Of a stretch of DNA of 62,620 nucleotides, positions 1 through 62,620 are shown piece after piece. Made by a program: the position numbers and the translations under genes. This DNA comes from a virus (Duplodnaviria > Caudoviricetes). Positions within the stretch are counted from its first letter, which is position 1. The number at the start of each line of letters is the position of its first letter. The stretch lies in the IMG/VR virus record IMGVR_UViG_3300008110_000094, positions 1-62,620 of that record. One strand, written 5' to 3'. Below the pieces are notes generated by a model. The model was not told the origin of the DNA and made no database searches. It saw nothing but the letters and a program-made list of their open reading frames with translations.

Positions 1-114
1 GCGACCATGAGGGAGCGGTTCGGCCCGAGCATGATGGCCTGACCTTCGCGCAGGCCCATCTTGGCCCGCTTCTCCGTGTCCTCGGCATCGGCGGCCACGC
101 GCGCCGCGCGCAGC
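1..114. repeat. Terminal direct repeat, identical to 62507-62620 (circular assembly overlap)
   Basis: GCGACCATGAGGGAGC...CGCGCGCAGC is present identically at both ends (114 bp). Confidence 0.97.
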
Positions 115-188
115 GTCATGCCCCGGTTCAAATTCTGCTTCACCAGATAGTCCCGGTAATCGCAGCCCACGTTCCCAGCAATTCCCAT
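1..188 (-). CDS. 68-aa hypothetical protein spanning the circular junction (188->1, continuing 62506->62488)
   Basis: GGGAG RBS and ATG at 188. MGIAGNVGCDYRDYLVKQ...MVAERGEG* reads through the join without a break; first gene of the leftward operon. Confidence 0.7.
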   Translation of the reverse strand, partial: MGIAGNVGCDYRDYLVKQNLNRGMTLRAARVAADAEDTEKRAKMGLREGQAIMLGPNRSLMV

Positions 189-245
189 GATCGTCTCCCG
201 TTCAGAATCGGTTGCGCCCAACGCGCCACCTAAAACGTAGCATAG

Positions 246-262
246 CGTATCATTACGTTACG
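246..262. promoter_or_regulatory. 17-bp operator CGTATCATTACGTTACG inside a leftward promoter (GTGACC-N17-TATGCT on - strand)
   Basis: Matches the motif repeated around cI/cro. Confidence 0.7.
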
Positions 263-337
263 GTCACTATTATTCTTGACTCCGACCGAAGAAAATCAAA
301 TCCCGGTCAAATCTCAAACCATAAGCAAATTCAACAC

Positions 338-402
338 CGTATCACCATGGCACGCAAGCCCATTGACAGCCTCAGTCCAGAAAGCATATCCATTGTGGCA
401 CG
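338..402 (+). promoter_or_regulatory. Operator CGTATCACCATGGCACG (338-354), rightward promoter TTGACA(363-368)-N16-CATATC, and a half-operator at 386-402
   Basis: Motif match plus a consensus -35 upstream of terS. Confidence 0.6.
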
Positions 403-467
403 GTCGAACTGTTGCCCCCACCCCTAGGTCAGCGACCAACCCCCACCCAAAACAGAGGCCAGCCCCG

Positions 468-1067
468 ATGTCCGCCAAGCGGATCACCGAGCCAGAAGCG
501 CGTGCTGCGTATTTGGCGATGGGTCCAGAGCGGTCATTGTCAGCCCTATACCGGCACTATTCATCGACTATGCCGAAGGGGTCTAAACCGCCTGCGCTCA
601 TCACGATCAAAGGCTGGTCTGCAAAGCAGGGATGGCAGGCCCTAGCCGCCGAGCACGATAAGCGCTCGACCGAACGGGCAGTCGCCAAGCTGGAAAGCAA
701 GCAGGCCGACCAGACGGCAGACGCCGCCCTCGAGCTTGGCCTGGATCGCCGCTACGTCCTCCAAACCCTCAAAACCGTCGTCGATCGGTCCCTGCAGGCC
801 GAGCCGGTGCGGGACGAGGACGGCAACCCGACCGGCGAGTGGCGCTTTGACGGCAAGGCCGCAACGACCGCCGCAGTCGCGATCGGCAAAGAGCTTGGCA
901 TGTTCCGCGAGGCGCCGGCCGCTGCAGCGCCGCCCACCAACGTCAACGTCACGATCAACAACGTCGATGTGCGCGTAACCCAGGTTCGCCAAGAGATAGA
1001 GGGATTGCTGGCCTATGAGCCGCCTCAAATTGCCGCCGACGCGCCTCGCCGCGATCGAGTGGTATAG
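468..1067 (+). CDS. terS: Terminase small subunit
   Basis: N-terminal HTH-like region, 'D..GNPTGEWRFD..AA....IGKELGMF' motif, position directly before terL; ATG 468 preferred over TTG 276. Confidence 0.8.
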   Translation: MSAKRITEPEARAAYLAMGPERSLSALYRHYSSTMPKGSKPPALITIKGWSAKQGWQALAAEHDKRSTERAVAKLESKQADQTADAALELGLDRRYVLQTLKTVVDRSLQAEPVRDEDGNPTGEWRFDGKAATTAAVAIGKELGMFREAPAAAAPPTNVNVTINNVDVRVTQVRQEIEGLLAYEPPQIAADAPRRDRVV

Positions 1068-2598
1068 GACCGTCCTCGAGGCCGCCGCCCAAAAGTCCGA
1101 CGAGCACCTTCACGAAGCCCGCCGCGAACTATGCCGCCGGGATCTGTTCTATCTGCTAGTCGGCCCCTTGAAGCGCAAGGACGTGAACCGGGATTGGCTC
1201 TTTGAGCGATGCCGCGAGGTCCAGGCCGAGCCCGACGACCACATCGACCTTTGGGCACGCGGCCACTACAAGAGCACCATCGTCACTTTCGCCCTGACGA
1301 TCCAAGAGATACTCGTCGATCCCGAAATCACCATCGGGATTTTCTCGGACACGAACAAGGTCGCGAAGGCGTTTCTTCGCCAGATCAAGACCGAGTTCGA
1401 GATAAATGCCGACCTGAAAGCCCTGTTCCCCGACATCCTTTGGGCCAAGCCCCAGCGCGACGCCCCAAAGTGGTCCGAGGACGAGGGAATCACCGTTCGG
1501 CGCATCGGCAACCCGAAAGAACAGACCGTCGAAGCCTACGGGCTTCTGGACGGCCAGCCGACCGGCCGACACTTCAAGCTCCGCGTTTACGACGACGTTG
1601 TGACGCCCGAGACAGTCACCAGCCCCGAGATGATCGCCAAGGTGACAGACCGCCTCGGGGTTTCCGACAACCTCGGGTCCGAGCATGGCCGGGTGCGCTA
1701 TATCGGCACGCGCTACCACGCCGCCGACACCTACGACACGCTGATCAAAAGCGGCGAGGTCAAGACGCGCATCTACCCGGCAACGGACGACGGGACCGAA
1801 ACCGGCAACCCGGTGTTCCTGACGCCCAAGGAGCTGGCGAAGAAGCGCCGCAAGCAAGGCCCGTTCACTTTCGCATGTCAGATGCTTCTGAATCCGACTG
1901 CGGACAAGATGCAGGGCTTCCAAGAAGGTTGGTTGCGCTACTGGTCGGGCAACAGCACCGCCGGGCTCAATCTCTACCTGATCTGCGACCCGGCTTCCGG
2001 CAGGCAAAAGACCAGCGGCAAGAAGAACACCAACGATTACACGTCAATGTGGGTGGTCGGGGTCGGATCGGACGGAAACCGCTATGTGGTCGATGGCGTG
2101 CGCGATCGGCTGAACCTCACGGCTCGCGCCAAGCACTTCATGCGCCTGCATCGCCAGTACCGCCCCGTCAAATGCGGCTACGAGAGCTACGGGCTGCAGG
2201 CCGACATCGAGCACATCAAGTACGTCCAGGACGAAGAAAACTACCGCTTCGACATCATCGAGCTTGGCGGTTCGATGCCCAAGATCGAACGCATCAAGCG
2301 CCTTGTCCCGATCTTCGAGCAGGGCCGGTTCTATCTGCCGCACACGCTGACCCGCTTCGACGAGCAGAAGAACGCCGTCGATCTGGTTCGCCGGTTCATT
2401 GAGGACGAATACCTCTCGTTCCCGGTCTGCGCGCACGACGACATGCTTGATTGCCTCGCTCGTATCACAGACGAAGCGCTCGGCGTGTTTGAGCCCGAGC
2501 CCACGTCCGACGCAGCCCGCTGGGCCCGCGAGGACGACGACAGCCGCGACTATTCCGCCGACGACACCGGATCGAGCCTCGATTGGCTCACCGCCTGA
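1015..2598 (+). CDS. terL: Terminase large subunit
   Basis: ARGHYKST Walker A variant, YDDVV Walker B, GTRYH coupling motif, CDPA...DYT nuclease region, HDDMLD. Confidence 0.95.
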   Translation: MSRLKLPPTRLAAIEWYRTVLEAAAQKSDEHLHEARRELCRRDLFYLLVGPLKRKDVNRDWLFERCREVQAEPDDHIDLWARGHYKSTIVTFALTIQEILVDPEITIGIFSDTNKVAKAFLRQIKTEFEINADLKALFPDILWAKPQRDAPKWSEDEGITVRRIGNPKEQTVEAYGLLDGQPTGRHFKLRVYDDVVTPETVTSPEMIAKVTDRLGVSDNLGSEHGRVRYIGTRYHAADTYDTLIKSGEVKTRIYPATDDGTETGNPVFLTPKELAKKRRKQGPFTFACQMLLNPTADKMQGFQEGWLRYWSGNSTAGLNLYLICDPASGRQKTSGKKNTNDYTSMWVVGVGSDGNRYVVDGVRDRLNLTARAKHFMRLHRQYRPVKCGYESYGLQADIEHIKYVQDEENYRFDIIELGGSMPKIERIKRLVPIFEQGRFYLPHTLTRFDEQKNAVDLVRRFIEDEYLSFPVCAHDDMLDCLARITDEALGVFEPEPTSDAARWAREDDDSRDYSADDTGSSLDWLTA

Positions 2599-2620
2599 CC
2601 CAAAACCACAGGAGACACAG

Positions 2621-2836
2621 ATGCCCTGCACCCAAGCGTTCCTCGACGCCAACCTCGCCCCGGACGTGGACAAGGCCGCTCAGGCCAAGATCAACGTCCC
2701 GATCACCTACGCCGGGAACCCGACCAACAACGTGACGCCCGAGTTCCAGCACCAGTTCTGCCACGACACCAGCAACGGCGACCTGTACTGGGCCTCGACC
2801 GCCGCCGCCGCTGGCTGGAAGAAGCTCAACAACTAA
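2621..2836 (+). CDS. Small putative virion protein (71 aa)
   Basis: AGGAG RBS, ATG 2621, host-like codon usage. Confidence 0.7.
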   Translation: MPCTQAFLDANLAPDVDKAAQAKINVPITYAGNPTNNVTPEFQHQFCHDTSNGDLYWASTAAAAGWKKLNN

Positions 2837-2857
2837 GGCTGAGGGGAGCAAGGCGCC

Positions 2858-3157
2858 ATGCCGCTCTACATCACCGAGTACCAAAGCCTCGCGAGGGCCA
2901 ACAACGGCCCGTTTGTCTCGGCAGGCCAAGAGCCCAACGTGGCCGAGCAGCAGGTGGCGATCAGCGGCTCGTCCACGCAGTCCGCAGCGTTCAACGCCAA
3001 GACGGGCTTCGTGATGATCCACACCGACGCGATCTGCGCCCTGGCGTTTGGCGACAACCCAACTGCCGCCAACAACCGGCACCGCATGGCCGCAGGCGAG
3101 GTCCGGTTCTACGGCGTTTCGCCCGGCCAAAAAGTCGCCGTCATCACGGCGACGTAA
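2858..3157 (+). CDS. Small putative virion protein (99 aa, beta-rich)
   Basis: GGGGAG RBS, typical codon usage. Confidence 0.75.
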   Translation: MPLYITEYQSLARANNGPFVSAGQEPNVAEQQVAISGSSTQSAAFNAKTGFVMIHTDAICALAFGDNPTAANNRHRMAAGEVRFYGVSPGQKVAVITAT

Positions 3158-3171
3158 GAGAGGATCGAGCA

Positions 3172-3468
3172 ATGATTCGAGCCGGATCAGGCGGGGCCGC
3201 TCCTGCCGAAATCGGGCGCGTCACCATCGATGCCGGCGCCCGCCCTTCGGCGTTCGACATCGCGCAAGAGATCGTCGCCACGTCCGCAGACGGCGGCGTG
3301 ACCATCGGACAAGCGCTCAAACTCTTGTTGGCCGTCATGGTCGGCAAAGTCTCGGGCGCTGGCACGTCAACGATCACCTTCCGCGATGTCAACGACACCA
3401 AGGATCGCGTCGTGGCCGATGTGGACACGAACGGCAACCGAACCAACGTGACCAAAGATGTTTCCTAA
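3172..3468 (+). CDS. Hypothetical virion-associated protein
   Basis: RBS and codon usage; beta-rich C-terminus TITFRD...RVVADVDTNGNRT. Confidence 0.7.
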   Translation: MIRAGSGGAAPAEIGRVTIDAGARPSAFDIAQEIVATSADGGVTIGQALKLLLAVMVGKVSGAGTSTITFRDVNDTKDRVVADVDTNGNRTNVTKDVS

Positions 3469-3601
3469 GTCCTATTTCGGCGCCTCGTTCTTCGCGCCGC
3501 AGTTCTTCCCGCCCGTGACCGACGCGCCGCCGATCGTCACGCCGACCAGAATCCCCACCCTGTTCATGTCGAACATGGGCCGCCTGCTTGGAAGGAGATA
3601 G
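3458..3601 (+). CDS. 47-aa Phe/Pro-rich small protein (below the ORF-track cutoff)
   Basis: MFPKSYFGASFFAPQFFPP...MGRLLGRR* fills the gap between the previous gene and portal. Confidence 0.55.
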   Translation: MFPKSYFGASFFAPQFFPPVTDAPPIVTPTRIPTLFMSNMGRLLGRR

Positions 3602-3605
3602 CTGA

Positions 3606-5600
3606 TTGACCTACGGCCCGGTGCCATCCCGACAACTGCCCAAGCAGGACTCGCAAAAGTCCCGCCTCATGGTGGATCGGTGGTATCGCGGCTCGCAGGC
3701 CATGGAAGATTGGGCCAAGGGCGCCAAGCAATGCGTCGATTTCTTCGAGGGGCGCCAGTGGTCGGCTGACCAGCTTGCCAAACTCACCAAGGAAAACCGG
3801 CCCGCCCTAGTGTTCAACAAGATCGCCCCGCTGGTGCGCCTTGTCGTCGGCTACATGCGCAACAACCGCACGGACATCCGCTACCTTCCGGGTAACGAAG
3901 GCGGGGGAACCGAGAACGTCGCCGAGATCCTGTCGCGCGTCGCCAAGCAGATCGGGGAGCAGAACCAACTGCCGTGGATCGATGCCGAGGTTTTCATGGA
4001 CGGCATTCTCACCGGCCGGGGCTTCTACGATTGCCGCCTCGATTTCGAGCGCAACGATCTGGGCGAGGTCGCAATCTCGGCCGTCGATCCGTTCTCCGTC
4101 GTGCTCGACCCCGACGCCAGCAGCTACGACATCAACGACCACGCCTCGGTCACGACGACCAAATGGATCTCGATCGACGAGGTTGAAACCTGCTACGGCC
4201 CCGAAGCGGCCAAGCTCATTCGGCCCTTCATCGGGACCAGCGCCGGGGCAACGTGGGGCGGCTTCCCCTATCTCGACCTGTCTGGGCCGGAAATCACGCC
4301 CATTCGCACGTTCGGCCAGACCGACGATCCGACCCAAGACACGTTCCGCAATTTCTTCCACTCCGAACTGATCGACCTCTACCGCAAATCCGTGCGGGTG
4401 ATCGACCAACAGCATCGCGTGACGACGTGGGGACCGTGTTTCATCGACTTGGAGACGGGCGACAAGCACCCCGTTCCGGACGATTGGGATCAGATCAAGA
4501 TCGACAAGGTGCTCTACCACGCCCAGCGCATCAACAATCCGCTCGTTGTCCAAAACCGCCCCTACAAGCGGGTGCGCTGGACCGTGATGATTGGGGACGT
4601 GATGGTGCACGACGATTGGAGCCCTTACGAGAACTACACCATCGACGCCTATTTCCCGTATTTCCGTCGCGGAATCACGCGGGGCATGGTCGCGGACATG
4701 ATCGACCCGCAGCTTGAAATCAACAAGCGCCGGTCGGCTCAGATCGAAATCGTGTCGCGCTCGTCCAACACCGGCTGGCTTCTTAACCGGGACAGCTTGA
4801 CCAACGAGCAGGCCGACAATTTCAAGCGCCACTCGTCCAAGCCCGGTTTCATCGGGGAGTACCGCGGCGATCCGACCAAGAAGCCCGAGCGCATCCAACC
4901 CAATCCGCCCGCAATGGCGATGGAACGCCTCGAGCAAAAGTCCGAAGAAGATTTGCGCGTGATCACCGGCATCAACGAAAGCGCCCTCGGTGAACTGGAT
5001 CGGGTGCAGTCGGGCCGCGCGATCGAGGCCCGCCAGCGTCAGGCCGTCATCGCGATCCAAATCTACATGGACAATTTCGCGCGGTCGAAGGAGCTGCTTG
5101 GCCGCCGCAAACTCGAACTGATCCAGAAGCATTACACCGAAGAACGCATGTTCCGCATCATGGGCGAGGACGGCCGCCTTTCGACCATCATCATCAACCA
5201 GCGCATGATGGACCCGACCGGACAGACGTTGATCGACAAGATCAACGACATCACGGTTGGCAAATACACGGTATCAATCGACGAAACGCCGCTTTCGGCC
5301 TCGTTCGCATCGGCGCAGTTCGAGGAAATGCTGGCCCTACTCGAGAAAATGGGTCCGGTCGGTATGGCTGTTGCCCAATCTCGCCCGGATCTAATCGTCG
5401 AACTTTCGTCCCTTCCCCGCAAAGAGGAATGGGCCAACGCCATCAAGCAGGCCATGGGCATGCAGCCCGCAGGTGCGCCGGGTGCGCCCCCAGGTGCACC
5501 GCCGCCGGGCGGCGGCGGCCAACCCGTCGATCCGTCTGTCGTCGGCGGTCAGAACGTCATCCCGCTTCAACCCGGCGCCCCGCGCGCCGTCACGGCTTAA
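3606..5600 (+). CDS. Portal protein (P22-like)
   Basis: F..G.QW...NRPALVFNKI, G.V.D..DPQ..IN, SGRAI.ARQ.Q motifs; size and position. Confidence 0.92.
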   Translation: MTYGPVPSRQLPKQDSQKSRLMVDRWYRGSQAMEDWAKGAKQCVDFFEGRQWSADQLAKLTKENRPALVFNKIAPLVRLVVGYMRNNRTDIRYLPGNEGGGTENVAEILSRVAKQIGEQNQLPWIDAEVFMDGILTGRGFYDCRLDFERNDLGEVAISAVDPFSVVLDPDASSYDINDHASVTTTKWISIDEVETCYGPEAAKLIRPFIGTSAGATWGGFPYLDLSGPEITPIRTFGQTDDPTQDTFRNFFHSELIDLYRKSVRVIDQQHRVTTWGPCFIDLETGDKHPVPDDWDQIKIDKVLYHAQRINNPLVVQNRPYKRVRWTVMIGDVMVHDDWSPYENYTIDAYFPYFRRGITRGMVADMIDPQLEINKRRSAQIEIVSRSSNTGWLLNRDSLTNEQADNFKRHSSKPGFIGEYRGDPTKKPERIQPNPPAMAMERLEQKSEEDLRVITGINESALGELDRVQSGRAIEARQRQAVIAIQIYMDNFARSKELLGRRKLELIQKHYTEERMFRIMGEDGRLSTIIINQRMMDPTGQTLIDKINDITVGKYTVSIDETPLSASFASAQFEEMLALLEKMGPVGMAVAQSRPDLIVELSSLPRKEEWANAIKQAMGMQPAGAPGAPPGAPPPGGGGQPVDPSVVGGQNVIPLQPGAPRAVTA

Positions 5601-5621
5601 CCACCAACCCAAGAGGCTAAA

Positions 5622-6056
5622 ATGTCCGACGAAACCAACACGACCGAACAGCAGCCCGCCGCCGCAACAGCCGACGCGGCGCTCACGCCCTTGGCAATCA
5701 CGGAAACAAGCGTCGCAAACGAAATCGCGCGCATCGAGCGCATCATGCGTATCGGGTTCCCGGTCCAAGTCGTGTTTCGCGACGGCCGCACCTTCAACGG
5801 CTCCTATGTGCAGGCGGGGATCATCGTCGGCGGGCCGTTCAAAGGCGGCAAGGCGCTCGCGAACATTCGCGTGCTCACCGATGCAGCCCCAGGCGAACAT
5901 CCCGATCTGCCGCGCTTCTGCAGCATCCCGCATGTTCTCGCCAGCTCCCCCGAAGATGCTGTCATTTGGCGCACGCCCGACGACGACAATCTGGGCGGCT
6001 GGCTGGGCAACGAACCAGCGACCAACGGCCCGCAAGCGCACCCGCAGGACGAGTGA
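5622..6056 (+). CDS. Hypothetical protein
   Basis: GAGG RBS, ATG, codon usage. Confidence 0.7.
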   Translation: MSDETNTTEQQPAAATADAALTPLAITETSVANEIARIERIMRIGFPVQVVFRDGRTFNGSYVQAGIIVGGPFKGGKALANIRVLTDAAPGEHPDLPRFCSIPHVLASSPEDAVIWRTPDDDNLGGWLGNEPATNGPQAHPQDE

Positions 6057-6063
6057 CGCGACC

Positions 6064-6615
6064 ATGACCACGGTGCGCCACAACCCCGACCTTCTCTTGC
6101 TCCCCGCGATACGGCGCCGCCTTCAAGGCGAGGCGGATTTCGAGGACGGCCCCGGCATCTATTGGGCTGTCATGGTGCGCGCCGATGGCATGCCCCGCGT
6201 CGAAACCTCGATGGGCATCTCGATCACGCCCGTTCCCGAGCAGGTGATGTTCGCGCACGACATGGTTGAAGGGCTCAATCGCCATCTGCACCACGACGGC
6301 GCCTGGATCGTGGCCTACACCCACCCCAACCCGCGCCAGACCGTGCTCGACACGTTCACGCTCTTTGGCCGCTTCACCTTCATCTGGCTCGACGCCGACG
6401 CCGATCCGCAGTTCACCGTTGAGTGCTCTCAAAGCCTGTTCCACGAGGTTCTCGAAAAAGGCCCCGATTACTGGATGGCCGAGTGCGAGCGCCATTGGTC
6501 CACTTGGGACCGGCAGATGCGCCAAGTGCTCGACCGCAAAATCCGATCGATCGCAACCTTCAAACAAGCCCAGGGTCAAGGAGCGCCGAGCAATGGCCGA
6601 TATCCCGTCAACTGA
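6064..6615 (+). CDS. Hypothetical protein
   Basis: C-terminal part of ORF 5473..6615 from ATG 6064; globular-looking sequence. Confidence 0.65.
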   Translation: MTTVRHNPDLLLLPAIRRRLQGEADFEDGPGIYWAVMVRADGMPRVETSMGISITPVPEQVMFAHDMVEGLNRHLHHDGAWIVAYTHPNPRQTVLDTFTLFGRFTFIWLDADADPQFTVECSQSLFHEVLEKGPDYWMAECERHWSTWDRQMRQVLDRKIRSIATFKQAQGQGAPSNGRYPVN

Positions 6616-6889
6616 TCGCCGGGCGCCAAACGCTTGGCTCAGCCCTCAGTTCCTTCTCACGGTCGGCACGCTGGTATTCGGCGGCATCGTGGCTTGGGCC
6701 TCGCTCATGGCCGAGGTTCGCGGCCATGAAACCCGGCTGAGCAAGCTCGAGATCGAGAACCGCGACAGCAGTGCGACTGACCTACAGATTTTACAGCGCC
6801 TCGCCACGATCGAAACCCGCATCGGGTATCTCGTCGATGCCGAAGGACGCCGCCAGCAGCGCGAAGATCGCATGCCGCGCCAGCCGTAA
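6593..6889 (+). CDS. Single-TM coiled-coil protein (holin/XhlA-like)
   Basis: AGGAG RBS; TM FLLTVGTLVFGGIVAWASL followed by heptads RLSKLE...RLATIETRI. Confidence 0.65.
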   Translation: MADIPSTDRRAPNAWLSPQFLLTVGTLVFGGIVAWASLMAEVRGHETRLSKLEIENRDSSATDLQILQRLATIETRIGYLVDAEGRRQQREDRMPRQP

Positions 6890-7027
6890 ACCCATCCGGG
6901 CCGCCGCCGGTTATCTCGGGCGCTGGGTTGCTGAACCCCTCAAAACCAGCACGACGACCAAACCAAAGGTGCCGCCGACCTATGACGGGCGCGACCGCCT
7001 CTTGAGCGAAATCCAAGGAGACTCGCT

Positions 7028-8188
7028 GTGACAACGCAAGACACTGGTGCCCAGATTCCGCCCGACGCAACCCAGACGACGACTGCGGGTAACGACCCCG
7101 CCGCAGCCGCACCGCCTGCCAGCGCCGAGCAAAGCCAGCCCGCCCTTCCAGCAACCATAGAAATCGACGGCCTCGTGGTCCCGACCGACCTTTCTTCGGT
7201 TGAAGATCTCGATCTGCGCGAACTCTATGAACTGAAACTGGACGCGCACAAGCAGGCCCAGGAAAAAGGGAACACGGCCACACCGCCCGCCCAACCCGAA
7301 GCGCCCGCCCCGACGACCGGCAAGGAAACACCGCCGGCCGCTCCGACCGCCCCCCAGCGGCCGAACGGCCAGCCGATGATTCCGAAACCCCGTCTCGACG
7401 AAGCGCTCAAGGCCAAAGCCGACGCCGAAGCAGCGGCGGCTTATTGGAAGGGTGTTGCAGACGGACGCCAACCGGCAGGCAAACCGCCCGCCGATGCCCC
7501 GTCATCGACGCAGACCCAAGCCCCAACGGATCTCGCCGCCATCAACGCCCAGCGGGTTCAACTCGCCAAGGACTTTGACGACGGCAAGCTCACCGCAGCG
7601 GATTGGGAGCAGAAGCGCCAAGCCCTCGACGACCAAGCGCAGGAATTGCGGGAAGCCGCACTACTCGCCAAACTCCCGAAGGCTTCCAGCGAAAACGACC
7701 TTGTGCTCGAGGAACGCACCGCCCAGATCGCGGCGCAGCATCCCTATTCGGAATTGGTGTTCCCGGTCCAACCGGACAACAACCCGATCATGGACGCCCG
7801 CCGCGCAACCCTGGCGGCCGAAGCCAACGCCAATGTCGTTGCGGCCAATCCCGGCATTCAGCCCGGAGCCCGCGCCGATCTTCTGTACCGCGCCGAACTG
7901 GCCCGACTCACCGATGTCTATGGCCCCATCTGGTTTCCGAACCAGCCCAAGCCCGCGCCAGCGACTCAAACCTCTGCTACGCCTCAGCCCGCCATCTCCA
8001 AGACGGCCCAAAACCGTCTCGAAAAGCTGGTGCTGGCAGGCCAGCAGCCGCCCAACCTCGCCGCAGCCGGGAAATCCGGGCAGGGCGAAGGTGGGCTCAG
8101 CGAAGCCGCGATCGCACGCATGAGCGACGACGAAATCGCCGCTCTGCCGCCGCAGCTTCGCGCCAAACTTACCGGGGTCGCACCCTAG
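7028..8188 (+). CDS. Capsid scaffolding protein
   Basis: AAGGAG RBS; Ala/Pro-rich, MIPKPRLDE motif, 'I..MS..E..ALP' C-terminus; directly precedes capsid. Confidence 0.82.
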   Translation: MTTQDTGAQIPPDATQTTTAGNDPAAAAPPASAEQSQPALPATIEIDGLVVPTDLSSVEDLDLRELYELKLDAHKQAQEKGNTATPPAQPEAPAPTTGKETPPAAPTAPQRPNGQPMIPKPRLDEALKAKADAEAAAAYWKGVADGRQPAGKPPADAPSSTQTQAPTDLAAINAQRVQLAKDFDDGKLTAADWEQKRQALDDQAQELREAALLAKLPKASSENDLVLEERTAQIAAQHPYSELVFPVQPDNNPIMDARRATLAAEANANVVAANPGIQPGARADLLYRAELARLTDVYGPIWFPNQPKPAPATQTSATPQPAISKTAQNRLEKLVLAGQQPPNLAAAGKSGQGEGGLSEAAIARMSDDEIAALPPQLRAKLTGVAP

Positions 8189-8245
8189 CGACCGTCACCA
8201 CCCCCCTGCTTTGCAGGGCGACGGTCGCCAGCATGGAGAAATCCA

Positions 8246-9361
8246 ATGGCAGCGACCGACTTTGGCGCCCTCACGGACGCCGTGAAACGTACCTGGGCCG
8301 TTGAAATCTGGATGGCCTACCGCGACAACTCGTTTTGGTTCTCGAACGGGTTTATCGGTGCCAGCCAGAAGGACACCAACAAGCCCGTCTATCGCGTCAC
8401 CGAACTCACCGAGACGGAACGCGGCCTCGAGTGCGTCATGCAGCTCGTCCTCGACCTCGAAGGCGACGGCGTGACCGGCGACAACTTGCTCGAAGGCAAC
8501 GAAGAAGCCCTCGTCAACGACTCGCAGATCATCAAGATCGACCAGCTTCGCGCAGGCGTGAAGAACAAGGGCGAGATGGCCGAACAGGCGACCGTCATCC
8601 GGTTCCGCTCGGAAGCCAAGGACAAGCTCGGCTTCTGGCTCCCGGACAAGCTCGACGAACTGATGTTCCTCACGGCATCGGGTCGCGCCTACTCGCTCAA
8701 GACCAACGGGGCCACGCGCACCAACTCGCAGCTCAACACGCTGCGCTTTGCGGGCGACGTGACCGCGCCTTCGACCAACCGCAGCCGCTTCGCCGGCTCG
8801 GCCACGTCGGAAGGCACGCTCACGGCGGCCGACAAGATGTCGTGGTCGCTCTTGGTCAACTGCCGCCAGTACGCGGTGTCCAACGGCGTGAAGCCGATCC
8901 GCGATCGCGGCAAGGATTACTACGCCGTCGTGATGTCGCCCGCCCAGCGTCGCGACCTCGTGCTCGATCCGGTCTATCAGACCATCGTTTCGCGCGCAGC
9001 GGAGAAGGGTTCCTCGAACCCGCTGTTCAACAACGCGATGGCGACGGTCGATGGCCTGATGATCTACGAACACCGCAAGGTGTTCAACACGACGGGCCTT
9101 GCCTCGGCTTCCAAGTGGGGCTCGGGCGGCACGGTCGAAGGCGGGCAGGCGATCATGATGGGTTCGCAGGGCCTCGGCTTTGCGACCATCGGCAACGCCT
9201 TCTGGCGTGAAGCCGACAACACGGACTACGGCAACCGTCCGGGCATCGGCTACGGCCGCAGGTTCGGCCTCTTGAAGCCCCGATTCAAGAGCCCGTCGAA
9301 CGGCGGCACGCGCGAGGACTTCGGCATCGTTTCGGTGCGCACCGCCGCGTCGACAACGTAA
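8246..9361 (+). CDS. Major capsid protein (N4-gp56/DUF4043-like)
   Basis: L.GDGV.GDN.LEGNEE.L, I.IDQLR, NPLF, DYGN, EDFG motifs; strongly biased codons. Confidence 0.92.
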   Translation: MAATDFGALTDAVKRTWAVEIWMAYRDNSFWFSNGFIGASQKDTNKPVYRVTELTETERGLECVMQLVLDLEGDGVTGDNLLEGNEEALVNDSQIIKIDQLRAGVKNKGEMAEQATVIRFRSEAKDKLGFWLPDKLDELMFLTASGRAYSLKTNGATRTNSQLNTLRFAGDVTAPSTNRSRFAGSATSEGTLTAADKMSWSLLVNCRQYAVSNGVKPIRDRGKDYYAVVMSPAQRRDLVLDPVYQTIVSRAAEKGSSNPLFNNAMATVDGLMIYEHRKVFNTTGLASASKWGSGGTVEGGQAIMMGSQGLGFATIGNAFWREADNTDYGNRPGIGYGRRFGLLKPRFKSPSNGGTREDFGIVSVRTAASTT

Positions 9362-9373
9362 GGCCAACCCGCA

Positions 9374-9400
9374 GGGGAAGGGGCCGCAAGCCCTTTCCCC
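9374..9400 (+). other. GC-rich hairpin after the capsid gene
   Basis: GGGGAAGGGGC-CGCAA-GCCCTTTCCCC; no U-tract. Confidence 0.5.
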
Positions 9401-9446
9401 TACGGACCCAGAACCAAACCCTCAAGAAGCAAAGGAGGCAGGCACA

Positions 9447-10175
9447 ATGGCCCGCCATTTCGATATCCAGCTCGCCGATTTGACCGGCGAAATCGTCGCC
9501 CTTGCGGGCGGATCGGTCACGATCTGCACCGTCAACACCGCGCGTCAGGCCCAGGTTTCGACCACGGCCACCGGCTCGCTTGCCATCACCAACAACCCGG
9601 TCGCACTCAATCGCGGTCGGATCGACTTCTACACGTCGGACGACGTGGATACGGTCGATCTCTACATCATGACGCCCACCGGACAGTTCGTTGTCCGCAA
9701 AGGCGTCAAGGCGTCGGGTCCGAACGAACTGATCTACAACACGTCCGACCGCTACACGGTCGCCGTCGTGCCGTTCGCGTTCACGGACTCCGCTGCAACG
9801 GTCGAACAGGACACCGGCATCGATCTGCCGACCGGCGCCATGGTCCTGCCGAATATCTCGATCGTCGTCACCGAGGTCGATGCGACCGAAACCATCGACA
9901 TTGGCATGCTGTCGTCGGAATCGGGCGGCGACGCGGACGGCTTCGCTGTCACCCTGTCGGTTGCCACGCTTGGCACCGTCAAGGCGACGCTGGCGAACGG
10001 TGCAACGACGCTCGGCGCTCTGTTGTGGGTGCAGGACAGCGCCAACGCAGGCGACGAAGCGCCCGAGGCCCGCGTCATCACGGCGGCCAACCGCTCGATT
10101 TCTTACACGTCGTCGGCGGGCTCGGACACGTTCGCGGGGTTCGCGCAGATCCCCTACATCGTGCCGCACGTCTAA
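9447..10175 (+). CDS. Putative capsid decoration/minor structural protein
   Basis: GGAGG RBS; T/A/G-rich beta protein following the capsid gene. Confidence 0.7.
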   Translation: MARHFDIQLADLTGEIVALAGGSVTICTVNTARQAQVSTTATGSLAITNNPVALNRGRIDFYTSDDVDTVDLYIMTPTGQFVVRKGVKASGPNELIYNTSDRYTVAVVPFAFTDSAATVEQDTGIDLPTGAMVLPNISIVVTEVDATETIDIGMLSSESGGDADGFAVTLSVATLGTVKATLANGATTLGALLWVQDSANAGDEAPEARVITAANRSISYTSSAGSDTFAGFAQIPYIVPHV

Positions 10176-10213
10176 ACCCTGGCGGCCGGCAGTCCCCCGC
10201 CAGCCGCAAAACT

Positions 10214-10252
10214 GGCCCCGCGTCCCTCAACAGGCGCGGGGCCTTTTTCTTT
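10214..10252 (+). terminator. Rho-independent terminator
   Basis: GGCCCCGCG / CGCGGGGCC stem followed by TTTTTCTTT. Confidence 0.8.
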
Positions 10253-10272
10253 CCCGAAAGGACAAGGCTCAA

Positions 10273-10776
10273 ATGTCGTCGGAACCCGAAACCCTCTTGG
10301 TGCTCGACACCACCGCAACCGCCGCCTATCCCACGCGCACCCACGAGCACATCGTCGATGGTCTGCCGCAACAGGTGACGTTCAAGGTCGGGGAAAAGCT
10401 CGCCCTTCCCGTTGCGCTCGCGCTCAAGTTCCTCAAAGACCCGGCCTTCATCGTGACCGATCCCGCGACCGGGATGCGCTACGACCCGACGCCCAAAGAG
10501 CCCCAGGGCAATTCGCTCGAGCTTGCGCCGAACGAAATCATCGCGCGCATCGACGAGCTTTCGACCGACGCCCTCGTGATCCGCGCCAAGCAGATCGACG
10601 GCGGCGAAAACTTCAAGAAGCAGGACGGGCGCGAAAAGCTCATTGCCTTCCTCGCCGACAAGACCAAGGCCAACCGCGTGCGCGAGGCCGCGCGCTCTGT
10701 TCCCACGCCTGTTCCCGGTTCTGGCGTGATCGAGATGAGCGACGAAGAACTGGCGGGCATGTTCCAGGATGCCTAA
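10273..10776 (+). CDS. Hypothetical protein of the head/tail module
   Basis: AAGGA RBS, ATG 10273. Confidence 0.7.
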   Translation: MSSEPETLLVLDTTATAAYPTRTHEHIVDGLPQQVTFKVGEKLALPVALALKFLKDPAFIVTDPATGMRYDPTPKEPQGNSLELAPNEIIARIDELSTDALVIRAKQIDGGENFKKQDGREKLIAFLADKTKANRVREAARSVPTPVPGSGVIEMSDEELAGMFQDA

Positions 10777-11488
10777 ACGGCATTCGGTACACGGCATCTG
10801 CGAATTGGCGCTTCAGCAGATCGGGGCGATTCCGATCACCGAAAGCGCCGCGCAGGGGCCGGAACTCGACCAAGCAATCCAATGGCTCGATCTTCTCGTC
10901 GCCCACCATGTTGCCGTCAACCGCGTGCTGCATCTGGTGCCCTCGACCATCGAAATCCCGATCGCCGCCGACACCAAGGACTACGAAATCACGAACACGG
11001 CGGCAGCGGACGAGCCCAACAACGGCATTCAGTTTCCGATCCAGGCTTCGCTCCGTGATCCCTCTGGAAACGATACGCCGATCGACATCGTGAGCCGGTC
11101 GCAATACGAGGAAATCGCGGACAAGAACACTTCGGGCATTCCCGACCGCATCTACATCAACCGCCTCGATCAGCCGAAAATGTCGGTCTATCCGGTGCTC
11201 GGCACAGGGGCCACTGGCTATTCGATCCAGCTTGTCGTGCAGGCGTTCTCGAAGGACCTGACAATTTCGCGCGGCGCCCAAGTCGCCCACGAAATGCGGA
11301 CGGCTTGGCAATTGTGGATGGTCCTCGCCCTCGCGATCCGGCTTGGCTCCGGTCCCGTTCGCAAATTGCCCAAATCGGAAATCGACGACCTCAAAATCGA
11401 GGCAACCGAAATGCTCAAGGATCTTCTGTTGAACGAGAACCGCGAGCACACCGGCTATCCGAACACCGTCGATTTCAGGGAGTTCTAG
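10769..11488 (+). CDS. Head-tail adaptor (P22 gp4/tail tubular A-like)
   Basis: I...AL..IG N-terminus, GIP..IY, YPV, LA.RL motifs. Confidence 0.75.
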   Translation: MPKRHSVHGICELALQQIGAIPITESAAQGPELDQAIQWLDLLVAHHVAVNRVLHLVPSTIEIPIAADTKDYEITNTAAADEPNNGIQFPIQASLRDPSGNDTPIDIVSRSQYEEIADKNTSGIPDRIYINRLDQPKMSVYPVLGTGATGYSIQLVVQAFSKDLTISRGAQVAHEMRTAWQLWMVLALAIRLGSGPVRKLPKSEIDDLKIEATEMLKDLLLNENREHTGYPNTVDFREF

Positions 11489-11492
11489 GCCC

Positions 11493-13007
11493 ATGGCGCG
11501 TTTCAACCCGACCTGCTTCGACACCGCCAACCCGCTCTACGCAGGTGCGACCGTCACGATCTACACGGTCAACGGATCGGGGCAGGCCACGACCACCCTC
11601 GCCACGATCTACGACGCCACGACGGGAACAGGAACGCTCGCCAACCCCCAAACGCTGAACAGCGAAGGCCGGTTCGCAGCGCCGATCTATCTGGCCGAGC
11701 CCGTCATCATGGCCGTGAGCGGCACTGTTGCCGCGCATTCGACGGGCATCCAAGCGCCGTCTTTCCGCAATCGCGGCACATGGGCAACGGCAACCATCTA
11801 TGCCGAGGGCGACATCGTTCGGGACGGGGCGGCCGGCGCAAATACCAACAACACCTACATCTGCGAGGTTCGCCATACGTCGGGGACTTGGTCAACGGAT
11901 CTGACGGCGGTGCGCTGGTCCCTGTTTGCTGATCTTTCGACCCAGACTGCAGCCGCCGCAGCATCGGCATCGGCCGCTGCAACCAGTGCATCTGACGCTG
12001 CAGATAGCGCGGCAATCGCTGTTGCCGCCGCTGGCTCCATTACGTTTCCGATTCCTGTTTCCAACGGCGGCACGGGCGCTACAGACGCGGCGGGTGCGCG
12101 CACAAACCTTGGCCTCGCTGCGCTCGCGACAAAAGCAATTGTCGGAGCACGAGATGAAAGCGACGACCCGTGGGCGAGCGTGGCATCGGCCGCGACCGTC
12201 GATCTCGGTGCGGTAAACTCGCGCAACGCGCTCATCACGGGAACGACGGGCATCACGTCGTTTGGCAATACCGGCGGCGAGGGCCGCACAATCCGCGTGC
12301 GTTTTGCTGCGGCGCTGATCATGACAAACAGCGCAACGCTTATCTGCCCAGGCGGTGCAAACATTACGACGGCGGCGGGCGATACGGCGATGCTGGTCAA
12401 AGAGGCCGCTGCTTCGACGTGGCGCATCGTCGAATACCAGCGGGCCAACGGGCAGGCGGTAGCAGCTTCGAGCGCGGGGCTCGATTTCATTTCCACTCAA
12501 TCGGCGTCGAACGTCGCAACAGTCGATTTTACAAGCGGGATCAGCAGCACTTACGACGAATACGAGATCCATTTTGACGCGGTCGTGCCCGCCACCAACA
12601 GCGTCGAGCTTTTCGCGCGCGTGACGACGAACGCCGGTTCTACCTGGGAAGCCACCACGTACAGGGGCACGCTCTCTCGCTCTGTCGGCACCGCCGCCAT
12701 GTCTATCGACACCACGTCGCGCACCGACGGCATCCCACTAAGCTCTGTCTCAAACACCCTGAAAAACACCGCGACCGACGGTGGGATTTCCGGTGTTCTG
12801 CGGTTTTGGCCGAACAACGCCGCAGGCAAAAAGAACTTTTTGATCGACGCCACATATTGGAACGCCAGCGACAACGGGATCACCCGCGTCTTCGGCGGCG
12901 CGCAGTGGAACGGAGCCAACACTGTGCTCAACGGCGTTCGTTTCCAGATGAACAGCGGCAATATTTCGACCGGAAACTTCCGGCTTTACGGCGTGCGGAG
13001 GATTTAA
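11493..13007 (+). CDS. Tail fibre/receptor-binding protein
   Basis: N-terminal attachment-like domain (ANPQTLNSEGR), W....Y..GD.V module, GGTGATDAAGARTNLGL, SAATVDL...ITGTT.ITSFG, C-terminal SGNI.TG.FRLYG. Confidence 0.88.
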   Translation: MARFNPTCFDTANPLYAGATVTIYTVNGSGQATTTLATIYDATTGTGTLANPQTLNSEGRFAAPIYLAEPVIMAVSGTVAAHSTGIQAPSFRNRGTWATATIYAEGDIVRDGAAGANTNNTYICEVRHTSGTWSTDLTAVRWSLFADLSTQTAAAAASASAAATSASDAADSAAIAVAAAGSITFPIPVSNGGTGATDAAGARTNLGLAALATKAIVGARDESDDPWASVASAATVDLGAVNSRNALITGTTGITSFGNTGGEGRTIRVRFAAALIMTNSATLICPGGANITTAAGDTAMLVKEAAASTWRIVEYQRANGQAVAASSAGLDFISTQSASNVATVDFTSGISSTYDEYEIHFDAVVPATNSVELFARVTTNAGSTWEATTYRGTLSRSVGTAAMSIDTTSRTDGIPLSSVSNTLKNTATDGGISGVLRFWPNNAAGKKNFLIDATYWNASDNGITRVFGGAQWNGANTVLNGVRFQMNSGNISTGNFRLYGVRRI

Positions 13008-13010
13008 GAA

Positions 13011-13190
13011 ATGGAGAAGCTTTACAAAATGGTCGATGGCGCGCTGGTCGAAATGTCGGAAGCGGAGGCGGTCGCGATCCGCGCCGAATGGGAGGCCAAC
13101 GCCAATACGCCTGCACCGCCCGCGCCGACAAAGGAGCAACTGCTTGCCGAGATTGCGGCGCTTGCCGCGAAGATCGAGGCCATGCCATGA
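13011..13190 (+). CDS. 59-aa probable tail-fibre chaperone/accessory protein
   Basis: GGAGG RBS; MEKLYKMVDGALVEMSEAE...LLAEIAALAAKIEAMP*; ATGA overlap with the next gene. Confidence 0.7.
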   Translation: MEKLYKMVDGALVEMSEAEAVAIRAEWEANANTPAPPAPTKEQLLAEIAALAAKIEAMP

Positions 13191-13450
13191 TCGAGCGGAG
13201 CTTCAACGCTCTTGGGTGCGATTTTGTGCGCTACGAGTTTGCCGCCGGCGAAGGGTTGCCGCGCCACAACCACGACCAAGACCATCTGATGATCGTGCTG
13301 GCGGGTCGCGTGCGTGTGACGACCCATGACGGCGACGATCTCGAGTATGGCCCCGGCGACAATGCCGTGATTTTTCGCGCGCCGAGGTTCCACGCCATCG
13401 AAGCTCTTGAACCCTCGTCAATCCTCAACGTGTTTGAAAAGGCAGTCTAA
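13187..13450 (+). CDS. Cupin-domain protein
   Basis: GEGLPRHNHDQDHL...G..., ...H.IEALE cupin motifs. Confidence 0.8.
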   Translation: MIERSFNALGCDFVRYEFAAGEGLPRHNHDQDHLMIVLAGRVRVTTHDGDDLEYGPGDNAVIFRAPRFHAIEALEPSSILNVFEKAV

Positions 13451-15270
13451 TGCCCACTCATAACGTCTCCGAGTTTGAGCTTTGGCAACCCGGCTATGCC
13501 GGCGCCGTCGTTACGGTCTATATCGCCGGAACCTCGACGCCTGCCTCGCTGTTCACCGACGAAGCGCTTTCGGTTTCGGCGGCCAACCCGCAGACCTTGG
13601 CGAGCCTCACCGATGGCGACGGGCGCACCTACGGCAAGTTCACGGCCCCGCTCTACACGTCGTCGCCCTACTATCTGAACATCAACACCGCCGAGCAGAC
13701 CGGGATTCAGCGGCCAGCGCTCACCACGTTGACCGGCGAGAACGCTTCTGGCGCCCTCGTCACGCCGACCGGGGGGAGTGTGGCGTCCTCGCTGGCGACG
13801 ATCCTCTCGCGCGTCGTGTACGCTGCGGACTACGGCGCCTTGGGCTCGACGGCATCGACCAACACCACGACCATTGCCGCCGCGATCGGCGCCGCCGCCG
13901 CCCGAAACGGCGTCGAAGTGATTCTCCCCAATGGCACGTTCCCCATCACGACGCTCAGCCTGTCGTCGGGTGTCGTGCTGCGCGGGCAGGGCCGGGGCTC
14001 GACCATCCTGCAATCCTCGACCGGCGCCGAGGTTGTGACCGTGACCGGGGACAGGGCGGGCCTGCGCGACCTGACCTTGGACGGCGTTTCCAAGGTCGCA
14101 AGCTCGGTCGGGCTGTTCGGCAAGAACCGCGCTGAAATCGTCCTCGAGCGCGTCGAAATCAAACGCTTTGCGACGGGCATCCATTTCAAGGGGCTCACCC
14201 GCGCCGAGTGGATCGACCTCTATGTTTCGGACTGCGACACCGGCCTCAAGGCGCACGGCGACTTGAACACGGGCGGCGGATCGGACGGCGGCGACTATCG
14301 CCACAATGCCTGGCTGGGCGGCCGGGTCCAGCAATGCTCGACCACTGGCATCGAGTTCTCCTACGAGGACCGGATCTGCATTGCCAACCGGATCGAGGAT
14401 GTCGGGTTCACCGACAACACCGGGACCGCAATCATCGTCAACGGGGCTCGGTTTACCAGCCTCACCGGCTGCTGGTGGTCTGGCAACACCGGCAACCTTC
14501 TGGTCCGCGACGACACCGACGCGACGGACATTGCCCGGCTTTCCAACACCGTCATTGGCCTCGTGATCGACCAGGGCCAGATGTCCGGGGGAACGGCCAT
14601 CTTCCGCGACACCGCCCAGGACGTGTTGCTCCAACAAATCGACATTCGGGACGTGGATTTCACGCTCCAAACCCCGATCACGAACCGCATTGCCTTCTAC
14701 GACTGCACCGAGGACAGCCTTGTCACGGTCGCGGGCGAGGGCATCAAACTGGTGCGCTGGAACCGCATCAACACCGGGGCTTCGACCGGCGTGACCAGCG
14801 ACGCCACGGCCACGAAGGCTTGGGCGATGGCCCTGCAGCCCGGCCAGATCGTGTGCTTATGGGTTTCCGCGATCGGCCGCCGGATCAACGCGGCGCAGTT
14901 CTTCACCCAGCAGGCCGTGATCCAGGCCCAGCGTCCCGGCGCTTCCCTGGCCTACGATACGCAGACCGCCAATTTCACGGCAGGGCGCACCATCACCGGG
15001 GCCACGTCCGGGGCGACGGCTGTTATCCAAGCCGACAGCGACAGCGGTGCGACGGGCACGCTCACCCTTATCGATATCGTCGGCACCTTCCTCGACAACG
15101 AAATCATCACCGATGGGGCCGGGGGCTCGGCCACGGTCAACGGCACGATCACGCTCAACAATGTCGGCTCGCCCACCTTGACCAACGTGGCAACGCTCAA
15201 CGCCAGCAGCTTTGGCGGGCTCACCGCAGCAGCAAACGGCGGCGAAATCGAGATCCGCGTCACCGGCTGA
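13450..15270 (+). CDS. Tailspike with parallel beta-helix (putative depolymerase)
   Basis: DYGA.G...T.AI.AA...V.LP.GT....L..GV.LRGQG..STIL pectate-lyase-like start; N-terminus related to that of 11493. Confidence 0.85.
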   Translation: MPTHNVSEFELWQPGYAGAVVTVYIAGTSTPASLFTDEALSVSAANPQTLASLTDGDGRTYGKFTAPLYTSSPYYLNINTAEQTGIQRPALTTLTGENASGALVTPTGGSVASSLATILSRVVYAADYGALGSTASTNTTTIAAAIGAAAARNGVEVILPNGTFPITTLSLSSGVVLRGQGRGSTILQSSTGAEVVTVTGDRAGLRDLTLDGVSKVASSVGLFGKNRAEIVLERVEIKRFATGIHFKGLTRAEWIDLYVSDCDTGLKAHGDLNTGGGSDGGDYRHNAWLGGRVQQCSTTGIEFSYEDRICIANRIEDVGFTDNTGTAIIVNGARFTSLTGCWWSGNTGNLLVRDDTDATDIARLSNTVIGLVIDQGQMSGGTAIFRDTAQDVLLQQIDIRDVDFTLQTPITNRIAFYDCTEDSLVTVAGEGIKLVRWNRINTGASTGVTSDATATKAWAMALQPGQIVCLWVSAIGRRINAAQFFTQQAVIQAQRPGASLAYDTQTANFTAGRTITGATSGATAVIQADSDSGATGTLTLIDIVGTFLDNEIITDGAGGSATVNGTITLNNVGSPTLTNVATLNASSFGGLTAAANGGEIEIRVTG

Positions 15271-16676
15271 TGTCGGATTGGATCGACGTTCCACTCGATG
15301 CCAAGATGTTTCAGAACGTGGACGAGACGGCGCTTACCCGCGCCCACGCCACGCTCGAGAACGGGTTTGTCACGGAAGCAGCGGGCTTCTCGCGCTGGCC
15401 CGGCCTCGTCGATTTCTGCGCCCTGCCTTCGCAGGGCCGCATCTACCTGACCTTCTGGGGCGACGACATGATCGCCCAGACCCAAGCGGGGCGGCTCTAC
15501 CGGATCAACCGGGCCGGAACCGCGCAGGACATGACGGACGTGGTTCTTGGTGGTGGTTTGCGGCCGACCTTCGCGCAGACCGACGACTATCTCGCCATGG
15601 CGGCCGGCAGTCAGATTTTGGGCTTCGACGGCAAAAAGACGTTCGTGCTTTCCAACGATGCGCCCGAGGCAACCCATGTTGGGTTCCTCGACGGGTTTCT
15701 TCTGGCGAACGAAAAGGACAGCGGGCGGTTCAGCTATTCGACGGCGGGCGACGTGCGGATCTGGGATGCGCTCGACACGATCGCGGCGGCGGGTTCGTCC
15801 GACCCCGTGACCGCGCTCTTTGTTACGCCGTTCCGCGAAATTCTGGTCTGCGGTCCTCAGTCGGTCGAACAGTACGAGCGGCTTTCCTCGGGCGATGTCC
15901 CGTTCTTCCGGCGCTGGTCCGTGGCCGAGGGCATCGCGCACCCCTACACGCTGGCCTTTGGCGACAACGCGGCGTGGGGCGTGAACCAGAACGCGGAGTT
16001 TGTGCGCTTCTCGGGCCAGATCAGCCAATCGGTTTCCGACGATCTGGGGCGCACCCTGTCGGGCATCGACAATTGGGACGAAGCCTGGGCCCAAGAGATC
16101 CAAATCAAGGGCCAAAAGTTCATCCTGTTGGCCGCACCCAACGCGACCAACGTGTACGGCTCGACGGGAATCACCCTCCTGTTCGACTATCGGCAACAGC
16201 GCTGGACCTCGCTTTGGTCCTGGGACACCGACGAGGGCAAGCCCAAGCGCTACCCGGTCTGGTCCTTCACGCGCATGTGGAACCAGAACTTTGTCGGGGC
16301 CGAGAACGCAATCTATCGCGTCGATACCGGCACGCACTACATCGCAGGCGGAACTGCCCGGATGCTGCTTCGCACGGCTCACCTCGCCGAGCTGGGCGAA
16401 ACCCGGATCGACAATCTGCGGCTTCGCGTGAAGCGCGGGGTCGGATCGTACACCGCAAGCCAGATGATCGGAGTCCGGGCAAACCGCGACAATCGCGGCT
16501 TCGGAAACTTTGTGCGCAAGTCCCTCGGGCTCGCCGGCCAGCGCGAAATGTTCATCGAGTTCGGCGGGTTCGGCTGCGCCTCGACATGGCAATTCGAGGT
16601 CGAAGTGACCGACAATTGCGAAGTCGAAATCGTCAAGATGCAGACCCAGCTTACCCCGCTCGGGCGCCGGGGCTGA
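15270..16676 (+). CDS. Tail hub/DNA stabilisation protein (P22 gp10-like)
   Basis: ATG overlapping the previous stop; FLDGF, A....SDP, G..S.E motifs, SLG.AG.R C-terminus. Confidence 0.8.
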   Translation: MSDWIDVPLDAKMFQNVDETALTRAHATLENGFVTEAAGFSRWPGLVDFCALPSQGRIYLTFWGDDMIAQTQAGRLYRINRAGTAQDMTDVVLGGGLRPTFAQTDDYLAMAAGSQILGFDGKKTFVLSNDAPEATHVGFLDGFLLANEKDSGRFSYSTAGDVRIWDALDTIAAAGSSDPVTALFVTPFREILVCGPQSVEQYERLSSGDVPFFRRWSVAEGIAHPYTLAFGDNAAWGVNQNAEFVRFSGQISQSVSDDLGRTLSGIDNWDEAWAQEIQIKGQKFILLAAPNATNVYGSTGITLLFDYRQQRWTSLWSWDTDEGKPKRYPVWSFTRMWNQNFVGAENAIYRVDTGTHYIAGGTARMLLRTAHLAELGETRIDNLRLRVKRGVGSYTASQMIGVRANRDNRGFGNFVRKSLGLAGQREMFIEFGGFGCASTWQFEVEVTDNCEVEIVKMQTQLTPLGRRG

Positions 16677-16677
16677 T

Positions 16678-17214
16678 ATGGCAGGAACAGCGAACGTCCC
16701 GCCGCCGCCGCCGCGATCGACGGGGAACGCGCAGACGGATGCCGCCGCACTGGCTCAGTGGGCCAACGATTTCTACACGGCCGCCGTGCGCGGCGGCTAC
16801 TTTCTGAACGTCCAAGAGCAGAGCCAAGGTGGTTCATTCGATCCGGGCTCGCTCCCCGATCCCGCAAGCACCACGATCGCCCAGGCACAGACGACGGCAA
16901 ACGAAGCCTATGCCAAAGCTGTGGCAGCGGGCGACGACGCCAACCGCATCGACAATTGGTACAGCGGCACGGCGACCGTCAGCGGCGCCTCGGCCTCGGT
17001 CGCCGTCACGTTCCCCGCCGACAAGCAGCAGCCCGACACGACCTACAAAGTGTTCTTGAGCGCGGTGTCGTCCACAGGAACACCGGGCATCGGTGCCTTC
17101 GTGCCCGTCTCCATTACTTTGCTCGCAACAACCGGCTTCACGCTCACCGTCCAGGCCGCTCCCGGCTTGGGCAACAGCGTCACCTTCAACGTGCTCATTA
17201 TGAGGACAATCTGA
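16678..17214 (+). CDS. Tail accessory/needle-like protein
   Basis: Position after gp10-like gene; N-terminal PPP...W motif, beta-rich C-terminus. Confidence 0.6.
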   Translation: MAGTANVPPPPPRSTGNAQTDAAALAQWANDFYTAAVRGGYFLNVQEQSQGGSFDPGSLPDPASTTIAQAQTTANEAYAKAVAAGDDANRIDNWYSGTATVSGASASVAVTFPADKQQPDTTYKVFLSAVSSTGTPGIGAFVPVSITLLATTGFTLTVQAAPGLGNSVTFNVLIMRTI

Positions 17215-18305
17215 TGGCCGAATCCGTATTCCAGTCGATCCGAGGCGCACAGTTCCGGGGCTCGCGTTTCCCCGGCTTCCGCTCGACCGGCCAGCAGGCC
17301 GATAGCGGCGTCGATCCCGCGACCGCAGCGCTGGCATCCGAGAACGCGCAGTCTTGGACCGGCCCGCGTCCCGGCACCGCGCTCAACGCGCAGAGCTTTG
17401 GTGGGTCGGATTTTTCGGCATCGACCGCACCGGCAGGGGCGCCCGCACCCAATGGCGGGGGGCAATTGGCTGATGCCGTAAGCCGTGGCATCGATGCGAT
17501 CACGCCAAACGTTTCCACGACAGGCGGAATCATCTCCACTGTCGGTCGTGGTGTTGGCGCTTTGGTCGGCGGGCTTCCCGGCCTTGCGCTTGGCGGCGCA
17601 GCGCGGGCAGGCGGCGCATTGATCGACGCCAATGAATACGATCGACAGCTTTCGGAGCGCGGCTTGCCTGGGATTGACCGGAGCGCTGCTGTTTTGGATT
17701 CAGTCAACATTTTCACCGGCAGGAACAGCCCGAACAGCGGCGCCAATCAGTTTGCCGACCGTATCGCTGCGGAAAGCCGCACGCTCGCAAACAGCCCTGT
17801 CGAAGCGGAAAACATGGCCGCTTACCAAGACAGCACCAATGCCAATCCGTCTGACGGGCCGCAGTCTTGGACGGGCGACAACGTATCGCCGGGGCAGGCG
17901 GTGCAGTCGCAATCGACAACGGGTGTCGGCAATCCCGAGGACACCGGCACAGCATTTGGTGGAACTGCAGCGCCGTCCGAAGATGGCGGCTACGGCAACG
18001 ACTACAGTGGCCCGAGCGAAGGTGGGGGCGCAAGCACAGGCGGCGGAACGGATGGCGGCGCTACCGGCGGCGCGACAGACGGAAGCAATGACAGCGGCGG
18101 CTCGGGCTTTGCCAAAGGCGGCCACGTCACGGCAGATCGCCTAAAGGGTCCAAATCCGCCCGGTCCCGATGATGGCTATGCGGCGCTCGACGTGGGCGAA
18201 ACCGTCATTACCGCAGAAGCAACCCGTCGCTACGGCAAGGACGTGATGATGGCGCTCAATAAAGGCTTGGTCAGCCCCGAGGCCGTGCGCCGCTTGCTCG
18301 GGTAA
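17214..18305 (+). CDS. Gly/Ser-rich putative ejection protein
   Basis: ATG 17214; glycine-zipper segment; C-terminal FAKGG...GP...DD..A.L..GE.V motif. Confidence 0.65.
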   Translation: MAESVFQSIRGAQFRGSRFPGFRSTGQQADSGVDPATAALASENAQSWTGPRPGTALNAQSFGGSDFSASTAPAGAPAPNGGGQLADAVSRGIDAITPNVSTTGGIISTVGRGVGALVGGLPGLALGGAARAGGALIDANEYDRQLSERGLPGIDRSAAVLDSVNIFTGRNSPNSGANQFADRIAAESRTLANSPVEAENMAAYQDSTNANPSDGPQSWTGDNVSPGQAVQSQSTTGVGNPEDTGTAFGGTAAPSEDGGYGNDYSGPSEGGGASTGGGTDGGATGGATDGSNDSGGSGFAKGGHVTADRLKGPNPPGPDDGYAALDVGETVITAEATRRYGKDVMMALNKGLVSPEAVRRLLG

Positions 18306-19070
18306 TCACGGGGGGCAAACTGATCCGTCTGGATCGTCGGCGGCAAGGAACGCCGCGAGGCACGCGCCGTAGGTTTTGACGAAAGCGGCATCGTCCATAG
18401 CGTAGTGCCCGGTCACACCGGGCGGAACTCTCACCATGGCGTTGCGGCGGCCATCCAATCTAGCGCGAGAAATTGCGACAGCTTCGTTGTGCCAGCGTCC
18501 AAGCAATTCGTCGTCGCGAAAATGGAACACGGCAGCGCGTCTGTCAGTCCGAATGCCATCTACGATTTCTCGGTGTGCCCAGAGATTAAGCTGGGGAGAC
18601 TCAACGGCGTTGATGCCGCCAACAGCAATTGCAATCGCGCCGTCTGATTGGATCGACCTCTCGCGCGAGACAGAAATGAGCGCTGCGACGCCGCCGGCCG
18701 ATTGCCCAACGACATAGACGCGCTTGTAGTTCTGGCGCCGCATGTCGGAGATTGCCCGTTCTGTCGCCGCAAATAGGCGCCCAGCCGGAGATTGGTCACT
18801 AGGCGCAAGGTCAAGACGGTAAACGTCGAAGCCGCCGCGCACAAACCATTGCAGGATGTCTGGCGTCGGATCGTCGTACTGATGGGTCCGATTGCGAAAG
18901 TCGATCCCGTTGATGAAGATCACCGCCCCCTTGGCGACCTGCGGCCCTTTTGGTCTGGCGACGTAATTGACCGACGTAGGCCGAGGATCGTCGGTTCTCG
19001 TGGTCACGAGATTGTCGGTCTGGCACGCGCCCAGCAGCAGGGCGGCGACGAGGACGAAAGCGATTTTCAT
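18306..19070 (-). CDS. Lipoprotein, alpha/beta-hydrolase fold (moron)
   Basis: Lipobox LLGA-C; GQSAG nucleophile elbow; Asp (RDDEL) and His (TGHY) candidates. Confidence 0.8.
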   Translation of the reverse strand: MKIAFVLVAALLLGACQTDNLVTTRTDDPRPTSVNYVARPKGPQVAKGAVIFINGIDFRNRTHQYDDPTPDILQWFVRGGFDVYRLDLAPSDQSPAGRLFAATERAISDMRRQNYKRVYVVGQSAGGVAALISVSRERSIQSDGAIAIAVGGINAVESPQLNLWAHREIVDGIRTDRRAAVFHFRDDELLGRWHNEAVAISRARLDGRRNAMVRVPPGVTGHYAMDDAAFVKTYGACLAAFLAADDPDGSVCPP

Positions 19071-19351
19071 CGGTCTGTCTCCGAAAGGGGCTTGATGGTC
19101 TGGCCGTCGAACATGGCGACCTTGAGGAACGGGCCGGACTGCATCACAAGAGCGTCGGCAAGCTGTTTGGCTTCTGCGGCTTTTAAGCGCAGGGCTTCGA
19201 TCAGTTGGAACAGGCGCTTGGGCGGCAGTTCGCGGGTGCCCGCATAGTAGTGCCGCGACAGACGATCGTTGAGGCTCCACACGCGGGCCATTTCAGATGG
19301 CCCGCCTAAGAGTTCCATCGCGGCGCGAATGTCGGCGTGTCGGACTGTCAT
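19067..19351 (-). CDS. HTH-domain regulator/antitoxin-like protein
   Basis: ELLGG..EMAR...L..R..R.Y.AG.R..P pattern; ATGA-coupled to both neighbours. Confidence 0.7.
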   Translation of the reverse strand: MTVRHADIRAAMELLGGPSEMARVWSLNDRLSRHYYAGTRELPPKRLFQLIEALRLKAAEAKQLADALVMQSGPFLKVAMFDGQTIKPLSETDR

Positions 19352-19527
19352 TCGAGTTGCTTCCAAACCGTGTCGATCCCGTCGTCGATGGTATCCAGTG
19401 TGATGTGGCGCCCGGCCGCGTGCGCCTTGCGGGCCAGCGTGTCGCGCGCGGCGAGCAACGCCAGCATGGCATTGCCGAGTTCTTGGGTGGTCTGCTGCCG
19501 AACGGCAAGCATCATGTCGTGGGGCAT
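19348..19527 (-). CDS. 59-aa hypothetical protein, first gene of the moron
   Basis: AAGGAG RBS before ATG 19527; helical sequence. Confidence 0.65.
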   Translation of the reverse strand: MPHDMMLAVRQQTTQELGNAMLALLAARDTLARKAHAAGRHITLDTIDDGIDTVWKQLE

Positions 19528-19587
19528 GGGCAATGGCTCCTTGGAACCAAGTTCAGCCGGGTCGCAATTGACCCTGCTATGACCCTG

Positions 19588-19616
19588 ATAATAGGGACAT
19601 GGCGCGCGAGTGTCAA
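19588..19616 (-). promoter_or_regulatory. Near-consensus sigma70 promoter of the moron
   Basis: TTGACA-N17-TATTAT on the - strand; TGACCCTG direct repeats at 19569-19587. Confidence 0.8.
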
Positions 19617-19638
19617 TGCTCACGCGCATTTCGATTTT

Positions 19639-19655
19639 CGTACCACGATGTTACG
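19639..19655. promoter_or_regulatory. 17-bp operator CGTACCACGATGTTACG
   Basis: Motif match in the divergent intergenic region. Confidence 0.65.
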
Positions 19656-19679
19656 CTACCCCAACCCCGGAGCACCGCC

Positions 19680-20042
19680 ATGTATGCCGAACCAGCCGAA
19701 CCCATGGAAGGCAACCTCACAGCCGACGAAGTGCAGGAGCTGCAAAGCCTTCTGACGCCCCGGCTGATGGACCTTCTGACCAAGGTGCTTCCCGAATCGG
19801 CTGGCGTGCTGGCCGAGTACGGCGGGGCCGGGGAAGATCCGTTCGACGATCCGGGGCAAGCCGCGATGAACGGCGAGCAGGCGCCCATGGACCCCGCCGC
19901 CAAACTCGAAGCGATGCGCGCCGCCGCCGCACCGCCGATGCCCATGCCCGGCGCACCCATGCCGCCCGCACCCATGGGCCCGCCCGGCGCCGTCCCGATG
20001 GCCCAGACGGGCTTGAGCCGCATGAAGATGGGGGCGCGATAA
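19680..20042 (+). CDS. Pro/Met-rich hypothetical protein
   Basis: GGAG RBS, ATG 19680. Confidence 0.7.
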   Translation: MYAEPAEPMEGNLTADEVQELQSLLTPRLMDLLTKVLPESAGVLAEYGGAGEDPFDDPGQAAMNGEQAPMDPAAKLEAMRAAAAPPMPMPGAPMPPAPMGPPGAVPMAQTGLSRMKMGAR

Positions 20043-20746
20043 TGGGCTGGTTTTCCGACTTTTTCGACACCGGGGATTGGGTCGGGGCGGCAATCGGCGG
20101 CGTGGCGTCGGTTGCTGGCGCCGTCATTTCCTCGAACGCCAACCAGCAGGCGGCCGAAAAAGCCTCGGCCGGTGCGCAGGCCCAGGCCGATGCGATCAAG
20201 CAGGGGAACGCGCTTGCGCAGCAGCGGTTCGAGACGGTGCAATCCCAGACCGCCCCGGCGCTTCAATACCAGCAAGAAGTCATTGCCGGTGCCAACGGGC
20301 TGACGCCGCAGCAACAGGCGGCCTTGGAAGATACGCGCCGCCAGACCAACAACGCGCTCGCCGTCTCAGGATTGCGGGGATCGGGCCGGGCCGCCGTCGC
20401 CGCCGTGCGCAAGACCGAGGCGGATTTCACCAACAACGCGCTCGACCAGAACAAGCGCCGCGCCGATCAAGCGGCTTCGAGCCTGTCGGGCCAGTATTTC
20501 AACGCCGGGAACCAAGCCGCCAACACCGACATTCGCTCGGGGCAGGCGCAGGGGCAGGCCAATTTCCAGACCGGCATGATCGGCGCCGACTACAGCATTG
20601 CCGATGGCACCCAGCGCGGCCGGGCGATCGGCGACATCGCCTCGATCATCAACGACACGGCCAAGGAAGGGCGGCGCTCGAACTACGGCGCCAGCGCCCG
20701 TCCTTCGGAATCCGTGAACCGCGAACCCGAAACAATGGCGGGCTGA
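20042..20746 (+). CDS. DNA ejection/pilot protein (P22 gp7-like)
   Basis: GAAIGGVASVAGA..S..A...AA...Q, GLRGSG motifs. Confidence 0.8.
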   Translation: MGWFSDFFDTGDWVGAAIGGVASVAGAVISSNANQQAAEKASAGAQAQADAIKQGNALAQQRFETVQSQTAPALQYQQEVIAGANGLTPQQQAALEDTRRQTNNALAVSGLRGSGRAAVAAVRKTEADFTNNALDQNKRRADQAASSLSGQYFNAGNQAANTDIRSGQAQGQANFQTGMIGADYSIADGTQRGRAIGDIASIINDTAKEGRRSNYGASARPSESVNREPETMAG

Positions 20747-20749
20747 ACC

Positions 20750-22150
20750 ATGGCAAGCGGACTGCAATTCATCACCTTCAATCCCGCGTCGGCCGCCTAC
20801 AACGAGGGGCAGGACCGCACCGAACGCCGCCGCGCGCAGGATCTGCAGATGCGCCGGGGCGAGTTCGATCTGTCGGAAGCCCAGCGCCAATCCGCCGAAA
20901 ACCAGGGCGTCGATGCGGCGATCCGCGAAGGTCTGACGCCGCCCGCCGCACCCCGTCCGCAAGCCCCAGCACCGGGCCCGGTCGATCAGGTCCGGGGCCA
21001 GGGGGAAGGCCGGATCGAAAGCGCACCCCTGCCGCCGACGCAAGGCCAGCCCGCCGCAGCCCCGCAGGCCGCCGCCGCGCCCCAACAGCGTGTAGGGACT
21101 CAGGTCGCCAACCGCCTTGCCCAGACGCCGGGCGGCGGGCGCGCAGCCCTCGCTTTGCGCCAGGGCGACGAGCGCCAGCGCGACGAGGCCGAAACCCGCG
21201 CTTTCCACTATTTGTCGAACCCCGCGACCGCCCATCTGGGGCTCGAGCTTGCCAACAAGATCGGCATGCCCGTTCCCCCGCAGTTGGCAAATAACACGGC
21301 GTTCTGGCAGGGCACGGCCATCGCCAAGCAGCTCTATCCCGACGATCCGGCGGCGGGCCAAAAGTTCGTGTCGGCCTTCGTCCAGGGCGGGGGCGGCGAC
21401 GTTCAAGCCTCGACACAAGCCGGTGTGCAGGCGGCCGGCGTGCCGCCCAAGCGTCGGCGCTACGGCACGGTGCAGGGCGACGACGGGATCGTGTTCTACG
21501 ACCTCGAAAACCCCCAGCACCAGATTGCGGGCCCGCAGCGCACGCAGGGCCAGTATGTGACCGGCAACGACGGCAATATGCTGTTTTTGCGGCAGGGCCG
21601 CACGCAGGCCGAACCCGTCACGGGCGTCGATGGTCAGCCGCTTGCCGCCCAGCGCTTTGGCGCCGCGCGCGGCGCGCAGGCGAGCGTGTTCCAGCAGAAG
21701 CAGCAGGCGTGGCTCGCCGCCAACCCGGGCGACGTGCAGGGTGCTTTGGCCTACGCCTCGGGCACCAAGCAAGTCGATCCGGCCACGGAACTGCGCATCG
21801 CCTCGGGCATTGCCAAGGTGGAATTGGGGAACGCGCCCGATCCGCTTCTTTCAACCCCGGCGCAGCGCGAAGCCTACCAGCGCTCCTTGCAGGCCCGCGC
21901 GCAAGAAATCGTCCAGGGCTGGCGCCAGCAGCAGCCGGGCGGGCAGGCGCCGCAACCCGGCGCCGCTCGACCGCCGCAGGCCGCACCGCAGCCCGGCGCA
22001 CCGCCGCCGATGGCGGCCCCGGCCATGCCCGCCGTGGGCGGCACGCGCGAAAGCCCCGCCATGCCGCAGACCGAGGACGAGTTCAACGCGCTCCCCTCGG
22101 GCTCCGTCTATGTCGATCCCGACGACGGCATCCTCTACGTCAAACCGTAA
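20750..22150 (+). CDS. DNA ejection protein (P22 gp20-like position)
   Basis: Q/A/P-rich; C-terminal 'E..ALPSG..Y.DPD.G....KP'. Confidence 0.7.
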   Translation: MASGLQFITFNPASAAYNEGQDRTERRRAQDLQMRRGEFDLSEAQRQSAENQGVDAAIREGLTPPAAPRPQAPAPGPVDQVRGQGEGRIESAPLPPTQGQPAAAPQAAAAPQQRVGTQVANRLAQTPGGGRAALALRQGDERQRDEAETRAFHYLSNPATAHLGLELANKIGMPVPPQLANNTAFWQGTAIAKQLYPDDPAAGQKFVSAFVQGGGGDVQASTQAGVQAAGVPPKRRRYGTVQGDDGIVFYDLENPQHQIAGPQRTQGQYVTGNDGNMLFLRQGRTQAEPVTGVDGQPLAAQRFGAARGAQASVFQQKQQAWLAANPGDVQGALAYASGTKQVDPATELRIASGIAKVELGNAPDPLLSTPAQREAYQRSLQARAQEIVQGWRQQQPGGQAPQPGAARPPQAAPQPGAPPPMAAPAMPAVGGTRESPAMPQTEDEFNALPSGSVYVDPDDGILYVKP

Positions 22151-22162
22151 GGCTCAGACCGT

Positions 22163-25100
22163 ATGGCTCGTTTCCAAGGTATCCCTCTCGACCAAGCCCC
22201 GATCGAGCAGGCCCCGTCGATGGCCGCCCCGCGCGCACCGCGATTCCGGGGGACGCCCCTTGAAGGGCCCAAGCCTGTCGCCGCTCCCGCGCCCGTGGCA
22301 GCACTTGCCCCGCCGCCGATCGCCGAGGCGCCCGCACCCTCCGAAATGCCCGACATCAACCCGCCCACCATGCCGCAGGCTGCACCCCAGCCCGCAGCGG
22401 GCGGCCTTGGCGCGCAGATTATGCGGTTCGGCAAGGATGCCGGCGCCTCTGTCGTGGCTGGCACGGGATCCATCATGCAGTTCCCCGGTCAGGTCTATGG
22501 GCTGGCAACCGGCGATTTCGATACGATGTCCACCCGGGGCGGCGAGGCCGTTCGGCAATTCGGCCAATCCCTCAAATCGCCCGAGCTGCAAGAGAAGGAA
22601 CGCCAAGCCCAGGCCGTCATTGCCGAGGCCGAGAAAGACGGCTTCGGGGCCGAGGTCGGCGCGGTCCTCAAAACCTACCTCAGCGATCCGGTCCTGCTTG
22701 CCAATTTCACGGTCGAACAATTGCCGTCGCTTCTGGCGACGATGGGCTTCGGCAAACTCGCGCAATGGGGCACCCAGGTTGCGGCCAAGGTCGCGCAGCG
22801 CGGTGCTGTATCGGCGGCCACACTGTCCCGCGCCGGGCAGGCCGGGGCCATCACGGGCGGTGCCGCGATGCAGGGCGCATCCGTGGGCGACGAAACCCGC
22901 GATGCAATTCTGCGGCTTCCCGACGCCACTTTTGCGGCCTCGCCCGCGTTCCAGGCCCTTGTCGCGTCCGGTATCGACCCGCAGGCGGCCAAGGAACAGC
23001 TTGCGCTCGAGGGTGCTCGCCTTGCCGGTGCGGCAGGGGCCGGTATCTCCGGGGCCACGGCGACGTTATTGCCGGGCGTGGAGCGCATGGGGTTCGGCCA
23101 AGCGAGCACGCAAGGCATCATCCGGCGCGTCCTGACGGGCGGTGCGGCCGAAGGCTTCCAAGAAGGTCTGGAAGAAGGCGGCGGCCGGTTTGCCCAGAAC
23201 GTCGCTGTCCAACAGATCGATCCCGACCAATCGCTCTTGCAGGGTGTGGGTGCACAGGGCACCATGGGCGCCTTGCCGGGTGCCGTCACGGGCGCTGGCG
23301 TCGCGGCCCTTTCCGGCCGTGAGGATGCGCCTATTACCCCCTCAATCGCGGTCAATGGCGGCCCGCCGGTGCGGGTTGAGCCCACGTTCGACGCTCCCAC
23401 CCAGCCCCCGCCCCCGCCCAACCCGCGCGCAGGTGCCCGCTTCGGGACCGGCGATACCGTCCTGCAGCCCGCCCCCCTCTCGACGCCGCGCTCGCGCAGC
23501 GACCTTGCCGCCGACTTGGCCGACCCGCGCCCGATCGCGGAAATCGACGCCGAGCGCCAGCAGCGGGCCCGTGAGCAGCAAGTTCAACTCGCCAGCCAGT
23601 ACGGCTATCCCGCGATCGGGAGTGCCTTCACGTTCACCTTGCCCGATGGCGAAACCGTCCAGGGCGTCATGGAAGGCGTGCAGCAGACCAGCACCGAAGG
23701 GCTGGCGCGCATCCGGGGCGCCGATGGTCAGATGTACGTCCTCGGGGCCGACGAGTTTACAGTCACCGAAGGAACCGGCGACAAAGCGGACCCCGTGGTT
23801 GTCAAAACCGCCGAGGACGTTGACATCGCGGCCCAGCAGGTTGAGGCCCCGACCCCTGCCCAGGCCAAGGCCGGAAACTACAAGCACGCCCATCTTGAAT
23901 GGGAAGGCTTCGACATCGCCATCGAAACCCCGCAGGGCGGAACGCGCAGCGGCGTGGGCAAGGACGGCAAGCCGTGGTCCGTCACCATGCCCCACCATTA
24001 CGGACGCCTCAAAGGCACGATCGGCGCAGACGGGGATCAGCTCGACATCACGATCGGCCCCAACCCCGAGCAAAACGGCGTTGTGTGGGTGATCGACCAG
24101 ATCGACCCCGATACCGGCAAGTTCGACGAACACAAAATCATGGCCGGGTTCGAGATGGGCGAGGAAGCCGAGCAGGCCTACATCGACGGCTTCTCGGACG
24201 GGCGCGGCATCGACCGGATCGGCGCCGTGGAGCGCATGGATCTTGCCCAATTGCGCCAGTGGATCGCCAACGGCAACACCAAGAAGGCGCTCGCCTACAA
24301 CGGCACGCCCAAGTATCGCGAGTACCGCATCCCGGCGCCAGCGCAGGCCCCCGGCGACAATTACCGTGGCGGCCAGCGCGGGCCCGCCTTCGACCTTCCG
24401 GCCTCGCAGCCGGCGCCTGCGGCTGAGCCTCCGCAAGCGCCCGCCGAGGGTGCGCCGTCCCGTGAAAACGGGGCGGCTGCGTCCCCCGAGCCTGCCCCGG
24501 CGCCCGTCGTGCGCCCCGTGCAGCCGAAACCGCAAACCCTCGCAGAGCCGGAACAGGCCCCCGATTGGTACAAGGAACTGACGGAGACGGGCCGCCGCTT
24601 GCTTTATGTGCGCGCTGGGTTCACGGCAGGCGAGGTCAATCGCCGCGCCAAAGTGACGTGGAACAATATCAGCCCCGAGGTTCGCAAACGGCTGGAAACG
24701 GCAGCCAAAGCGCCGCAGCCGGAAGCCGCACCCCGACCGGCCTACATAGGGAAGGGGCCGGATTTCGCCAGCGGGCGCAATGATGCCCTCGCTGGCAAGC
24801 CGCGCGTCATGCCCACCTACTTCACTAAGCCCTACGGGAAAAACGCAAGGAACTGGTTGCTTGGATGGGATGCCGGTAAGGCCGAGGCCGATCAAACTAA
24901 GGCGTCGGAGGCGCCCCCCGCCGCCCCTCAGAAGGCGCCGCGCCCGAACGACATCTTCTTCAACAACAAGCAAGAACTGGTCGAATACCTGACCGACCGC
25001 TTGCCGAAGGGGTACGAGGTTGACCGTGGCGGTGATGGCCCTGGAAGCCCCGTTCGGCTGTTCGGTCCCGGCGACAAGCTGATCGACGAGTGGGTTGGCA

Positions 25101-28100
25101 GACCCGAACGCGCGCGGATCGACAAGGTGATCGAGCGTGCCAAGAAGGCCGCCGCCGACGCGGCCAAGCCCGCCCCCTCGCCAAAACCCGCCGAACCCGA
25201 TATGCTCCCGGCACAAGCGGAGAATGAAGATGTCGTTCAGCCGAGCGCAGTACCTTCAAGCCCTGCAGGATCAGAACCCGGAGCAAGCGCGGGAACTGCG
25301 CCGCAGCGGGCAGATGTCGAAGCACCTCGCGGACAAGGCGAAGGAGTACGAGGCGACGGAGCGCGCGGCGATGGCGAACGCCGACCCGAGCGACGAGAAC
25401 CTCGCACGGATGATCCGCGAGCAGGTGCAAGCGGAGACGTTCGACCTGCCGATGCAGCGGTAGCCGACAAGCGCCCTGACGCGGAGGTCAAGGGCGAGAA
25501 CCACGTCATTGAAGCCGGTGCGCTGGGCGAAAGCCGCCCGTGGCGCCAGAAGGCACTCGACAATATCCGCGCCATCGAATTGATGCGCCAGATCGAGGCA
25601 GAAGGCCGCCCGGCGACCAAAGCCGAGCAGGCCGAGCTTGCGCTCTATGTCGGCTGGGGCGGTATTCGCAACGCCTTCCCCGATGCCCAAGGGGCTTACG
25701 GCAAGGGCTTCGAGACGATCGGCAAGAAGCTGCGCGAGCTGCTTTCGGACACCGAATACAAGACGGCTCAGCGCTCGATCCAGTACGCGCACTACACCAG
25801 CGAAACGATCGTCCGCGAAATGTGGCGCGCGGCCCAGCAGCTTGGGTTCAAGGGCGGCAAGGTGTTCGAGCCCGGCATGGGGGTGGGCAATTTCGCGGGC
25901 ATGATGCCGACCGACGTTTCGGCGGCCAGCACCTATCACGGGCTCGAGCTTGACCACACGACGGCCCGCATCGCGCGCTTGCTCTATCCGCGCTTCGGCA
26001 TCCGGCAGGACGATTTCACGAAGGCCCCGATCCCCGCCGACACCTACGATCTGGCGATCGGCAACCCGCCCTTTGCCGACGTGGCGATCAAGTCCGATCC
26101 CGCCTACGCCAAGCATGCGTTCCTCCTGCATGACTATTTCTTCGCCAAGTCTCTCGACGCGGTGCGCCCCGGTGGGCTCCTGATGTTCGTCACGTCGGCG
26201 GGCACCCTCAACAAGATCGACACCGCCGCGCGCGAATACATGGCCGACCGGGCGGATTTCGTCGGCGCCATTCGCCTTCCTGGCGATGCCTTCGAGAAGA
26301 ACGCCGGAACCAGCGTCACGACCGACATCATCATTCTGCGCAAGCGGCTCCCCGGCGAGACAGCCGGCAGCAAGGCTTGGACCGAAACCGTCGAACGCAC
26401 CCTGCCCAACAAGGACGGGGCCAAGCAGTCCGGTGCGGTCAATCGCTGGATCTCCGAAAACCCGGAAATGGTGCTCGGCGACGAAGGCTTTTTCGACAAG
26501 CTCTATCCGGGCCGGTACGGCGTGCGATCGAGCGAAGGCGACTTTGCGCCCAAGCTCAAGAAGGCCGTCGATGCGCTCCCCGCCGACGTGATGACGCCGT
26601 GGCAGGAAACCCAGGCCGAACGCGCCGAGGTCGATTTCGGGACCAAAGAGCGCAAGGACGGCTCGTTCTATCTCGACGCCAGCGGTCGCTTGATGCAGAT
26701 GCGCGACCGCGTAGGCCAACCCGTTCCGCAGCGCGGGAAGGGTGCCACGGGCGGCAAGACGGGCGCGGAAATGGCCCGCATCAAGAAGCTGGTCCCGATC
26801 CGCGATGCGCTTCGCGCCGTTCTGGACGCGGACCTGTCCGAAGATTCCGCCAATGCGGCCAAGGCCCGCAAGCGGCTCAATGCCGCCTACGACGAGTTTG
26901 TTGCGGAGTTCGGCCCCATCAACAAGGCCGAACTGTCCGAGCGCCGCCCCAGCGTCGTGCAGCAGGAAAGTGCGCGCTCGGACGCGCGCGAAGAAGCCCG
27001 GTTCAACGGTCTGCCGTTCGACGAAGGGACGTTCGATCCGCGCCAGATGATAGTGCAAGGCAAGTCGCTGGCCGAAATTGCGCGTGCCCGGAACGCGATG
27101 CGCGAGGAATACGCCAAGGCCGGAAAGACGTTCGACGAGGGCACGTTCGATCCCGACGACATGCCCGACATCATCATCGACAAGCGCCCCAACGTCGATG
27201 CGTTCATGGACGACCCAGAGTCCTATCGCTTGCGCGCGATCGAGGACTACAACGACAACACCGGAGAGGCCAAGAAGCGGCCGATCTTCGAGCGCAACAT
27301 CATCACGCGCGAAAAAGAGCCCGAAATCAAATCGGTCAACGACGCCTTGCTCTACGTCCTCAATCGGCGTGGGCGCGTGGCGATCGACGAAATCGCGGCA
27401 GCGGTCAACATCACCGTCCCGCAGGCCATCGAACAGCTTGGCGACCGCATCTTCAAACTGCCCGGCACCCAGGACGCCTACGAAACGCGCGACGCCTATC
27501 TGTCGGGCAACGTCCGCAAGAAGCTGCTTGAGGCCCAGGCGGCGGCCGAGCGCAATCCCGAGTTCAAGCCGAACGTCGAAGCGCTCGAGGCTGTCCAGCC
27601 GACACCGCTTACCCCGTCTGAAATCTCGGCCAATCTCGGCATGCCGTGGTTGCCGACTGACGTGATCGAATCCTTCGGCACGGAAATCGGTCTGACCAAA
27701 CTGAAAGTCGGCTATCTGCCCGCCTTGGCGTCGTGGAACGTCTCGGGCGACGATAGCTCGTCGGCCGCGCGCACCGAATGGGGCACCGCCGAACGCTCGG
27801 CGCCGGAACTGATTTCCGACGCGCTCAATCGGCAAGATCCGAAAATCTACGACGAGGTTCGCCAGCCTGACGGCACGAAAACCCGCGTTCTGAACACCGT
27901 CGCGACCCAGGCCGCCCAAGACAAACTGCAAGCCATCAAGGCCAAGTTCTCGGAATGGGTCTGGTCGGATGCCGCCCGTGCGGATCGTCTGGCGACCCTC
28001 TACAATGACAACTACAACAACCTCGTTGTGCGCCAGTACGACGGCGACTATCTCACCACCCCCGGCATTGCGGCCGGCTGGTCCTGGCGCCCGCACCAGA

Positions 28101-31100
28101 AGCGCGCGATTGCCCGCATCATCCAATCCGGCAACACCTACCTCGCGCACGCGGTCGGGGCGGGCAAAACGTCCGAAATGATCGGCGCCATCATGGAACA
28201 GCGCCGGTTGGGGCTCGTGCGCAAGGCCATGGTCGCGGTCCCGAACCACATGCTCGGCCAGTTCACCAAGGAGTTCTACGAGCAGTATCCCACGGCAAAA
28301 ATCGCGGTTGCCGACGAGCGACAATTCCACACCGACCGCCGCAAGCAGTTCGTGGCAAACGTGGCGAATGACGATCTGGACGCGATCGTCATCACGCACT
28401 CGGCCATGGGGCTTATCCCCGTATCCCCGGAGTTCCAAGACGCGCTGATCCAAGAGCAGATCGACAATTTCCGCGACCTTCTCTCGGAGTTGGACAAAAC
28501 CGACCGCATCACGCGCCGCCGCATCGAGAACGCTATCGAACGGCTCGAGCAGCGCTTGTTGGGCAAGGCCAAGAAGCAGGATCAGGTTTACACGTTCGAG
28601 CAAATGGGCGTCGATCAGCTATTCGTGGACGAGGCCCACCTGTTCCGCAAACTCGACTTTGCCACGAAGATGTCGGGCGTGAAGGGAATCAGCCCCGAGG
28701 GGAGCAAGGCGGCCTTCGATCTGTATGTGAAGGCCCGCTACCTCGAAACCATCAATCCCGGTCGAAGCCTCGTCTTGGCATCGGGTACGCCGGTCACGAA
28801 CACGATGGCCGAGCTTTACACCGTCAGCCGGTACATGCAGCCGCAGGAACTTGCGGAGCGCGGCTTGGCGCATTTCGACGCCTGGGCGGCGGCGTTCGGA
28901 GACATGGCGACGGAGTTGGAGCAGGACGCAGCCGGGGGCTACAAGCCGGTCACGCGCTTTGCGCAGTTCGTCAACATCCCCGAACTGTCGGCCATGGTGC
29001 GGCAGCAGATGGACGTGGTTACGTCCAACCAGCTCGAGCAATACGTCGTGCGCCCGAAGATCAAGGGCGGCCGGCGCGAGCTGCATATGTCCGAAAAGTC
29101 GCCGGAATTGGCCGACTATCAGGAACAGCTTGCCGGTCGCATGAAGGCGATCGCCAACCGGAAAGGGCCGCCGAAGCCGGGCGACGACATCATTCTGTCC
29201 GTCATCAACGACGGGCGCCATGCCGCCATCGACATGCGCTTGGTCAATCCCGACCTTCCGGCCGATCCCACGTCGAAGCTCAGCCGCATGATCGACCGGG
29301 TGTTCGACATCTGGCAGAAAACCAAGCGCCAGCCGTTTCACAAGGCCGAAGGCGGCAAGTACACCGAGAAGCCCGTCGATTACGGCCCGGCCACGCAGAT
29401 GATTTTTTCCAATCTCGGCATCGGCGGATCGCGGCCCTTCAACGTGCACACCTACATCGTCAACGAACTGGCCCGGCGCGGCGTGCCGCGCGCCGAGATT
29501 GCGCAGATCGCGGATTTCAAAACCCACGTCGCCAAGCAACGCCTGTTCAACGACATGAACGAAGGCAAGGTGCGCGTGCTGATCGGCTCGACGGCCAAGA
29601 TGGCAACCGGCGTCAACGCCCAGCGCCGCCTCTACGCGCTGCACAACCTCGACCCCCTCTGGTATCCGGCCGACGACGAGCAGCGCAACGGTCGCGCCTT
29701 GCGTCAGGGCAACATGAACCCGGAAATCGAAATCAACGACTACTCGACCAAGGGCACCTACGACTCAACCATGTGGGGCATGATGGCCCGCAAAGCCGGG
29801 TTCATTCAGGGCTTCTTCGAGGGCGACAAGTCGATCCGGTCGATCGAGGATTTGGGCGAGGCGAGCTTGTACGAGCAGGCGAAGGCGCTCACCACGAACG
29901 ATCCCCGCCTGATCCAGTTGACGGAAACCAAGCAGGAATTGGAGAAGGCGCGGCGCCGCCGTTCCGCGTTCGAGTCCGAGGTCTGGTCGGTCAAAGAGAA
30001 GATCGCGGGCGCCAACCGCTCGATTGCCTACGCCAAGCGCCGTATCCCCGATGTCGAAAAGGACATCGCCCAGCGGATCGAAACCAAGGGCGATGCGTTC
30101 AAGGGAGCCGTCAACAGCAAGAAATTCGACGAGCGCCCCGAGTTCGGCAACGCCTTGCTCGCCCAGATGAACGACATCGCGGAACTGGAAAGTCCGACCA
30201 AGGCCAAGAAAATTGCCGAGGTCGGCGGCTTCCCGGTCATGGCGTCATCGCAAAAGGCTTGGTATGCGAAGCCCGGCGACCCGTTGAAGGTGTCGGTCTA
30301 CCTCGACCGCAACGGCGATTTCCAGACCGACATTGCAGAGTCGGAATCTGCCCTTGGTCTGGTTCGCAGCATCGAATATGCGCTCGGAAAGTTCGAGTCC
30401 GAGCGGGACGGCTATCAGAACAACATCGCGGCGGCCGAGCGCACGATTAAGGACTACACGCCGAAGCTCGAAAAGAAATTCGACGGCGACGAAAAGATCA
30501 AGGAACTGGCGGAAAAGCTCGCCCGTCTCGAAGCCGACATCAATGCGGACGCCAAAGCGCGCGATGCGGCGGCGGCGGCACAGCAAGCGGCGACCAAGGC
30601 CGAGGATGAATCCGGCGAAGAAATGCAGTCGCTGCGCAACACGGGCCGGGCGCGCAACGGCGAGAAGGTCAAACTCGGGGCGCCCATCGTCGATCGCAGC
30701 CTTGATACCCTGCGGGCCGAACTCTACGCGGATCTTCGCGAAGAACTGGACCGGATCGGGCTCACCGACGTTGCCCTGAACCTTCCCGACTATATCGCGC
30801 GCGGGGACGGGGAAGGCGGGGTCCAGTATTCGGCCGGCCGCCAGCGGTTCTGGGGCGACGCGCAAGTGCTGATCGAGATTGCCTTGACCGAAGCGAACGG
30901 CGCCGAGGTTCAAGTCGATCCAAACTCGACTCTGCACCACGAAGCCGTCCATGCCATGAAGCGGCTCAACCTGTTCAGCCCGGCCGAGTGGAAGGTGCTG
31001 GCTGCGCGGTCGGAAGCCGTGTGGGTCAAGGAATACGGCCTGACCGACAAGGACTCCGGCTACAATAACCTGCCCAAAAACCTGATCCTCGAGGAAGGCA

Positions 31101-34100
31101 TCGCCCGAGCCTACGAGGCTTGGAAAGAGGGCCAAGAGGGGGCGATGAAGGGCGGCCTGATCGCGCGGGCCTTTGCCAAGATCAAGCGCTTCATCGAGGC
31201 GATCGGCAACGTGTTCCGGGGCCGGGGCTTCAACACGGTCGAAGGGCTGTTCGAGAAGATCGACGAGGGCAAGATCGGCCGCCGTGGGCGCGAGGCGCGG
31301 CACGCAGATCCCGATGGGCCGCGCAAGAATTTCAAGCCCATGTATGCCGATGTGCCGGGCGAACCGGCGCCGAAGACAATGGCCGAAAATCTCGCACGCG
31401 GACGGGCGGCGATTGCGAAGGTGCTGGCCGAGCAGACCGATGTGCGCCACGCCGCTTGGCGTCCCGAACTCGGCTGGATCGATTTCATCTGGGGCGACGA
31501 CGCCAAAGGCATCGCGCACGCCATCAAGGGGCGGATCGAAAAAGACGGCATGTCCCGTGCCGACGCCGAAACATTGGTGCGCCGCATCCCCGATGTCATC
31601 GCGCGCGGTCGTCTAAACCCATACTTCGTCACGCCAGAGCAGCGCGTTGGACGCACGATTGTCTGGAACAACCAGACGGTTGTGCTGCGATTTGAAATCG
31701 ATGGCGTTGATCGCCGCTGGGTCATCACTTCGCACGAAGGCATGAGCAAAATGCCGAGCGGCGCCAAACAGATTTCGGAACAGCGGGCGGAGGAATTGAT
31801 CGCCGATGCGACGGTGAGGGGTTCGGGCGCCTCGTCCGTTGCTACGCAGGGTGAGCTTCGCGCGAACCTACGTGACCAAGCCAAAGCGGCTGCCAGTGGC
31901 GACACTGGACCCGGTATTTCGACCGGGCTAGGTACGGCTAGCGGTTCCCGCCGAAGCGGCATCTCGCCCACCCAGGGAGCGGCGACGGGCAAAGATATAC
32001 CCGAAACCGACTCCGATGGCAACCCGGACGGCAGCAACGACGACGCCATGTACTCCCTTCTGCCGAAGGACCAAGCCTCGCCGGCAGAGTCCGAGCGCAT
32101 GGCGGAACTGGCCGGGGAAGAAATCGTCTCGGGCACCGAGCGCGATTTCGTCAACGACGCTGGGCTCGTCAAGCGCTGGGTTGTGCATCCCCGCACCATC
32201 GCGGCCTACGACAAGGATTTCGTGCCGGTCTATCGCGCCGCCGTTCGCCAGTTCGAGACGCGCGACGAGTTTGCGGCCGAAATCGCCCGCAAGGCCCAAG
32301 CCTATACGGACCTGACGCCCGAGGACCGCGCCCAGGTCGATAAGCTGCTTGAGCTTGGTCGCCTGGAAGGGACGGTCTATGGCGACGCCGCGCTGAAAGA
32401 CGGCGTGACCAACGATCCCAGCGCCAACGAGGGCCGCACCGAAAACGCCGTCCTCACCAAGCCCGGCGAAACCGTCACGCTCACCGACCGGCAGATCGAG
32501 GGCTACAAGGCTGCACGGGCTTCGATGAACACGGCCTTGGACCTGTTCAAAGCCCAGATCATCGAAGAATGGGGCTACGATCCGACCGAGATCCGCTCGA
32601 GCGCCGACATCCTCGCCCTCATCACCGACGAAACCGGCGACCGGGAAGCCGAGCAGCACAAGGATGCTGCGAAGATCGTGCGCGAAATCGAGCAGGCGCA
32701 GCGCACCGGCTACGTCCCGTTCACGCGCTGGGGCCAGATCGGCATTGCGGTTCGCAGGGCCGATAGCCGCCAGATGGCGCTCGGCATCGACGGCGAAGCC
32801 TCGCGCCCCTACACCACGATCCACTACGAAATGATCGAGGTCGATGGGGCCGTCTCGCGCCTCATGCGCGCCGCCCGGAAGCTGAAAGGCCGCAAGACGG
32901 CCGAACAGCTCGGGCAGTTCCCCGAGGTCAAGGCCCGGTTGGACGCGCTCAAGGCCAAGTACGAGGGCGACCCCGACGTGCGGTTCAGCGTGTTCCAAGT
33001 CGGGGAGGGTGGGCCGCTCGAGCAGGGCGTGAAGCTGTCCGATCTGGACATGCTGGCCGAGGTCGGGCGGATCGACGACAAGGCCTGGGAGCAGGTGCGC
33101 GAGCAGCTTGAAAAAGCGATCAAGATGCGCGGCTTCCGCAAGCATTTCTTTGGCTCGAAGAACCTGCCGGGCTACTCGGTCGATTTCGAGCGCGCGATCG
33201 CCGACTACACGATCGGCATTGCCGGGTATCTGGCCCGTCGAAAGTACGGCTCGATCTGGGATGGTGCAGTGGGCAAGATTCCGACCACCAAGCCCAAGCT
33301 TCGCGAATACGCCCAGAAATACCGGGACTACACGCAATCGCCCCAAGAAGAATTGCAGATGCTGCGGCAGTTGGGGTTCGTGTTCTACCTTACCTCACCC
33401 GCTTCTGCCTTGGTCAACACGACCCAGGTTCCGCTTGTGACGGTGCCCTGGCTATCGCAGTTCGCGCCTGGGCCCAAGGTGATGTACCACGTCACGAAGG
33501 CCTACAAGGACGCCTTCGCGATGACGACGGCAAGCCGTGGCATGGACGTGTTCGACCCCGCCAAAGCGCCGGAGGACGTTCGCGAAGCCTTCCAGAAAGC
33601 GTGGGACGAGGGCTTCTTTGTCCCGTTGAACACCTGGGAAATGATGGGCACCGCGCAGGCCCGCAGCCAAGTGGTTCGGCGTCTGTCGAAAGTCAGCCGC
33701 ACGGCGGTCGATGCCATCGCGCTTGGGTTCACCGTAGCCGAGCGCTTGAACCGGATTGTGACGTGGATGGCGGCCTATCGTTTGGGCAAGCAGGAAACCG
33801 TGCGGCAGTCGGCCCGCACCATCCTTGCGAAGAACGCACTCGCCCGGTCGGACGAGCTGTTGCGCGGCTACACCCCGGAAAAGTTCGCAGGCTTCGCGAT
33901 CGACGAAACCCAATTGCGCATGGGCAAGGTCAACCGTCCCGCGATGATGCGCGGCGCCGGGGCGGCGATCTTCCAGTTCAAGGGTTTCACCATGCAGATG
34001 ATCGAATTGCAGTTCCGCATGGTTCAACAATATGCAGGCCGCCGCCCGAAAGTCGCAGTCGGCGCCATGTGGTTGCTGTTGATGCTGACGGCTGGCATCT

Positions 34101-34933
34101 GGGGCGCCCCGTTCGGAGACGATCTGAAAAACATCTTGGAGTGGATGAAACGCAAGTTTGGCGGGACCGATCTCGACCTTGATACCGAACTGCGCGAGTT
34201 GGTCGTCGAATTGACCGGCTCGCCGGGGCTTGCAGAAGCGTTCTCGCGCGGTACGTCGCGCGCGGCCGGCGTCGATCTGCAGCGCATTGGCATGGGCAAC
34301 GTCCTACCGGATGATGCGCAAGAACTTGGCGGTATTCCGCTTGATCTAGCCTGGGGGCGTCTCTCGCAGGCAATCGAACACGGCAAGCGTGGCAACTGGA
34401 TGCTGGCTTTGAGCGAAATGATGCCCGCGTTCCTCAAGAATCCGATCGTCGCCATGTCGTGGGGCACGGAAGGCGTCAGATCCCAGACATCGGGGCGCGT
34501 TGTTATTCCGCCCGAGAAAGTCACGGCGGGCGATATCGCACAGAAGGCGATTGGCTTCACCCCGGCCGCCATCGCCAACCAACGGGAGTCCGAACGCGCC
34601 CAGACACGGGCGAACACCGCGACCAAAGAGGTCAAGGACCGCTACATCGGGGAACTGGCACGCCTTCGTGCGGACATCCTGCGTGCCGACACCGCCAACG
34701 ACGCGGCCAAGTCTCGGGTGCTCGAGGAACGGTTCGCGCGCACCCTCGACGAGATCCGCGCCTTCAACGAGGGCCGCCCGCTGCACGAAATGGTCATCGT
34801 CAATCCGAAAACCCTCAAGGATCGGATCAAGGAAGAACTGTCCGGGGCGGCGGTGCGCGACAAGAACGCCCCCAAACAGGCCCGCCCGCGCCGCGAGGAA
34901 ATCGAGCGAATCTACGGCGAGCAGCCCCGATAG
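22163..34933 (+). CDS. darB: Giant (4256 aa) DarB-like large polyvalent ejection protein: InPase-like, N6-adenine MTase, SNF2/SF2 helicase, HExxH metallopeptidase-like, PBECR-like nuclease and PLxRFG-like C-terminal regions
   Basis: AGNYK..H....I.IETP.G..RSG....W...M..HYG...GT.GADGD.LD; FEPGMGVGNF and NPPF (26063-26074); AVGAGKT (28151-28171), DEAH (28628-28639), QRNGRALRQGN; HEAVH (30938-30952); WIDFIWG....GIAH; YVPFTRWG. Confidence 0.93.
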   Translation: MARFQGIPLDQAPIEQAPSMAAPRAPRFRGTPLEGPKPVAAPAPVAALAPPPIAEAPAPSEMPDINPPTMPQAAPQPAAGGLGAQIMRFGKDAGASVVAGTGSIMQFPGQVYGLATGDFDTMSTRGGEAVRQFGQSLKSPELQEKERQAQAVIAEAEKDGFGAEVGAVLKTYLSDPVLLANFTVEQLPSLLATMGFGKLAQWGTQVAAKVAQRGAVSAATLSRAGQAGAITGGAAMQGASVGDETRDAILRLPDATFAASPAFQALVASGIDPQAAKEQLALEGARLAGAAGAGISGATATLLPGVERMGFGQASTQGIIRRVLTGGAAEGFQEGLEEGGGRFAQNVAVQQIDPDQSLLQGVGAQGTMGALPGAVTGAGVAALSGREDAPITPSIAVNGGPPVRVEPTFDAPTQPPPPPNPRAGARFGTGDTVLQPAPLSTPRSRSDLAADLADPRPIAEIDAERQQRAREQQVQLASQYGYPAIGSAFTFTLPDGETVQGVMEGVQQTSTEGLARIRGADGQMYVLGADEFTVTEGTGDKADPVVVKTAEDVDIAAQQVEAPTPAQAKAGNYKHAHLEWEGFDIAIETPQGGTRSGVGKDGKPWSVTMPHHYGRLKGTIGADGDQLDITIGPNPEQNGVVWVIDQIDPDTGKFDEHKIMAGFEMGEEAEQAYIDGFSDGRGIDRIGAVERMDLAQLRQWIANGNTKKALAYNGTPKYREYRIPAPAQAPGDNYRGGQRGPAFDLPASQPAPAAEPPQAPAEGAPSRENGAAASPEPAPAPVVRPVQPKPQTLAEPEQAPDWYKELTETGRRLLYVRAGFTAGEVNRRAKVTWNNISPEVRKRLETAAKAPQPEAAPRPAYIGKGPDFASGRNDALAGKPRVMPTYFTKPYGKNARNWLLGWDAGKAEADQTKASEAPPAAPQKAPRPNDIFFNNKQELVEYLTDRLPKGYEVDRGGDGPGSPVRLFGPGDKLIDEWVGRPERARIDKVIERAKKAAADAAKPAPSPKPAEPDMLPAQAENEDVVQPSAVPSSPAGSEPGASAGTAPQRADVEAPRGQGEGVRGDGARGDGERRPERREPRTDDPRAGASGDVRPADAAVADKRPDAEVKGENHVIEAGALGESRPWRQKALDNIRAIELMRQIEAEGRPATKAEQAELALYVGWGGIRNAFPDAQGAYGKGFETIGKKLRELLSDTEYKTAQRSIQYAHYTSETIVREMWRAAQQLGFKGGKVFEPGMGVGNFAGMMPTDVSAASTYHGLELDHTTARIARLLYPRFGIRQDDFTKAPIPADTYDLAIGNPPFADVAIKSDPAYAKHAFLLHDYFFAKSLDAVRPGGLLMFVTSAGTLNKIDTAAREYMADRADFVGAIRLPGDAFEKNAGTSVTTDIIILRKRLPGETAGSKAWTETVERTLPNKDGAKQSGAVNRWISENPEMVLGDEGFFDKLYPGRYGVRSSEGDFAPKLKKAVDALPADVMTPWQETQAERAEVDFGTKERKDGSFYLDASGRLMQMRDRVGQPVPQRGKGATGGKTGAEMARIKKLVPIRDALRAVLDADLSEDSANAAKARKRLNAAYDEFVAEFGPINKAELSERRPSVVQQESARSDAREEARFNGLPFDEGTFDPRQMIVQGKSLAEIARARNAMREEYAKAGKTFDEGTFDPDDMPDIIIDKRPNVDAFMDDPESYRLRAIEDYNDNTGEAKKRPIFERNIITREKEPEIKSVNDALLYVLNRRGRVAIDEIAAAVNITVPQAIEQLGDRIFKLPGTQDAYETRDAYLSGNVRKKLLEAQAAAERNPEFKPNVEALEAVQPTPLTPSEISANLGMPWLPTDVIESFGTEIGLTKLKVGYLPALASWNVSGDDSSSAARTEWGTAERSAPELISDALNRQDPKIYDEVRQPDGTKTRVLNTVATQAAQDKLQAIKAKFSEWVWSDAARADRLATLYNDNYNNLVVRQYDGDYLTTPGIAAGWSWRPHQKRAIARIIQSGNTYLAHAVGAGKTSEMIGAIMEQRRLGLVRKAMVAVPNHMLGQFTKEFYEQYPTAKIAVADERQFHTDRRKQFVANVANDDLDAIVITHSAMGLIPVSPEFQDALIQEQIDNFRDLLSELDKTDRITRRRIENAIERLEQRLLGKAKKQDQVYTFEQMGVDQLFVDEAHLFRKLDFATKMSGVKGISPEGSKAAFDLYVKARYLETINPGRSLVLASGTPVTNTMAELYTVSRYMQPQELAERGLAHFDAWAAAFGDMATELEQDAAGGYKPVTRFAQFVNIPELSAMVRQQMDVVTSNQLEQYVVRPKIKGGRRELHMSEKSPELADYQEQLAGRMKAIANRKGPPKPGDDIILSVINDGRHAAIDMRLVNPDLPADPTSKLSRMIDRVFDIWQKTKRQPFHKAEGGKYTEKPVDYGPATQMIFSNLGIGGSRPFNVHTYIVNELARRGVPRAEIAQIADFKTHVAKQRLFNDMNEGKVRVLIGSTAKMATGVNAQRRLYALHNLDPLWYPADDEQRNGRALRQGNMNPEIEINDYSTKGTYDSTMWGMMARKAGFIQGFFEGDKSIRSIEDLGEASLYEQAKALTTNDPRLIQLTETKQELEKARRRRSAFESEVWSVKEKIAGANRSIAYAKRRIPDVEKDIAQRIETKGDAFKGAVNSKKFDERPEFGNALLAQMNDIAELESPTKAKKIAEVGGFPVMASSQKAWYAKPGDPLKVSVYLDRNGDFQTDIAESESALGLVRSIEYALGKFESERDGYQNNIAAAERTIKDYTPKLEKKFDGDEKIKELAEKLARLEADINADAKARDAAAAAQQAATKAEDESGEEMQSLRNTGRARNGEKVKLGAPIVDRSLDTLRAELYADLREELDRIGLTDVALNLPDYIARGDGEGGVQYSAGRQRFWGDAQVLIEIALTEANGAEVQVDPNSTLHHEAVHAMKRLNLFSPAEWKVLAARSEAVWVKEYGLTDKDSGYNNLPKNLILEEGIARAYEAWKEGQEGAMKGGLIARAFAKIKRFIEAIGNVFRGRGFNTVEGLFEKIDEGKIGRRGREARHADPDGPRKNFKPMYADVPGEPAPKTMAENLARGRAAIAKVLAEQTDVRHAAWRPELGWIDFIWGDDAKGIAHAIKGRIEKDGMSRADAETLVRRIPDVIARGRLNPYFVTPEQRVGRTIVWNNQTVVLRFEIDGVDRRWVITSHEGMSKMPSGAKQISEQRAEELIADATVRGSGASSVATQGELRANLRDQAKAAASGDTGPGISTGLGTASGSRRSGISPTQGAATGKDIPETDSDGNPDGSNDDAMYSLLPKDQASPAESERMAELAGEEIVSGTERDFVNDAGLVKRWVVHPRTIAAYDKDFVPVYRAAVRQFETRDEFAAEIARKAQAYTDLTPEDRAQVDKLLELGRLEGTVYGDAALKDGVTNDPSANEGRTENAVLTKPGETVTLTDRQIEGYKAARASMNTALDLFKAQIIEEWGYDPTEIRSSADILALITDETGDREAEQHKDAAKIVREIEQAQRTGYVPFTRWGQIGIAVRRADSRQMALGIDGEASRPYTTIHYEMIEVDGAVSRLMRAARKLKGRKTAEQLGQFPEVKARLDALKAKYEGDPDVRFSVFQVGEGGPLEQGVKLSDLDMLAEVGRIDDKAWEQVREQLEKAIKMRGFRKHFFGSKNLPGYSVDFERAIADYTIGIAGYLARRKYGSIWDGAVGKIPTTKPKLREYAQKYRDYTQSPQEELQMLRQLGFVFYLTSPASALVNTTQVPLVTVPWLSQFAPGPKVMYHVTKAYKDAFAMTTASRGMDVFDPAKAPEDVREAFQKAWDEGFFVPLNTWEMMGTAQARSQVVRRLSKVSRTAVDAIALGFTVAERLNRIVTWMAAYRLGKQETVRQSARTILAKNALARSDELLRGYTPEKFAGFAIDETQLRMGKVNRPAMMRGAGAAIFQFKGFTMQMIELQFRMVQQYAGRRPKVAVGAMWLLLMLTAGIWGAPFGDDLKNILEWMKRKFGGTDLDLDTELRELVVELTGSPGLAEAFSRGTSRAAGVDLQRIGMGNVLPDDAQELGGIPLDLAWGRLSQAIEHGKRGNWMLALSEMMPAFLKNPIVAMSWGTEGVRSQTSGRVVIPPEKVTAGDIAQKAIGFTPAAIANQRESERAQTRANTATKEVKDRYIGELARLRADILRADTANDAAKSRVLEERFARTLDEIRAFNEGRPLHEMVIVNPKTLKDRIKEELSGAAVRDKNAPKQARPRREEIERIYGEQPR
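25178..25222 (+). promoter_or_regulatory. Putative internal promoter and RBS for the nested ORF
   Basis: TCGCCA(25178-83)-N17-TATGCT(25201-06); GGAG at 25219-22. Confidence 0.5.
25230..25463 (+). CDS. Overprinted 77-aa helical protein nested out of frame in the giant gene (TnpV-like)
   Basis: MSFSRAQYLQALQDQNPEQARELRRSGQMSKHLADKAKEYE...MIREQVQAETFDLP; own RBS and promoter; the main frame here is low-complexity R/G/P/D-rich. Confidence 0.68.
   Translation: MSFSRAQYLQALQDQNPEQARELRRSGQMSKHLADKAKEYEATERAAMANADPSDENLARMIREQVQAETFDLPMQR
31829..31990 (-). ncRNA. Putative antisense-encoded structured RNA inside the giant gene
   Basis: Closing stems GCC-CGTC/GACG-A-GGC and GGGTGGGC/GCTCACCC; hairpins CCGC-TTCG-GCGG, CCCGGT-CGAAAT-ACCGGG, CCAGTG-TCGC-CACTGG; upstream promoter. 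Confidence 0.55.
31994..32022 (-). promoter_or_regulatory. Putative antisense promoter
   Basis: TTGCCA(32022-17)-N17-TATATC(31999-94) on the - strand. Confidence 0.6.
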
Positions 34934-35010
34934 TGCGATCCAAACAGAGGAAGCCGAAATTCCGGCCGGTCGCCAATCGATCGGCGGTTTTCCGGTTCTG
35001 GCCCATCCAC

Positions 35011-35040
35011 AAACCCATCCCAAAAGGATGGGTTTTTTCT
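35011..35040 (+). terminator. Rho-independent terminator before the lysis genes
   Basis: AAACCCATCC-CAAAA-GGATGGGTTTTTT. Confidence 0.85.
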
Positions 35041-35117
35041 TGCCCGCTGACCGACGTGCGCGGACGGCCGACTCATCACGCGCGACACTCGATCCTCATC
35101 AAAAAGGACAAATCGAC

Positions 35118-35510
35118 ATGAGCGACTGGCCCTACCGCTATTTCTCTCGCGCTGAAATGGCGTGCAAGCACACTGGTAAGTGCGAAATGAAGAACGAGTT
35201 TATGGTGATGGCCGACGCGCTGCGCGAAGCCTTCGGCAAGTCGATGATCGTCACGTCCGGCTATCGCGACCCGTCGCACCCCGAAGAAGTGAGAAAGCGC
35301 GAGGACCGCGCTCGGCGTGGCCTCCCGCCGCCGCTTTCAACGCACTCGGAAGGCATCGCCATGGATGTTGCTGTGCGCGGTGCCGACGCCGTTCGGTTGC
35401 TCGAGCTTGCGCTGAGCATGGGCTTCCGGGGCATCGGCGTGCAGCAAAAGGGCGACACCCGATTCCTTCACCTGGATACCCGCAAAGAACCGGCAATTTG
35501 GAGTTACTGA
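35118..35510 (+). CDS. Endolysin, peptidase M15 family
   Basis: YF...E.AC, TSGYR...H, S.H..G.A.D, GIG....FLHLD.R. Confidence 0.9.
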   Translation: MSDWPYRYFSRAEMACKHTGKCEMKNEFMVMADALREAFGKSMIVTSGYRDPSHPEEVRKREDRARRGLPPPLSTHSEGIAMDVAVRGADAVRLLELALSMGFRGIGVQQKGDTRFLHLDTRKEPAIWSY

Positions 35511-35513
35511 ATC

Positions 35514-36176
35514 ATGCTTGGAGCAATCATCGGGGCCATCACCGGAATCCCGGCGCTGATCGACGCTGGCAAGGCCATCTTCCAGACAGTCAGCGGAAAG
35601 CCGTCCACGGCCACGTCGGCGCCCGAGCTGAATGACGAGGTCCAAGCCCTTCCTGCCGACCAACAGAAGGCATGGGCAGAAGCCATGCAGGCCAAGATCG
35701 ACTTCTACAAAGCCGAGAGCGCGCGTATCCAGAACGAGCAGGGCGACGTGACGGCCGAAATCCTCGCCGTGCTCGACAAGCCTGCGGCGGCCAAGGTCGC
35801 TATCGAGCGCATGACAACCCGGCCTTGGGTGGTCAAGCGCATGACGCATGTGATCCTTCTGCCGGTCTATGTGATGGTTCTCGACAGCCTGTTGATGGTG
35901 TTCAACGGGCTCTACCGCATGGCGACCGCCCAACGGGATCTGGCCCCCTTCGACCTTTTTGCGGAAAAGCTGTTCGGGGAAGGGTCGCTCTACGCCTCGA
36001 TGTATAACCTCGCCGCCCCCACGGCTGCGGTCGTGGTGGTGTCCTACATCACGGCCAAGACGGTTGAGACGGTGCGAAATGGTGCATCGGCTGGGGACGG
36101 GCTGGCCGGCACGATCGGGCGAGCTGTGCAGGCCGTGGGCGGTATTGTCGGGGCGGTCAAAGGTGCGCGCAAATGA
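35514..36176 (+). CDS. Holin-like membrane protein
   Basis: Follows the endolysin; RPW motif and two hydrophobic helices. Confidence 0.7.
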   Translation: MLGAIIGAITGIPALIDAGKAIFQTVSGKPSTATSAPELNDEVQALPADQQKAWAEAMQAKIDFYKAESARIQNEQGDVTAEILAVLDKPAAAKVAIERMTTRPWVVKRMTHVILLPVYVMVLDSLLMVFNGLYRMATAQRDLAPFDLFAEKLFGEGSLYASMYNLAAPTAAVVVVSYITAKTVETVRNGASAGDGLAGTIGRAVQAVGGIVGAVKGARK

Positions 36177-36247
36177 GGCCGCTCACCTTCGTCACGCTGT
36201 TCTTGGCGGCGTGGGTCGCGCTGACCTATCTCGGGGCGCCAAAATAA
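36173..36247 (+). CDS. 24-aa hydrophobic peptide
   Basis: ATGA overlap; MRPLTFVTLFLAAWVALTYLGAPK*. Confidence 0.4.
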   Translation: MRPLTFVTLFLAAWVALTYLGAPK

Positions 36248-36256
36248 GGGAAGGGG

Positions 36257-36328
36257 GTTGTGCGAGGGGACTCGAACCCCCAACCACCGGAGCCACATCC
36301 CGGTGCTCTACCGTTGAGCTACGCACAA
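36257..36328 (-). tRNA. tRNA-His(GTG), CCA not encoded
   Basis: Cloverleaf TTGTGCG TA GCTC-AACGGTA-GAGC A CCGGG-ATGTGGC-TCCGG TGGTT GGGGG-TTCGAGT-CCCCT CGCACAA C. Confidence 0.9.
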
Positions 36329-36334
36329 ACCAGT

Positions 36335-36760
36335 GACGCGGCGACGGGCGGGGCGTCATCCCCGCATTGTGTGATCCGGCTGTCCGTCGCCAAAGCATCC
36401 GTCCGATAACGGGCTACGGTGTGCCTACGCGCGGTCCGGCTGAGAAGTTGCTTTCCCCTTCATTCGGAAGCCGTTTCCGTCGTCACCGGCTGTTCGCCGG
36501 GCGGTACGGGGCACGCCGCCGCGTCGGAGAGCACAGGGTCTTTGGCGTAAACGCCGGGCTTGCCGATAATCTCGATGCCCTGAGTCCGGCCCTGTGCTCG
36601 CCGCCGAAGCGGGAGTAGATGACGCGGGCCACGCCCGAAGGCAGGCGTATCCCAAAAGGGGCCGGGTCGAAGGTTTTTCGTCCACCCCTAGTCTCCGCAA
36701 GATGCGGCGCTTTATGGCTTTAAGCTACGACCGTATCCCTGCCAACCGCCGCCCGCGTCA
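36335..36760 (-). ncRNA. Cluster of three stem-closed putative structured RNAs upstream of the tRNA
   Basis: Perfect terminal inverted repeats 36335-43/36517-25, 36529-38/36590-99, 36620-29/36751-60; C-UUCG-G loops on the - strand; no credible ORF. Confidence 0.55.
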
Positions 36761-36767
36761 CGGATTG

Positions 36768-36867
36768 TGTATCATAATGGCACGCTCAATCCAAGAGCCC
36801 CCGTGACGGTTTTCTTCGCGGGGAAATGGTGGGAAGAAACAGGAATATTTCGTAACATTATGGCACG
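36768..36867. promoter_or_regulatory. Two operators: TGTATCATAATGGCACG (36768-84) and CGTAACATTATGGCACG (36851-67)
   Basis: Motif matches; the first overlaps a TATGAT -10 for the RNA/tRNA cluster. Confidence 0.7.
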
Positions 36868-36875
36868 GTCGCCAG

Positions 36876-36947
36876 CAAAGACATTGATTTTGAACGCAAA
36901 AATATTCAAAGACGGCAAGTACGCCGAGATGTAAATCAATGAGTTAG
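36876..36947. other. Probable attP region with two IHF-like sites
   Basis: AATCAATGAGTTA (36934-46) fits WATCAANNNNTTR; inverted near-match at ~36878-90; AT-rich; directly downstream of int. Confidence 0.55.
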
Positions 36948-38020
36948 TCATTCTGGCGGCGCGGTTTGTTTCCAACCGGAAACGCGAGGATCGCAGGCCG
37001 CGCAGCCAGATGCGCTTTCAATTTACGGTACGCGGCGATCGAGAGCCCGTCCGTGCGCGCCGCGTACGCTCGCAACATGGACCGGCCGCCGATGCTGTGC
37101 CCGGTGATGGCCGCCGTCTCGGCGTCCGTGCACCCAGCCTCGAGCAATTGGGTTGTGACCGTTCCCCGGATGTCGTGAAAGTGCCGGTCGGCGTCCAAGA
37201 GCCCGGCTTTGGCAAGGGCCTCTTTCCAGCGCGCATTGAAATTCGGGGTGCCCCAGGGGATTCCTCGCGCCTCGGTCGCAAGGATCGTCTCGGCGCCACT
37301 CTTGCGGCATTCCTCGAGCAGCTCGCCCAATTGCGGAAGCTCCATCACGGGCAGGCGCACGATCGGCGGCGGAACCATTTTGGCGGTTTTCGACGGCGTG
37401 TAGGTGATCCAGCCGTCCCAATAGTCCGACCAGCGCAAGCGGCGCAGATCCCCGAGCCTTGCGGCGGTCAACAGGGCAAGCCTCACCATGCGCGACAGAT
37501 CGGGGCTGGCATGTGCCAGCAATTGCGCCAGCATCGCCTCGTCCCAAATCTTGTCGGCCCGCCGGCCGCCCCTGCCCAGCCGATCGATCCCCTTGGCGTG
37601 GTTGACGGTCACGATCCGGCGTTCATAGGCCCAAGAAAGGACCGTCCCCAAGACGCCTGTGATTTTGTCGGCCTTGGCCGGGTGCGCGGCGTGCTCGTCG
37701 CGCAGGGCGTAGAACTCGGTCCTTATGCGGTGGTCGCAAAGGTTCTCGATCGTCGCCCAACCAAGCCGATCCTCGATGATTCCCAAATAGTAGAAGGTCG
37801 CGGCCTGCCAAGATTGCGAGAGCGCCTTGAACTCGGGCGACTTGGTGTAGGCGGCGTTGATCGACCGAAACCCGTGCCCGGTCGATTGCAGGAAGCGCGA
37901 TGGCTCCTTCGCCTTGCGTTGGTAGATGTATTCTTTGATCGTGCCGTCAGCGAGCTTCTTGCGGACGACGTTTCGACCAGCGGGTTTTTCGGGCTTCAAA
38001 GTCGTCATGGGCGACACCAT
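36944..38020 (-). CDS. int: Tyrosine integrase
   Basis: TAARLGD (R), HFHDIRGT (HxxR), TGH, Y; N-terminal arm-binding region; start uncertain. Confidence 0.93.
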   Translation of the reverse strand: MVSPMTTLKPEKPAGRNVVRKKLADGTIKEYIYQRKAKEPSRFLQSTGHGFRSINAAYTKSPEFKALSQSWQAATFYYLGIIEDRLGWATIENLCDHRIRTEFYALRDEHAAHPAKADKITGVLGTVLSWAYERRIVTVNHAKGIDRLGRGGRRADKIWDEAMLAQLLAHASPDLSRMVRLALLTAARLGDLRRLRWSDYWDGWITYTPSKTAKMVPPPIVRLPVMELPQLGELLEECRKSGAETILATEARGIPWGTPNFNARWKEALAKAGLLDADRHFHDIRGTVTTQLLEAGCTDAETAAITGHSIGGRSMLRAYAARTDGLSIAAYRKLKAHLAARPAILAFPVGNKPRRQND

Positions 38021-38204
38021 TCTTGATCCCGGCAATACGGTCAAGGGCTTGGTCTATCTGGCGGCTGTCCCAGCGCGACGTTCCGGGGAGCGGGGCGGGG
38101 ACAATGCCGAGGTCTATCCAACGATAAAGCGTTGAACTCCCGACCTTTAGATACGCCATCACTTCAAGGCGGCGCATCAGGCGCGAGGGCTCACTTTCCG
38201 CCAC
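37947..38204 (-). CDS. xis: Excisionase (AlpA-like wHTH)
   Basis: EV..YL.V..STLYRWI..G..P.P.....RW; overlaps the int start. Confidence 0.8.
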   Translation of the reverse strand: MAESEPSRLMRRLEVMAYLKVGSSTLYRWIDLGIVPAPLPGTSRWDSRQIDQALDRIAGIKNGVAHDDFEARKTRWSKRRPQEAR

Positions 38205-38301
38205 GGCGCTTCCTCGCTGCGGTTCGCCACGCCAGAAACGCGACCGCCAGTATTGGCAGGACGATTGGTGCCAGAGCGATCGCGATCAGCCAGCCGTTCA
38301 T
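38191..38301 (-). CDS. 36-aa membrane peptide
   Basis: ATGA-coupled; MNGWLIAIALAPIVLPILAVAFLAWR... Confidence 0.5.
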   Translation of the reverse strand: MNGWLIAIALAPIVLPILAVAFLAWRTAARKRRGGK

Positions 38302-38657
38302 GCCGTCACCAGTTTCCGGCGATGGGGCGACAGGCGTGCGAACTCGCGCGCGAGATCCTTCATGTCGATGCCGTGCTTGGCCTCGAACGACGATTCTCCA
38401 ATGGCATGCTGTTGGGCGTGGCAAGTGAAACAAAGACTCAAGGTCCATTGATCGCCCGGCTTGACCGATAGAGCGCCGTCCGTGCCGGTCCTGACGTGAG
38501 CCGCAACGATGTCCCTGTTCTCGCACCCCGGAACGCAGCACCGATGGGTGCGGACCCATTTCAAATGGGGAGCACAGCGGATCGGGCCTGCGCGCCGGCC
38601 GATGTCGATCCGGGGGCGGGCGGGGCGCTTTTCCTTGGGGAGTTTGCGGGGAAGCAT
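38298..38657 (-). CDS. DUF968-like HNH-fold protein
   Basis: HLKWVR...C.VPGC.....AAH, KP.D....LC..CH..QH. Confidence 0.8.
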   Translation of the reverse strand: MLPRKLPKEKRPARPRIDIGRRAGPIRCAPHLKWVRTHRCCVPGCENRDIVAAHVRTGTDGALSVKPGDQWTLSLCFTCHAQQHAIGESSFEAKHGIDMKDLAREFARLSPHRRKLVTA

Positions 38658-38659
38658 GG

Positions 38660-38884
38660 TCAACCTTTCGGCCCGTTCAGAACGCAAGTACGGAGCTTGT
38701 TGTGCGCTGCTGCTGCGAATCCGTATGACGCATCGCGGATCATTCCATCGTCCGGCAGCGCATCCGGCACGCGCCGCGCCAAGAATGCGGAGAGGGCTTG
38801 GCGCAGCCCCGTTCTGGAGTTGATTGCAGCGCGCGCGGCATCAAGCTCCGCATCGCTGATATTGACTTCGCTCGGGTCGGTCAT
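38660..38884 (-). CDS. Hypothetical protein
   Basis: AAGGAG RBS, ATGA coupling. Confidence 0.55.
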   Translation of the reverse strand: MTDPSEVNISDAELDAARAAINSRTGLRQALSAFLARRVPDALPDDGMIRDASYGFAAAAHNKLRTCVLNGPKG

Positions 38885-39141
38885 TTTGGCTCCTTGTCCA
38901 AAGCGGCAACGCGCATACCGGCAGCAAAACCAGCCATCCACGTTGCCTCTGCAAAGTTGGCGATGCCGTGCGCGCGGCCCCATTCAATCAAGTCATTCGG
39001 ACATTCGCGCTCGGCAAGCAACCGGGCGGCGAAGGCGTCGGCGCGTTTTTTTGCTTGCGATATCTTGGCTACAGCGTCGCTTGTTCCTTTGGCCTCGGCA
39101 TCGTCCCAATAGAACGGGCGCGCAAATTCTGCTTTGCTCAC
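38881..39141 (-). CDS. Hypothetical protein
   Basis: Coupled within the operon. Confidence 0.55.
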   Translation of the reverse strand: MSKAEFARPFYWDDAEAKGTSDAVAKISQAKKRADAFAARLLAERECPNDLIEWGRAHGIANFAEATWMAGFAAGMRVAALDKEPK

Positions 39142-39467
39142 GTCGCACCGCCTTGCCCGCGCGCTCGGATGGCGTAAATCGTTTCGGCCTTAAACATTTC
39201 CAGAAGTCCGCCACCTTCGCTTTGTCCACCTTGGACGACGCGCATTGAATTTATGATCTTGATGCAGCGTTCACGTTCCGCCGCAACGGCATCTGCTGTC
39301 GACACGGCCGGCCTTGCGGTCAGCGCGGCGATGAGGGCGGCTTCTGCCGCGTTCATTGCCTCGCGCGCCGGTGGAAATTCGGCGGTGTATTCCTGCCCCC
39401 TGAACTCCAGTGCCGCCATATTCAGCAGCGCGTCTTTGTAGCGTCGAACCAAATCGTAGGGCGTCAT
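39138..39467 (-). CDS. Hypothetical protein (AERERC motif)
   Basis: AAGGAG RBS; AVAAERERC...IRAR pattern common in phage early genes. Confidence 0.6.
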   Translation of the reverse strand: MTPYDLVRRYKDALLNMAALEFRGQEYTAEFPPAREAMNAAEAALIAALTARPAVSTADAVAAERERCIKIINSMRVVQGGQSEGGGLLEMFKAETIYAIRARGQGGAT

Positions 39468-40114
39468 CGGGGTTGCTCCTTTGCGAGTGCTTTGGCCGCG
39501 AGTTCGGACATGCGTGCAAAGGCGCGGGCAACGCGCTCGCTGCCTTCCCATGCGCCTGTGCGGCGGTCGTCGCGCATCATTGCCGCCGACATTTCGCCCG
39601 CGCGTTTTAGCCGATGCAGCAAGGCCCGCGCCTCGGCAAGCTCACGCTCTGCGTTTTGCTGGGCACGCCATGCCGCGTTTGATCGGTCGCGGGAAGCTTC
39701 AAGGCCCTTGAGCAACTCGGCAATCTTGGCCTCTGCGCGTTCGGCGCGGGCGCGCATATCGGCCAGCGTCTTTAGTCGTTCGGATAGCGCAAGGTTCGTG
39801 TCGGCAAGCTCGGCCCGCAGCGTGTCGCACTCGGCGCGCATGGCAACCACATCATCTGCAATCTTGGAATTAAGCTTGATTTGCGCGTTAAGCTGATGTT
39901 CGGCTTGAGTGGTATTTAGGACACGCATATTCCACGCGATAGCGGCGCAATCTTCTGCGGACGCCATGCCAGGCGGCCCGTGAAATCTCGGCGGCCCGCT
40001 TCCCATGCAATCTCGGTTGGAACAACAAATCTTTCTGCCGTCTCGAATATAAGCAGATTGTGCTTTGCCCCCACAAAACGGACACGGCAGCAGTTGCGTC
40101 GGCGTCTTGCTCAT
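39464..40114 (-). CDS. Lar-family Zn-ribbon protein with coiled-coil tail
   Basis: LLPCPFCGG...C...C....A..AWN.R. Confidence 0.75.
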   Translation of the reverse strand: MSKTPTQLLPCPFCGGKAQSAYIRDGRKICCSNRDCMGSGPPRFHGPPGMASAEDCAAIAWNMRVLNTTQAEHQLNAQIKLNSKIADDVVAMRAECDTLRAELADTNLALSERLKTLADMRARAERAEAKIAELLKGLEASRDRSNAAWRAQQNAERELAEARALLHRLKRAGEMSAAMMRDDRRTGAWEGSERVARAFARMSELAAKALAKEQPR

Positions 40115-40725
40115 TTCGCGCTCCGTTTCAAAGCTTGCTTGGCCGCGTCCTGTTGCCACTTGCTATCGTTGCTCCATTCGATAGCGCGCAGCGCCGCTTC
40201 CAGTTCCGCCACGCGGTCAACAAGCCGCGCCTGACTTTCGGACAGCGCGAGATACTGGCTCGTTATTTCGCACGCTTCGGCCTCCAGTTCCGCCGCGCGC
40301 TTTTCAAGGGCGTCTGCGCGTGCCGTTTCAGCGTTGGCAAACTTGCGTTGGAACTCCGCTTCTGCCGACATCAACTTCAACTGCACTTCAACGGCAGCGT
40401 TTGTCGCGTCGGCTGCGGGCGGCGTGGCGGCGCTGGCTGGGCGCCACAGAACGTCGAACTTTCCGTCGTCATCAAACGACGTGTATTCGTAGCGCCAGCG
40501 ATGGCCGTCGAACATGAATGCGTCATCGTGGGGCGCGTCTTGCGGAAAGCGCGCTTTCAAAAGAAGGCCGTATTCTGGCGTGCCGTGACGCACTGTGCGC
40601 GATACACCCTGCTTCTGCCCCGCCTTCGCCTCACCCTCCCGGCGCGCGGCTTCTTGCTCAAGAATCTCGGTCATCGTGTACGGGTTGACCTTCCAATCGT
40701 TGAAAAGCGCCGCCAAATCCCGCAA
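40111..40725 (-). CDS. Hypothetical coiled-coil protein (start uncertain)
   Basis: Long operon-frame ORF; RVAELEAAL C-terminus. Confidence 0.55.
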   Translation of the reverse strand: MRDLAALFNDWKVNPYTMTEILEQEAARREGEAKAGQKQGVSRTVRHGTPEYGLLLKARFPQDAPHDDAFMFDGHRWRYEYTSFDDDGKFDVLWRPASAATPPAADATNAAVEVQLKLMSAEAEFQRKFANAETARADALEKRAAELEAEACEITSQYLALSESQARLVDRVAELEAALRAIEWSNDSKWQQDAAKQALKRSAK

Positions 40726-40750
40726 CTGCCCCGGCGTCAGTTTGTCGATG

Positions 40751-40960
40751 TCACTTGACCCTCTTTTGTGTTTTGCGAAGCATCTGAGAACTGGACTCGT
40801 ACCCCTCGATCACGCCGAGGGGATACCGGACGTGGCCGCTGTCGCCGTTGGTGCGGAACCACGACGGACCCTTGTTCTGCATGCGCCAGCGCCGCAGGGT
40901 TTCCGGTCGGATGCCCCAGCGCTCGGCAAGCTGGGCGGTGGTGAGGGCGGATTCAGTCAT
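40751..40960 (-). CDS. Excisionase-like HTH DNA-binding protein
   Basis: LT..QLAERW.I...TL.RWR....GP.......VRY. Confidence 0.8.
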   Translation of the reverse strand: MTESALTTAQLAERWGIRPETLRRWRMQNKGPSWFRTNGDSGHVRYPLGVIEGYESSSQMLRKTQKRVK

Positions 40961-41241
40961 GCCGCCTCGATTTTCTTCGGCTTGAGCGCGTCCATGCTGG
41001 CATCGGTGCGCCACGTCTCCCGCACCCACAGCCGATCGTCGGGGGCGAAGCGCAGCAGGTTCGGGTACTTTGGGGCGTCTATGACGTGTGTCGTCAGCCC
41101 CATGCGCGTCTTTGTCGCCTCGCGCAGCACCATGTTGCTGTCGCGCCGGACGCCTTTGATGATGCGCCGCGTCTGGGTCTTGCGGCCGTCGAGCAGGGCG
41201 CGCACCATCGGCGCCGCGAAGATGATCGGGCGATCAGTCAT
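40957..41241 (-). CDS. ASCH/PUA-like phage protein, apparently short
   Basis: RPIIF..PMVRALLDGRKTQTRR...DRLWVRETW. Confidence 0.7.
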   Translation of the reverse strand: MTDRPIIFAAPMVRALLDGRKTQTRRIIKGVRRDSNMVLREATKTRMGLTTHVIDAPKYPNLLRFAPDDRLWVRETWRTDASMDALKPKKIEAA

Positions 41242-41530
41242 AGTTTTTGTCCTCGGCTTGTTTTGCGCGCCACGCATCGAGTTCCGCGTCGGTGATGCCG
41301 AGCGCCTTCTGCAGCGTTTCGCAATAGCGGTTCCGGTCGGTGAGCTTTATCCCGGCCGATCGGTTCGTCCGTGCGATGGCGATGCTTGACAGCACCTCGT
41401 GGCACAGCTTCGGCGCGCCGTCCTTGCCGTGGATACAAGCGCCGTTGGGCGGCTCGTCGCCGATCCAGGACGTGTAGACGTAAAGCCCGCACGTCTTGCA
41501 CGATCCTTCGGCTTCGGTGAGGGCGGTCAT
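41234..41530 (-). CDS. Small Cys-containing hypothetical protein
   Basis: CKTC...C...C; ATGA coupling. Confidence 0.55.
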   Translation of the reverse strand: MTALTEAEGSCKTCGLYVYTSWIGDEPPNGACIHGKDGAPKLCHEVLSSIAIARTNRSAGIKLTDRNRYCETLQKALGITDAELDAWRAKQAEDKNYD

Positions 41531-42558
41531 GCGCGCACCTGCGGGTAATCGTCGTGGGTGCGACCGTCAAGCGTGCGGCCGGTGGCCTTCTTGCTGGCTT
41601 TTCGGAAATACTGATTTTCCATGAAGACGCCGACGCCCCGAATCTCTTCGTCTTCTTGGATCTCACTCGCCGGCGTCTCGACAGGAGCCCACGAACCCCA
41701 CTGTTTGAACAGGAAGGCGACGCCCGCGTGCGCGCACTGGTCGCGCAACGACTGCGCCCAGGCAGGGTGCATCGGGCGCGCATCGGGGCCGGACTCGCCG
41801 CCGGCCACGACCCAATCGAGGCGAGGTACGCGGCCCGTCGGCTCGCCCATCCAGTCGCGGGCGTAACCTTCGAGCGCGTGCAGATTTTCGGCGCCGCGAA
41901 AGTTCATCGTGTCGATGCCGTTCAGATCGACCGGGCCCAGCAACGGCTCGGCGCTGATCCACCGCACGGCGGCGGGCGTGTCCAACAGGATCGGGATGCG
42001 CTCGTCGGCGCGGCGCTGGTCTTCGACCGACACGCCAAGCCAGACGTTCGGCAGGGGCATCACGTCGTCATGGCCAGCGTGATACGCAGAAGCTAGCTCT
42101 GCACCATCGACAATATCCACATGGCGACACGCCGCTTCGAGTATTCGATTCACCGCACCTGTCGCCCGCACATAATCCCGCATCCGCTCGGGCCGCTTGG
42201 TCAGCACTTGGAACGTGTGCTGCGGCGCCAGCGCCATCACGGCGAACACGCGGTCGATCGTCTCGTCGGTCACGCCGTAGGCGAATAGGTCTGACATGCT
42301 GTTGACGAAGACGCGCTTCGGCTTGCGCCATTTCAGCGGATCGAGCAGCGCCTTTTCCCAGACGCGCACCTCGCCGGTCCAGACCGGCTTTCCGTTCACA
42401 ACGCGCGTGAGGCCTTTGTATTTGGCCTGGTCGAGCCGCTCGCCGAGCCGGTGCGCCTCGCCCATCGCGTAGCAATTCGTGCAGCCCGGCGACACGAGGC
42501 TGCAGCCCGCGATCGGGTTCCAAACTTGATCCGTCCATTCTATACTTGTCTTACCCAT
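41527..42558 (-). CDS. DUF5131 (Gp37/Gp68, radical-SAM-like) protein
   Basis: IEWTD..WNP..GC..VSPGC.NCYA, FVNSMSDLF, LTKRP, S.EPLLG, WVV.GGESG..ARP, FKQWG. Confidence 0.92.
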   Translation of the reverse strand: MGKTSIEWTDQVWNPIAGCSLVSPGCTNCYAMGEAHRLGERLDQAKYKGLTRVVNGKPVWTGEVRVWEKALLDPLKWRKPKRVFVNSMSDLFAYGVTDETIDRVFAVMALAPQHTFQVLTKRPERMRDYVRATGAVNRILEAACRHVDIVDGAELASAYHAGHDDVMPLPNVWLGVSVEDQRRADERIPILLDTPAAVRWISAEPLLGPVDLNGIDTMNFRGAENLHALEGYARDWMGEPTGRVPRLDWVVAGGESGPDARPMHPAWAQSLRDQCAHAGVAFLFKQWGSWAPVETPASEIQEDEEIRGVGVFMENQYFRKASKKATGRTLDGRTHDDYPQVRA

Positions 42559-43177
42559 GATCGACCTCTTTGAATCCGCAGAACGCCGTTGTGGCAAATG
42601 CCGACTGCTCAAGCAGCCGACTGCGTTCACTCGAGACGCTTCTCGAAAGAGCGGCCTTAACTACGTTTGCGCGGATTGCAAAAGCAGCCGAGTGATGGCG
42701 GGGCCAACGATTAGAGAGAGACGGTCGCGCCGTGCTGCAGGGCTGGCGTGGTGCAGAACGTGCAGCGATTGGCTTCCGGCTCTCGACGTGAACAAGGGCG
42801 TGTGTCGATCTCACGCAAATGCCGAAGCGCGGGCGCTTTATCGTTGTTCCGCCACGTTTAGGGATGCGCGCCGTGCACATGCGGTACGGCGAAAGCGCGG
42901 TGTGGAGCGCGTTCCGGAAATCGGCAGGGTGTGTTTGCTGGAGTATTTCGAGGGCAGGTGCGCTTATTGCGCCGCTGCAGCCGAAACCTGGGATCACGTT
43001 GTTCCAGTCGCGCGAGGCGGCGAGACTACGCCCGAAAACATCGTCCCTGCGTGTGTGCGCTGCAATAGCTCCAAACGCGACAGTGACGTTTGGGAGTGGA
43101 TGGCGCGAAAAGGGATCGAACCGACAGAGCTTTTGGTTGAGCGCCTTTCCGAAGGTGGCGCAGGCGTTTGCAGCTAG
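42557..43177 (+). CDS. HNH endonuclease inserted in reverse orientation
   Basis: Zn ribbons C..C, CAYC...DHVVP.ARGG....N.VPAC..CNSSK; promoter TTCCAA(42518)-N17-TATACT(42541). Confidence 0.88.
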   Translation: MIDLFESAERRCGKCRLLKQPTAFTRDASRKSGLNYVCADCKSSRVMAGPTIRERRSRRAAGLAWCRTCSDWLPALDVNKGVCRSHANAEARALYRCSATFRDARRAHAVRRKRGVERVPEIGRVCLLEYFEGRCAYCAAAAETWDHVVPVARGGETTPENIVPACVRCNSSKRDSDVWEWMARKGIEPTELLVERLSEGGAGVCS

Positions 43178-43212
43178 CTTCGCATCCGTCCATTCGATGC
43201 CGGTTTTCGTGC

Positions 43213-44907
43213 TCATGCCGCAGCCCTCTCGCGCTCGACGGGACGCAGGAAGCCGTCGTCGATCCAGAACGCTTGGCCGCCCAGGCGATCAATCGGGGGC
43301 AGGGAGTTGCGATCCGAGTAGGTCATGGCGACCAGTGCGGGTTTGCCCCACGCCTTGTTCAAAAGGTTGACGAGCCCGCCGCGACCGCCCTTGTCCAGAA
43401 GGTCGGCGCGGTCCATGACGAGAATTTCGGAGCCGTCCAGTTGGGCGCACGCAACCTGCATGACGAAGCGGACGCGCATCTGTTCGCCTTCGGAACAGGC
43501 TTCGTAGGGTCGCACGCCGTAGAGGCAATCGAGCGTTTCGCTAACCGTCACGGGCTTCCACTTGGCGGCTTCCCAGATGGGCCGAAGGATGCTCTCGTTG
43601 AACGCCTCGACCGCCTTTGCGGTACGGCGCTTGCGAAGGCCATCGGGCGCAAGCTGGTCGATCATGGCTTGGTTCTTGACGATCCGATTGTGCAGCGCGT
43701 CGGCGGCCTGCTTGTCCTCGGCCGCTTTCACTATCCTGGCTGCGTCTGCATGGATCGTGCGAAGAACGGCAATATCGGCCGGCGCTTCGTCGGACTGCTT
43801 GGCGTCGGCGCGGGCCTCGGCCAGCTTTTGCCCGGCGTTCTTGGCGACGGCGAGTTTGCCTTCGATGTCGGCAAGGGTTGCGCGCAGGCCGGGAAGCACC
43901 AGCGAGGATCGGTTGGTGATCGTGCCTTCCAGCTCGGCGCGGCGCTCGCGGGCTGCTTTGATCTGAGCCGATGTCATGGGCTTGGCCGGGGGCGGGGCGT
44001 GCAGCGTCGTCACCCCACCAGCCGACTTGACGAGGATCGGCTGTTCGCAATGCGGGCACTTGACCCCGCCATCTTCCCCGTTGACCGGGGGAAGGGCGGC
44101 AAGATCCGCACGGGCCTTGGACAGTTCGGCCTCGGCTTCGTCGATCTTGGCTTGGACCGCCGCGCGTTCTTCGGTGAGCGGCGCCAATTGATCGGCTTCC
44201 GCCTTCCAGGCTTCGATCTTCGCTTGGTCCACGGCGGTTGCGGCAATCCCGGCCTCGAGCGCCTTCTGGGCATCGTCCAGTTCGGCCTTCAATTGGTCGA
44301 TGGGATCGCTCGTGTACCCGTCAGGCGTCCACGACCCGCCCTTGGCGCTGCCGTATTGCTCGTTGGTGACTTGCTTCCACTGGCCCTTGAGCGTGGTGCC
44401 GTGGTCGGCGGCCTTCTTGTGCGTGGCGTCCCAGCCGTTATCCTGCAGGGCCTTCCAGATGGCGTCGATGCCCTTCTGGTCGAAGCCCAAGTCGCCCATG
44501 GCGGCGGCAACATCATCCTTGTCGGGATTGGTTTTGAGCAGGGCGGCGAGGGCAAGCCCGCGCTTCTTGCTGTCCATGTCGGGGATCGACACCAACCCCG
44601 CAGCAAACGGCGACACGTTCGGCTGGGTGCCGTTCGCCGTTGCCGAAGCCTTGGGATAGGCGACCGTCAATTCGCCTTGGGGCGACTTGATCTTGATGCC
44701 CCCGGCGCTTTGGCCGGTGCGGACCAGAGCCCCGGCCTCGCCCTTCGTAAGCCAGGGCGGCACTATCTGCCCGGTGACGGCAAGCGCCAGGGCGCTGCAG
44801 ATCGAGGACTTGCCAGATCCGTTCGGACCGGCAATGAGGGTAAGGCGATCAAGTGCAAAGTCGGCACGCTCGATCGCGCGGAAATCACGAATAGCGACGG
44901 TCAACAT
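43213..44907 (-). CDS. SbcC/Rad50-like ABC-ATPase with Zn-hook
   Basis: GPNGSGKSS Walker A, coiled coil, CPHC, CSEGE signature, VMDRAD. Confidence 0.85.
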   Translation of the reverse strand: MLTVAIRDFRAIERADFALDRLTLIAGPNGSGKSSICSALALAVTGQIVPPWLTKGEAGALVRTGQSAGGIKIKSPQGELTVAYPKASATANGTQPNVSPFAAGLVSIPDMDSKKRGLALAALLKTNPDKDDVAAAMGDLGFDQKGIDAIWKALQDNGWDATHKKAADHGTTLKGQWKQVTNEQYGSAKGGSWTPDGYTSDPIDQLKAELDDAQKALEAGIAATAVDQAKIEAWKAEADQLAPLTEERAAVQAKIDEAEAELSKARADLAALPPVNGEDGGVKCPHCEQPILVKSAGGVTTLHAPPPAKPMTSAQIKAARERRAELEGTITNRSSLVLPGLRATLADIEGKLAVAKNAGQKLAEARADAKQSDEAPADIAVLRTIHADAARIVKAAEDKQAADALHNRIVKNQAMIDQLAPDGLRKRRTAKAVEAFNESILRPIWEAAKWKPVTVSETLDCLYGVRPYEACSEGEQMRVRFVMQVACAQLDGSEILVMDRADLLDKGGRGGLVNLLNKAWGKPALVAMTYSDRNSLPPIDRLGGQAFWIDDGFLRPVERERAAA

Positions 44908-44910
44908 AGA

Positions 44911-45963
44911 TCAGCCCTCCGATCCAAACAGAGATTCCGCGTCGTCTTGGGCGGGCGGTGTCGGTGCCGCCGCCTTCGGCTTGCGGTTCTCGACCTTCAA
45001 GTTCTCGGGGATCGGCGGCATGTCGTCGCCGGCCGGTGCGCTGGCCGCTGCCGGTTTTTGTTCGGCGGCCGGTTTCACCTCAGTCGCAGCGGGCTTCTGT
45101 TCGGCCGACGAGGACTTGCCGGAGTCCTTTTTCTCGGACTTCTCGCGCTCGACGATTCGGGCGTCTTCGAGCGTCGGATAGATTTCATCGACGACCGTAA
45201 GGCCTTCGTGAATGCCTTTCATTTCCATGTAGACGCGCGCGAGGTCGCGGATCGTCCATTTGTCGCGCGCACGACCGAGAACCGCCGTCACGCGCAGTTC
45301 CGCGATGTTGTGCCGCTCCATGACGCGATCAATAAAGCCATGGGCCTTCTGCTTGGCGTCGTCGGACTCGAATTTCTTCAGGAGTCCGGTTTTGGCCTCG
45401 TCGATCATGTAGTCGGCGAAGCCGCGCAAAGCGTTGACGATGACGTTTCGTGTCGCCTTCGACACGCCGATCTGGAACACGATGTCGGCTTGGCGATCGG
45501 CATCCTTCATGCCGGTGCCCTGCGACTTGCGCTGCTGGAACGGGCGCTCAAGCCCGAAGCCGGTTTCGAGATCGAGGAACTGCGCGTAGATGATCCAGTG
45601 CGAGCCGACATCTTCGACGCGCTGCCCGATTCGGCAGTTTCCGTACTCGCGCACGAGATCCATCGCGAGTTTGATGGTCGGACCTTCGATGATTTCGGTG
45701 CGCTTGTTCTTGCGGTCGTGCACTGGCCACGAATAAACGTAGTCGTCGCCGAACGTGTTGGCGTGGACCTGCAAGCGCTTCATTACGGACGAAACGTCGC
45801 GCGGCTGCACGATTTTGTGCGAAGTCAAAATGCCGCCATAGGTGTTGACCGTAAGTCCGCCAGTGCGATCCGGCAGGGCTGCAGGCAGACCGCCCATTCC
45901 AGCCATCCGTTCTGCGGGATCGGAGCGCAGAGGTTCGAGCAATTCCGGTGTTGCGGCGTTCAT
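44911..45963 (-). CDS. Putative recombination (ssDNA-annealing-like) protein
   Basis: YSWP...IEGPTIKLA......GN, D.ETG, SKA.RN motifs; acidic tail; nuclease neighbours. Confidence 0.55.
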   Translation of the reverse strand: MNAATPELLEPLRSDPAERMAGMGGLPAALPDRTGGLTVNTYGGILTSHKIVQPRDVSSVMKRLQVHANTFGDDYVYSWPVHDRKNKRTEIIEGPTIKLAMDLVREYGNCRIGQRVEDVGSHWIIYAQFLDLETGFGLERPFQQRKSQGTGMKDADRQADIVFQIGVSKATRNVIVNALRGFADYMIDEAKTGLLKKFESDDAKQKAHGFIDRVMERHNIAELRVTAVLGRARDKWTIRDLARVYMEMKGIHEGLTVVDEIYPTLEDARIVEREKSEKKDSGKSSSAEQKPAATEVKPAAEQKPAAASAPAGDDMPPIPENLKVENRKPKAAAPTPPAQDDAESLFGSEG

Positions 45964-45984
45964 CTGTTTGAGCCTTCCTTTGGG

Positions 45985-46434
45985 TTAAGCGACGATCTGC
46001 CAGTCGTCAGCCAGCACGTCGGTCTGGCTGGCGAGCCACGGGACGAGCGCGCCCTGCACTGTCATCATGTCGATGTGCGGCAAGTAGTCGAACTTGGTGC
46101 CGACAGGCACGCCTGCGAGTGCAAGCGGACGACCTTCTTCGACAGTGAGTTGAATGCTGCCCGGCACGAGGACCAGCCACATGCCTTTGCCGTTCCAGCC
46201 GGCACGCGCAACACGATGGCCTGCCTTGAGGGCGGCGATCGCATGGCCGAAGCTCATAGCATCGATCGGCTGATAAGCAGCCTCGAACACGTCTTTGGGC
46301 GACCAAGAAACGTATCCGTCTGCGTATTGCACATGGTAGCCGGGCCGACCGTCCATCGCTTCCCACGGGTAAGCGGTGATGCGCTTCGTGCCGTAGTAGT
46401 CCTTGGTGGTTTCGGAAATAGTTTCGGCGTGCAT
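45985..46434 (-). CDS. DUF2829 (Tad2-like) protein with N-terminal GY.V.Y.DGY.SWSPK.VFE.AY domain
   Basis: MSFG.A..ALK.G.RVAR.GWNGKGM...PW.ASQTD.LA.DW. Confidence 0.85.
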   Translation of the reverse strand: MHAETISETTKDYYGTKRITAYPWEAMDGRPGYHVQYADGYVSWSPKDVFEAAYQPIDAMSFGHAIAALKAGHRVARAGWNGKGMWLVLVPGSIQLTVEEGRPLALAGVPVGTKFDYLPHIDMMTVQGALVPWLASQTDVLADDWQIVA

Positions 46435-46458
46435 TGTTCTGAGCCTTCCTGGGTTGGT

Positions 46459-47115
46459 TTAAGCAAGAAATTCGGGCACGCCTTCGCTGGCCTGCGGCTT
46501 CGGCGCTTTGGTGGGCCGAACGGATGCAGGGTCAAAAACGATGCGGAACAGGCGGTAGGTCGCGAGAAGGTCCGTCATGGCGTCGTGGGCGCCGACGTGC
46601 TTTTCCTTCAAGATGATTTCGACGGCCTCGGAGAGTTTCGGCGTCTTGAAATGCCGACGACCGGCGGCCTTCATTGCTTCGGTCGGGTCGATCTTGCACA
46701 GGCCCGTGCAGGGCGGCAGAACGTCGAATGTTTTGCGCGCCCCGTACCGATCATCCATGTTGGCGCGACGCAGCTCGCCGCGCATCATCTTGAGGTCGAA
46801 GGTGATGTTGTAGCCGACGATCAGATCGGCGGCGTCGTGCAGATCGGCCCAGGCCTGCAATACCTCGGCGGCCGGTTTGCCTTCGGCCTCGAGGCTGGCA
46901 TGGGTAAGACCGTTGCCGAGCTTTTCCGCGAGTGCGTCGTCCATGCGCCAGCCATCGGGCTTGATCTTCTCGCAGAACGACTTGCTCGGCTTGTCGGCCT
47001 CGCCGTCGAACAGGGCGCCGGCCAACTGGACGATGCGCGGCTGAGTCGGATCGTCAGCGGGCAGGTTGAACTTGGGCAAGCCGCTCGTCTCGCAGTCGAA
47101 CACAAAGATTTTCAC
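46459..47115 (-). CDS. DEDDh 3'-5' exonuclease
   Basis: FDCETSGL, YN..FD, PKLSE, AHDA..D. Confidence 0.9.
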   Translation of the reverse strand: MKIFVFDCETSGLPKFNLPADDPTQPRIVQLAGALFDGEADKPSKSFCEKIKPDGWRMDDALAEKLGNGLTHASLEAEGKPAAEVLQAWADLHDAADLIVGYNITFDLKMMRGELRRANMDDRYGARKTFDVLPPCTGLCKIDPTEAMKAAGRRHFKTPKLSEAVEIILKEKHVGAHDAMTDLLATYRLFRIVFDPASVRPTKAPKPQASEGVPEFLA

Positions 47116-48134
47116 TTGAGGAACTCCGCTATCTCTTGGGTTGGTTGGGGTCTGGTATCGAAACGCTCGACCTTGGTTGCGCTGTCCAGAACCAGCACCG
47201 ATCCTGGCGTGTTGAGCTTTGCGATTTCGTCGTAAGAGAGCTTTCCCTTGACCAGAAACGGGGCCGCCTGTTCCTCTTGGCCGCCGTCGTGCTCACGGCA
47301 AAACGGCGTTCCCCACGCAGGGCACCAGCGCTCGCTGCACAGCTTCGACGAGGGGTTGGCCGGGAATGAAGCGGGGTCGCCGGGCTCGATGTTGCGGGCC
47401 GGATCGCCGTTGAGGAACGTATGAAGGGACAGATCCATGTGGCGGATCACGGACACCGCCGCTTGTTCGCACCCTTGCACGTCATAGGCGAAGGTCCGTG
47501 GGGCAGGCTGGGGCTTGTCGATCGCGCAGCGCTGCACGAAATCTTCGGCAATCTCCTTGATCGGAAAGCCGTGGGTGCGCCCAAGCAAGCTGTATCCACC
47601 GAACTGCGGCTTGTGAGAGCCGAAGCGCTGCTTGCCGGTCTTGAGGTCGCGCAAGCGCTCGGGCTCGCGCGCCAGCACATCCGATTGACCGGATAGGGCG
47701 AGGTTGTTTGCCGACCACGGGATGCGAGCCACCAAGCGCTGTTCGACCGTCAGGGGTTCGATTTCGGGAACGATGTGCGCGGCATAGGCTTGCGTCATGC
47801 GAATCACTTGGCGCTCGGCCACGGACTGCGACGGCGTTTCTTTGTCCATGCGCGCGTCGTCCTCGCGCATCTTCTCGTGCAGCGTGGCAACGGCGGCATC
47901 TTGGGCGGCCGAAAGGTTTGGGCTATCTGCCCCGCCAGCTTTTTCGCTGAGCAGCGTTTCCGCGCCCCGGTGGACGGCAGATCCGACCGACGCGCCGATC
48001 GATCCGGCCGGTTGACGGAGTTTGAAGCCTGCAGCCTCGATCAGACGCTTGAAGCTCCGCGCAGCACCCCGACGCGGGCAATCCGGCCAGGACGACAGGG
48101 ACGAGCAGCGCACGGTAATGGTGTCGTCGATCAT
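47112..48134 (-). CDS. PD-(D/E)XK nuclease (RecB/Cas4-like)
   Basis: SSL....CPR, G.A.H, E, G..D, DLKTG, Q...Y, C....C......C. Confidence 0.85.
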   Translation of the reverse strand: MIDDTITVRCSSLSSWPDCPRRGAARSFKRLIEAAGFKLRQPAGSIGASVGSAVHRGAETLLSEKAGGADSPNLSAAQDAAVATLHEKMREDDARMDKETPSQSVAERQVIRMTQAYAAHIVPEIEPLTVEQRLVARIPWSANNLALSGQSDVLAREPERLRDLKTGKQRFGSHKPQFGGYSLLGRTHGFPIKEIAEDFVQRCAIDKPQPAPRTFAYDVQGCEQAAVSVIRHMDLSLHTFLNGDPARNIEPGDPASFPANPSSKLCSERWCPAWGTPFCREHDGGQEEQAAPFLVKGKLSYDEIAKLNTPGSVLVLDSATKVERFDTRPQPTQEIAEFLK

Positions 48135-48415
48135 TCGCGCTCCTTGGCCGCCGACTGAGCGGGCGTGCGGGACGGGTGTTTGACGAAAAGATCGACGCGC
48201 CGGTAATTGATCGGCGGCGACAGATCGTTTGCCAGCCGAACGCAGGCGCGATGTTCGATGCTTGTAAAGCCAGGCCCCAGATCGGCGGTCTGCGCAAAAT
48301 CCAAAGGCTTCTCAACCTTCACCAAGGCATCTTCCTCATGCGCAGGCGCGCATTGGCGCGTGTGGCCTTCTGCAATGAGGCAATAGGCGAGGACGCAGAT
48401 TGCAATCGGGTTCAT
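48131..48415 (-). CDS. Hypothetical protein with hydrophobic N-terminus
   Basis: First ORF of the left operon; ATGA-coupled to the nuclease gene. Confidence 0.5.
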   Translation of the reverse strand: MNPIAICVLAYCLIAEGHTRQCAPAHEEDALVKVEKPLDFAQTADLGPGFTSIEHRACVRLANDLSPPINYRRVDLFVKHPSRTPAQSAAKERE

Positions 48416-48423
48416 TCCGATTG

Positions 48424-48463
48424 CGTATCATAACGTAACGCATGTGGTCAACGTTATGTTACG
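48424..48463. promoter_or_regulatory. OL: two operators (48424-40, 48447-63) overlapping a leftward TTGACC -35
   Basis: CGTATCATAACGTAACG and GTCAACGTTATGTTACG. Confidence 0.75.
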
Positions 48464-48539
48464 GCAATTGTCTGCAAAGAAGGTCAATTGGCTGATTTGA
48501 AACGGAAGTTTTGCGCGCAACCGGAGTCGCGCGGCGAGC

Positions 48540-48776
48540 CTATTCGTGCTGGCCGAGAATCAGAAAATCGATGCTCTTACTCACGGCTCGGGCCATTTCG
48601 ACAAGGATTTCAAAGGGCGGCTCGCGACTGCCGCGTTCATAGCTGCGATATCGATGGGGGTCGATTTTAAGCAGTTTTGCGAATTGCTCAGCCGAATCGT
48701 GGCCCGCTGCGAGGCGACATGCTTGGAGTCGTCGGGCAAAGGCCTTGGTGTACTGGCTGGGCGGTGGTGCTGCCAT
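48540..48776 (-). CDS. CI-like XRE HTH repressor (no peptidase domain)
   Basis: RL...R...G....FA..L.I......YERG.REP....L..........D.L; divergent from cro. Confidence 0.85.
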   Translation of the reverse strand: MAAPPPSQYTKAFARRLQACRLAAGHDSAEQFAKLLKIDPHRYRSYERGSREPPFEILVEMARAVSKSIDFLILGQHE

Positions 48777-48840
48777 ACGCGGTGTTTTACGCCGACTCCG
48801 GGGAGATAGCAAAGAGTTTTCCACATTCTGCGTTTTTGTC

Positions 48841-48870
48841 TTGACCACCGTAACGTAATGTCACACTAAA
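48841..48870 (+). promoter_or_regulatory. PR/OR: TTGACC -35 with operator CGTAACGTAATGTCACA (48849-65)
   Basis: Motif lies between -35 and -10, just upstream of cro. Confidence 0.7.
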
Positions 48871-48877
48871 TTATTTC

Positions 48878-49120
48878 ATGATGTCTCCGAGTCTGCACTC
48901 CCACGCTCTACTGATTGACGCCCTCGGCGGGGCGACCGCAACGGCTAGGGCTTTGCGCGCCCTTGGCGCCGATCGCGTCAATCGGTCGGTTGTCCAGAAT
49001 TGGCGCACGCGCGGCATCGCTTGGCGCTACCGCCCAGCCGTTGCCGACCTTCTGCGCAAGGCCCGCCATGCGGTGCCGGCCGATTTCCTCGCCCCCCACG
49101 AAAACAAGGATGCTGCCTGA
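48878..49120 (+). CDS. Cro-like regulator
   Basis: LIDALGG....ARAL......V.NW..RGI; divergent from cI. Confidence 0.8.
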   Translation: MMSPSLHSHALLIDALGGATATARALRALGADRVNRSVVQNWRTRGIAWRYRPAVADLLRKARHAVPADFLAPHENKDAA

Positions 49121-49488
49121 TGGCGAAGCCCAAAAAGTCCAACCCTGCCCCAGCGATCGGCCACAATTCCGGCGTCGATCCGACCACGGCAATGCGCCTC
49201 AAGTCGTTCGTCGAGCGCATCGAGCGCTTGGACGCCGAAATTAAGGACATGAACGCCGACAAGGCCCAGGTCTATGCCGAGGCCAAGGGCACGGGGTTCG
49301 ATCCGAAGATCATTCGCGAGGTCGTCAAACTGCGGAAGAAGCCGAGCGACGAACTGCAGGAGTTCGACTCGCTGGTTGAGCTTTATCGGTCGGCCCTGGA
49401 CATCGCCAACAGCGCCAAGCCGCCGATCACGGTCGCCGTGAAACCGACCGCGAACCCCGACACCGCTTTCCTCGAAGGTGCAGCATGA
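49120..49488 (+). CDS. gapR: GapR/DUF2312 nucleoid-associated protein homologue
   Basis: GHNS; LKSFVERIERL..E........VYAEAKG.GFD.K....V.LRK. Confidence 0.9.
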   Translation: MAKPKKSNPAPAIGHNSGVDPTTAMRLKSFVERIERLDAEIKDMNADKAQVYAEAKGTGFDPKIIREVVKLRKKPSDELQEFDSLVELYRSALDIANSAKPPITVAVKPTANPDTAFLEGAA

Positions 49489-49727
49489 AGCCCGGCTTCA
49501 TTGGCGCCGTTGCCGCAGCAGCGGCGGCAGCAGTCGCTTCCATGACGGCGGCAATGCCCCGTTCGCTGTCCCCGAACACCATTGCCCGCCGCCGCGAACT
49601 CACCGCCGCTTGGCGCTGGTACGAGCCGCGCAAGCTGATCCTGCCGAAGACCGGCCCGCGCCCGGCAAGCACCTATCGCGCCGCGCGCCGGAACGCGCAC
49701 CGCAAGCTTGCTCGGGGTGCACGATGA
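49485..49727 (+). CDS. Hypothetical basic protein
   Basis: ATGA coupling on both sides. Confidence 0.5.
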   Translation: MKPGFIGAVAAAAAAAVASMTAAMPRSLSPNTIARRRELTAAWRWYEPRKLILPKTGPRPASTYRAARRNAHRKLARGAR

Positions 49728-50002
49728 AGCCCCTCAGCGCAAACGAGCAGGTTGTGCTGCAACTGCTGACGCGCGCCGCCGCTACCGGCGCCGTCGCCCC
49801 GAAGAACGTGGAGCTTGCGGCATCGCTGGGCTGTTCGACCCATTCGACGGGTGCGGCAATCGTGCGCCGCCTCGAAAGCTACGGACTGATCCGCGTCGAG
49901 CGATTCACGGATAGCCGCGTGATCGAGATCGTGGGCACCAAGAAGAAAACCGCCCGGCCTGTCGGTGCGAGCCTCTCGAAGCACTATCGGTATCGCGCAT
50001 GA
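49724..50002 (+). CDS. LexA-type winged-HTH protein
   Basis: LS..EQ.VL.......P...ELA..LG..........LE..G.I. Confidence 0.65.
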   Translation: MKPLSANEQVVLQLLTRAAATGAVAPKNVELAASLGCSTHSTGAAIVRRLESYGLIRVERFTDSRVIEIVGTKKKTARPVGASLSKHYRYRA

Positions 50003-50862
50003 GCGACCCGTTCAAAATAGACGGGCCTGCGCTTGTGTCGTTCAGCGGCGGCAGGACCAGCGCATACATGCTTTGGCGCATCCTACAGGCCCACGGCGGC
50101 ACGCTGCCCGCCGATGTGCGCGTTACCTTCGCCAACACCGGCAAGGAAACGCCGCAGACGTTGGACTTCGTGCGCGACTGCGGAGATCGGTGGGGCGTCG
50201 ATATCGTTTGGCTGCAATACAAGGAAGCCGACGAAACGAAAGACCGTTGGGAGATTGTCACGCACGAAACAGCGGCACGCAAGGGTGAGCCATTCAAAGC
50301 GCTGATTGACCGCAAGGGGTATCTGCCGAACCCCGTCACGCGCTTTTGCACAAGCGAACTAAAAATCCGCGTGATGCGCGATTTCTGCCGCTCGTTGGGT
50401 TGGGATAACTGGACGAATGTGATCGGCTTGCGCGCAGACGAACCGGCGCGAGTAGCGCGGGCGCGAGTAGCGCGGGCGCGAGTAAATCGCGACGCTTGGG
50501 AAAACGCAATGCCGCTGGCGACGGCGGGCATCACAAAGAGCGACGTTCAGGAGTTTTGGGCGCGGCAGAATTTCGATCTGAGCTTGCTCAACATTGGCGG
50601 CACGACGCCAGCCGGTAACTGCGACCTTTGCTTTTTGAAAGGCGCGGCGACCATTGCGGGCTTGATCCGCGCCAATCCCGATCTAGCCGATTGGTGGGCC
50701 GAGGCCGAGGCCGCGACGCGCGCAAGCAAGCCAGACGGCGCGCGGTTTCGCAAAGACCGCATGGGCTATGAGGCAATGAAGCTGGCGGTTTTGCAGCAGC
50801 AGAATTTCGACTTTCCCGACGAAAACCGGATCGACTGCTTTTGCATGGATGACGCAGCATGA
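49999..50862 (+). CDS. PAPS-reductase-family (PP-loop) protein
   Basis: SFSGGRTS, FANTGKE...TL.F, RFCT.ELK, GLRADE, GNC..CFLK. Confidence 0.88.
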   Translation: MSDPFKIDGPALVSFSGGRTSAYMLWRILQAHGGTLPADVRVTFANTGKETPQTLDFVRDCGDRWGVDIVWLQYKEADETKDRWEIVTHETAARKGEPFKALIDRKGYLPNPVTRFCTSELKIRVMRDFCRSLGWDNWTNVIGLRADEPARVARARVARARVNRDAWENAMPLATAGITKSDVQEFWARQNFDLSLLNIGGTTPAGNCDLCFLKGAATIAGLIRANPDLADWWAEAEAATRASKPDGARFRKDRMGYEAMKLAVLQQQNFDFPDENRIDCFCMDDAA

Positions 50863-51176
50863 GCCGTACCTTGGACGACATGCCGCTCTTTGCCTATCGC
50901 GGGGCTCCCGGCGTCAAGTCGGACGACGCGACGACGCTGCGTGCCGCCCTCGATATGGCGGGACGGGCGCACTACCTGCGCGCCGCCGTCCTCAGCGACA
51001 TGAAGGCCAACGGGCCGGGAACTGCCGACCAGATCGCGCGCCGCATTGGCGAAAGCATCCTCGCCATTCGGCCCCGGTGCTCTGAACTCCGTGCGGCGGG
51101 CTTCATTCGCGATAGCGGCGTTCGCTCGAGGAACGACAGCGGCAAGTCCGCGATCGTCTGGTGCTTGGCGCCATGA
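50859..51176 (+). CDS. Winged-HTH protein
   Basis: TADQIA........IRPR.SEL...G.I.DSG.R....G....VW. Confidence 0.7.
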   Translation: MSRTLDDMPLFAYRGAPGVKSDDATTLRAALDMAGRAHYLRAAVLSDMKANGPGTADQIARRIGESILAIRPRCSELRAAGFIRDSGVRSRNDSGKSAIVWCLAP

Positions 51177-51511
51177 GCAGCCCCCACTATTCGCGCACCA
51201 AGGCCATCGTGCGGCACGCCGAGAAGCGTGCTGCGCAGCGCTACGGCGTCGATCCCTCTGTCGTGAAGGACTGCGAACGCCTGATTAAGAAGGAACGCAA
51301 GTTCCTCGCACGCTGGAAAGCCGACAAGTTCCACTCGAATGAAATTGACACGCGGAAGATCCAAGCGGTTCGCATCATCCATTGGCACGCCAGCTCGCGC
51401 GAACAGTGGCGCGTGGAAACCGAAAACAAGACCCGCTACCGCGTGGTGTTCGACACCGCGATCGAGCGCGTCGTCACCTTCCTGCCCCTGCGACCGGAGG
51501 ACATGCCGTGA
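51173..51511 (+). CDS. Hypothetical protein, possible RelE/BECR-like fold
   Basis: HA..RA..RY...YRVVFD.....VVTFLP. Confidence 0.55.
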   Translation: MSSPHYSRTKAIVRHAEKRAAQRYGVDPSVVKDCERLIKKERKFLARWKADKFHSNEIDTRKIQAVRIIHWHASSREQWRVETENKTRYRVVFDTAIERVVTFLPLRPEDMP

Positions 51512-51771
51512 GCATTTTTTCGGATATGGATTTTCTCGGCGTGACGCCCGGCTCTGCACAGCAATGGTCCGTGCAAGAGCGGGCGGCCATTCAGAATCTG
51601 AGTCAGCAAGAGGTGCAAACTGCCATCAATAGGATTTGGTCGGAGCGATTCAACAATGCTCCCGAGCCGGTTTCATGGGGCGAGCGCAAGCGCCCTGGCG
51701 ACCTGACCGCCAACCAGAAGGCTTGGTGCGACGAGAACCTGCGCTCCTTCATGCCGAAGGTGCTGCCGTGA
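51508..51771 (+). CDS. Hypothetical protein
   Basis: GGAGG RBS, GTGA coupling. Confidence 0.5.
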   Translation: MSIFSDMDFLGVTPGSAQQWSVQERAAIQNLSQQEVQTAINRIWSERFNNAPEPVSWGERKRPGDLTANQKAWCDENLRSFMPKVLP

Positions 51772-52073
51772 GCGATGCAGAGCAGACGCACTTGATGGCC
51801 GTGGTCGGGACGCTGCGCGGCGATCCCGCGCTAATCGTTCGGCAGTCGTCGGATTTTGTGTCCGTGTGGCCGGTCGAAAACAGCAAGCGGTCAATCGAGG
51901 TACTTGAAGTGGTTTGCGACCGGATCAACGGCGTCGGCACGCCGGCCGCCGCACTCCTAGACCTGACACCGAAGCCGTCCGAGCCGACATGGGGCAAAAT
52001 CGCAGGCTGGGTTTTGCTTGGATTCTGGTTTGGCGTTTTGGCGGTCTATGTCGCCCAAAAGGTGGTGACATGA
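51768..52073 (+). CDS. Hypothetical protein with C-terminal TM helix
   Basis: GTGA coupling; IAGWVLLGFWFGVLAVYV. Confidence 0.5.
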   Translation: MSDAEQTHLMAVVGTLRGDPALIVRQSSDFVSVWPVENSKRSIEVLEVVCDRINGVGTPAAALLDLTPKPSEPTWGKIAGWVLLGFWFGVLAVYVAQKVVT

Positions 52074-52399
52074 GATTGGTCATCCTTGAAAGTCCGTATG
52101 CTGGCGACATAGAGCGCAACGTCGAATATGCGCGGGCGTGCGTCCGCGACTCCCTAAGCCGTGGCGAGGCCCCCATTGCATCGCACTTGCTTTACACGCA
52201 GCCGGGGATTTTGCGCGACGAAATAGACGAAGAACGCCAATGGGGAATTGACGCGGGGCTCGCGTGGCGCCGCGTTGCCGAGGCGTCCGTCGTTTACGAA
52301 GACTACGGAATATCTCGGGGCATGGAATACGGAATCGCTGCTGCCCTCGCTGCGGGGGTGCCGATTGAGTATCGCAATCTGCCAGGGTTTGCGCGATGA
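52070..52399 (+). CDS. Nucleoside deoxyribosyltransferase-like (DUF4406-like) protein
   Basis: ESPYAGD...N..YAR......GE.P.ASHLLY...D....ER..G.....GIS.GM. Confidence 0.75.
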   Translation: MRLVILESPYAGDIERNVEYARACVRDSLSRGEAPIASHLLYTQPGILRDEIDEERQWGIDAGLAWRRVAEASVVYEDYGISRGMEYGIAAALAAGVPIEYRNLPGFAR

Positions 52400-53688
52400 G
52401 CGTTCGCATCCTCCTTGGCGACGTGCGCGCCCGGCTGCGCGACTTGGAAGCGGACAGCGTGAATTGCGTTGTAACGAGCCCCCCTTACTGGGGATTGCGT
52501 TCATACGGCGTTGACGGCCAGCTCGGGCTCGAACCAACGGCGCAAGAGCACGTCGATACGATGGTCGATGTGTTCCGCGAGGTCCGCCGCGTCCTTCGCC
52601 CGGACGGCGTGTGCTGGGTGAACTACGGCGACAGCTACGCGACCGGCGTGAACGGTCGGAGCGCTGCAGATACCAAGGCGGCCGGGAACGACGATCGGAC
52701 GTTCCGCGACAAGCCGTTTTCGACGGCGGTGGGCGGGCTCAAGTCCAAAGATTTGTGCATGGTCCCGTTCCGGTTCGCCATTGCGATGCAGGCCGATGGC
52801 TGGTGGCTGCGGTCGGTCCTTCCTTGGGTGAAGCGCAACGGGATGCCCGAGAGCATTTCGGATCGGCCGGCAACGGCGGTCGAGTATGTGTTCATGTTCA
52901 CGAAATCCGCGCGCTACTGGTACGACGCGGAAGCCGTGCGCAAAGCTGCATCGGTCAACACGCATGCGCGCATTGCTCAGCCTGCTGGTTGGAACACCGC
53001 GCCTGGGTCGCATGGAAACATCCACCCGGACGGGCGACGCAAGAAGCCCGTCGTCCGCACCCCGAAATCCGTCGAGCCGGGGCAGGGCATCAAGGCCAAC
53101 CACAGTTTCGAAGCCGCGAGCAGTTCCGAGGTTTTGCTGGACCGGAACTTCCGCAACACGGACCTGTTCTTCGACAGTCTGGACGACGAGCAACCGCCTG
53201 CACCCGTTGCCAGTGCCCCGGCAAAGCCCGACAAGCAGCGCGGCCACGGTCGCCGCCACCAAGGCTTCAACGAGCGCTGGGACCAGATGGAGCGGGCCGA
53301 GCAGCAGGCAAACGGCCGCAATTTCAGAAACACCGATCTGATGCTTGAGAGCATCGACGGCGCCCACGGCCTGATATCGGACGCCGAGGGCAATCCCCTG
53401 GCCCTCGATGTTGCCCCCCATCCGTTTTCGGGCGCCCACTTCGCGACCTTCCCGCCCAAGCTGATCGAGCCGCTTATCAAGGCCGGTTGCCCGGAAGGGG
53501 GAACGGTGCTCGATCCATTCGGGGGAGCCGGGACTACAGGGCTGGTTGCCGACCGCCTCAAGCGCAATGCCGTGCTGATCGAACTCAACGAAGAATACGC
53601 AAAAATTGCGGAAAATCGCTTGCACAGCGACGGCGGGATGTTTCTGGATTTCGCAATCGAGAGTAACAAGACCACAAAATATGGATAA
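52396..53688 (+). CDS. Beta-class N4-C/N6-A DNA methyltransferase
   Basis: TSPPY near the N-terminus; HFATFP...VLDPFGGAGTT near the C-terminus. Confidence 0.92.
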   Translation: MSVRILLGDVRARLRDLEADSVNCVVTSPPYWGLRSYGVDGQLGLEPTAQEHVDTMVDVFREVRRVLRPDGVCWVNYGDSYATGVNGRSAADTKAAGNDDRTFRDKPFSTAVGGLKSKDLCMVPFRFAIAMQADGWWLRSVLPWVKRNGMPESISDRPATAVEYVFMFTKSARYWYDAEAVRKAASVNTHARIAQPAGWNTAPGSHGNIHPDGRRKKPVVRTPKSVEPGQGIKANHSFEAASSSEVLLDRNFRNTDLFFDSLDDEQPPAPVASAPAKPDKQRGHGRRHQGFNERWDQMERAEQQANGRNFRNTDLMLESIDGAHGLISDAEGNPLALDVAPHPFSGAHFATFPPKLIEPLIKAGCPEGGTVLDPFGGAGTTGLVADRLKRNAVLIELNEEYAKIAENRLHSDGGMFLDFAIESNKTTKYG

Positions 53689-53797
53689 CGGCGCGACCTA
53701 CCATTCAAGATTTAGGAATTTCGCGTAACACCTTGAAATTGCTACCCCCCCCCTCAAATTTCATGCAGTAAGTAAAAAACAACCACCGGAGCCGGGC

Positions 53798-54001
53798 ATG
53801 AACAACACCTGCGGAAAGCAAATCGGCGCTGCGATGCTCAAGTTCATCGACGCGATTGAGCAGTTTGGTCGAGATCTGGCTTCGGCCGGCGCCCAAGTGG
53901 ACCTTGACCCCGTGCGCCGGGGTTACGACCGGGTTCGGGTCGAGATTGATTCGGTTATTGCCAAGCACCCCGAAACCCCAAGGAAGGACGAGGCCGCATG
54001 A
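53798..54001 (+). CDS. Hypothetical protein
   Basis: GGAG RBS, ATGA coupling. Confidence 0.5.
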   Translation: MNNTCGKQIGAAMLKFIDAIEQFGRDLASAGAQVDLDPVRRGYDRVRVEIDSVIAKHPETPRKDEAA

Positions 54002-54471
54002 GCCGTATCAGCATCATCAAGGATGTCGTGGCCGGGTACTTCTCGATCACCCGGAACGATTTGATATCGGATCGGCGGGCCGAGAAGGTCGCGCGCCCCC
54101 GGATGACGGCAATGTGGATCTGCCGCCACGAGACGCCGCTGAGTCTGCCCTTCATCGGGCGGGCCTTCAACCGGGACCACACGACCGTCATGCACGCCTG
54201 CGAGCGCATCGAAGAACTTCGGGCGGCCGATCCCCTGTTCCGCGAGGCGACCGACAATCTCCGCGTCCGAGCCCGGTCCAAGCTCCTGTCGGCGGGCGAC
54301 CTGACCCCGGACCAGAAATCCATGATCGAGCGCGAGCTGACGCGCCAGCGCGCGGCCCTGGTCCGCATGGCAATCGCCAACCCGGCCAAGTTCGAGCGCC
54401 AGTACGGCGAGCTTGAGCCCTCGCCCGAGCAAGTCGAGCGGCAGGCGGAAGGGGTGGGGGCGGCGGTATGA
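53998..54471 (+). CDS. DnaA C-terminal (domain IV) HTH protein
   Basis: I...VA.YF.I...DL....R......PR..AM........SL..IG..FNRDHTTV.HA. Confidence 0.88.
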   Translation: MSRISIIKDVVAGYFSITRNDLISDRRAEKVARPRMTAMWICRHETPLSLPFIGRAFNRDHTTVMHACERIEELRAADPLFREATDNLRVRARSKLLSAGDLTPDQKSMIERELTRQRAALVRMAIANPAKFERQYGELEPSPEQVERQAEGVGAAV

Positions 54472-55208
54472 GCAACCGGAAACCGATTCCGAAGGGAACC
54501 AGATTTGAGGTTTTCAAACGGGACAAGTTCACCTGCCAGTATTGCGGCTCGAAAGCGCCGGATGTGGTCTTGCATGTCGATCACATCGACCCGGTAGCCA
54601 ACGGTGGCGGCAACGAAATCATGAACCTCGTCACGTCCTGCGTGGCGTGCAACGTCGGCAAGTCTGACAAGAAATTGTCGAATCAATCTGCGCTGTCGAA
54701 ACAGCGTGCCGAGATTGAGGCTTTGGAGGAGCGACGCCAGCAGCTTGAAATGATGATGGAGTGGCGCCGCGCCGCGACCGATTACGAAGTGGATGAACTA
54801 GCTATCCTGGCAAAAGAAATCGAATCTATCACGCATCGATCGCTGTCCAAATTCGGCATGCAGCAGCTTAGCTCGTTTCGCAAAAAGTACGAGGTAAGTG
54901 AAATTCTGATGGCGATTGATGATCTGTTTCCTGGGCCAGTGGAATCGAGCGCCGAGTTCAACGAAGCCTTTAAGCGGATTCCTATCAAATGCAAATGGCG
55001 CCGCATGTATGGCGATCATGGTGCCCGTTACGCTTACATCCAAGCCATTTTGCGCAACAGATTTCAGAACCAATACGCTCGGTTGGTGCCCGTGATTTAT
55101 CACGCTCACATCGAGCAAGGTCATCCCCTCGAGGAAATCGAAGCGAGGGCGCGCACCACTGGTTCAATTTCCGATTTTTGCGATGCCTTTGGCTTTGACT
55201 GGAGATAA
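54468..55208 (+). CDS. HNH endonuclease
   Basis: RFEVFKRD.FTCQYCG......L.VDHI.P...GG.....NL.T.C..CN.GK. Confidence 0.88.
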   Translation: MSNRKPIPKGTRFEVFKRDKFTCQYCGSKAPDVVLHVDHIDPVANGGGNEIMNLVTSCVACNVGKSDKKLSNQSALSKQRAEIEALEERRQQLEMMMEWRRAATDYEVDELAILAKEIESITHRSLSKFGMQQLSSFRKKYEVSEILMAIDDLFPGPVESSAEFNEAFKRIPIKCKWRRMYGDHGARYAYIQAILRNRFQNQYARLVPVIYHAHIEQGHPLEEIEARARTTGSISDFCDAFGFDWR

Positions 55209-55211
55209 CAA

Positions 55212-56147
55212 ATGAGCCTTGAACGTCGTCGCAAACCCTGGATGAAATTCTACCCGTCTGATTGGCGGGCCGATCCCGCCTTGCGCATGTGCAGCTTCGC
55301 AGCGCGCGGCCTGTGGGTCGATCTGATGACGCTGATGCACGAGGCTGATCCATACGGTCATTTGCTCATTCGCGGCAAGACGCCAACCGTGCGTCAAATC
55401 GCCGGAATCCTCGGCGGAACACAAAAAGATGTAGAATTATTGCTTGAGGAACTTGCCGCCGCAGATGTGTTTTCAAAAACAGAAAGCGGCGTAATCTTTA
55501 GCCGTCGAATGACGCGAGATTTTAAGAAACATCAAGCAGATCAAGCAAATGGGAGTTTGGGTGGGAACCCAGACCTTAACCTTGGTGTTAACCAGGGGGT
55601 TAACCCCCCTGATAACCAGCAGGTTAACCCACCGGATAACGGGGGGGATAAAGCCCAGAGGCTAGAGGCTAGATGCCAGAAGGAAGAATCTCAGAAAGAA
55701 AAATCAGAGATTCATCCTGAAGCAGCCAGCCCTACGATACCGGCGCCGCGACAAAATCGCGGCCCCGGCGCCGAAGCTGCGGCGGTCCTGCCGATGAATT
55801 GGACGCCAAACCAAGAAAACCTCGATGTCGCGTTGTCGATGGGCCTGACGTTGCCCGAGGCCGAACGGGCGGCCATCAAGTTCAAAGCCTACTGGACCAC
55901 GGGCAAGGGGGCTGGAACCCGACGAAAGCCGAGAAGCTGGAACACCACCTGGGTCAACTGGATTTCCAAGGAAGCAAACGATGTCGGACACCGCCAAACT
56001 CAACCTTCCCCAACCCGGCCGGCCCGGAACGTCAGCCATGCCGATCCAGAAATCCGCGACGCCGACATGCTCGGCATCCTTGAGGGACTTGGCCTTGACC
56101 GGGTATCAAGGGCTGGGCCAATTGATCCCGGCGAAATTGGTGCCTGA
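55212..56147 (+). CDS. Replication initiator-like protein
   Basis: PW.KFYP.DW..D..L......ARGLW..L; C-terminal LP..W.P...F..YW.....W...W.NW. Confidence 0.8.
   Translation: MSLERRRKPWMKFYPSDWRADPALRMCSFAARGLWVDLMTLMHEADPYGHLLIRGKTPTVRQIAGILGGTQKDVELLLEELAAADVFSKTESGVIFSRRMTRDFKKHQADQANGSLGGNPDLNLGVNQGVNPPDNQQVNPPDNGGDKAQRLEARCQKEESQKEKSEIHPEAASPTIPAPRQNRGPGAEAAAVLPMNWTPNQENLDVALSMGLTLPEAERAAIKFKAYWTTGKGAGTRRKPRSWNTTWVNWISKEANDVGHRQTQPSPTRPARNVSHADPEIRDADMLGILEGLGLDRVSRAGPIDPGEIGA
55577..55652. repeat. Iteron-like GTTAACC repeats (putative origin)
   Basis: GTTAACC x3, GGGGTTAACCCC palindrome, two 24-bp imperfect repeats inside the initiator gene. Confidence 0.55.
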
Positions 56148-56820
56148 GATTGGCCCAGCGCTGGCGGCGGCCAAGCGGACGGTCGCCCCGGCTGGGCCCG
56201 AACGGCTGGCGGTCGAACTGCCGGGGCTGTTCGCCTGGGCGCGCACCTTCGGCATCCCGTTTCAGCCCAGCATTGCCTCGGCGGCCTACCGGACGCTGGC
56301 CGACCTTCCCCCGGATCTGCTGGCGCTGGCCCTCGAGCGCATCACGACCAAGCACACGCTGGGCATGCGCCTGCCGTTCGTTGCCGAGATCCGGGCGACG
56401 GTCCAAGACGAGCTGGACGAGCGGCACCGGCTGGTGCACGCGATCGGCCGGTTGGCGTTCGCGGTGAAGCGGGGCGACGTTGACCGGGGGCCGGGTCGGA
56501 AAAAGCCGATGACGGCCGAGCAGAAGGCCGAGTTCGACGCGCAGATGGCCCGCCTCAAGGCCGGTCTGGCGTCGGGCGAGCCCAAACCCGCCCCGGCCAA
56601 GCCTCAAAAATCCGTCCGCTTGCCCTACGCCGACGACAACCGGCCGAGCGAGGACGATCAGGTCCCGTCAAAACCGCCGGAAATTTCATCACCTGATCGC
56701 GAGAGCGGGTCGGGTGAGCCACGGGTAGCCGCCCCGATGCAGTCGCCGCTGTACAGCCAAAAAAACCAACCCCCCGCGACTGACGACGACCTCAGCTTTT
56801 TGACCGGAACCGTAACATGA
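55981..56820 (+). CDS. Putative replication accessory protein (start uncertain)
   Basis: AAGGA RBS; Y..L.DLP.DLL..A.......P..AEI pattern after the initiator. Confidence 0.55.
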   Translation: MSDTAKLNLPQPGRPGTSAMPIQKSATPTCSASLRDLALTGYQGLGQLIPAKLVPEIGPALAAAKRTVAPAGPERLAVELPGLFAWARTFGIPFQPSIASAAYRTLADLPPDLLALALERITTKHTLGMRLPFVAEIRATVQDELDERHRLVHAIGRLAFAVKRGDVDRGPGRKKPMTAEQKAEFDAQMARLKAGLASGEPKPAPAKPQKSVRLPYADDNRPSEDDQVPSKPPEISSPDRESGSGEPRVAAPMQSPLYSQKNQPPATDDDLSFLTGTVT

Positions 56821-56827
56821 CGGCACG
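56811..56827. promoter_or_regulatory. 17-bp operator CGTAACATGACGGCACG, downstream of TTGACC
   Basis: Motif match overlapping the start of the next ORF. Confidence 0.65.
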
Positions 56828-57569
56828 AAAGCAGATTGACACCGCACGGGGAATCGGGCACGCGCGTGCACGCGCACGAGGGGCATCAATCGACCGCGAC
56901 GCCCGAGCCTGGGCAATCGTCCTTCGCACCCTCGAGCACGGGTTCACCCTGCACAAGCCCGATGCGATGGCGAAGGCCCTGGCCGCCTTGAAGCAGGCAA
57001 CGGAAGCCGCAGCCAAAGATCATGAACCGGAATGGGCGCAGGAGTACGAACGCCGCGCACAGATCCTGCACGACATGGTGAAATCGAACCAAAAGACGTG
57101 GCTCCATGTGGTCGATATCGACGGCGGCACCCCGGAAACCGTGGGCCGACCGTCCCGTTACGATCCGGTCCAAAAGCTCTACCAGATCGGCCATCTGGAC
57201 GACGCGCAGCGCCGAGCTGCACTCCGCATGGCACAGGTCGTGGAATCCGTTGTGCGCGCGGTCGCCGCCAAGGGGCAGAACTTCCAGCGCTCGAGCATCA
57301 CGCGGGGCCAGATCAGCGACCGGACAGCGTTCGAGCACCACGATGTCTATCTGCCCTGGGCCCTGTTGCAGCGCGAGTACCAGGGCAGGGGAGAGCGGCA
57401 CTTGGACATCGTGCTCGACGTGGTTGTGTGGCGTCGATCGATCGGCAAAGCCCGCGCGCGGTGGTCGATGTCCTATCCGCGAGCCCTGCAGTTCGTCGCG
57501 GACGGGCTCAGCGACTACGCCAAGCTGCTGATGGCCTACGACAGATCCAACCGAGACGAGGAAAAGTGA
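56817..57569 (+). CDS. Putative late regulator/antiterminator-like protein
   Basis: L...G.L...Q..AA...; C-terminal HTH-like DVV....SI......L..; position after replication genes. Confidence 0.55.
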   Translation: MTARKQIDTARGIGHARARARGASIDRDARAWAIVLRTLEHGFTLHKPDAMAKALAALKQATEAAAKDHEPEWAQEYERRAQILHDMVKSNQKTWLHVVDIDGGTPETVGRPSRYDPVQKLYQIGHLDDAQRRAALRMAQVVESVVRAVAAKGQNFQRSSITRGQISDRTAFEHHDVYLPWALLQREYQGRGERHLDIVLDVVVWRRSIGKARARWSMSYPRALQFVADGLSDYAKLLMAYDRSNRDEEK

Positions 57570-57570
57570 A

Positions 57571-57723
57571 ATGGAGAAGGAAGAAACAATCAAACTGAAG
57601 CATTTGGCCACTTGTTTGGTCGTCGGCTTTCTGATCGGCGGCGGCATGGTCATCGGCCAACACGCAAGCGCGTTCGTCTTTGGCGAGCCGGTCAAGAAAC
57701 TCGAAATCACGGTGACGCCATGA
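57571..57723 (+). CDS. 50-aa membrane protein
   Basis: GAGG RBS; LATCLVVGFLIGGGMVIG; ATGA coupling. Confidence 0.5.
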   Translation: MEKEETIKLKHLATCLVVGFLIGGGMVIGQHASAFVFGEPVKKLEITVTP

Positions 57724-58031
57724 GCGACGACACCACCAATGCAGCGGCAACGGACAACGTGTTCACGCTGGCAAAACTGGAAGAAGCCATGGCGAAAATC
57801 AGGGCGCTTGGCCCGCTGCCGCCAGTTATCCGTGAGAGCGCGTTCCTGACGGAGCGCCACGAAGATTGGTCGCGCGTTCGGTCCCCCGGCCGAGCTGCGC
57901 GCCGCTTACAGCAAGGCCATCGCCAAAACATCGATCTTCACCAAGCGCCGATGTCTGGCGGGTTGCTGCTTGACGGCGTGCTCTACGTTCACCCGCTTAC
58001 GATGCTGAAAATCAAAGGGAGCGCAGTATGA
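57720..58031 (+). CDS. Hypothetical protein
   Basis: DWSRVRSPGRAARR...HP motif; ATGA coupling. Confidence 0.6.
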   Translation: MSDDTTNAAATDNVFTLAKLEEAMAKIRALGPLPPVIRESAFLTERHEDWSRVRSPGRAARRLQQGHRQNIDLHQAPMSGGLLLDGVLYVHPLTMLKIKGSAV

Positions 58032-58309
58032 GCGAAGCAAAATGGTTAGCGGTTGGTTTGTTCGCAGCAACGACAATGGCGACGCTTTTTGCCTTAGCGT
58101 GGCCGTTTTTCCAAGGTGAGGCGTATCGAAGGCTTGATCGTGTTGCCTACCGAATGTGTGTGCCGCTTTTCGCGTGCGCGATTGTTGCGGGTTGCGTCGC
58201 CGCGTATTTCTCGTACCAAGAGCGCGCCGAGCGGTTCGATGAATGCAGGGCGCATCGCCACGCATACGAGTGCCACGCGATTGTTTACAGCGGAAGGATT
58301 GTGAAATGA
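58028..58309 (+). CDS. Two-TM membrane protein
   Basis: Two hydrophobic segments; ATGA coupling. Confidence 0.55.
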   Translation: MSEAKWLAVGLFAATTMATLFALAWPFFQGEAYRRLDRVAYRMCVPLFACAIVAGCVAAYFSYQERAERFDECRAHRHAYECHAIVYSGRIVK

Positions 58310-58755
58310 CAGACGACCAAATCGAGAAAGTGGCGCGGGCTATTGTGCCGTTGCTAAAACTGCACGCTCCGTGCGGGCAAGACAAAGACGCAGCGCTAAA
58401 TCATCCGTGCAAAACGTGGGAGCCTTACGAGAAGCGCTGCCCAGAATGTGCGCTACACGTCACAGACCGCAAATATGTCGCGGGTGAGCTTGCCCGCGCC
58501 GCAATCGCCGCCGCGTCGGAGTGGCAAACGATAGAGAGCGCGCCGAAGGATGGCGAGGCGATTTTAATTTGGAAGCCAGATGAACGGCGCGTCGGCGAAT
58601 ACATGATGGCCGCTTATTGGGATGATACGCAGGGCGGCTTTGTTCCGGTCGGCGGCGTTCACAAGCAGGGGTATTTTTCGCAATCCATGGGCTGCGATCA
58701 AGGCTACCCAACCCACTGGCAACCCCTGCCGCAGCCGCCGAAGGTGACGCCGTGA
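58306..58755 (+). CDS. DUF551-like protein
   Basis: WQTIESAPKDG...PTHWQPLP.PP. Confidence 0.8.
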   Translation: MTDDQIEKVARAIVPLLKLHAPCGQDKDAALNHPCKTWEPYEKRCPECALHVTDRKYVAGELARAAIAAASEWQTIESAPKDGEAILIWKPDERRVGEYMMAAYWDDTQGGFVPVGGVHKQGYFSQSMGCDQGYPTHWQPLPQPPKVTP

Positions 58756-59030
58756 CCGCTACCGACCTGTTCGGCCCCCTGCCAATCGGGGCCAAGCCGC
58801 AAGGCGCCAAAGCAGCCAAGCAGCGCGGGTATGCCGCCCCGCCCGGAACGGGACCGGCAGGCGAGACGTGCAAATCGTGTCGGCACTACGTCCTGCGGCA
58901 GTTCGCGGGCACCTATCGCAAGTGCGGACTCATGCGCCGGTTCTGGACGGGTGGGCCGGGAAGCGACGTGCGCGCCTCGGCGCCAGCGTGCTCGCGGTGG
59001 GAGAAGCCCAACGAAAAAGCCCCGGACTGA
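58752..59030 (+). CDS. Small Cys-rich (Zn-binding) phage protein
   Basis: GYAAPPGTGPAGETCKSC.H...KC.L......D......AC. Confidence 0.7.
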   Translation: MTATDLFGPLPIGAKPQGAKAAKQRGYAAPPGTGPAGETCKSCRHYVLRQFAGTYRKCGLMRRFWTGGPGSDVRASAPACSRWEKPNEKAPD

Positions 59031-59043
59031 GCCGGGGCTTCTC
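59014..59043. terminator. Terminator between convergent operons
   Basis: AAAAAGCCCCGG-ACTGAG-CCGGGGCTT. Confidence 0.8.
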
Positions 59044-59067
59044 TCGTAGTGGTCCAGGGACCGGGGA

Positions 59068-59406
59068 TCAGTCTTCGACGCGGCGGAACCCCTCGGGCGT
59101 GTACTCGCGCTGGCGCCGAACTTTGTAGACACCGGGCGCAAGGCCGATCGTCTCGTGGGTGTCGTGGGGGCGCAGATGTTCCAGCGCCGCTGGTTTTTCG
59201 ACCACGAGAAAGCAATCCATGATCGAGTTCGGCAGGCGGTGCATCGTCACGGCATCGGCGTTCATGACGTGGTGGTGCCCGGTTTCCGAATGGGTGACGA
59301 TGAGTTTGCCGTTTTCCGGCGCCACGGCGACGGTGCCGGCCGGCAGGGTGTCGATGCGTTCGATGTAGACATCGCCTTGCGCGCAGGTTTTTTCGAAGGT
59401 CTTCAT
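59068..59406 (-). CDS. His-rich small beta protein (QGDV...HSETGHHH...RRQREY)
   Basis: AAGGAG RBS; motif typical of DUF6745 neighbours. Confidence 0.8.
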   Translation of the reverse strand: MKTFEKTCAQGDVYIERIDTLPAGTVAVAPENGKLIVTHSETGHHHVMNADAVTMHRLPNSIMDCFLVVEKPAALEHLRPHDTHETIGLAPGVYKVRRQREYTPEGFRRVED

Positions 59407-59425
59407 AGTCTTTCTCTCCTTTGGG

Positions 59426-60370
59426 TTAAGTGCGGATTTCGGGTTTAAGAAACTGGCGGAAGTCGTCGAAGCCGAACGTCCAGGCATTTGCCTGCAGCGC
59501 GGTCTTCATGTCGGGCGGGACGGGAAGCGCAAACTCCCGCCCCGTACCGCAACGGACGCGCAGAAACCTTTCGCGGCCGATATCGGGGATACTGACCTCG
59601 ACCAGTTCGCCGATTTGCGGGTCGCCATCGCGGTCGATGGTCTTTGCGTCGAGAGCGGACAAGATGGCGTTCCATCCCAAAATCTCGCACGCGGCTCGGC
59701 GCTGTTCGATGTTCTGCCACGTCAACGCGGCCTGCGGCGTCAAAGACGCGCGGTTTTCGATCCACTCTTTTGGAACTGCGGTTCCGTGCCAATGATACAA
59801 CGCCCAGCCATCTGGATACGCTATCGACGGCCCTGTTTCGCAATGCAGACGCCCCTCGGCATCGCGATTGAGTGCGCGCGGACGATCGGAAATCGCAAGG
59901 ACGTTCTCGTGCCACCACACCCAGCCGCACGACCGCGCGAGGTCTTCGTCGATTTTGAACGCAGATAGGGTTTCGTTTTGCCAACCCAAGACATCGCGAA
60001 AAAACGAAACATAAGCGGCCCAAGAAGCCCAGAATTGAGCGCCGCGATCGTTGTTTACGCCTTCGCTGATGAAATTCAGATTGAGCGACCCCACCTGCGA
60101 CCACACCTGCGACCACACCTGCGACCCAAAAAACTCGCGCAGCATCGCCCAAGCCATTGCGCCACCCACCGTTGCGGCAAAAGGCGATCCCATGCGGAGA
60201 ACGACTATCGGCTTCTTGAGATTGCAGATACGATAGGCTTCAAGTGCGGCAGCCGTCGCGCGGTCGAAGTCGGCAGGCTCTGTCGATAGACCGATTTCGA
60301 TCCATTGCTTTGACCATTCTGCAAAGCGAGCCGACTGTTCTGGCGTGATTGCGGTGATTTTCTTCGGCAT
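59426..60370 (-). CDS. DUF6745-like protein
   Basis: GGAG RBS, ATG 60370; SCGW.W......SDRP....D..GRLH...GP...YPDGW..Y.WHG, N.EQRR. Confidence 0.8.
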   Translation of the reverse strand: MPKKITAITPEQSARFAEWSKQWIEIGLSTEPADFDRATAAALEAYRICNLKKPIVVLRMGSPFAATVGGAMAWAMLREFFGSQVWSQVWSQVGSLNLNFISEGVNNDRGAQFWASWAAYVSFFRDVLGWQNETLSAFKIDEDLARSCGWVWWHENVLAISDRPRALNRDAEGRLHCETGPSIAYPDGWALYHWHGTAVPKEWIENRASLTPQAALTWQNIEQRRAACEILGWNAILSALDAKTIDRDGDPQIGELVEVSIPDIGRERFLRVRCGTGREFALPVPPDMKTALQANAWTFGFDDFRQFLKPEIRT

Positions 60371-60411
60371 TTGTTTCTCCAACGACGGTTCGACTGTAAA
60401 AAGACGAGCGG

Positions 60412-60672
60412 CTACCAGGGCACGCATTGAAAGACCCATCGACAGTTTCCATTCTGGTCGCACACGCAGATGGGCACGACCTCCCGGCATCCGATCGGTG
60501 GAATGGGGGGCAGGGGCGGAATCCCGCACTCGAACCCGCCGCCGACCGGAGCCCCGCCCCAGCGCTGGGCATGGGCGGCCCCGGCAAAGAGGACGAGCAG
60601 CAGGCAGATGGCGAGTATCCCCAGCCAGCCAATCAAAGCCTCGAGGGCTTGGCGCCATGTCATGCGGATCAT
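60412..60672 (-). CDS. Secreted Cys/Pro-rich small protein
   Basis: Signal peptide ending AHA-Q; C.IPPLPPIPPIGC....C.CD..G.C.W.F.C. Confidence 0.7.
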   Translation of the reverse strand: MIRMTWRQALEALIGWLGILAICLLLVLFAGAAHAQRWGGAPVGGGFECGIPPLPPIPPIGCREVVPICVCDQNGNCRWVFQCVPW

Positions 60673-60854
60673 TCGCCCCTCGCTTCTGACAGTTGAAAGT
60701 GAAAGTCCATGATGGCCTCGGCCCGCGTGCGCCCGTAGCCGACGATTGGGGGGCGGGCATCTGGCGCCAAGTCGAAATTGTCGGCGTCATACGCCATGAA
60801 ATCGAACGCCTGCGAAGGCACGGGCGGGTCGATCTGATCGACGACGATCCTCAT
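60669..60854 (-). CDS. Hypothetical protein
   Basis: GGAGG RBS; PP.P...FD..A......G.G.T..EA..D. Confidence 0.65.
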   Translation of the reverse strand: MRIVVDQIDPPVPSQAFDFMAYDADNFDLAPDARPPIVGYGRTRAEAIMDFHFQLSEARGE

Positions 60855-61240
60855 TCCGCGTCCTCCTGCACCCAATCGCGCAATTGCTCGCGCCGGTTTT
60901 CCGCCCGTATCTCGGCGGCCTCGATGGCTTCCTCGGCCATTTCCTCGAGCGCATAGTCGAGGATGTGGGAAGCGATGGCGGCGCTGTCCACGATCGCGGA
61001 CAGGTCCACGACGGGCCCGACCTCGCGCGGCACCTTGGCGCCGGCCGGGTACTCGAGCAGCCGCCCCCGCACGGAATGGACATCGACCGAGCCGCCCTCG
61101 TCGGGCTTAAGCTGCAGGCCCATGCGGTCCCTTGCTCCCCGACAAGGGGGGTGGAACTCGTATTCCACCCGGATTGCGAACTCGCGCTCGTTCCCCACGT
61201 TGGAGAGGGAGACGAGCAGCACGTCGTCGAAGGTGTCCAT
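60851..61240 (-). CDS. Hypothetical acidic protein
   Basis: GGAGG RBS; Y.F.P..RGARD..G..L.PDE. Confidence 0.65.
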   Translation of the reverse strand: MDTFDDVLLVSLSNVGNEREFAIRVEYEFHPPCRGARDRMGLQLKPDEGGSVDVHSVRGRLLEYPAGAKVPREVGPVVDLSAIVDSAAIASHILDYALEEMAEEAIEAAEIRAENRREQLRDWVQEDAE

Positions 61241-61241
61241 G

Positions 61242-61760
61242 TCAGCGACCCTCCGTTTTGGCCGGTGACATGTATTCGTCGTCGTACACACTCCAACAGG
61301 TTGACCAGTCGGGAGCGTCGTAGTCTTCTTTTTCTTCGTTGTATGGACCTTGAAACGGATCTTCGCCGACGCTCGTGCAGTACAGACCGATAGCCGGAAT
61401 GTCGGGGTTGCTCTCAAACAATTCCGCCAAGCGGGGCCAGTGGTTTGCGTAGCCCGGTTTCGGGGGCGCCATGCGCAGAAATTCGCGAATGTCGGCGGCG
61501 GCGCGGGCGTAATCCTTTTTTTCGACATATGCGCGGTCGAACGTCATCATCAGGCAAGCGCGCATGCAGGTCGGCACGTCTTCCCTCTTGTAGAGCGGCC
61601 AAAGCTTTTTGGGGTCGTGCAGCCAAGTGTATTCGTTGCCAAGAAACCGGCGGCTTAGCTCGCCCCAAATTACGGGCGCGCTTCCATGGCTGTTGCGCAG
61701 TTCTTCCAGATCTTCGTGCTTCTCGCCCGGCCAGATAGCCTTGATGGTGGTGTAGCTCAT
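61242..61760 (-). CDS. Hypothetical protein
   Basis: Globular composition; ATGA coupling. Confidence 0.7.
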   Translation of the reverse strand: MSYTTIKAIWPGEKHEDLEELRNSHGSAPVIWGELSRRFLGNEYTWLHDPKKLWPLYKREDVPTCMRACLMMTFDRAYVEKKDYARAAADIREFLRMAPPKPGYANHWPRLAELFESNPDIPAIGLYCTSVGEDPFQGPYNEEKEDYDAPDWSTCWSVYDDEYMSPAKTEGR

Positions 61761-62107
61761 TTTCCGGCCTCCGCTTTGGCGATTGCGGCGGCGATCGCGC
61801 GCAGCTCGCCCATCGTGATGGTAAACTCGACCTCACTGCGGTCGGGCACGTTCCGATTGGTGAGACAGACGTTTTTTGGAAGAACCGATTTGAGCGCAGC
61901 CAGCAATTCCGGCGCCGCCGCGATAAGGCGGATGTTGGCGTTGACATTGGCGCTAGTGAATAGGTGGTCGTCCTCGTCAGGCATGTTGCAGACGGCGATT
62001 GGAAACCACTCGTGCGTCGGCTTGCTGGCCTGCACGATCCAGAGGCTATCCGGCCCCATCGGGTCTTCGATGGCCCAAGGCCCCGGCGTGTGTGCTGCTT
62101 GCGTCAT
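61757..62107 (-). CDS. HTPGPW...LIAAAPEL family phage protein
   Basis: HTPGPW, AN.RLIAAAPELL.AL, AAIAKAE motifs. Confidence 0.8.
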   Translation of the reverse strand: MTQAAHTPGPWAIEDPMGPDSLWIVQASKPTHEWFPIAVCNMPDEDDHLFTSANVNANIRLIAAAPELLAALKSVLPKNVCLTNRNVPDRSEVEFTITMGELRAIAAAIAKAEAGK

Positions 62108-62108
62108 G

Positions 62109-62483
62109 TCACTTGCCCTCCGTGTTGTGGCGCAGCAGCACCTTGACCAGCGGCGCGGCCCCGCCGCCCACCATCAATCCGCCGTGTTTTGCTGCATTGG
62201 TGCAGATGTCGGCCCACTTGGGGCCGAACTCGCTGATGAAGTGCTCGGCGTTGTCGATCAGGAACTGCGGCCACTGGTCGAAGGACAGAACCTTGACCTC
62301 ATCGCTGTCCTTGGGGGCGTTCAGCCGTTCGCACAGGGCGTCGATTTCTTCGAGGCTGAGTTCGACCAGTGTGTGCTCGTTCGTCGCGATGGCGTTGAAG
62401 CGGTCGGCCTGCATCCCGTTGTTCTCCTGCCACCAGCGCAGGGCGGCGAGGACCGTCGCGGTTTCGCGGGGGCTCAGTTCCAT
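62109..62483 (-). CDS. Hypothetical protein
   Basis: GGAGG RBS; E.ATVLAALR.WQ...L...EID.LCERLN. Confidence 0.7.
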   Translation of the reverse strand: MELSPRETATVLAALRWWQENNGMQADRFNAIATNEHTLVELSLEEIDALCERLNAPKDSDEVKVLSFDQWPQFLIDNAEHFISEFGPKWADICTNAAKHGGLMVGGGAAPLVKVLLRHNTEGK

Positions 62484-62506
62484 GGGCTCAGCCCTCCCCA
62501 CGTTCG

Positions 62507-62620
62507 GCGACCATGAGGGAGCGGTTCGGCCCGAGCATGATGGCCTGACCTTCGCGCAGGCCCATCTTGGCCCGCTTCTCCGTGTCCTCGGCATCGGCGG
62601 CCACGCGCGCCGCGCGCAGC
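62507..62620. repeat. Terminal direct repeat, copy 2
   Basis: Identical to 1-114. Confidence 0.97.

Follow-up and report, generated by a model that had tools for sequence, protein, structure and literature searches.

The giant DarB-like gene of a Bcep22-type phage appears to hold one further real gene, a 77-codon open reading frame (ORF) lying in the +1 frame of the linker that precedes the methylase-helicase, and we regard this explanation, taken as a whole, as highly probable. On comparative sequence evidence the nested ORF at 25230-25463 is a genuine conserved gene. It would be translated by ribosomes that start independently at its own Shine-Dalgarno sequence and ATG on the late mRNA of the giant gene, and in some lineages a short mRNA begun at an internal sigma-70-like promoter, some 20-35 nt upstream, probably serves it as well. 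The product is predicted to be a folded four-helix protein that may act together with the giant ejected protein, its most likely role being that of an assembly, packaging or escort factor, or of a regulator; as a regulator it might be required only in proteins that carry virion modules ahead of the methylase-helicase. The DNA analysed, referred to below as the window, is a stretch of 62,620 nucleotides that makes up a complete phage genome (62.6 kb) of the Bcep22 type. The features discussed are as follows.

22163-34933, plus strand: giant gene for a DarB-like polyvalent virion protein (4256-aa ORF; PHROG 10089; Pfam domains)
23858-24265, plus strand: InPase domain (Pfam PF18823, E 2.8e-45)
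25178-25206, plus strand: weak sigma-70-like element, TCGCCA (25178-25183)-17-TATGCT (25201-25206), 8 of 12 positions, below scan threshold
25219-25222, plus strand: Shine-Dalgarno-like GGAG, 7 nt before the nested ATG (from the sequence)
25229-25462, plus strand: dual-coded stretch, read in the giant frame as a G/A/R/D/P/S-rich linker (residues about 1023-1100)
25230-25463, plus strand: nested gene, 77 aa and stop (P0002), predicted small four-helix protein (+1 frame; GC3, HMM, selection, AF2)
25466-26845, plus strand: N6-adenine methylase block with NPPF motif, directly after the nested stop (alignment; Eco57I-like Pfam match)
28082-29710, plus strand: SF2 helicase, ResIII/SNF2 N-lobe followed by Helicase_C (Pfam)
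31457-31741, plus strand: PBECR1 nuclease-like domain (Pfam PF18809)
31760-32090, no strand assigned: linker 2, claimed site of an antisense structured RNA; no supported feature, GC flat over the three codon positions

The ORF of 4256 aa given in the preliminary description of this DNA was verified on the plus strand. PHROG 10089, named DarB-like antirestriction, matched the giant protein at E=0 over residues 1049-2824, and an N6-adenine methylase and an SF2 helicase were found fused in this one very large multidomain protein, as in DarB-like proteins. The domain order is InPase (566-701), N6-methylase with an NPPF motif (Eco57I-like in Pfam at 1291-1364), SF2 helicase (1974-2516) and PBECR1 (3099-3193). 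The last of these bears out the nuclease-like domain that had been placed before linker 2, as PF18809 scored 28.6 and 34.9 bits, both above the cut-off of 27.6 bits. Searches with the methylase block confirmed 103 of 106 candidate viral stretches as relatives, and the alignment of 44 sequences held 46 invariant columns, the NPPF motif among them. The relatives of the giant gene are the giant genes of Bcep22-type phages. In PMC9144972, the JC1 homologue gp69 was detected among virion proteins by mass spectrometry, and only by analogy is the giant protein of the window taken to be virion-carried and delivered with the DNA.

The preliminary description had reported a sense, out-of-frame 77-aa ORF directly before the methylase-helicase. 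This ORF is present, lies entirely inside 22163-34933 on the same strand and in the +1 frame, and is followed after a few bases by the conserved block of the methylase. Over 25223-25462, GC1 of the giant frame was 0.88-0.93 and GC3 0.40-0.42, against values of 0.66/0.46/0.80 at the three positions over the whole gene; since giant-frame GC1 is high and GC3 low here, the coding pattern sits in the nested frame. Such a phase switch of GC3 was seen in only one of the 71 alternative-frame ORFs of at least 70 codons in the giant gene, namely the nested ORF, which is far beyond chance expectation.

When the 77-aa protein was used in tblastn, it was matched at 13 of 80 related loci (E<=1e-3), all in the same place and frame. 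An HMM of the nested family matched all 81 giant genes (the window and the 80 loci, 13 of which were outside model building), and every match was on the plus strand, in frame +1 relative to the methylase, upstream of it and inside the open giant frame. With the window left out of the model, its ORF was still recovered at E 1.6e-10 among the 842 six-frame ORFs of the window. A homologue was found in all seven named phages checked (Bcep22, DC1, Gerry, Pavtok, Itty13, SopranoGao and Mwe-JY07). The protein of the window shares 4-37% identity with the other members, and because of this divergence the relatives could be reached only via the methylase: no match was given by tblastn with the 77-aa protein among GenBank phages or by a pattern search with it among viral contigs. 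Likewise, the subfamily query L037 had no match among GenBank phages and P0018 none among viral contigs. Two candidates were rejected along the way. Thirteen loci that seemed to be without the nested gene proved to have it, located further upstream by the HMM in all 13, and a weak HMM match (13 bits) in the ORF at 35514-36176 was a low-complexity match to a membrane protein. Since the loci are related, raw counts overstate their independence, and disjoint pairs and 35 lineages were used where possible. The comparison supports, at the level of sequence, a nested gene that goes along with the giant gene in widely differing phages.

That the element would be invisible to gene callers had been proposed, and the overprinted protein gene was indeed unannotated in every GenBank record examined. 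The literature covered, which included main-text passages of PMC9144972 and PMC5512222, did not mention any DarB-like gene with another gene inside it.

Selection was seen to act on the amino acids of the nested frame. In 14 disjoint pairs the changes at nested positions 1, 2 and 3 numbered 189, 148 and 279 (chi-square p 3e-10), and position 3 changed more than position 2, which is the wobble position of the giant frame, in 13 of the 14. Protein identity was higher in the nested than in the giant frame (0.74 vs 0.63; 0.41 vs 0.31). At the same time, no giant-frame stop was found across the nested gene in any of 60 loci, where synonymous shuffles of the nested gene would be expected to yield 0.5-6.3. 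The probability that such shuffles leave the giant frame open ranged from 0.000 to 0.585 and was at most 0.006 for all seven loci with a GC of 51% or less and for another five with 52-61%. The low-GC relatives have a raised GC3 in the nested frame and still avoid all giant-frame stops. One metagenome contig of 1.3 kb does have a giant-frame stop inside the nested gene. As far as aligned sequences can show it, the stretch 25229-25462 is dual-coding, with amino-acid selection on the nested frame, and the giant frame over it is merely kept open and reads as a disordered low-complexity linker.

The alternative that the conserved +1 ORF is an old frame, no longer translated, that a pair of compensating frameshifts left behind, or a by-product of constraint on the giant frame, the DNA or the RNA, draws on the wealth of long alternative-frame ORFs in high-GC genomes (76 of at least 60 aa overlap this 15-kb region) and on the divergence of the window protein. 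A relic would decay, however, whereas frame, start, Shine-Dalgarno sequence and wobble pattern are all retained in relatives whose methylase identity falls from 72% to 37% and whose GC ranges between 45% and 69%, the giant-frame reading is unconserved and predicted as coil, and the low-GC relatives behave as just described; we consider this alternative extremely improbable. A translated domain might also arise by another route, with no separate initiation: a +1 ribosomal shift just before the ORF would give a truncated product, the N-terminal modules joined to the four-helix domain, beside the full-length protein. Programmed frameshifts occur in other phage structural genes, and some database proteins, P0063 (248 aa) and P0143 (347 aa), carry the domain of the family in frame behind a longer N-terminal part. 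P0143 is without M or V at the domain start, and the N-terminal part of P0063 is encoded by the giant frame in giant genes of two other phages, each with a weak +1 match downstream. Against a shift stand the starts themselves. In 60 loci the homologous start falls in the same alignment column and is always ATG (55) or GTG (5), and a Shine-Dalgarno core of at least 4 nt precedes 53 of the 60 as compared with 5.4% of the other ATG/GTG codons in the giant genes, a count that is somewhat circular, as the Shine-Dalgarno score helped to choose the start codons before these were fixed to the conserved column. In 14 of the 60 a +1-frame stop lies within 10 codons upstream of the start (minimum 3), so that almost no room is left for a shift site, and the +1 frame upstream of the start is non-coding in composition and variable in length. 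We thus hold a frameshift to be very unlikely, and independent initiation at the nested start to be the preferred reading. The idea that ribosomes re-initiate in the giant frame after reaching the nested stop was also rejected, as this frame has no ATG, GTG or TTG within about 15 nt of 25461.

The AF2 model of the nested protein has four helices (pLDDT 90.4, pTM 0.74), whereas that of the giant-frame reading of the same DNA is a coil with no secondary structure (pTM 0.15). Foldseek with the nested model gave nothing on PDB at E<=1e-3, and the best hit of a wide VIA fold search (Z 6.3) was to a helical, uncharacterised protein, a score that helical models reach as background. Neither Pfam nor PHROG held a family at threshold for the nested family, and a cluster look-up with ten members returned small clusters without names. 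A likeness in sequence was seen to TnpV (PF14198), which at about 100 aa is similar in size. Members of the nested family match it in the same register (5/10 at E 0.003-0.14; 3/10 at up to 25.3 bits; 3/6), and among the atlas neighbours are one cluster automatically labelled TnpV (0.87) and another in which 11% of the members carry PF14198. No family member reached the cut-off of 27 bits, the best score among the relatives being 25.3 bits, and the window protein gave no match, so the family may be said to resemble TnpV below threshold. TnpV is itself a small protein, encoded by transposons of the Tn4451 type, whose function is only a proposal: PMC3158075 calls it "postulated to be involved in excision" from its likeness to lambda Xis.

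A plus-strand promoter near 25213 had been proposed for the nested ORF. In the window the evidence falls short of it: the element at 25178-25206, with a -10 hexamer that ends 23 nt before the nested ATG, agrees at only 8 of 12 positions, and a promoter scan over 13 kb reported one site against 2.0 expected and none at the nested gene. The proposal fares better in some of the relatives, where stronger hexamers stand at the same offset. Hexamer pairs agreeing at 9 or more of 12 positions were found in 12 of 60 upstream windows as compared with 15 of 1200 controls, the -10 hexamer ended 19-35 nt before the start in 13 of 14 promoter matches, and 7 of 35 lineages had a -10 hexamer agreeing at 5 or more of 6 positions, as did 1.6% of the control windows. 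The AT-rich hexamers before the Shine-Dalgarno sequence could be translation enhancers rather than promoters.

Both low-complexity linkers were said to carry second-layer information in the preliminary description. This holds for the linker before the methylase-helicase, with its overprinted protein gene, but not for linker 2, where an antisense structured RNA had been placed after the PBECR domain. Folding of 31780-32000 on the minus strand gave a z of +0.30, and six sub-windows folded on both strands gave -1.08 to +1.01, thus no excess structure over shuffled sequence; Rfam had no match at E<=1 over 21000-36000, and no known RNA family was recovered. The inverted repeats in linker 2 are short, 9-12 nt. 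The candidate minus-strand promoter TTGCCA-17-TATATC was read by eye; its -10 hexamer does not have the sixth-position T, and the scan did not report it. We think it most likely that no antisense RNA is encoded in linker 2. The sole hint of RNA from linker 2 is one deeper contig of 175 nt (31802-31976) from a freshwater metatranscriptome, which has a depth of 17 against 2.2-5 for the other 15 pieces and ends 11 nt short of the start predicted from the minus-strand TTGCCA-17-TATATC. No contig of these RNA runs overlapped the nested gene at 25230-25463, a gap that carries no weight, and RNA contigs would in any case not reveal translation.

It was further proposed that each risky module travels with its own antidote, the nested protein being an inhibitor or antitoxin of the methylase-helicase and the antisense RNA a control on PBECR. 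In favor of this are the constant position of the nested gene, whose stop invariably falls where the methylase block begins, the deep contig exactly on linker 2, and the terminator-like hairpin on the minus strand at 31562-31546. The contigs are strandless, however, and the deep one came from one of three RNA runs in a single study; the hairpin is one of 11 terminator-like sites against 15.8 expected; and the RNA is without excess structure, Rfam family or scan-reported promoter. For linker 2 and its flanks no relative was found in viral or metagenome contigs, and PBECR1 is absent from the four closest relatives searched. While the nested family accompanies the methylase-helicase in 81/81 giant genes, it was found in any frame, in the DNA available for them, in 0/59 methylase-helicase homologues that begin at the methylase, with an ORF start within about 650 nt upstream of it and no N-terminal extension. 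The absence from the 59 is evidence against a dedicated methylase-helicase inhibitor, as the inhibitor of a toxin-antitoxin-type pair should be present wherever the toxic module occurs. In bacterial-genome loci where an N-terminal module of at least 810 nt is fused to the methylase-helicase, the nested gene was recovered by the HMM in 14 of 20, with two more divergent ORFs, and four had no nested ORF. A general inhibitor role is thus the less likely one for the nested protein, and we judge the paired-antidote proposal as a whole to be unlikely. The role that we prefer remains that of a partner of the giant protein.

Small genes embedded in larger phage genes are known. One is Rz1 of lambda, which lies inside Rz and has a ribosome-binding site to itself; the phage needs both products. 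The nested gene is similar in being a small gene wholly inside a larger phage gene, in the +1 frame, with start signals of its own and with selection on both frames. An "embedded" spanin class was described in Bcep22-type phages in PMC9144972. Unlike Rz, the enclosing gene here encodes a virion polyvalent protein of 4256 aa, and the overlapped part is a disordered linker and not a functional domain; unlike Rz1, the nested product is without a signal peptide or lipobox and is predicted to be a soluble helical protein. Furthermore, whereas the two spanin products are needed together, here we infer the partnership of the nested and giant proteins. DarB of phage P1 is likewise a virion-carried methylase-helicase antirestriction protein, to which the giant protein is linked by PHROG 10089, and according to the same source (PMC9144972) the P1 DarB system depends on DdrA, DdrB and Hdf. 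The P1 helpers (DarA, Hdf, DdrA, DdrB) are separate genes, in contrast to the overprinted one described here.

Overprinting of the phiX174 type, in which one stretch of DNA is read in two frames, is usually ascribed to genome compression in very small genomes. The nested gene and its surroundings resemble it in that one frame has the codon-usage signature and the other is low-complexity or disordered, and differ in that the overlap occupies one linker of a 12.8-kb gene in a 62.6-kb genome. A codon-usage test for overprinted genes is the subject of PMC3744397. The nested gene offers a clean natural case of long-lived dual coding outside tiny genomes, pairing a folded protein with an open linker.

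In the Bcep22-type phages, roughly one fifth of the genome is taken up by the largest gene, and the conserved second gene inside it is absent from the GenBank records examined; virion and infection proteomes could not have revealed the nested protein because they were searched against annotations without it. These phages have hosts in Burkholderia, Ralstonia, Erwinia, Klebsiella, Pseudomonas and Microcystis and are of interest for therapy and biocontrol, and the nested gene provides a testable route to the assembly, packaging or control of giant polyvalent proteins. A simple codon-position scan within very long genes can expose hidden genes of this kind.

We tentatively suggest, as a possible reading that we would not yet favor, that overprinted small genes encoding obligate partners have settled repeatedly in the linkers between the domains of giant polyvalent proteins delivered by the virion. 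Each small gene would have its own ribosome-binding site and sometimes its own promoter, the products might serve the giant effector in escort, packaging or immunity, and the giant genes may owe their origin to read-through of small partner genes that lay in a different frame. If true, this would mean a hidden layer of phage proteins beyond every current annotation pipeline. On this reading there are at least two unrelated +1-frame families in these genes: the four-helix one, which precedes the methylase in all relatives, and another of about 55 aa ("NPKMRRA"), which lies 2-3 kb upstream and is present in one clade.

The record of 62,620 bp has direct terminal repeats at its ends and is the whole virus. 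Its largest ORF gives a protein that matches PHROG 10089 ('DarB-like antirestriction', E=0), and the annotated relatives of its methylase block were the giant genes of Bcep22-type phages (84 records by tblastn, each below 60% identity), including the Burkholderia phages Bcep22, BcepIL02, DC1, BcepMigl and JC1, as well as many Ralstonia phages, Erwinia PEp14 and Pavtok, Klebsiella SopranoGao, Pseudomonas Itty13 and Microcystis Mwe-JY07. The preliminary description of this gene was correct. The features concerned are:

22163..34933, + strand, giant gene, largest ORF of the window, 4256 aa
25230..25463, + strand, nested ORF, 77 aa, +1 relative to the giant frame
giant-protein residues 566-701, InPase (Pfam)
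giant protein, Eco57I-like methylase segment (Pfam)
giant protein, ResIII/SNF2 and Helicase_C (Pfam)
giant-protein residues 3099-3193, PBECR1 (Pfam)

A sense, out-of-frame ORF of 77 aa directly before the methylase-helicase had been proposed, and we have found that it is indeed present, with a GGAG 7 nt 5' of its ATG. The existence of such an ORF is uninformative by itself, since ORFs in alternative frames abound in high-GC DNA, and 76 ORFs of at least 60 aa overlap the giant-gene region. However, while the GC1/2/3 of the entire giant gene is 0.66/0.46/0.80, the giant-frame values within 25223-25462 are 0.88-0.93/0.67-0.70/0.40-0.42, and thus it is the nested frame that here shows the usual coding pattern. 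Among the 71 alternative-frame ORFs of at least 70 codons in the giant gene (both strands), the nested ORF was the sole one with such a phase switch, which argues against a chance ORF.

Related giant-gene loci were collected from viral contigs by way of the methylase block (103 of 106 candidates were confirmed and the best 80 used), and as these loci are related the counts that follow are of non-independent samples. The 77-aa protein matched 13 of the best 80 loci (tblastn, E<=1e-3), each just upstream of the methylase and in the +1 frame. An HMM of 45 members found the family in all 81 sequences (the window and the best 80 loci), 13 loci absent from the model included, and every match was on the + strand, in +1 relative to the methylase, upstream of it, and enclosed by an uninterrupted giant frame. 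Those 13 loci outside the model had at first been scored as lacking the nested gene, a scoring that was overturned by an HMM match in each. A model built without the window sequence recovered the window ORF among the 842 six-frame ORFs of the window (E 1.6e-10). In the family alignment of stop-to-stop translations, the first residue is M or V, the N-terminal part follows A-M/L-x4-P-x2-F/Y-x2-L-x3-G-x-L and the region near the C-terminus AEE-x-V-x-A-x-L-I-E-F-P. The nested gene was found in the named, cultured phages Bcep22, DC1, Gerry, Pavtok and Itty13, and by inspection SopranoGao and Mwe-JY07 carry a nested subfamily missed by the HMM, so that all seven named phages examined have it.

In 14 disjoint locus pairs, the changes at nested codon positions 1/2/3 numbered 189/148/279, and position 3 exceeded position 2, the giant-frame wobble position, in 13 of the 14 (chi-square p 3e-10). 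Over the same nucleotides, protein identity in the nested versus the giant frame was 0.74 versus 0.63, and 0.41 versus 0.31. None of 60 loci had a giant-frame stop across the overlap. Synonymous reshuffling of the nested codons, with local codon usage, put on average 0.5-6.3 stops into the giant frame, which stayed open with a probability of 0.000-0.585 (at most 0.006 in all seven loci of 51% GC or lower and in five more at 52-61% GC), and against this expectation the giant frame is therefore actively kept open. Judging from these comparisons, both frames of the overlap are under selection. The giant-frame reading of the overlap is rich in G/A/R/D/P/S and unconserved; its AlphaFold2 model, from 45 DNA stretches, had a pTM of 0.15 and no secondary structure, whereas the nested protein, from the alignment of the same 45 stretches, was predicted to form four helices (pLDDT 90.4, pTM 0.74). 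In six loci from genomes of 45-50% GC (L039, L027, L029, L031, L035 and L070) nested GC3 was 0.59-0.71, well above genome GC, which fits an avoidance of third-position T, as this would begin giant-frame stop codons. The sole giant-frame stop seen inside a nested gene was in a 1.3-kb metagenome contig (L173:191-604, stop after 378), and may reflect either a gene that is truly split or a mistake in the sequencing.

The nested homologues of the 60 loci begin with ATG (55) or GTG (5). A Shine-Dalgarno core of at least 4 nt lies 4-12 nt upstream of the start in 53 of the 60, and one of at least 5 nt in 36, compared with 5.4% and 0.7% of all remaining ATG/GTG codons of these genes, a count that is somewhat circular as starts were partly chosen by this score and then fixed to the conserved column. 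The nested frame might instead be entered by frameshift, yet in 14 of the 60 loci a +1-frame stop lies at most 10 codons before the nested start, leaving little room for such entry; an untranslated relic is a further rival reading. A promoter-like element had also been claimed here, and a hexamer pair is present in the window (TCGCCA-17-TATGCT), but it is weak (8/12) and was not reported by the promoter scan. Among the relatives, sigma-70-like pairs of at least 9/12 occur upstream of the nested start in 12 of 60 windows versus 15 of 1200 control windows, and 13 of 14 matches have a -10 hexamer whose end is 19-35 nt from the start codon; seven of 35 lineages have a -10 hexamer of at least 5/6 there, compared with 1.6% of the controls (p about 1e-6). 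This enrichment makes an internal promoter plausible in some lineages, an alternative reading of the same sequences being an AT-rich translation enhancer.

Among 5.8 billion clusters, a word-indexed search returned 10 proteins of the family, all unnamed. When 1.84 billion representatives were searched exhaustively by profile, 797 proteins, mostly of about 100 aa, passed E<=1e-3, and 210 passed E<=1e-10. Ten sampled clusters had 1-3 members each and no informative name. For two subfamilies queried by tblastn, 41 of 41 and 28 of 28 matching GenBank phage records have only the giant CDS annotated at the match, as have the seven phage regions that were inspected; the nested family is almost never reported by gene callers. 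In Itty13 (L170, MW460249.1 4352-8179) both long CDS annotated by GenBank run opposite to the methylase-helicase homology, while the + strand frame is open across the whole locus, and the annotation has apparently put the giant gene on the wrong strand. For the nested family, neither Pfam nor PHROG gave a match at threshold. Pfam TnpV was repeatedly found below threshold, each time in one and the same register (in 5 of 10, 3 of 10 and 3 of 6 proteins; best 25.3 bits against a cut-off of 27) and was the sole match in two whole relatives' records, and one Atlas cluster neighbouring the family, among hypothetical proteins of about 100 aa, is auto-named TnpV; however, the search of the whole records also gave TnpV in 7 of 14 control genomes at E<=1, and we therefore do not assign the family to TnpV. 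In PMC3158075 the role of TnpV is itself described as only postulated. The family domain also occurs in frame behind another domain in two database proteins (P0063 and P0143), and twice, once at each end, in the 408-aa P0035. A free-standing relative on a metagenome contig (L172:2372-3313) has it N-terminal to a further domain of about 180 aa (the 264-aa type of P0018); it is not overlain by a giant ORF, and there is no methylase within 9 kb.

It was proposed that each risky domain may travel with a dedicated inhibitor or regulator, the nested protein serving the methylase-helicase. The bacterial loci, the 80 best of 326 confirmed loci with a homologous methylase (one cut at the methylase), speak against this antidote. 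The family HMM matched 14 of the 80, all in the +1 frame inside a main ORF that reaches at least 810 nt upstream of the methylase. Two other long-extension loci (L117, about 2507-2944, and L142, about 2276-2947) have in the same place a divergent +1 ORF (146-224 codons) that shows the phase switch too, is unmatched by the HMM and ends 27-30 nt into the methylase block, and four have no nested ORF. The 59 loci whose ORF starts at most 642 nt upstream of the methylase, mostly from Rhizobiales and several on plasmids, had no family match in any frame. As the gene is tied to giants with virion modules before the methylase and absent from methylase-helicases that start at the N-terminus, we think it more likely that the protein helps to assemble, package or control the fused giant than that it is a general inhibitor of the methylase-helicase. 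Our preferred reading is that a small helical protein with its own initiation is co-expressed from within the giant gene and acts alongside the ejected giant. The nearest known counterpart is Rz1 inside Rz, likewise an embedded +1 gene and, according to the text of PMC9144972, also present in Bcep22-type phages; here, in contrast, the host gene encodes a giant polyvalent virion protein, the overlap involves a linker, and the family of the product is uncharacterised. In the literature searched, including the JC1 paper (PMC9144972) and the polyvalent-protein paper (PMC5512222), no report of a gene nested in a DarB-like giant gene was found.

An antisense structured RNA, proposed as the counterpart for PBECR, was not borne out in the linker after that domain (31760..32090). 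Folding of 31780-32000(-) gave a z of +0.30, and six windows on both strands gave -1.08 to +1.01; inverted repeats were short ones only, Rfam had no match at E<=1 around the linker, the scan reported no promoter for the RNA, and terminator-like sites numbered 11 versus 15.8 expected. GC is even across the codon positions of the linker, and hence there is no hidden ORF. Metatranscriptome contigs (three runs, one freshwater study) gave 16 pieces, all on 24000-33000, the deepest being 175 nt on 31802-31976 (k-mer depth 17 in one run only, versus 2.2-5 for the 15 others). This piece runs counter to our reading as a hint and not as support, contigs giving neither strand nor ends. The five closest records contain nothing that matches giant-protein residues 3046-3646, the four closest relatives lack PBECR1, and no relative of the linker was found in viral and metagenome contigs. 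Main-frame GC3 falls to 0.62 in the linker, and PBECR1 and its linker (31457-32090) look like a recently acquired module private to this phage.

In one clade, the giant genes carry a second, unrelated +1 nested family of about 50-60 aa, with none in this window, at 1.9-3.1 kb upstream of the methylase (pattern LPKTPSGE..EK.R.L...NPKMRRA.AAAIKAMGLP; GC3 0.69-0.84; changes at positions 1/2/3 of 0.32/0.21/0.46). Its members, by related locus, are:

L068:1638-1853, +1 frame
L077:2511-2717, +1 frame
L073:1773-1955, +1 frame
L050:1749-1940, +1 frame
L071:1689-1880, +1 frame
L067:1680-1895, +1 frame
L075:1602-1814, +1 frame
L079:843-1055, +1 frame

A third candidate +1 nested ORF (MLLELEVEMSPFEALKMVRRLVKVDRQQARLLKNLIK...) lies over a G/A/S-rich giant-frame stretch in two close relatives (L044:1902-2204 and L048:1593-1808), with 91% identity between them.

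Follow-up and report, generated by a model that had tools for sequence, protein, structure and literature searches.

Does the linker that follows a predicted RNase domain in a giant phage gene encode only protein, or does it also carry an RNA gene on the opposite strand? The initial annotation of the window (the whole 62,620-nt stretch of DNA analyzed here) had proposed a promoter-driven, multibranched antisense RNA right behind the nuclease domain, in codons for filler protein. The question involves four features of the host gene.

22163..34933, plus strand: giant ORF of 4256 aa for a DarB-like polyvalent virion protein, host of the putative nested RNA (ORF list and translation)
31355..32041, plus strand: swappable cassette, aa about 3065-3293, with PBECR1, a helix and the linker bearing the predicted RNA gene (relatives P0004, P0005 and P0006)
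31457..31742, plus strand: PBECR1 (phage BECR-fold predicted RNase) domain, aa 3099-3193 (Pfam PF18809)
31778..31822, plus strand: helix codons after PBECR1, aa 3206-3220 (..AEELIADA..), overlapped by the predicted RNA 3' end (model helix pLDDT 85-92)

The giant ORF shares its strand with the terminase, portal, major head and tail spike genes, which precede it. It has a PHROG match to 'DarB-like antirestriction' (1894 bits) and Pfam matches to InPase, PBECR1, ResIII, an Eco57I-type methylase and Helicase_C. The presence of InPase, methylase, SNF2-type helicase and PBECR1 in one ORF, the structural gene neighbors and the cassette swap among relatives are those of a polyvalent protein. An HExxH motif is also visible in the translation. 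PBECR1 is presented as a predicted injected RNase in the available part of Iyer, Burroughs, Anand, de Souza and Aravind 2017 (PMC5512222). Here, PF18809 scored 28.6 bits against a cut-off of 27.6 (aa 3099-3193), and 34.9 bits in a six-frame search. The AlphaFold model of the PBECR1 segment has a pLDDT of 83-96 (segment residues 1-156), and a fold search against the PDB returned weak rows, the best being the CDI toxin complex chain 7m5f_C (E 0.021). Relatives P0004 and P0005, with flanks 95-98% identical, align just to aa 2951-3064 and from aa 3282/3294 onward; in these two and in P0006, the stretch bounded by PRKNFKPMYAD and MYSLLPKDQ encodes other domains. As judged from these alignments, the predicted RNA element and PBECR1 are exchanged together as a single cassette.

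In the window sequence alone, the element is not more than chance would give. The 194-nt region folded with z -1.92 on the minus strand (6 of 200 dinucleotide shuffles folded equally well) and z -2.52 on the plus strand (3 of 200). Shuffles that preserve the encoded protein, a check named in the initial annotation, did not sustain its single-sequence folding argument, as the values were unexceptional: z -1.86 for the minus strand (13 of 300 synonymous-codon shuffles) and z -2.12 for the sense strand (5 of 300). Across the giant gene, a minus-strand z of -1.9 or lower was reached by 5 of 65 windows of 195 nt, and z of -2.12 or lower by 7 of 201 windows of 126 nt. Overall, the antisense fold lies at z about -1.5 to -2.1, which 3-10% of the gene's other windows equal. 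Perfect hairpins are not enriched relative to codon permutations (2 observed, 0.86 expected, with 24 of 100 shuffles reaching 2), promoter-like sites of equal quality show no excess (9 in the window vs 12.7 ± 3.5 in shuffles), and a separate promoter scan lists none. Once the relatives are included, the element is far more than chance.

The element recurs in 12 of 13 PBECR1 loci with downstream sequence, in antisense orientation and directly 3' of the PBECR1 domain. Its carriers are alphaproteobacterial phages and prophages, Pasteurellaceae, Sutterella and an Acinetobacter phage. Model R1, built from the window and the related locus L010, found L002 (30.9 bits, E 1e-6) and L009 (17.3 bits, E 0.005) in 149 kb. 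Model R3, for which six members of the other PBECR1 subfamily were the sole input, found L009, L002 and L003 (26-27 bits, E 4e-7 to 1e-6) as well as L112 (66.5 bits) in 126 kb, and nothing besides these four at E ≤ 1. Models R2 and R3 did not match the window or L010, and R1 did not match the second subfamily; we united the two subfamilies because L002 and L009 were matched from both sides, and because anchors and promoter register are shared. In many loci the element keeps exactly the same position, to the nucleotide, with respect to PBECR1. The PBECR1 proteins next to it vary, from a 172-aa ORF in L095, where the element lies 36 nt beyond the stop codon, to a 313-aa CDS in L112 (the Acinetobacter phage), where it lies beyond the end of the PBECR1 CDS. 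A Helicobacter phage PBECR1 locus gave just a 12-bit match. L011, with another domain in the slot, matched none of R1, R2 and R3, and five polyvalent loci without PBECR1 gave no model match. In the window the element is single copy, with one R1 match in 62.6 kb. In the record of the Acinetobacter phage, a 'hypothetical protein' CDS covers the element's site.

An Rfam 15 gathering scan of the whole window returned tRNA only, an E-value scan of 31600-32250 a single row (11.5 bits, E 8.5), and an E-value scan of 10 member loci no match at the elements. In the parts of the literature covered by our search, we found no description of this RNA family. These predicted elements make up one RNA family with lengths of about 86-190 nt; wherever a member was found, it lies in antisense orientation, immediately 3' of PBECR1. 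The family is not catalogued in Rfam 15.

In the window, we placed the 5' end of the predicted small RNA from the -10 hexamer, and its 3' end where the outer helix stops, with the RNA contigs as a further guide. The predicted parts, read on the minus strand, are these.

32017..32022, minus strand: -35 hexamer TTGCCA (TTG in the same register, with a 17-nt spacer, in L010, L002, L009, L004, L005, L094 and L112)
31994..31999, minus strand: -10 hexamer TATATC, 17 nt from the -35 (GTATAT in the alphaproteobacterial register)
31799..31987, minus strand: predicted small RNA, about 190 nt (model R1 match 31990-31795, 216 bits; consensus fold with L010)
31980..31986, minus strand: outer helix, 5' arm GUCGCCG, pairing with 31805-31799 (6 of 7 pairs changed on both sides family-wide)
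31975..31979, minus strand: junction strand CUCCC (GCUCCC with the preceding G), invariant in the 8-member alignment and in the window and L010
31849..31973, minus strand: P1 domain, multibranched in the window (folds, comparison with L010)
31973-31966 / 31856-31849, minus strand: P1 closing helix GGGUGGGC/GCUCACCC (one G-U pair; double changes relative to L010 in 5 of 7 pairs)
31959-31948, minus strand: P1 hairpin CCGC-UUCG-GCGG, with a UUCG loop
31947-31943 / 31868-31864, minus strand: P1 helix GAACC/GGUUC
31927-31910, minus strand: P1 hairpin CCCGGU-CGAAAU-ACCGGG, loop CGAAAU (31928-31909 with a seventh pair)
31908-31893, minus strand: P1 hairpin CCAGUG/CACUGG (double changes relative to L010 in 5 of 6 pairs)
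31842..31848, minus strand: near-invariant strand UGCGUAG, with GCGUAG invariant (8-member alignment)
31807..31848, minus strand: 3' hairpin domain, UGCG...AACCC...CGCA (10 of 10 pairs changed on both sides family-wide)
31799..31805, minus strand: outer helix, 3' arm CGGCGAU (consensus fold; in 3 of 4 runs the RNA contigs stop at 31800-31802)
31800..31976, strand not given: short RNA-library contigs (four metatranscriptomes, four studies)

Every helix named in the initial annotation was found at its minus-strand coordinates, the closing helix with its one G-U pair. The element is longer than first described, as it reaches 31799 and adds an outer helix (31986-31980 / 31805-31799) and a 3' hairpin. 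The MFE structure of the 125-nt core uses every named helix but the UUCG hairpin, which the two-sequence consensus fold of the window and L010 does use. In small family members, P1 is a single hairpin of 29-31 nt. The predicted RNA fold is a three-way junction of the outer helix, a variable P1 that is expanded in the window, and the 3' hairpin, with the invariant strands GCUCCC and GCGUAG connecting these three parts. The UUCG 12-mer had also been reported to recur. A second CCGCTTCGGCGG is indeed present at 36601-36612, and it was rejected as a related element: 4.9% of window positions carry a recurring 12-mer and there is no model match there. We read it as a coincidence.

We observed strong conservation of pairing across relatives. 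Between the window and L010, which share 58% nucleotide identity here, the consensus fold contains 46 pairs, 17 of them changed on both sides and none broken. Its energy is -62.9 vs -34.2 ± 4.7 in 300 column shuffles (z -6.05, 0/300), with equal z on both strands, and the adjacent PBECR1 codons gave z +1.12 to -0.66 as a control in the same test. Family-wide, in model-fitted alignments, pairing occurs in 81.5% of 233 cells vs 58.1 ± 2.4 in shuffles (0/500) and 37-46% in slid controls, and 23 of the 26 pairs, in three helices, are changed on both sides vs 14.4 ± 2.1 in shuffles (0/500). For a four-sequence set of large and small members, the corresponding values are 97.7% vs 82.2% paired and 19 of 46 pairs vs 9.3. 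Downstream of PBECR domains, where the initial annotation had suggested looking for covariation, pairs do change on both sides in the relatives, also in the closing helix that it named.

The predicted promoter is conserved as well. The motif TTGYYN-N17-TAYATY occurs at 4 sites in 156,292 nt, each exactly 36 nt before the anchor at four loci, with unrelated spacers, and TAYATY lies 7 nt upstream of the outer helix in all 4 members of the window's subfamily. Among the 12 members inspected, 10 have a sigma-70-type -35/-10 in fixed register before the first helix; TTG/TA in register was flagged automatically in 8, L010 and L097 are near-matches, and no convincing promoter was seen in L098 and L003. 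The window promoter scores 9/12 and those of relatives reach up to 10/12 (TTGACA-17-TACATT, TTGACG-17-TATATT, TTGAAA-17-TATTAT). The element has its own predicted sigma-70-type promoter. Furthermore, in L112 the 3' arm of the outer helix is followed by U7 in the minus-strand sense of the element, and in L004 and L094 a further hairpin and U5-6 lie downstream. No terminator was seen after the element in the window, though the RNA contigs end at the outer helix. Paired cells on the antisense strand comprise 117 Watson-Crick, 8 G-U and 0 A-C combinations, a count skewed by the fact that the structure itself came from a fold of that strand. Promoter conservation and the putative terminators make it likely that the RNA is made from the minus strand.

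Short contigs from four RNA libraries cover the element with 0 differences from the window: 31802-31976 in X15 (175 nt, depth 17), 31813-31976 in X17 (164 nt), 31800-31967 in X19 (168 of 169 nt aligned) and 31802-31967 in X20 (166 nt). These contigs are unstranded, and DNA can occur in RNA libraries. The flanks are uncovered in 3 of the 4 libraries, and X15 has one lower-depth contig from 32023. Two further RNA runs contained a similar share of sampled words. A discrete RNA of the element's span exists in nature. Together with the -35/-10 register kept among wholly different spacers, these contigs uphold the initial claim of a promoter-driven multibranched antisense RNA.

The protein encoded across the element is consistent with this reading. 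Codon usage is atypical, as had been stated (index 0.44 vs 0.71 ± 0.09, GC3 0.615 vs 0.80 ± 0.08, with 1 of 65 gene windows lower). The linker is predicted to be disordered (pLDDT 39-55) and its few conserved residues sit on the invariant strands of the RNA, which fits the description as filler protein. The UGCGUAG strand encodes A-T-Q in the window (GCT ACG CAG) and, in a different frame, P-Y-A in L009 (CCC TAC GCA). The -10 sits on rare codons, GAT ATA in the window and AAT GTA or AAT ATA in relatives. Between the window and L010, all 8 identical residues of the post-PBECR1 helix use identical codons (3.7 expected, P = 0.002), as do 17 of 28 in the linker, including shared rare CTA, CGT, GCT, ATT and GGA. 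In the PBECR1 domain, codon identity at identical residues is 20 of 50 (21.8 expected). Constraint thus appears to act at the nucleotide and not the protein level, with the RNA dictating the linker's conserved residues.

Recurrence, covariation, promoter register and RNA contigs therefore lead us to the RNA gene reading, and the element is very probably a real RNA gene. The full reading, which we moderately favor, is that the minus strand of the window from about 31987 to 31799 holds an independently transcribed, structured small RNA gene of roughly 190 nt, nested in disordered-linker codons, with an RNase-directed role as the best guess. As for that role taken by itself, the linkage suggests that the RNA may act on PBECR1, as antidote or regulator, and we consider this an evenly balanced question. 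The initial annotation had suggested an RNA antitoxin or decoy for the BECR RNase, in analogy to type III systems, or else a silencer in the lysogen. The RNA could bind the PBECR1 domain as a pseudo-substrate, as type III antitoxins do, or it could base-pair with the message immediately downstream of the RNase codons, in the manner of 3'-overlapping type I antitoxins; leaky RNase expression would then be harmless in the lysogen. An injected effector made late in lytic growth has no obvious need for an antidote. More tentatively, and with considerable doubt on our part, polyvalent effector cassettes may carry their own RNA immunity gene in the linker, the RNA binding PBECR1 as a pseudo-substrate. 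A lysogen making the RNA constitutively would be protected from its own leaky RNase and also from RNase injected by superinfecting relatives, amounting to an RNA-based toxin-immunity and superinfection-exclusion module. A hidden immunity gene would explain why the linker's only conserved residues are RNA-dictated.

The alternative that survives best, though we find it rather improbable, is a generic cis-antisense silencer that pairs with the late/polyvalent mRNA and stops structural-operon read-through in lysogens, with no specific involvement of the RNase. The phage is temperate (integrase at 36944-38044, adjoining tRNA-His), the RNA's own promoter looks constitutive, and the RNA is present without the surrounding gene in three RNA libraries. 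However, the element is tied to PBECR1 and not to the gene, as relatives with another slot domain are without the region, the models did not match L011, and the element follows PBECR1 in proteins as different as those of L095 and L112. Furthermore, invariant unpaired strands and covarying helices exceed the needs of simple antisense pairing. Unlikely in our judgment is a trans-acting 'moron' small RNA, a prophage-expressed regulator of host mRNAs that hitch-hikes in the PBECR1 cassette and acts, for instance, via its CU-rich invariant strand. Its abundance and discreteness in environmental RNA would agree with this, and GCUCCC and GCGUAG, both invariant and single-stranded, might serve as seeds, but a common target is not obvious in hosts spanning Alphaproteobacteria to Pasteurellaceae and Acinetobacter, and the nucleotide-exact position relative to PBECR1 argues against it.

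Slightly less likely still is an element of the sense strand, namely a pause site between domains, a stabilizer or a processing site of the giant mRNA, the contigs then being a nuclease-resistant mRNA fragment. The plus strand folds equally well or better in single-sequence tests, the consensus z does not differ between strands, the contigs are unstranded and two hairpins have GNRA loops on the plus strand. Against this, the -35/-10 are conserved on the minus strand while their spacers are unrelated, the U7 tail of L112 follows the 3' arm on that strand, three hairpins have cUUCGg loops there, and the hairpin at 31928-31909 has 7 pairs on the minus strand in both the window and L010, yet on the plus strand it is broken by A-C. 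The element also persists beyond the stop codon in L095 and L112. Very improbably, the signal is one of DNA: hairpins formed in single strands or cruciforms would serve as a joint at which effector cassettes of polyvalent genes recombine. Exchange among close relatives, seen in two lineages, does involve a cassette with the element at its 3' end, but the cassette borders fall outside the element (about 32042 in the window, about 150 nt beyond in L010), other cassettes in the same slot are without it, and promoter, terminator and RNA contigs would be left unexplained. That nothing functional is present, only linker Gly/Ala/Ser/Thr/Pro codons self-complementary by chance, agrees with the ordinary single-sequence statistics and unenriched perfect hairpins (2 vs 0.86), yet is contradicted by the comparative and expression evidence and hardly credible.

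The reading as a PBECR1-linked RNA gene adds a conserved, expressed small-RNA family to those in Rfam 15. It would be a gene within a gene, lying in disordered-linker codons and invisible to annotators. PBECR1, a predicted injected RNase, gains its first strictly linked partner, and its biology therefore becomes testable by comparing toxicity with and without the RNA. The family is tractable, as it occurs in a cultured phage, Acinetobacter phage vB_AbaM_ABMM1. There is also a lesson for genome scanning: single-sequence fold statistics and promoter scans would reject a real element that only relatives and RNA libraries revealed.

Temperate phages make short promoter-driven antisense transcripts, such as lambda OOP, P22 sar and P1 c4. 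The targets of these RNAs are regulatory genes, and they are not known to be linked to any effector domain. The element described here is linked to such a domain, and the Rfam scans found nothing at its position. Type III toxins have a ToxN/Kid-like fold, whereas the predicted toxin here is of the BECR fold. In the available text on the type III systems ToxIN and TenpIN (PMC8860590, PMC5086642), an endoribonuclease is accompanied by an adjacent non-coding RNA of conserved fold, an arrangement like that of the predicted RNase and its RNA. Type III antitoxins, as portrayed there, are tandem repeats upstream of the toxin, on its strand and processed by it; here a single copy (one R1 match in the window) lies downstream of PBECR1, on the opposite strand, with its own predicted promoter.

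The bsrG/SR4 pair of the B. subtilis SPbeta prophage is a type I pair with a 3'-overlapping antisense RNA in the available part of PMC3834814. As portrayed there, it resembles our locus in that a small, structured RNA has a promoter of its own, is convergent with, and overlaps the 3' part of, the message for a harmful product, and is prophage-borne and inherited as one unit with it. By geometry, the antisense RNA would overlap the toxin mRNA 3' of the PBECR1 codons, its strand being assigned from promoter and terminator. Unlike the small membrane peptide of bsrG/SR4, and the small, usually hydrophobic peptides of type I systems, the partner here is a predicted RNase-fold domain of roughly 100 aa in a 4256-aa polyprotein; most members have the RNA entirely within coding sequence, and neutralization is a proposal here.

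The giant protein is like the polyvalent proteins outlined in the available part of PMC5512222, with many effector domains in one virion-associated protein, mosaic domain exchange and PBECR1; that part mentions no nested RNA gene, and the word 'linker' is absent from the paper. In polymorphic-toxin cassettes, a variable toxin domain and its cognate protector likewise move together, according to the available part of the 2026 bioRxiv preprint 10.64898/2026.08.28.747851, in which 'antisense' and 'RNA antitoxin' have 0 occurrences. The immunity factors portrayed there, including those for BECR toxins, are downstream same-strand proteins, whereas the linked partner here is a predicted antisense RNA. 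If this RNA is an antidote, the pair would form a toxin-antitoxin arrangement outside both types I and III.

The window is a complete 62,620-bp record with direct terminal repeats, and the phage is temperate. The + strand carries terminase, portal, major head and tail spike genes and, behind them, a 4256-aa ORF (22163-34933) with InPase, methylase, SNF2-type helicase and PBECR1 domains. Given this domain set and a match to the PHROG 'DarB-like antirestriction', we regard its product as a polyvalent protein in the sense defined in the text of Iyer et al. 2017 (PMC5512222). Directly behind the PBECR1 codons lies the predicted small RNA gene (~190 nt, ~31987 to 31799, - strand), hereafter the element. 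The features concerned are:

31457-31742, within the + strand ORF, PBECR1 domain (aa 3099-3193), predicted RNase
31829-32022, within the same ORF, Gly/Ala/Ser/Thr-rich linker (aa 3222-3286) directly after PBECR1
36255-36328, tRNA-His, beside the integrase gene
36944-38044, - strand, integrase, beside tRNA-His

The tRNA-His and integrase genes form a likely attachment region, with a second CCGCTTCGGCGG (36601-36612) between the two, and a 92-nt tRNA-Cys-like gene was called on the + strand at 48338-48429. An AlphaFold model gave pLDDT values of 83-96 for the PBECR1 domain and the following helix (aa 3206-3220) and of 39-55 for the residues of 31829-32022. A structure search with the PBECR1 domain returned weak best matches, a chain of a CDI toxin complex (E = 0.021) and a chain of a toxin-antitoxin module.

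The initial annotation had described 31829-32022 as a promoter-driven, multibranched antisense RNA in a stretch of atypical codons. Every motif that it listed was found in place, and the codons are indeed atypical (index 0.44 vs 0.71 ± 0.09; GC3 0.615 vs 0.80 ± 0.08, with a lower value in 1 of 65 windows of the gene). Taken alone, the sequence folds unremarkably. The antisense fold had a z of -1.92 (6 of 200 shuffles as good) and the sense fold -2.52 (3/200), while codon-preserving shuffles, the check proposed with the annotation, gave an unremarkable -1.86 (13/300) and -2.12 (5/300), respectively. For a hand-cut 125-nt core, z ranged from -1.52 to -2.12 (- strand) and from -2.37 to -2.95 (+ strand). 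Equally good - strand folds occur across the gene in 5 of 65 195-nt and 7 of 201 126-nt windows, and 6 to 8 of 42 300-nt windows match the linker. The window contains 9 equally good promoter-like sites vs 12.7 ± 3.5 in shuffles, an automated promoter scan of the window listed none at the element, and perfect hairpins are not enriched in the linker. The repeated UUCG hairpin to which the annotation had pointed is present at 36601, but recurring 12-mers occupy 4.9% of window positions and the covariance model R1 (see below) has no match there; we therefore rejected it as part of the system. These tests had led to an early reading of the region as an ordinary linker with no support for an RNA, which the comparative data overturned.

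In the giant gene, the most negative + strand fold z values (126-nt windows) are at 34196 (-3.81), 32054 (-3.37) and 32873 (-3.16). The only other region of the gene with such atypical codons is a second disordered linker at nt 25133-25522 (aa ~1000-1120, before the methylase module), with GC3 (0.38-0.5) and codon index (0.34-0.5) lower still. In the scan of 201 windows, fold z values near the negative extreme were obtained at 25313 (- strand, -2.72) and 25376 (+ strand, -3.22). This linker might hide another nested element; the covariance models R1 and R2 found no match in it.

We compared the window with L010, a 61.8-kb IMG/VR phage whose cassette is ~35% identical in protein. At identical residues, the share of common codons was at chance level in the PBECR1 domain (20/50 vs 21.8 expected), but rose to 8/8 vs 3.7 in the following helix (P = 0.002) and 17/28 vs 11.0 in the linker (P = 0.015), the common codons including rare CTA, CGT, GCT, ATT and GGA. 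Hairpins of the L010 linker occupy the same positions with different stems. RNAalifold on 31770-32010 vs L010 gave 46 pairs on the - strand, 17 double-changed and none broken, and 47 pairs on the + strand, 16 double-changed and none broken. The closing helix proposed in the annotation covaries in 5 of 7 pairs. The consensus energy (z -6.05 on the - strand, -6.04 on the + strand) was reached by 0 of 300 column shuffles, and as many double changes were seen in 3 and 5 of 300, while PBECR1 codons in the same energy test gave z +1.12 to -0.66. A codon-based alignment of helix plus linker gave z -3.49 and -4.58 (0/150). A conserved small ORF in the RNA was discarded, its AUG at ~31947 not being kept in the L010 alignment. 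In a protein-feasibility test, which proved uninformative, the pairs forced to break among 44 were 1 in P0061, 1 in P0100, 6 in P0117, 4 in P0103 (with 13 in gaps) and 1 in P0008 (with 24 in gaps). On both strands, the 300 nt after PBECR1 in the window and in seven relative loci (L002, L003, L004, L005, L010, L094, L097) all gave slightly better folds than codon permutations (z +0.02 to -2.16, mean ~-1.3), a weak early sign of the element that single windows do not reveal.

The covariance model R1, built from the window and L010, found two shorter versions, both antisense and directly after PBECR1: one of 100 nt in an alphaproteobacterial MAG (L002; 30.9 bits, E = 1e-6), the other of 94 nt in L009 (17.3 bits, E = 0.005). 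The next-best score in 149 kb was 10.4 bits. In these small versions the variable domain, P1, is a simple hairpin vs a large multibranch in the window and L010. A second PBECR1 subfamily carries the same anchors (GCUCCC, ~30 nt, GCGUAG) and the same architecture. The outer helix pairs as follows, the rows for the window and L010 being left out because they had been set on wrong anchors:

L002, L009, L005 and L095: 7 of 7 pairs
L004 and L097: 6 of 7 pairs
L094: 7 pairs with one bulge, read by eye
L098: doubtful

Two further models with structures set by hand, R2 (8 small members) and R3 (six second-subfamily members alone), extended the family. R2 found a ninth member, L003 (29.4 bits, E = 3e-8; all else at most 10.8 bits in 228 kb), and, with filters off, Acinetobacter phage vB_AbaM_ABMM1 (L112, OQ471969.1) at 61.5 bits; a Helicobacter phage PBECR1 locus searched in the same way scored 12.2 bits, without a convincing element. 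R3 recovered L112 (66.5 bits) and, at 26-27 bits (E = 4e-7 to 1e-6), L009, L002 and L003, with nothing more at E ≤ 1 in 126 kb. L002 and L009 are thus matched from either side of the family, by R1 as well as R3; R2 and R3 do not reach the window or L010, with their large P1, nor does R1 reach the second subfamily.

A ten-row family alignment, in which one row was a junk partial, had 81.5% of its 233 cells paired vs 58.1 ± 2.4 in shuffles and a double change in 23 of 26 pairs vs 14.4 ± 2.1 (0/500 each; slid controls 37-46% paired). A four-sequence alignment had 97.7% of 128 cells paired vs 82.2 ± 2.9 and double changes in 19 of 46 pairs vs 9.3 ± 2.1 (0/500 each; slid controls 34-51%); both alignments were fitted to their own models, which biases these pair counts toward the structure. 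With MAFFT and RNAalifold, the outer helix of the 8 small members was not recovered, and the two invariant strands were paired instead; since neither GCUCCC nor GCGUAG varies, the alignment carries no signal either way on that pairing.

Altogether, 13 distinct PBECR1 loci have downstream sequence, and the element is present in 12 of these; L096 is cut by the contig end, and L099, which translates identically to L098, was searched with R1 only. No model matched L011, an L010 relative with another domain in the slot, or five polyvalent loci without PBECR1. Peptide scans of viral contigs (queries P0002, A2 and P0100) returned no new homologous DNA, nor did metagenome scans, one of which recovered the L010 contig alone, and DNA pattern scans gave chance matches and that contig only. 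By tblastn, phage and plasmid records were covered in the domain core only, and blastn against phages gave no match. Sampled genomes were positive in 2 of 401 cases for the class, 1 of 6 for each of two orders and, by pattern, 1 of 401 for the phylum, none of them new.

The strand CUACGCA is read as Pro-Tyr-Ala in L009 vs Ala-Thr-Gln in the window, the PBECR1 ORF of L095 stops 36 nt before the element, and in L112 the element occupies locus positions 1860-1964, the end of the PBECR1 CDS being at 1869. Therefore, conservation of the element is independent of the protein. Distant PBECR1 proteins keep motifs in their 'filler' (..AE..IADA.., ATQ, and GAAT then N-I/V), and such 'conserved' linker residues are those on the RNA's invariant strands and its promoter. 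In the region 928-2425 of L112, the PBECR1-bearing CDS is annotated 'tetratricopeptide repeat protein', and an overlapping 'hypothetical protein' CDS (1835-2425), possibly an artefact of annotation, covers the RNA gene. The same domain is present in five A. baumannii records of a plasmid collection (H29-H33).

Sequence from 31500-32300 was found in 14 DNA runs and, in part, in 6 metatranscriptome runs from 5 studies. We mapped four of the RNA runs, each from a different study (2017 to 2022); X16 and X18, with a similar share of sampled words, were not counted. Each mapped run gave one short contig wholly inside the element, with 0 differences:

X15: 31802-31976, 175 nt, depth 17
X17: 31813-31976, 164 nt, depth 8.1
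X19: 31800-31967, 169 nt (168 aligned), depth 2
X20: 31802-31967, 166 nt, depth 2.9

The rest of the 801 bases was uncovered, which is not itself a sign of silence, except for a lower-depth X15 contig from 32023 and an unrelated 35-nt X20 piece. The contigs give neither strand nor exact ends, and RNA libraries can contain DNA. Yet a stable small RNA would be expected to give just such a recurrent 165-175-nt piece, present in four studies and ending where the outer helix does.

P0004 and P0005, relatives with 95-98% identity in the flanks, align with the giant protein to aa 2951-3064 and again from aa 3282/3294, not between, and the stretch between the conserved borders PRKNFKPMYAD and MYSLLPKDQ is occupied by other domains in P0004, P0005 and P0006. 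PBECR1 and its linker are thus one exchangeable cassette. The effector slot (31355-32041, aa 3065-3293), bounded by PRKNFKPMYAD and MYSLLPKDQASPAESERMAEL, holds an ART-type domain in P0004, according to a precomputed Pfam list, and a different one in P0005/P0006. P0061 (242 aa; JGI/IMG) has a linker near-identical to that of the window and a strongly diverged PBECR1 part, suggesting a mosaic break point where the RNA region starts. P0100 (218 aa; NCBI and JGI/IMG source) is a free-standing ORF of two tandem linker-module copies with only the last ~12 residues of PBECR1 between them, and may represent two tandem RNA genes or a deleted domain.

PBECR1 is the element's only constant neighbor. Toxin-protector pairs are typically marked by such strict linkage and joint transfer, and by analogy with them the RNA would have a protector role. 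A generic silencer of the late operon is a less likely reading, set against the missing match at L011. A trans-acting small RNA, less likely again, agrees poorly with the element's constant place after PBECR1.

A third reading, a sense-strand mRNA element, draws on the near-equal energies of the two strands in the L010 comparison; promoters and terminators bear on it from the other side. The pattern TTGYYN-N17-TAYATY occurs at 4 sites in 156,292 nt (four first-subfamily loci, both strands), each exactly 36 nt before the anchor, with unrelated spacers. The rhizobial promoter consensus is CTTGAC-N17-CTATAT. Among the 12 members, a promoter in register was flagged automatically in 8 (e.g., TTGACA-17-TACATT, TTGACG-17-TATATT, TTGAAA-17-TATTAT), near matches occur in L010 (TTGTTT-17-TACATT) and L097 (TTGACT-16-CATTAT), and none was found in L098 and L003. 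The -10 falls on Asp/Asn-Ile/Val codons (GAT ATA, AAT GTA or AAT ATA), and ATA has a relative weight of 0.01 in the giant gene. U7 directly follows the 3' arm of the outer helix in L112, and a hairpin with a U run lies slightly further downstream in L004 and L094; no terminator was found after the element in the window. Paired cells comprise 117 Watson-Crick, 8 G-U and 0 A-C, a biased count as the structure was derived on the - strand. We consider it quite probable that the RNA is made from the - strand. A DNA recombination joint, which the cassette exchange might recall, is the least likely of these four readings and does not explain the promoters in register or the recurrent piece in RNA libraries.

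Rfam 15 had no match at any member's element. Within a literature search of limited coverage, we found no mention of an RNA partner for PBECR domains or of nested RNA in polyvalent proteins, nor is such an RNA described in the portions consulted of the text of PMC5512222, whose supplementary architecture lists may include these proteins, and of preprint 10.64898/2026.08.28.747851.

A protector RNA could act in two ways. It might bind the PBECR1 domain, as a type III antitoxin does; that its unpaired strands stay invariant from Alphaproteobacteria to Acinetobacter speaks for a specific ligand. Alternatively, it might pair with the mRNA just behind the RNase codons, as in the 3'-overlapping type I pair bsrG/SR4. 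The system differs from the type III definition in that the RNA is neither a repeat array nor encoded on the same strand as the toxin, and from the type I definition in that the partner toxin is not a small peptide.

What the first reader, a model, noticed from the sequence alone, without database searches (positions are those of the whole stretch)
36335..36784. Operator-controlled cluster of three unknown structured RNAs upstream of the tRNA
About 430 nt without a credible ORF is tiled almost end to end by three modules, each closed by a perfect 9-10-bp stem: 36620-36760 (141 nt), 36529-36599 (71 nt) and 36335-36525 (191 nt), plus a UUCG hairpin spacer. The two large modules share ends on the - strand (5' GACGCGG(G)CGGCG ... 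CCGCGTCA 3'), and each has a hairpin just before the 3' strand. An operator overlapping TATGAT lies 7 nt upstream. I cannot match them to a known RNA family. Inference: a polycistronic lytic-phase ncRNA transcript (decoys, sponges or guides) processed along with the tRNA.
Basis: partly seen in the sequence, partly recalled or inferred. Interest (0 to 1): 0.76.

Follow-up and report, generated by a model that had tools for sequence, protein, structure and literature searches.

The report
Structured leader RNA before phage tRNA-His
A temperate freshwater phage carries about 430 bases of non-coding, stem-rich sequence between a repressor-type promoter and its own histidine tRNA gene, most likely a structured RNA made together with the tRNA, but it has no relatives anywhere, so its function cannot yet be tested by comparison.

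Summary
36335-36784 is non-coding. It carries the three stated closing stems, two cUUCGg hairpins and four alternating copies of GACGCGG. A 12-nt regulatory motif ends 7 nt upstream and recurs at the phage's immunity-region promoters. No Rfam family matches.

The window is a complete 62.6-kb temperate phage. The region lies between attP/integrase and the lysis genes, on the strand of tRNA-His. attP is the copied 3' end of a host LivK-type gene, not the tRNA.

Contigs from three RNA libraries of two studies cover the tRNA, module 3 and module 2, but not integrase. These contigs do not show the strand.

Weak points:
- No homologue was found in any collection.
- The phage population is nearly clonal, so covariation cannot be tested.
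- 17 of 622 windows elsewhere in the genome show as many stems.
- The thermodynamic ensemble prefers one nested fold over three separate modules.

Best reading: an operator-controlled, structured 5' leader RNA co-transcribed with tRNA-His, with an orphan sequence and unknown function.

The parts
36847..36870 (-). Upstream copy of the 24-nt repeat. It holds the operator-type motif CATAATGTTACG at 36851-36862.
   Evidence: repeat D1, 79% identical to 36764-36787
36764..36787 (-). Promoter/operator element. The motif CATTATGATACA lies at 36768-36779 and the -10-like TATGAT at 36771-36776. The 15-mer 36763-36777 matches 48419-48433 (early-left promoter) in 14 of 15 bases.
36620..36760 (-). Module 1 (141 nt), closed by a 10-bp perfect stem, with a cUUCGg hairpin before its 3' strand. 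Its 5' strand can instead pair with the 3' strand of module 3.
   Evidence: (I9, I4); not covered upstream of 36644 in the RNA runs
36600..36619 (-). Spacer with a 4-bp cUUCGg hairpin
36529..36599 (-). Module 2 (71 nt): a three-way junction closed by a 10-bp perfect stem. It is the only closing stem that is stable in the full-length ensemble.
   Evidence: z -4.5; P about 1.0; within the RNA contigs of X18, and partly of X19
36335..36525 (-). Module 3 (191 nt), closed by a 12-bp stem with one G.U pair on the - strand. It folds better on the - strand (z -2.74) than on the + strand (z -0.83).
   Evidence: RNA contigs X18 36239-36644, X19 36286-36579, X20 36337-36511
36255..36328 (-). tRNA-His (anticodon GUG), 59.4 bits. 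Position -1 is U and the discriminator is C.
36241..36247 (-). U-rich run (UUAUUUU) after the tRNA, a possible 3' end of the unit. The X18 RNA contig ends at 36239.
   Evidence: no consensus terminator was called here
36860..36934 (+). attP core: a 24-codon copy of the 3' end of a host LivK/LivJ-type binding-protein gene. It is conserved with synonymous changes in related phages.
36944..38044 (-). Tyrosine integrase, last gene of the leftward early operon, directly upstream on the same strand
   Evidence: PF00589

Best explanation
36335-36767 (- strand) is the long, highly structured 5' leader of a small phage transcription unit. The unit consists of an operator-bearing early-type promoter, a leader of about 430 nt, tRNA-His and a U-run.

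The unit sits in the variable accessory slot between attP and the lysis cassette of a temperate alphaproteobacterial phage. The promoter (TATGAT at 36771-36776) shares its -10 and start region with the phage's early-left promoter and carries the same repressor-type motif. The unit should therefore be shut off in the lysogen and switched on with the early genes. This is inferred.

Transcription would start about 5 nt before module 1 (inferred). RNase P cutting at the tRNA 5' end would release the leader (inferred from general tRNA biology). The module 2 and module 3 part is the piece seen in RNA libraries.

Four interchangeable strands, GACGCGG and CCGCGUC twice each, allow two nearly isoenergetic folds. 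One is three local modules, favoured while the RNA is being made. The other is a nested fold whose outer helix reaches the first four bases of the tRNA.

I commit to this reading: the leader is a stable, processed phage non-coding RNA whose fold is coupled to maturation of the tRNA. What it acts on is unknown.
For: - The region is non-coding and lies on the tRNA's strand, with no terminator-like site between promoter and tRNA.
- Promoter and operator: the 15-mer at 36763-36777 matches 48419-48433 in 14 of 15 bases. The latter lies 8 nt before the first ORF of the leftward early operon.
- The motif CRTWATGWYACR occurs 6 times against 0.11 expected. One site (246-257) was not used to build it. 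All sites lie in control regions.
- Structure: the closing stems. There are two cUUCGg hairpins on the - strand only; the window holds 21 UUCG hairpins over both strands, so about 0.08 would be expected here. There is a G.U pair in module 3's stem, and module 3 folds better on the - strand. Module 2 has z -4.5.
- The interiors of modules 1 and 3 are unrelated (alignment z -0.6). Their shared ends are therefore not a duplication remnant.
- RNA: 3 RNA runs from 2 studies hold contigs over 36239-36644, 36286-36579 and 36337-36511, and none over 36645-37400, which includes integrase.
- The same slot in a relative (L087, integrase 44% identical) holds a known non-coding RNA, skipping-rope, codirectional with the integrase gene.
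Against: - No homologue of the region was found anywhere.
- The three closest relatives (integrase 58-62% identical) lack both the region and the tRNA.
- Conservation and covariation are therefore untested.
- Stem counts like this occur in 17 of 622 windows elsewhere in the genome.
- The whole-region z-score is only -2.05 and is equal on both strands.
- The equilibrium ensemble does not support separate modules 1 and 3.
- RNA contigs give no strand. They are low in depth (3-5), could include DNA carry-over, and were selected for holding this stretch. X18 and X19 also hold pieces of the + strand holin gene (35936-36150), so + strand read-through of the late operon is not excluded.
- Module 1 beyond 36644 is not covered in the RNA runs.
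- The -35/-10 spacing is unusual for a standard sigma-70 consensus, and the scan did not call a promoter there.
Confidence: 0.45

Rival explanations
1. An ordinary tRNA precursor leader or spacer. The 430 nt are accessory, non-selected DNA in a variable slot. The stems are what GC-rich DNA gives by chance, and any RNA seen is simply unprocessed or processed pre-tRNA with no function of its own.
For: - No homologues and no conservation data exist.
- 17 of 622 windows elsewhere have at least 3 such stems.
- The whole-region z-score is -2.05 on both strands.
- The slot is variable among relatives: nothing, an SNase-like gene, or another RNA.
Against: - Four alternating GACGCGG copies against 0.23 expected.
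- Two cUUCGg hairpins against 0.08 expected.
- The stems tile end to end without overlap (one search lists exactly these three).
- Module 2 has z -4.5.
- A 430-nt leader is far longer than a tRNA needs.
- A contig of module 3's size turns up in an independent RNA study.
Confidence: 0.22
2. A sib-like retroregulator. The structured RNA lies downstream of the integrase gene, across attP, on the integrase strand. It would be transcribed by read-through of the early-left operon. It would then mark integrase mRNA for decay, or protect it, only when the genome is not integrated, because integration separates it from the integrase gene.
For: - Geometry: integrase (36944-38044, -), then the attP core (about 36890-36940), then the structured region on the same strand.
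- All genes from 48415 down to integrase are on the - strand.
- No terminator-like site lies between integrase and the region.
- That lambda's sib lies beyond attP from its integrase gene is recalled knowledge.
Against: - The region has its own promoter/operator copies between attP and module 1.
- RNA contigs cover modules 2 and 3 and the tRNA, but not integrase or 36645-36943.
- The helices of 10-12 bp are short for RNase III.
- Relatives with the same integrase/attP type lack the region.
Confidence: 0.12
3. The RNA seen comes from the + strand. The late (lysis) operon would read through antisense to the tRNA into the region, and the stems would serve as the 3'-end stabiliser or terminator of the late transcript.
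For: - X18 and X19 hold contigs in the + strand holin gene (35936-36150) as well as over 36239-36644.
- Modules 1 and 2 fold equally well on the + strand.
- The whole region folds slightly better on the + strand, -208.0 against -204.7 kcal/mol.
Against: - Module 3 folds poorly on the + strand, z -0.83.
- UUCG loops and the G.U pair exist only on the - strand.
- The X20 contig begins just after the tRNA (36337), as expected for an RNase P product and not for read-through.
- The promoter motif is oriented for the - strand, like the other - strand promoters.
Confidence: 0.1
4. A DNA-level element. The four GACGCGG sites would be binding or recombination sites: a regulator array, or inverted repeats of an invertible segment acted on by the neighbouring recombinase.
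For: - Four copies in alternating orientation, with unrelated sequence between them.
- The region is close to integrase and attP.
Against: - The shared core is only 7-8 bp.
- The sites lie 150-600 bp from the attP core, too far for arm sites.
- The DNA run laid shows no rearranged joint, although contigs drop rare variants.
- The motif is not enriched elsewhere in the genome: 34 found, 34.3 expected.
Confidence: 0.06

Closest known systems
GOLLD and ROOL large ornate RNAs (Rfam RF01998, RF03087; accession numbers recalled)
   Same: Large structured non-coding RNAs of unknown function, often in prophages and next to tRNA genes, possibly co-transcribed with them (PMC5737381, passages read).
   Different: No cmscan match, even at E <= 10. 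This RNA is smaller (about 430 nt against 581 nt for ROOL), and no conserved family stands behind it.
skipping-rope RNA (RF02924)
   Same: A structured phage-borne RNA of unknown function. In the relative L087 it occupies the same slot, downstream of and codirectional with the integrase gene.
   Different: There is no match in this window. Skipping-rope is about 80-100 nt with its own terminator and is not linked to a tRNA (PMC5737381, passage read; supplements not seen).
Stable RNAs co-transcribed with phage tRNAs and released by RNase P (T4 species 1 and 2 RNAs; P4 CI RNA; P1 c4 RNA). Recalled, not looked up here.
   Same: Small structured phage RNAs cut out of a longer transcript by tRNA-processing enzymes. 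Complementary short strands within one transcript occur, as in the P1 and P4 RNA immunity systems.
   Different: No downstream protein gene exists that such an RNA could regulate.
Lambda sib retroregulation (recalled)
   Same: A structured RNA element placed beyond attP, on the integrase strand.
   Different: This region has its own promoter/operator and a tRNA, is four to five times larger, and is absent from relatives with the same integrase type.

Membership tests
Any Rfam 15 family (4227 models) | cmscan score at or above the family's gathering score | tested here: not met
   the only hit in the window is tRNA at 36257-36328. (E <= 10, 36100-37000): two further chance-level hits outside the modules, at 36809-36840 (E 2.5) and 36916-36956 (E 8.5).
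GOLLD / ROOL | Match to the family covariance model | tested here: not met
GOLLD / ROOL | Prophage context next to a tRNA | tested here: met
   temperate phage, with tRNA-His 6 nt downstream of module 3.
Two-piece (permuted) tmRNA of alphaproteobacteria | tRNA-like domain with a CCA end plus a tag reading frame, detected by ARAGORN or the Rfam tmRNA models | tested here: not met
   Not found at default settings or by Rfam. Only at an 80% threshold does ARAGORN call 36340-36603 (-), with an unidentified 20-residue tag and no CCA. Judged spurious.
tRNA or tRNA pseudogene array | Cloverleaf detectable by the tRNA covariance model or by ARAGORN | tested here: not met
   One search gives no second tRNA-clan hit at E <= 10 in the modules. 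ARAGORN with introns finds only tRNA-His, and the hits at a 70% threshold are scattered on both strands.
skipping-rope RNA | Match to RF02924 | tested here: not met
   for the window. The model does hit the relative L087 at 4913-5009 with 48.1 bits.
Structured RNA family in general | Conservation with compensatory base changes among homologues | not testable with these tools
   No homologue was found. The accessible population is nearly clonal: integrase variants are at least 98.6% identical, and 17 DNA runs hold at least 0.98 of the sampled words.
sib-type retroregulator | Lies beyond attP on the integrase strand | tested here: met
sib-type retroregulator | RNase III-dependent control of integrase mRNA | not testable with these tools
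   needs experiments

The most novel reading that the evidence does not exclude
An orphan, roughly 430-nt multi-domain phage RNA that works as a conformational switch. Four interchangeable strands (GACGCGG and CCGCGUC, twice each) let it toggle between three local modules and one nested fold. The outer helix of the nested fold sequesters the first bases of tRNA-His. This would couple an unknown signal or binding partner to maturation of an atypical tRNA-His that lacks G-1. It would be a new tRNA-linked large phage RNA, comparable in kind to GOLLD and ROOL.
Probability: 0.12. Interest if true: 0.75.

Novelty: new variant of a known kind. Interest (0 to 1): 0.42.

Why it matters
If real, this would be a tRNA-linked structured phage RNA under repressor-type control. 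It would have direct, if weak, expression evidence from environmental metatranscriptomes, in a phage that recurs in many freshwater studies. Such RNAs (GOLLD, ROOL, skipping-rope) are known but functionally unexplained. A compact example with a defined promoter, a defined processing partner (the tRNA) and two testable alternative folds would be an accessible model. As it stands it is a single orphan sequence, so it is a lead rather than a discovery.

Tried and rejected
Homologue searches, all negative for 36335-36784:
- blastn against GenBank phages: 8 records, tRNA part only.
- blastn against plasmids: 1 record, 42 nt.
- nhmmer against 162 integrase-neighbourhood loci from genomes and IMG/VR. 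Only L084-L086 match, and only at 36813-36941; the other hits are tRNAs.
- Whole records of 5 related phages: only chance matches of 24 nt or less.
- 5 candidate host genomes: chance matches of 19-48 nt in 4 of 5.
- IMG/VR exact-pattern scans: module 3 18-mer, 1 chance hit; tRNA 3' 21-mer, 0 hits; both ends of module 3 with a gap, 4 chance hits in coding-like DNA; module 2 19-mer, 0 hits; module 1 20-mer, 0 hits.
- Metagenome scans: integrase, 0 hits; tRNA 5' 24-mer, 2 unrelated tRNA arrays.

Other ideas tried and dropped:
- The neighbour protein P0002 found one relative (63% identical) without synteny.
- Ro/Y-RNA idea: there is no TROVE gene in the phage.
- tmRNA idea: only a spurious call at a relaxed threshold.
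- Paralogy of modules 1 and 3: rejected, the interiors are unrelated.
- Capture of host DNA next to the livK-type attB: 6 host loci show only the attP core and no tRNA-His.
- attP within the tRNA: rejected.
- The structured stretch in L085/L086 (5185-5345, z -2.3) lies between endolysin and holin genes, not in the same slot.

RNA-run cover: parts without cover (36645-37400 in X18-X20) are no proof of absence.

Full report
**Context.** The window is a complete IMG/VR virus record of 62,620 bp with direct terminal repeats. It is a temperate phage.
- Structural and lysis genes are on the + strand up to 36176/36248. They include a 4256-aa ORF, an M15 peptidase at 34500-35510 and a holin-like protein at 35514-36176.
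- A tyrosine integrase lies at 36944-38044 (-).
- A leftward early operon runs from 48415 down to the integrase gene. It includes a PD-(D/E)XK nuclease, an RNase T-type exonuclease, a Tad2-like protein, an SMC-like ATPase and DUF5131.
- A small HTH repressor lies at 48540-48776 (-), facing a cro-like gene at 48878 (+).
- GapR-like, DnaA-C-like and GTA-holin-type relatives point to an alphaproteobacterial host.
- The phage recurs almost unchanged in freshwater and other metagenomes. 17 DNA runs hold at least 0.98 of the sampled words, and the holding runs span 16 studies.

**The observation.**
- tRNA-His (GUG) lies at 36255-36328 on the - strand.
- The 430 nt upstream of it on that strand lack any coding signature. 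No frame has the GC3 excess of the real genes.
- The three closing stems are exactly where stated, and they are the only perfect inverted repeats of 9 bp or more in the region.
- On the - strand the stem of module 3 extends to 12 bp through one G.U pair.
- Two cUUCGg hairpins sit at 36608 and 36639 on the - strand only. The window has 21 UUCG hairpins with stems of at least 4 bp over both strands.
- GACGCGG occurs four times in alternating orientation (36335 +, 36519 -, 36621 +, 36753 -). The window as a whole has 34 copies, as expected by chance, so about 0.23 would be expected here.
- The interiors of modules 1 and 3 are unrelated. The shared ends are therefore not a duplication trace.
- Rfam gives nothing, at the gathering score or at E <= 10.

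**How strong is it?**
- Fold z-scores are -2.5 (module 1), -4.5 (module 2), -2.7 (module 3, - strand; -0.8 on the + strand) and -2.05 for the whole region on either strand. The module borders were chosen after the fact.
- Against the genome itself, 22 of 622 windows of 462 nt have at least three such stems. Five of them overlap this locus.
- In the folded 529-nt putative transcript, only module 2's stem is stable (P about 1.0).
- The 5' strand of module 1 pairs with the 3' strand of module 3 (P about 0.99). This helix can extend to the first four tRNA bases (repeat I4).
- The modular fold (-237.7), a fold with both the outer and the inner helix enforced (-237.6) and the minimum (-240.3 kcal/mol) lie within the model's error.
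- So 'three RNAs' is one of two readings of the same four strands.

**Promoter and operator.**
- The element ending 7 nt upstream of module 1 is real. 36763-36777 matches 48419-48433 in 14 of 15 bases, and the latter lies 8 nt before the first ORF of the early-left operon.
- The derived 12-mer CRTWATGWYACR has 6 sites against 0.11 expected: 36768 and 36851 (both -), 48424 (-), 48452 (+), 48854 (+, 12 nt before the cro-like ATG), and 246 (-). The last site was not used to define the motif, and it lies about 55 nt before another leftward ORF.
- A longer form, beginning CGTGCCA, recurs at 337-402.
- This supports 'operator-controlled'. Which protein binds there, and when, is inferred.

**Where attP is.**
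- The three closest relatives (integrase 58-62% identical; L084-L086) share with the window only 36813-36941.
- That stretch holds a 24-codon + strand frame ending in KDGKYAEM. Its differences between phages are synonymous or conservative.
- The same 24 nt, with at most 2 mismatches, ends a LivK/LivJ-type binding-protein gene of roughly 370-460 codons in 6 of 401 alphaproteobacterial genomes sampled. The reversed control pattern hit 1.
- So the phage integrates into the 3' end of that host gene, and the tRNA is not the attachment site.
- The region therefore lies in the accessory slot between attP and the lysis genes. That slot is empty in L085 and L086, holds an SNase-like gene in L084, and holds a skipping-rope RNA codirectional with the integrase gene in L087.
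- None of the 11 relatives' loci has a tRNA.

**Expression.**
- Three RNA libraries from two studies hold parts of the stretch.
- Laid on 35800-37400, their contigs cover 36239-36644 (X18), 36286-36579 (X19) and 36337-36511 (X20). The last is nearly module 3 alone and starts just after the tRNA.
- X18 and X19 also hold 35936-36150.
- Nothing lies on 36645-37400.
- Contigs give no strand, no true ends and no expression level, and DNA carry-over is possible. This is a weak but real hint.

**Homologues.** None was found for the region in any collection (see Tried and rejected). Integrase identity drops from 99% to 62% among 93 relatives, and the close variants are at least 98.6% identical. Covariation is therefore untestable here.

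**Verdict.** The most likely reading is an operator-controlled, structured leader RNA co-transcribed with tRNA-His, with an orphan sequence and unknown function (0.45). The rivals are an unselected leader (0.22), a sib-like element (0.12), + strand read-through (0.10) and DNA-level sites (0.06).

The closest known kinds are the tRNA-adjacent phage RNAs GOLLD and ROOL (PMC5737381, passages read) and skipping-rope (same paper). The supplements of that paper were not available and may hold context data on skipping-rope.

Noticed in passing
36860-36934 (+), with the 9-bp inverted repeat 36882-36890 / 36933-36941: attP core. It is a 24-codon copy of the C-terminus of a host LivK/LivJ-type branched-chain amino-acid binding protein, conserved next to the integrase gene in relatives L084-L086. 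The same 3' end is found in 6 of 401 alphaproteobacterial genomes sampled. The phage therefore integrates into the 3' end of a protein gene and restores it.
   Followed up: yes
36255-36330 (-): The tRNA-His has U at -1 (G at -2), discriminator C73, a U1-A72 pair and a 7-nt D-loop. It fits neither the usual bacterial type (G-1 paired with C73, G1-C72) nor the alphaproteobacterial type without G-1 (A73, G1-U72, 9-nt D-loop), as both are described in PMC3064791 (passages read). Two unrelated phage-like tRNA arrays (L183, L184) have a similar tRNA-His with G at -1.
   Followed up: partly
48338-48429 (+): ARAGORN's 92-nt 'tRNA-Cys' is not confirmed by Rfam. It overlaps the early-left promoter and the ORF at 48131-48415. 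It is probably a false call.
   Followed up: partly
246-257, 337-402, 48424-48463, 48854-48865: A family of operator/promoter motifs (CRTWATGWYACR, and a longer form starting CGTGCCA) marks the phage's control regions.
   Followed up: partly
45985-46434 (-): A Tad2-like (anti-Thoeris) domain protein in the early-left operon (PF11195, E 2.6e-26).
   Followed up: no
22163-34933 (+): A single 4256-aa ORF in the tail region. It was not examined.
   Followed up: no
L087 4913-5009 (+): A skipping-rope RNA (RF02924, 48.1 bits) lies directly downstream of a related integrase (44% identical), in the slot that the finding occupies in this phage.
   Followed up: partly
L085 / L086 5185-5345: A stem-rich intergenic stretch of about 160 nt with a cUUCGg hairpin lies between the endolysin and holin genes of two relatives (z -2.3). 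It has no Rfam match.
   Followed up: no
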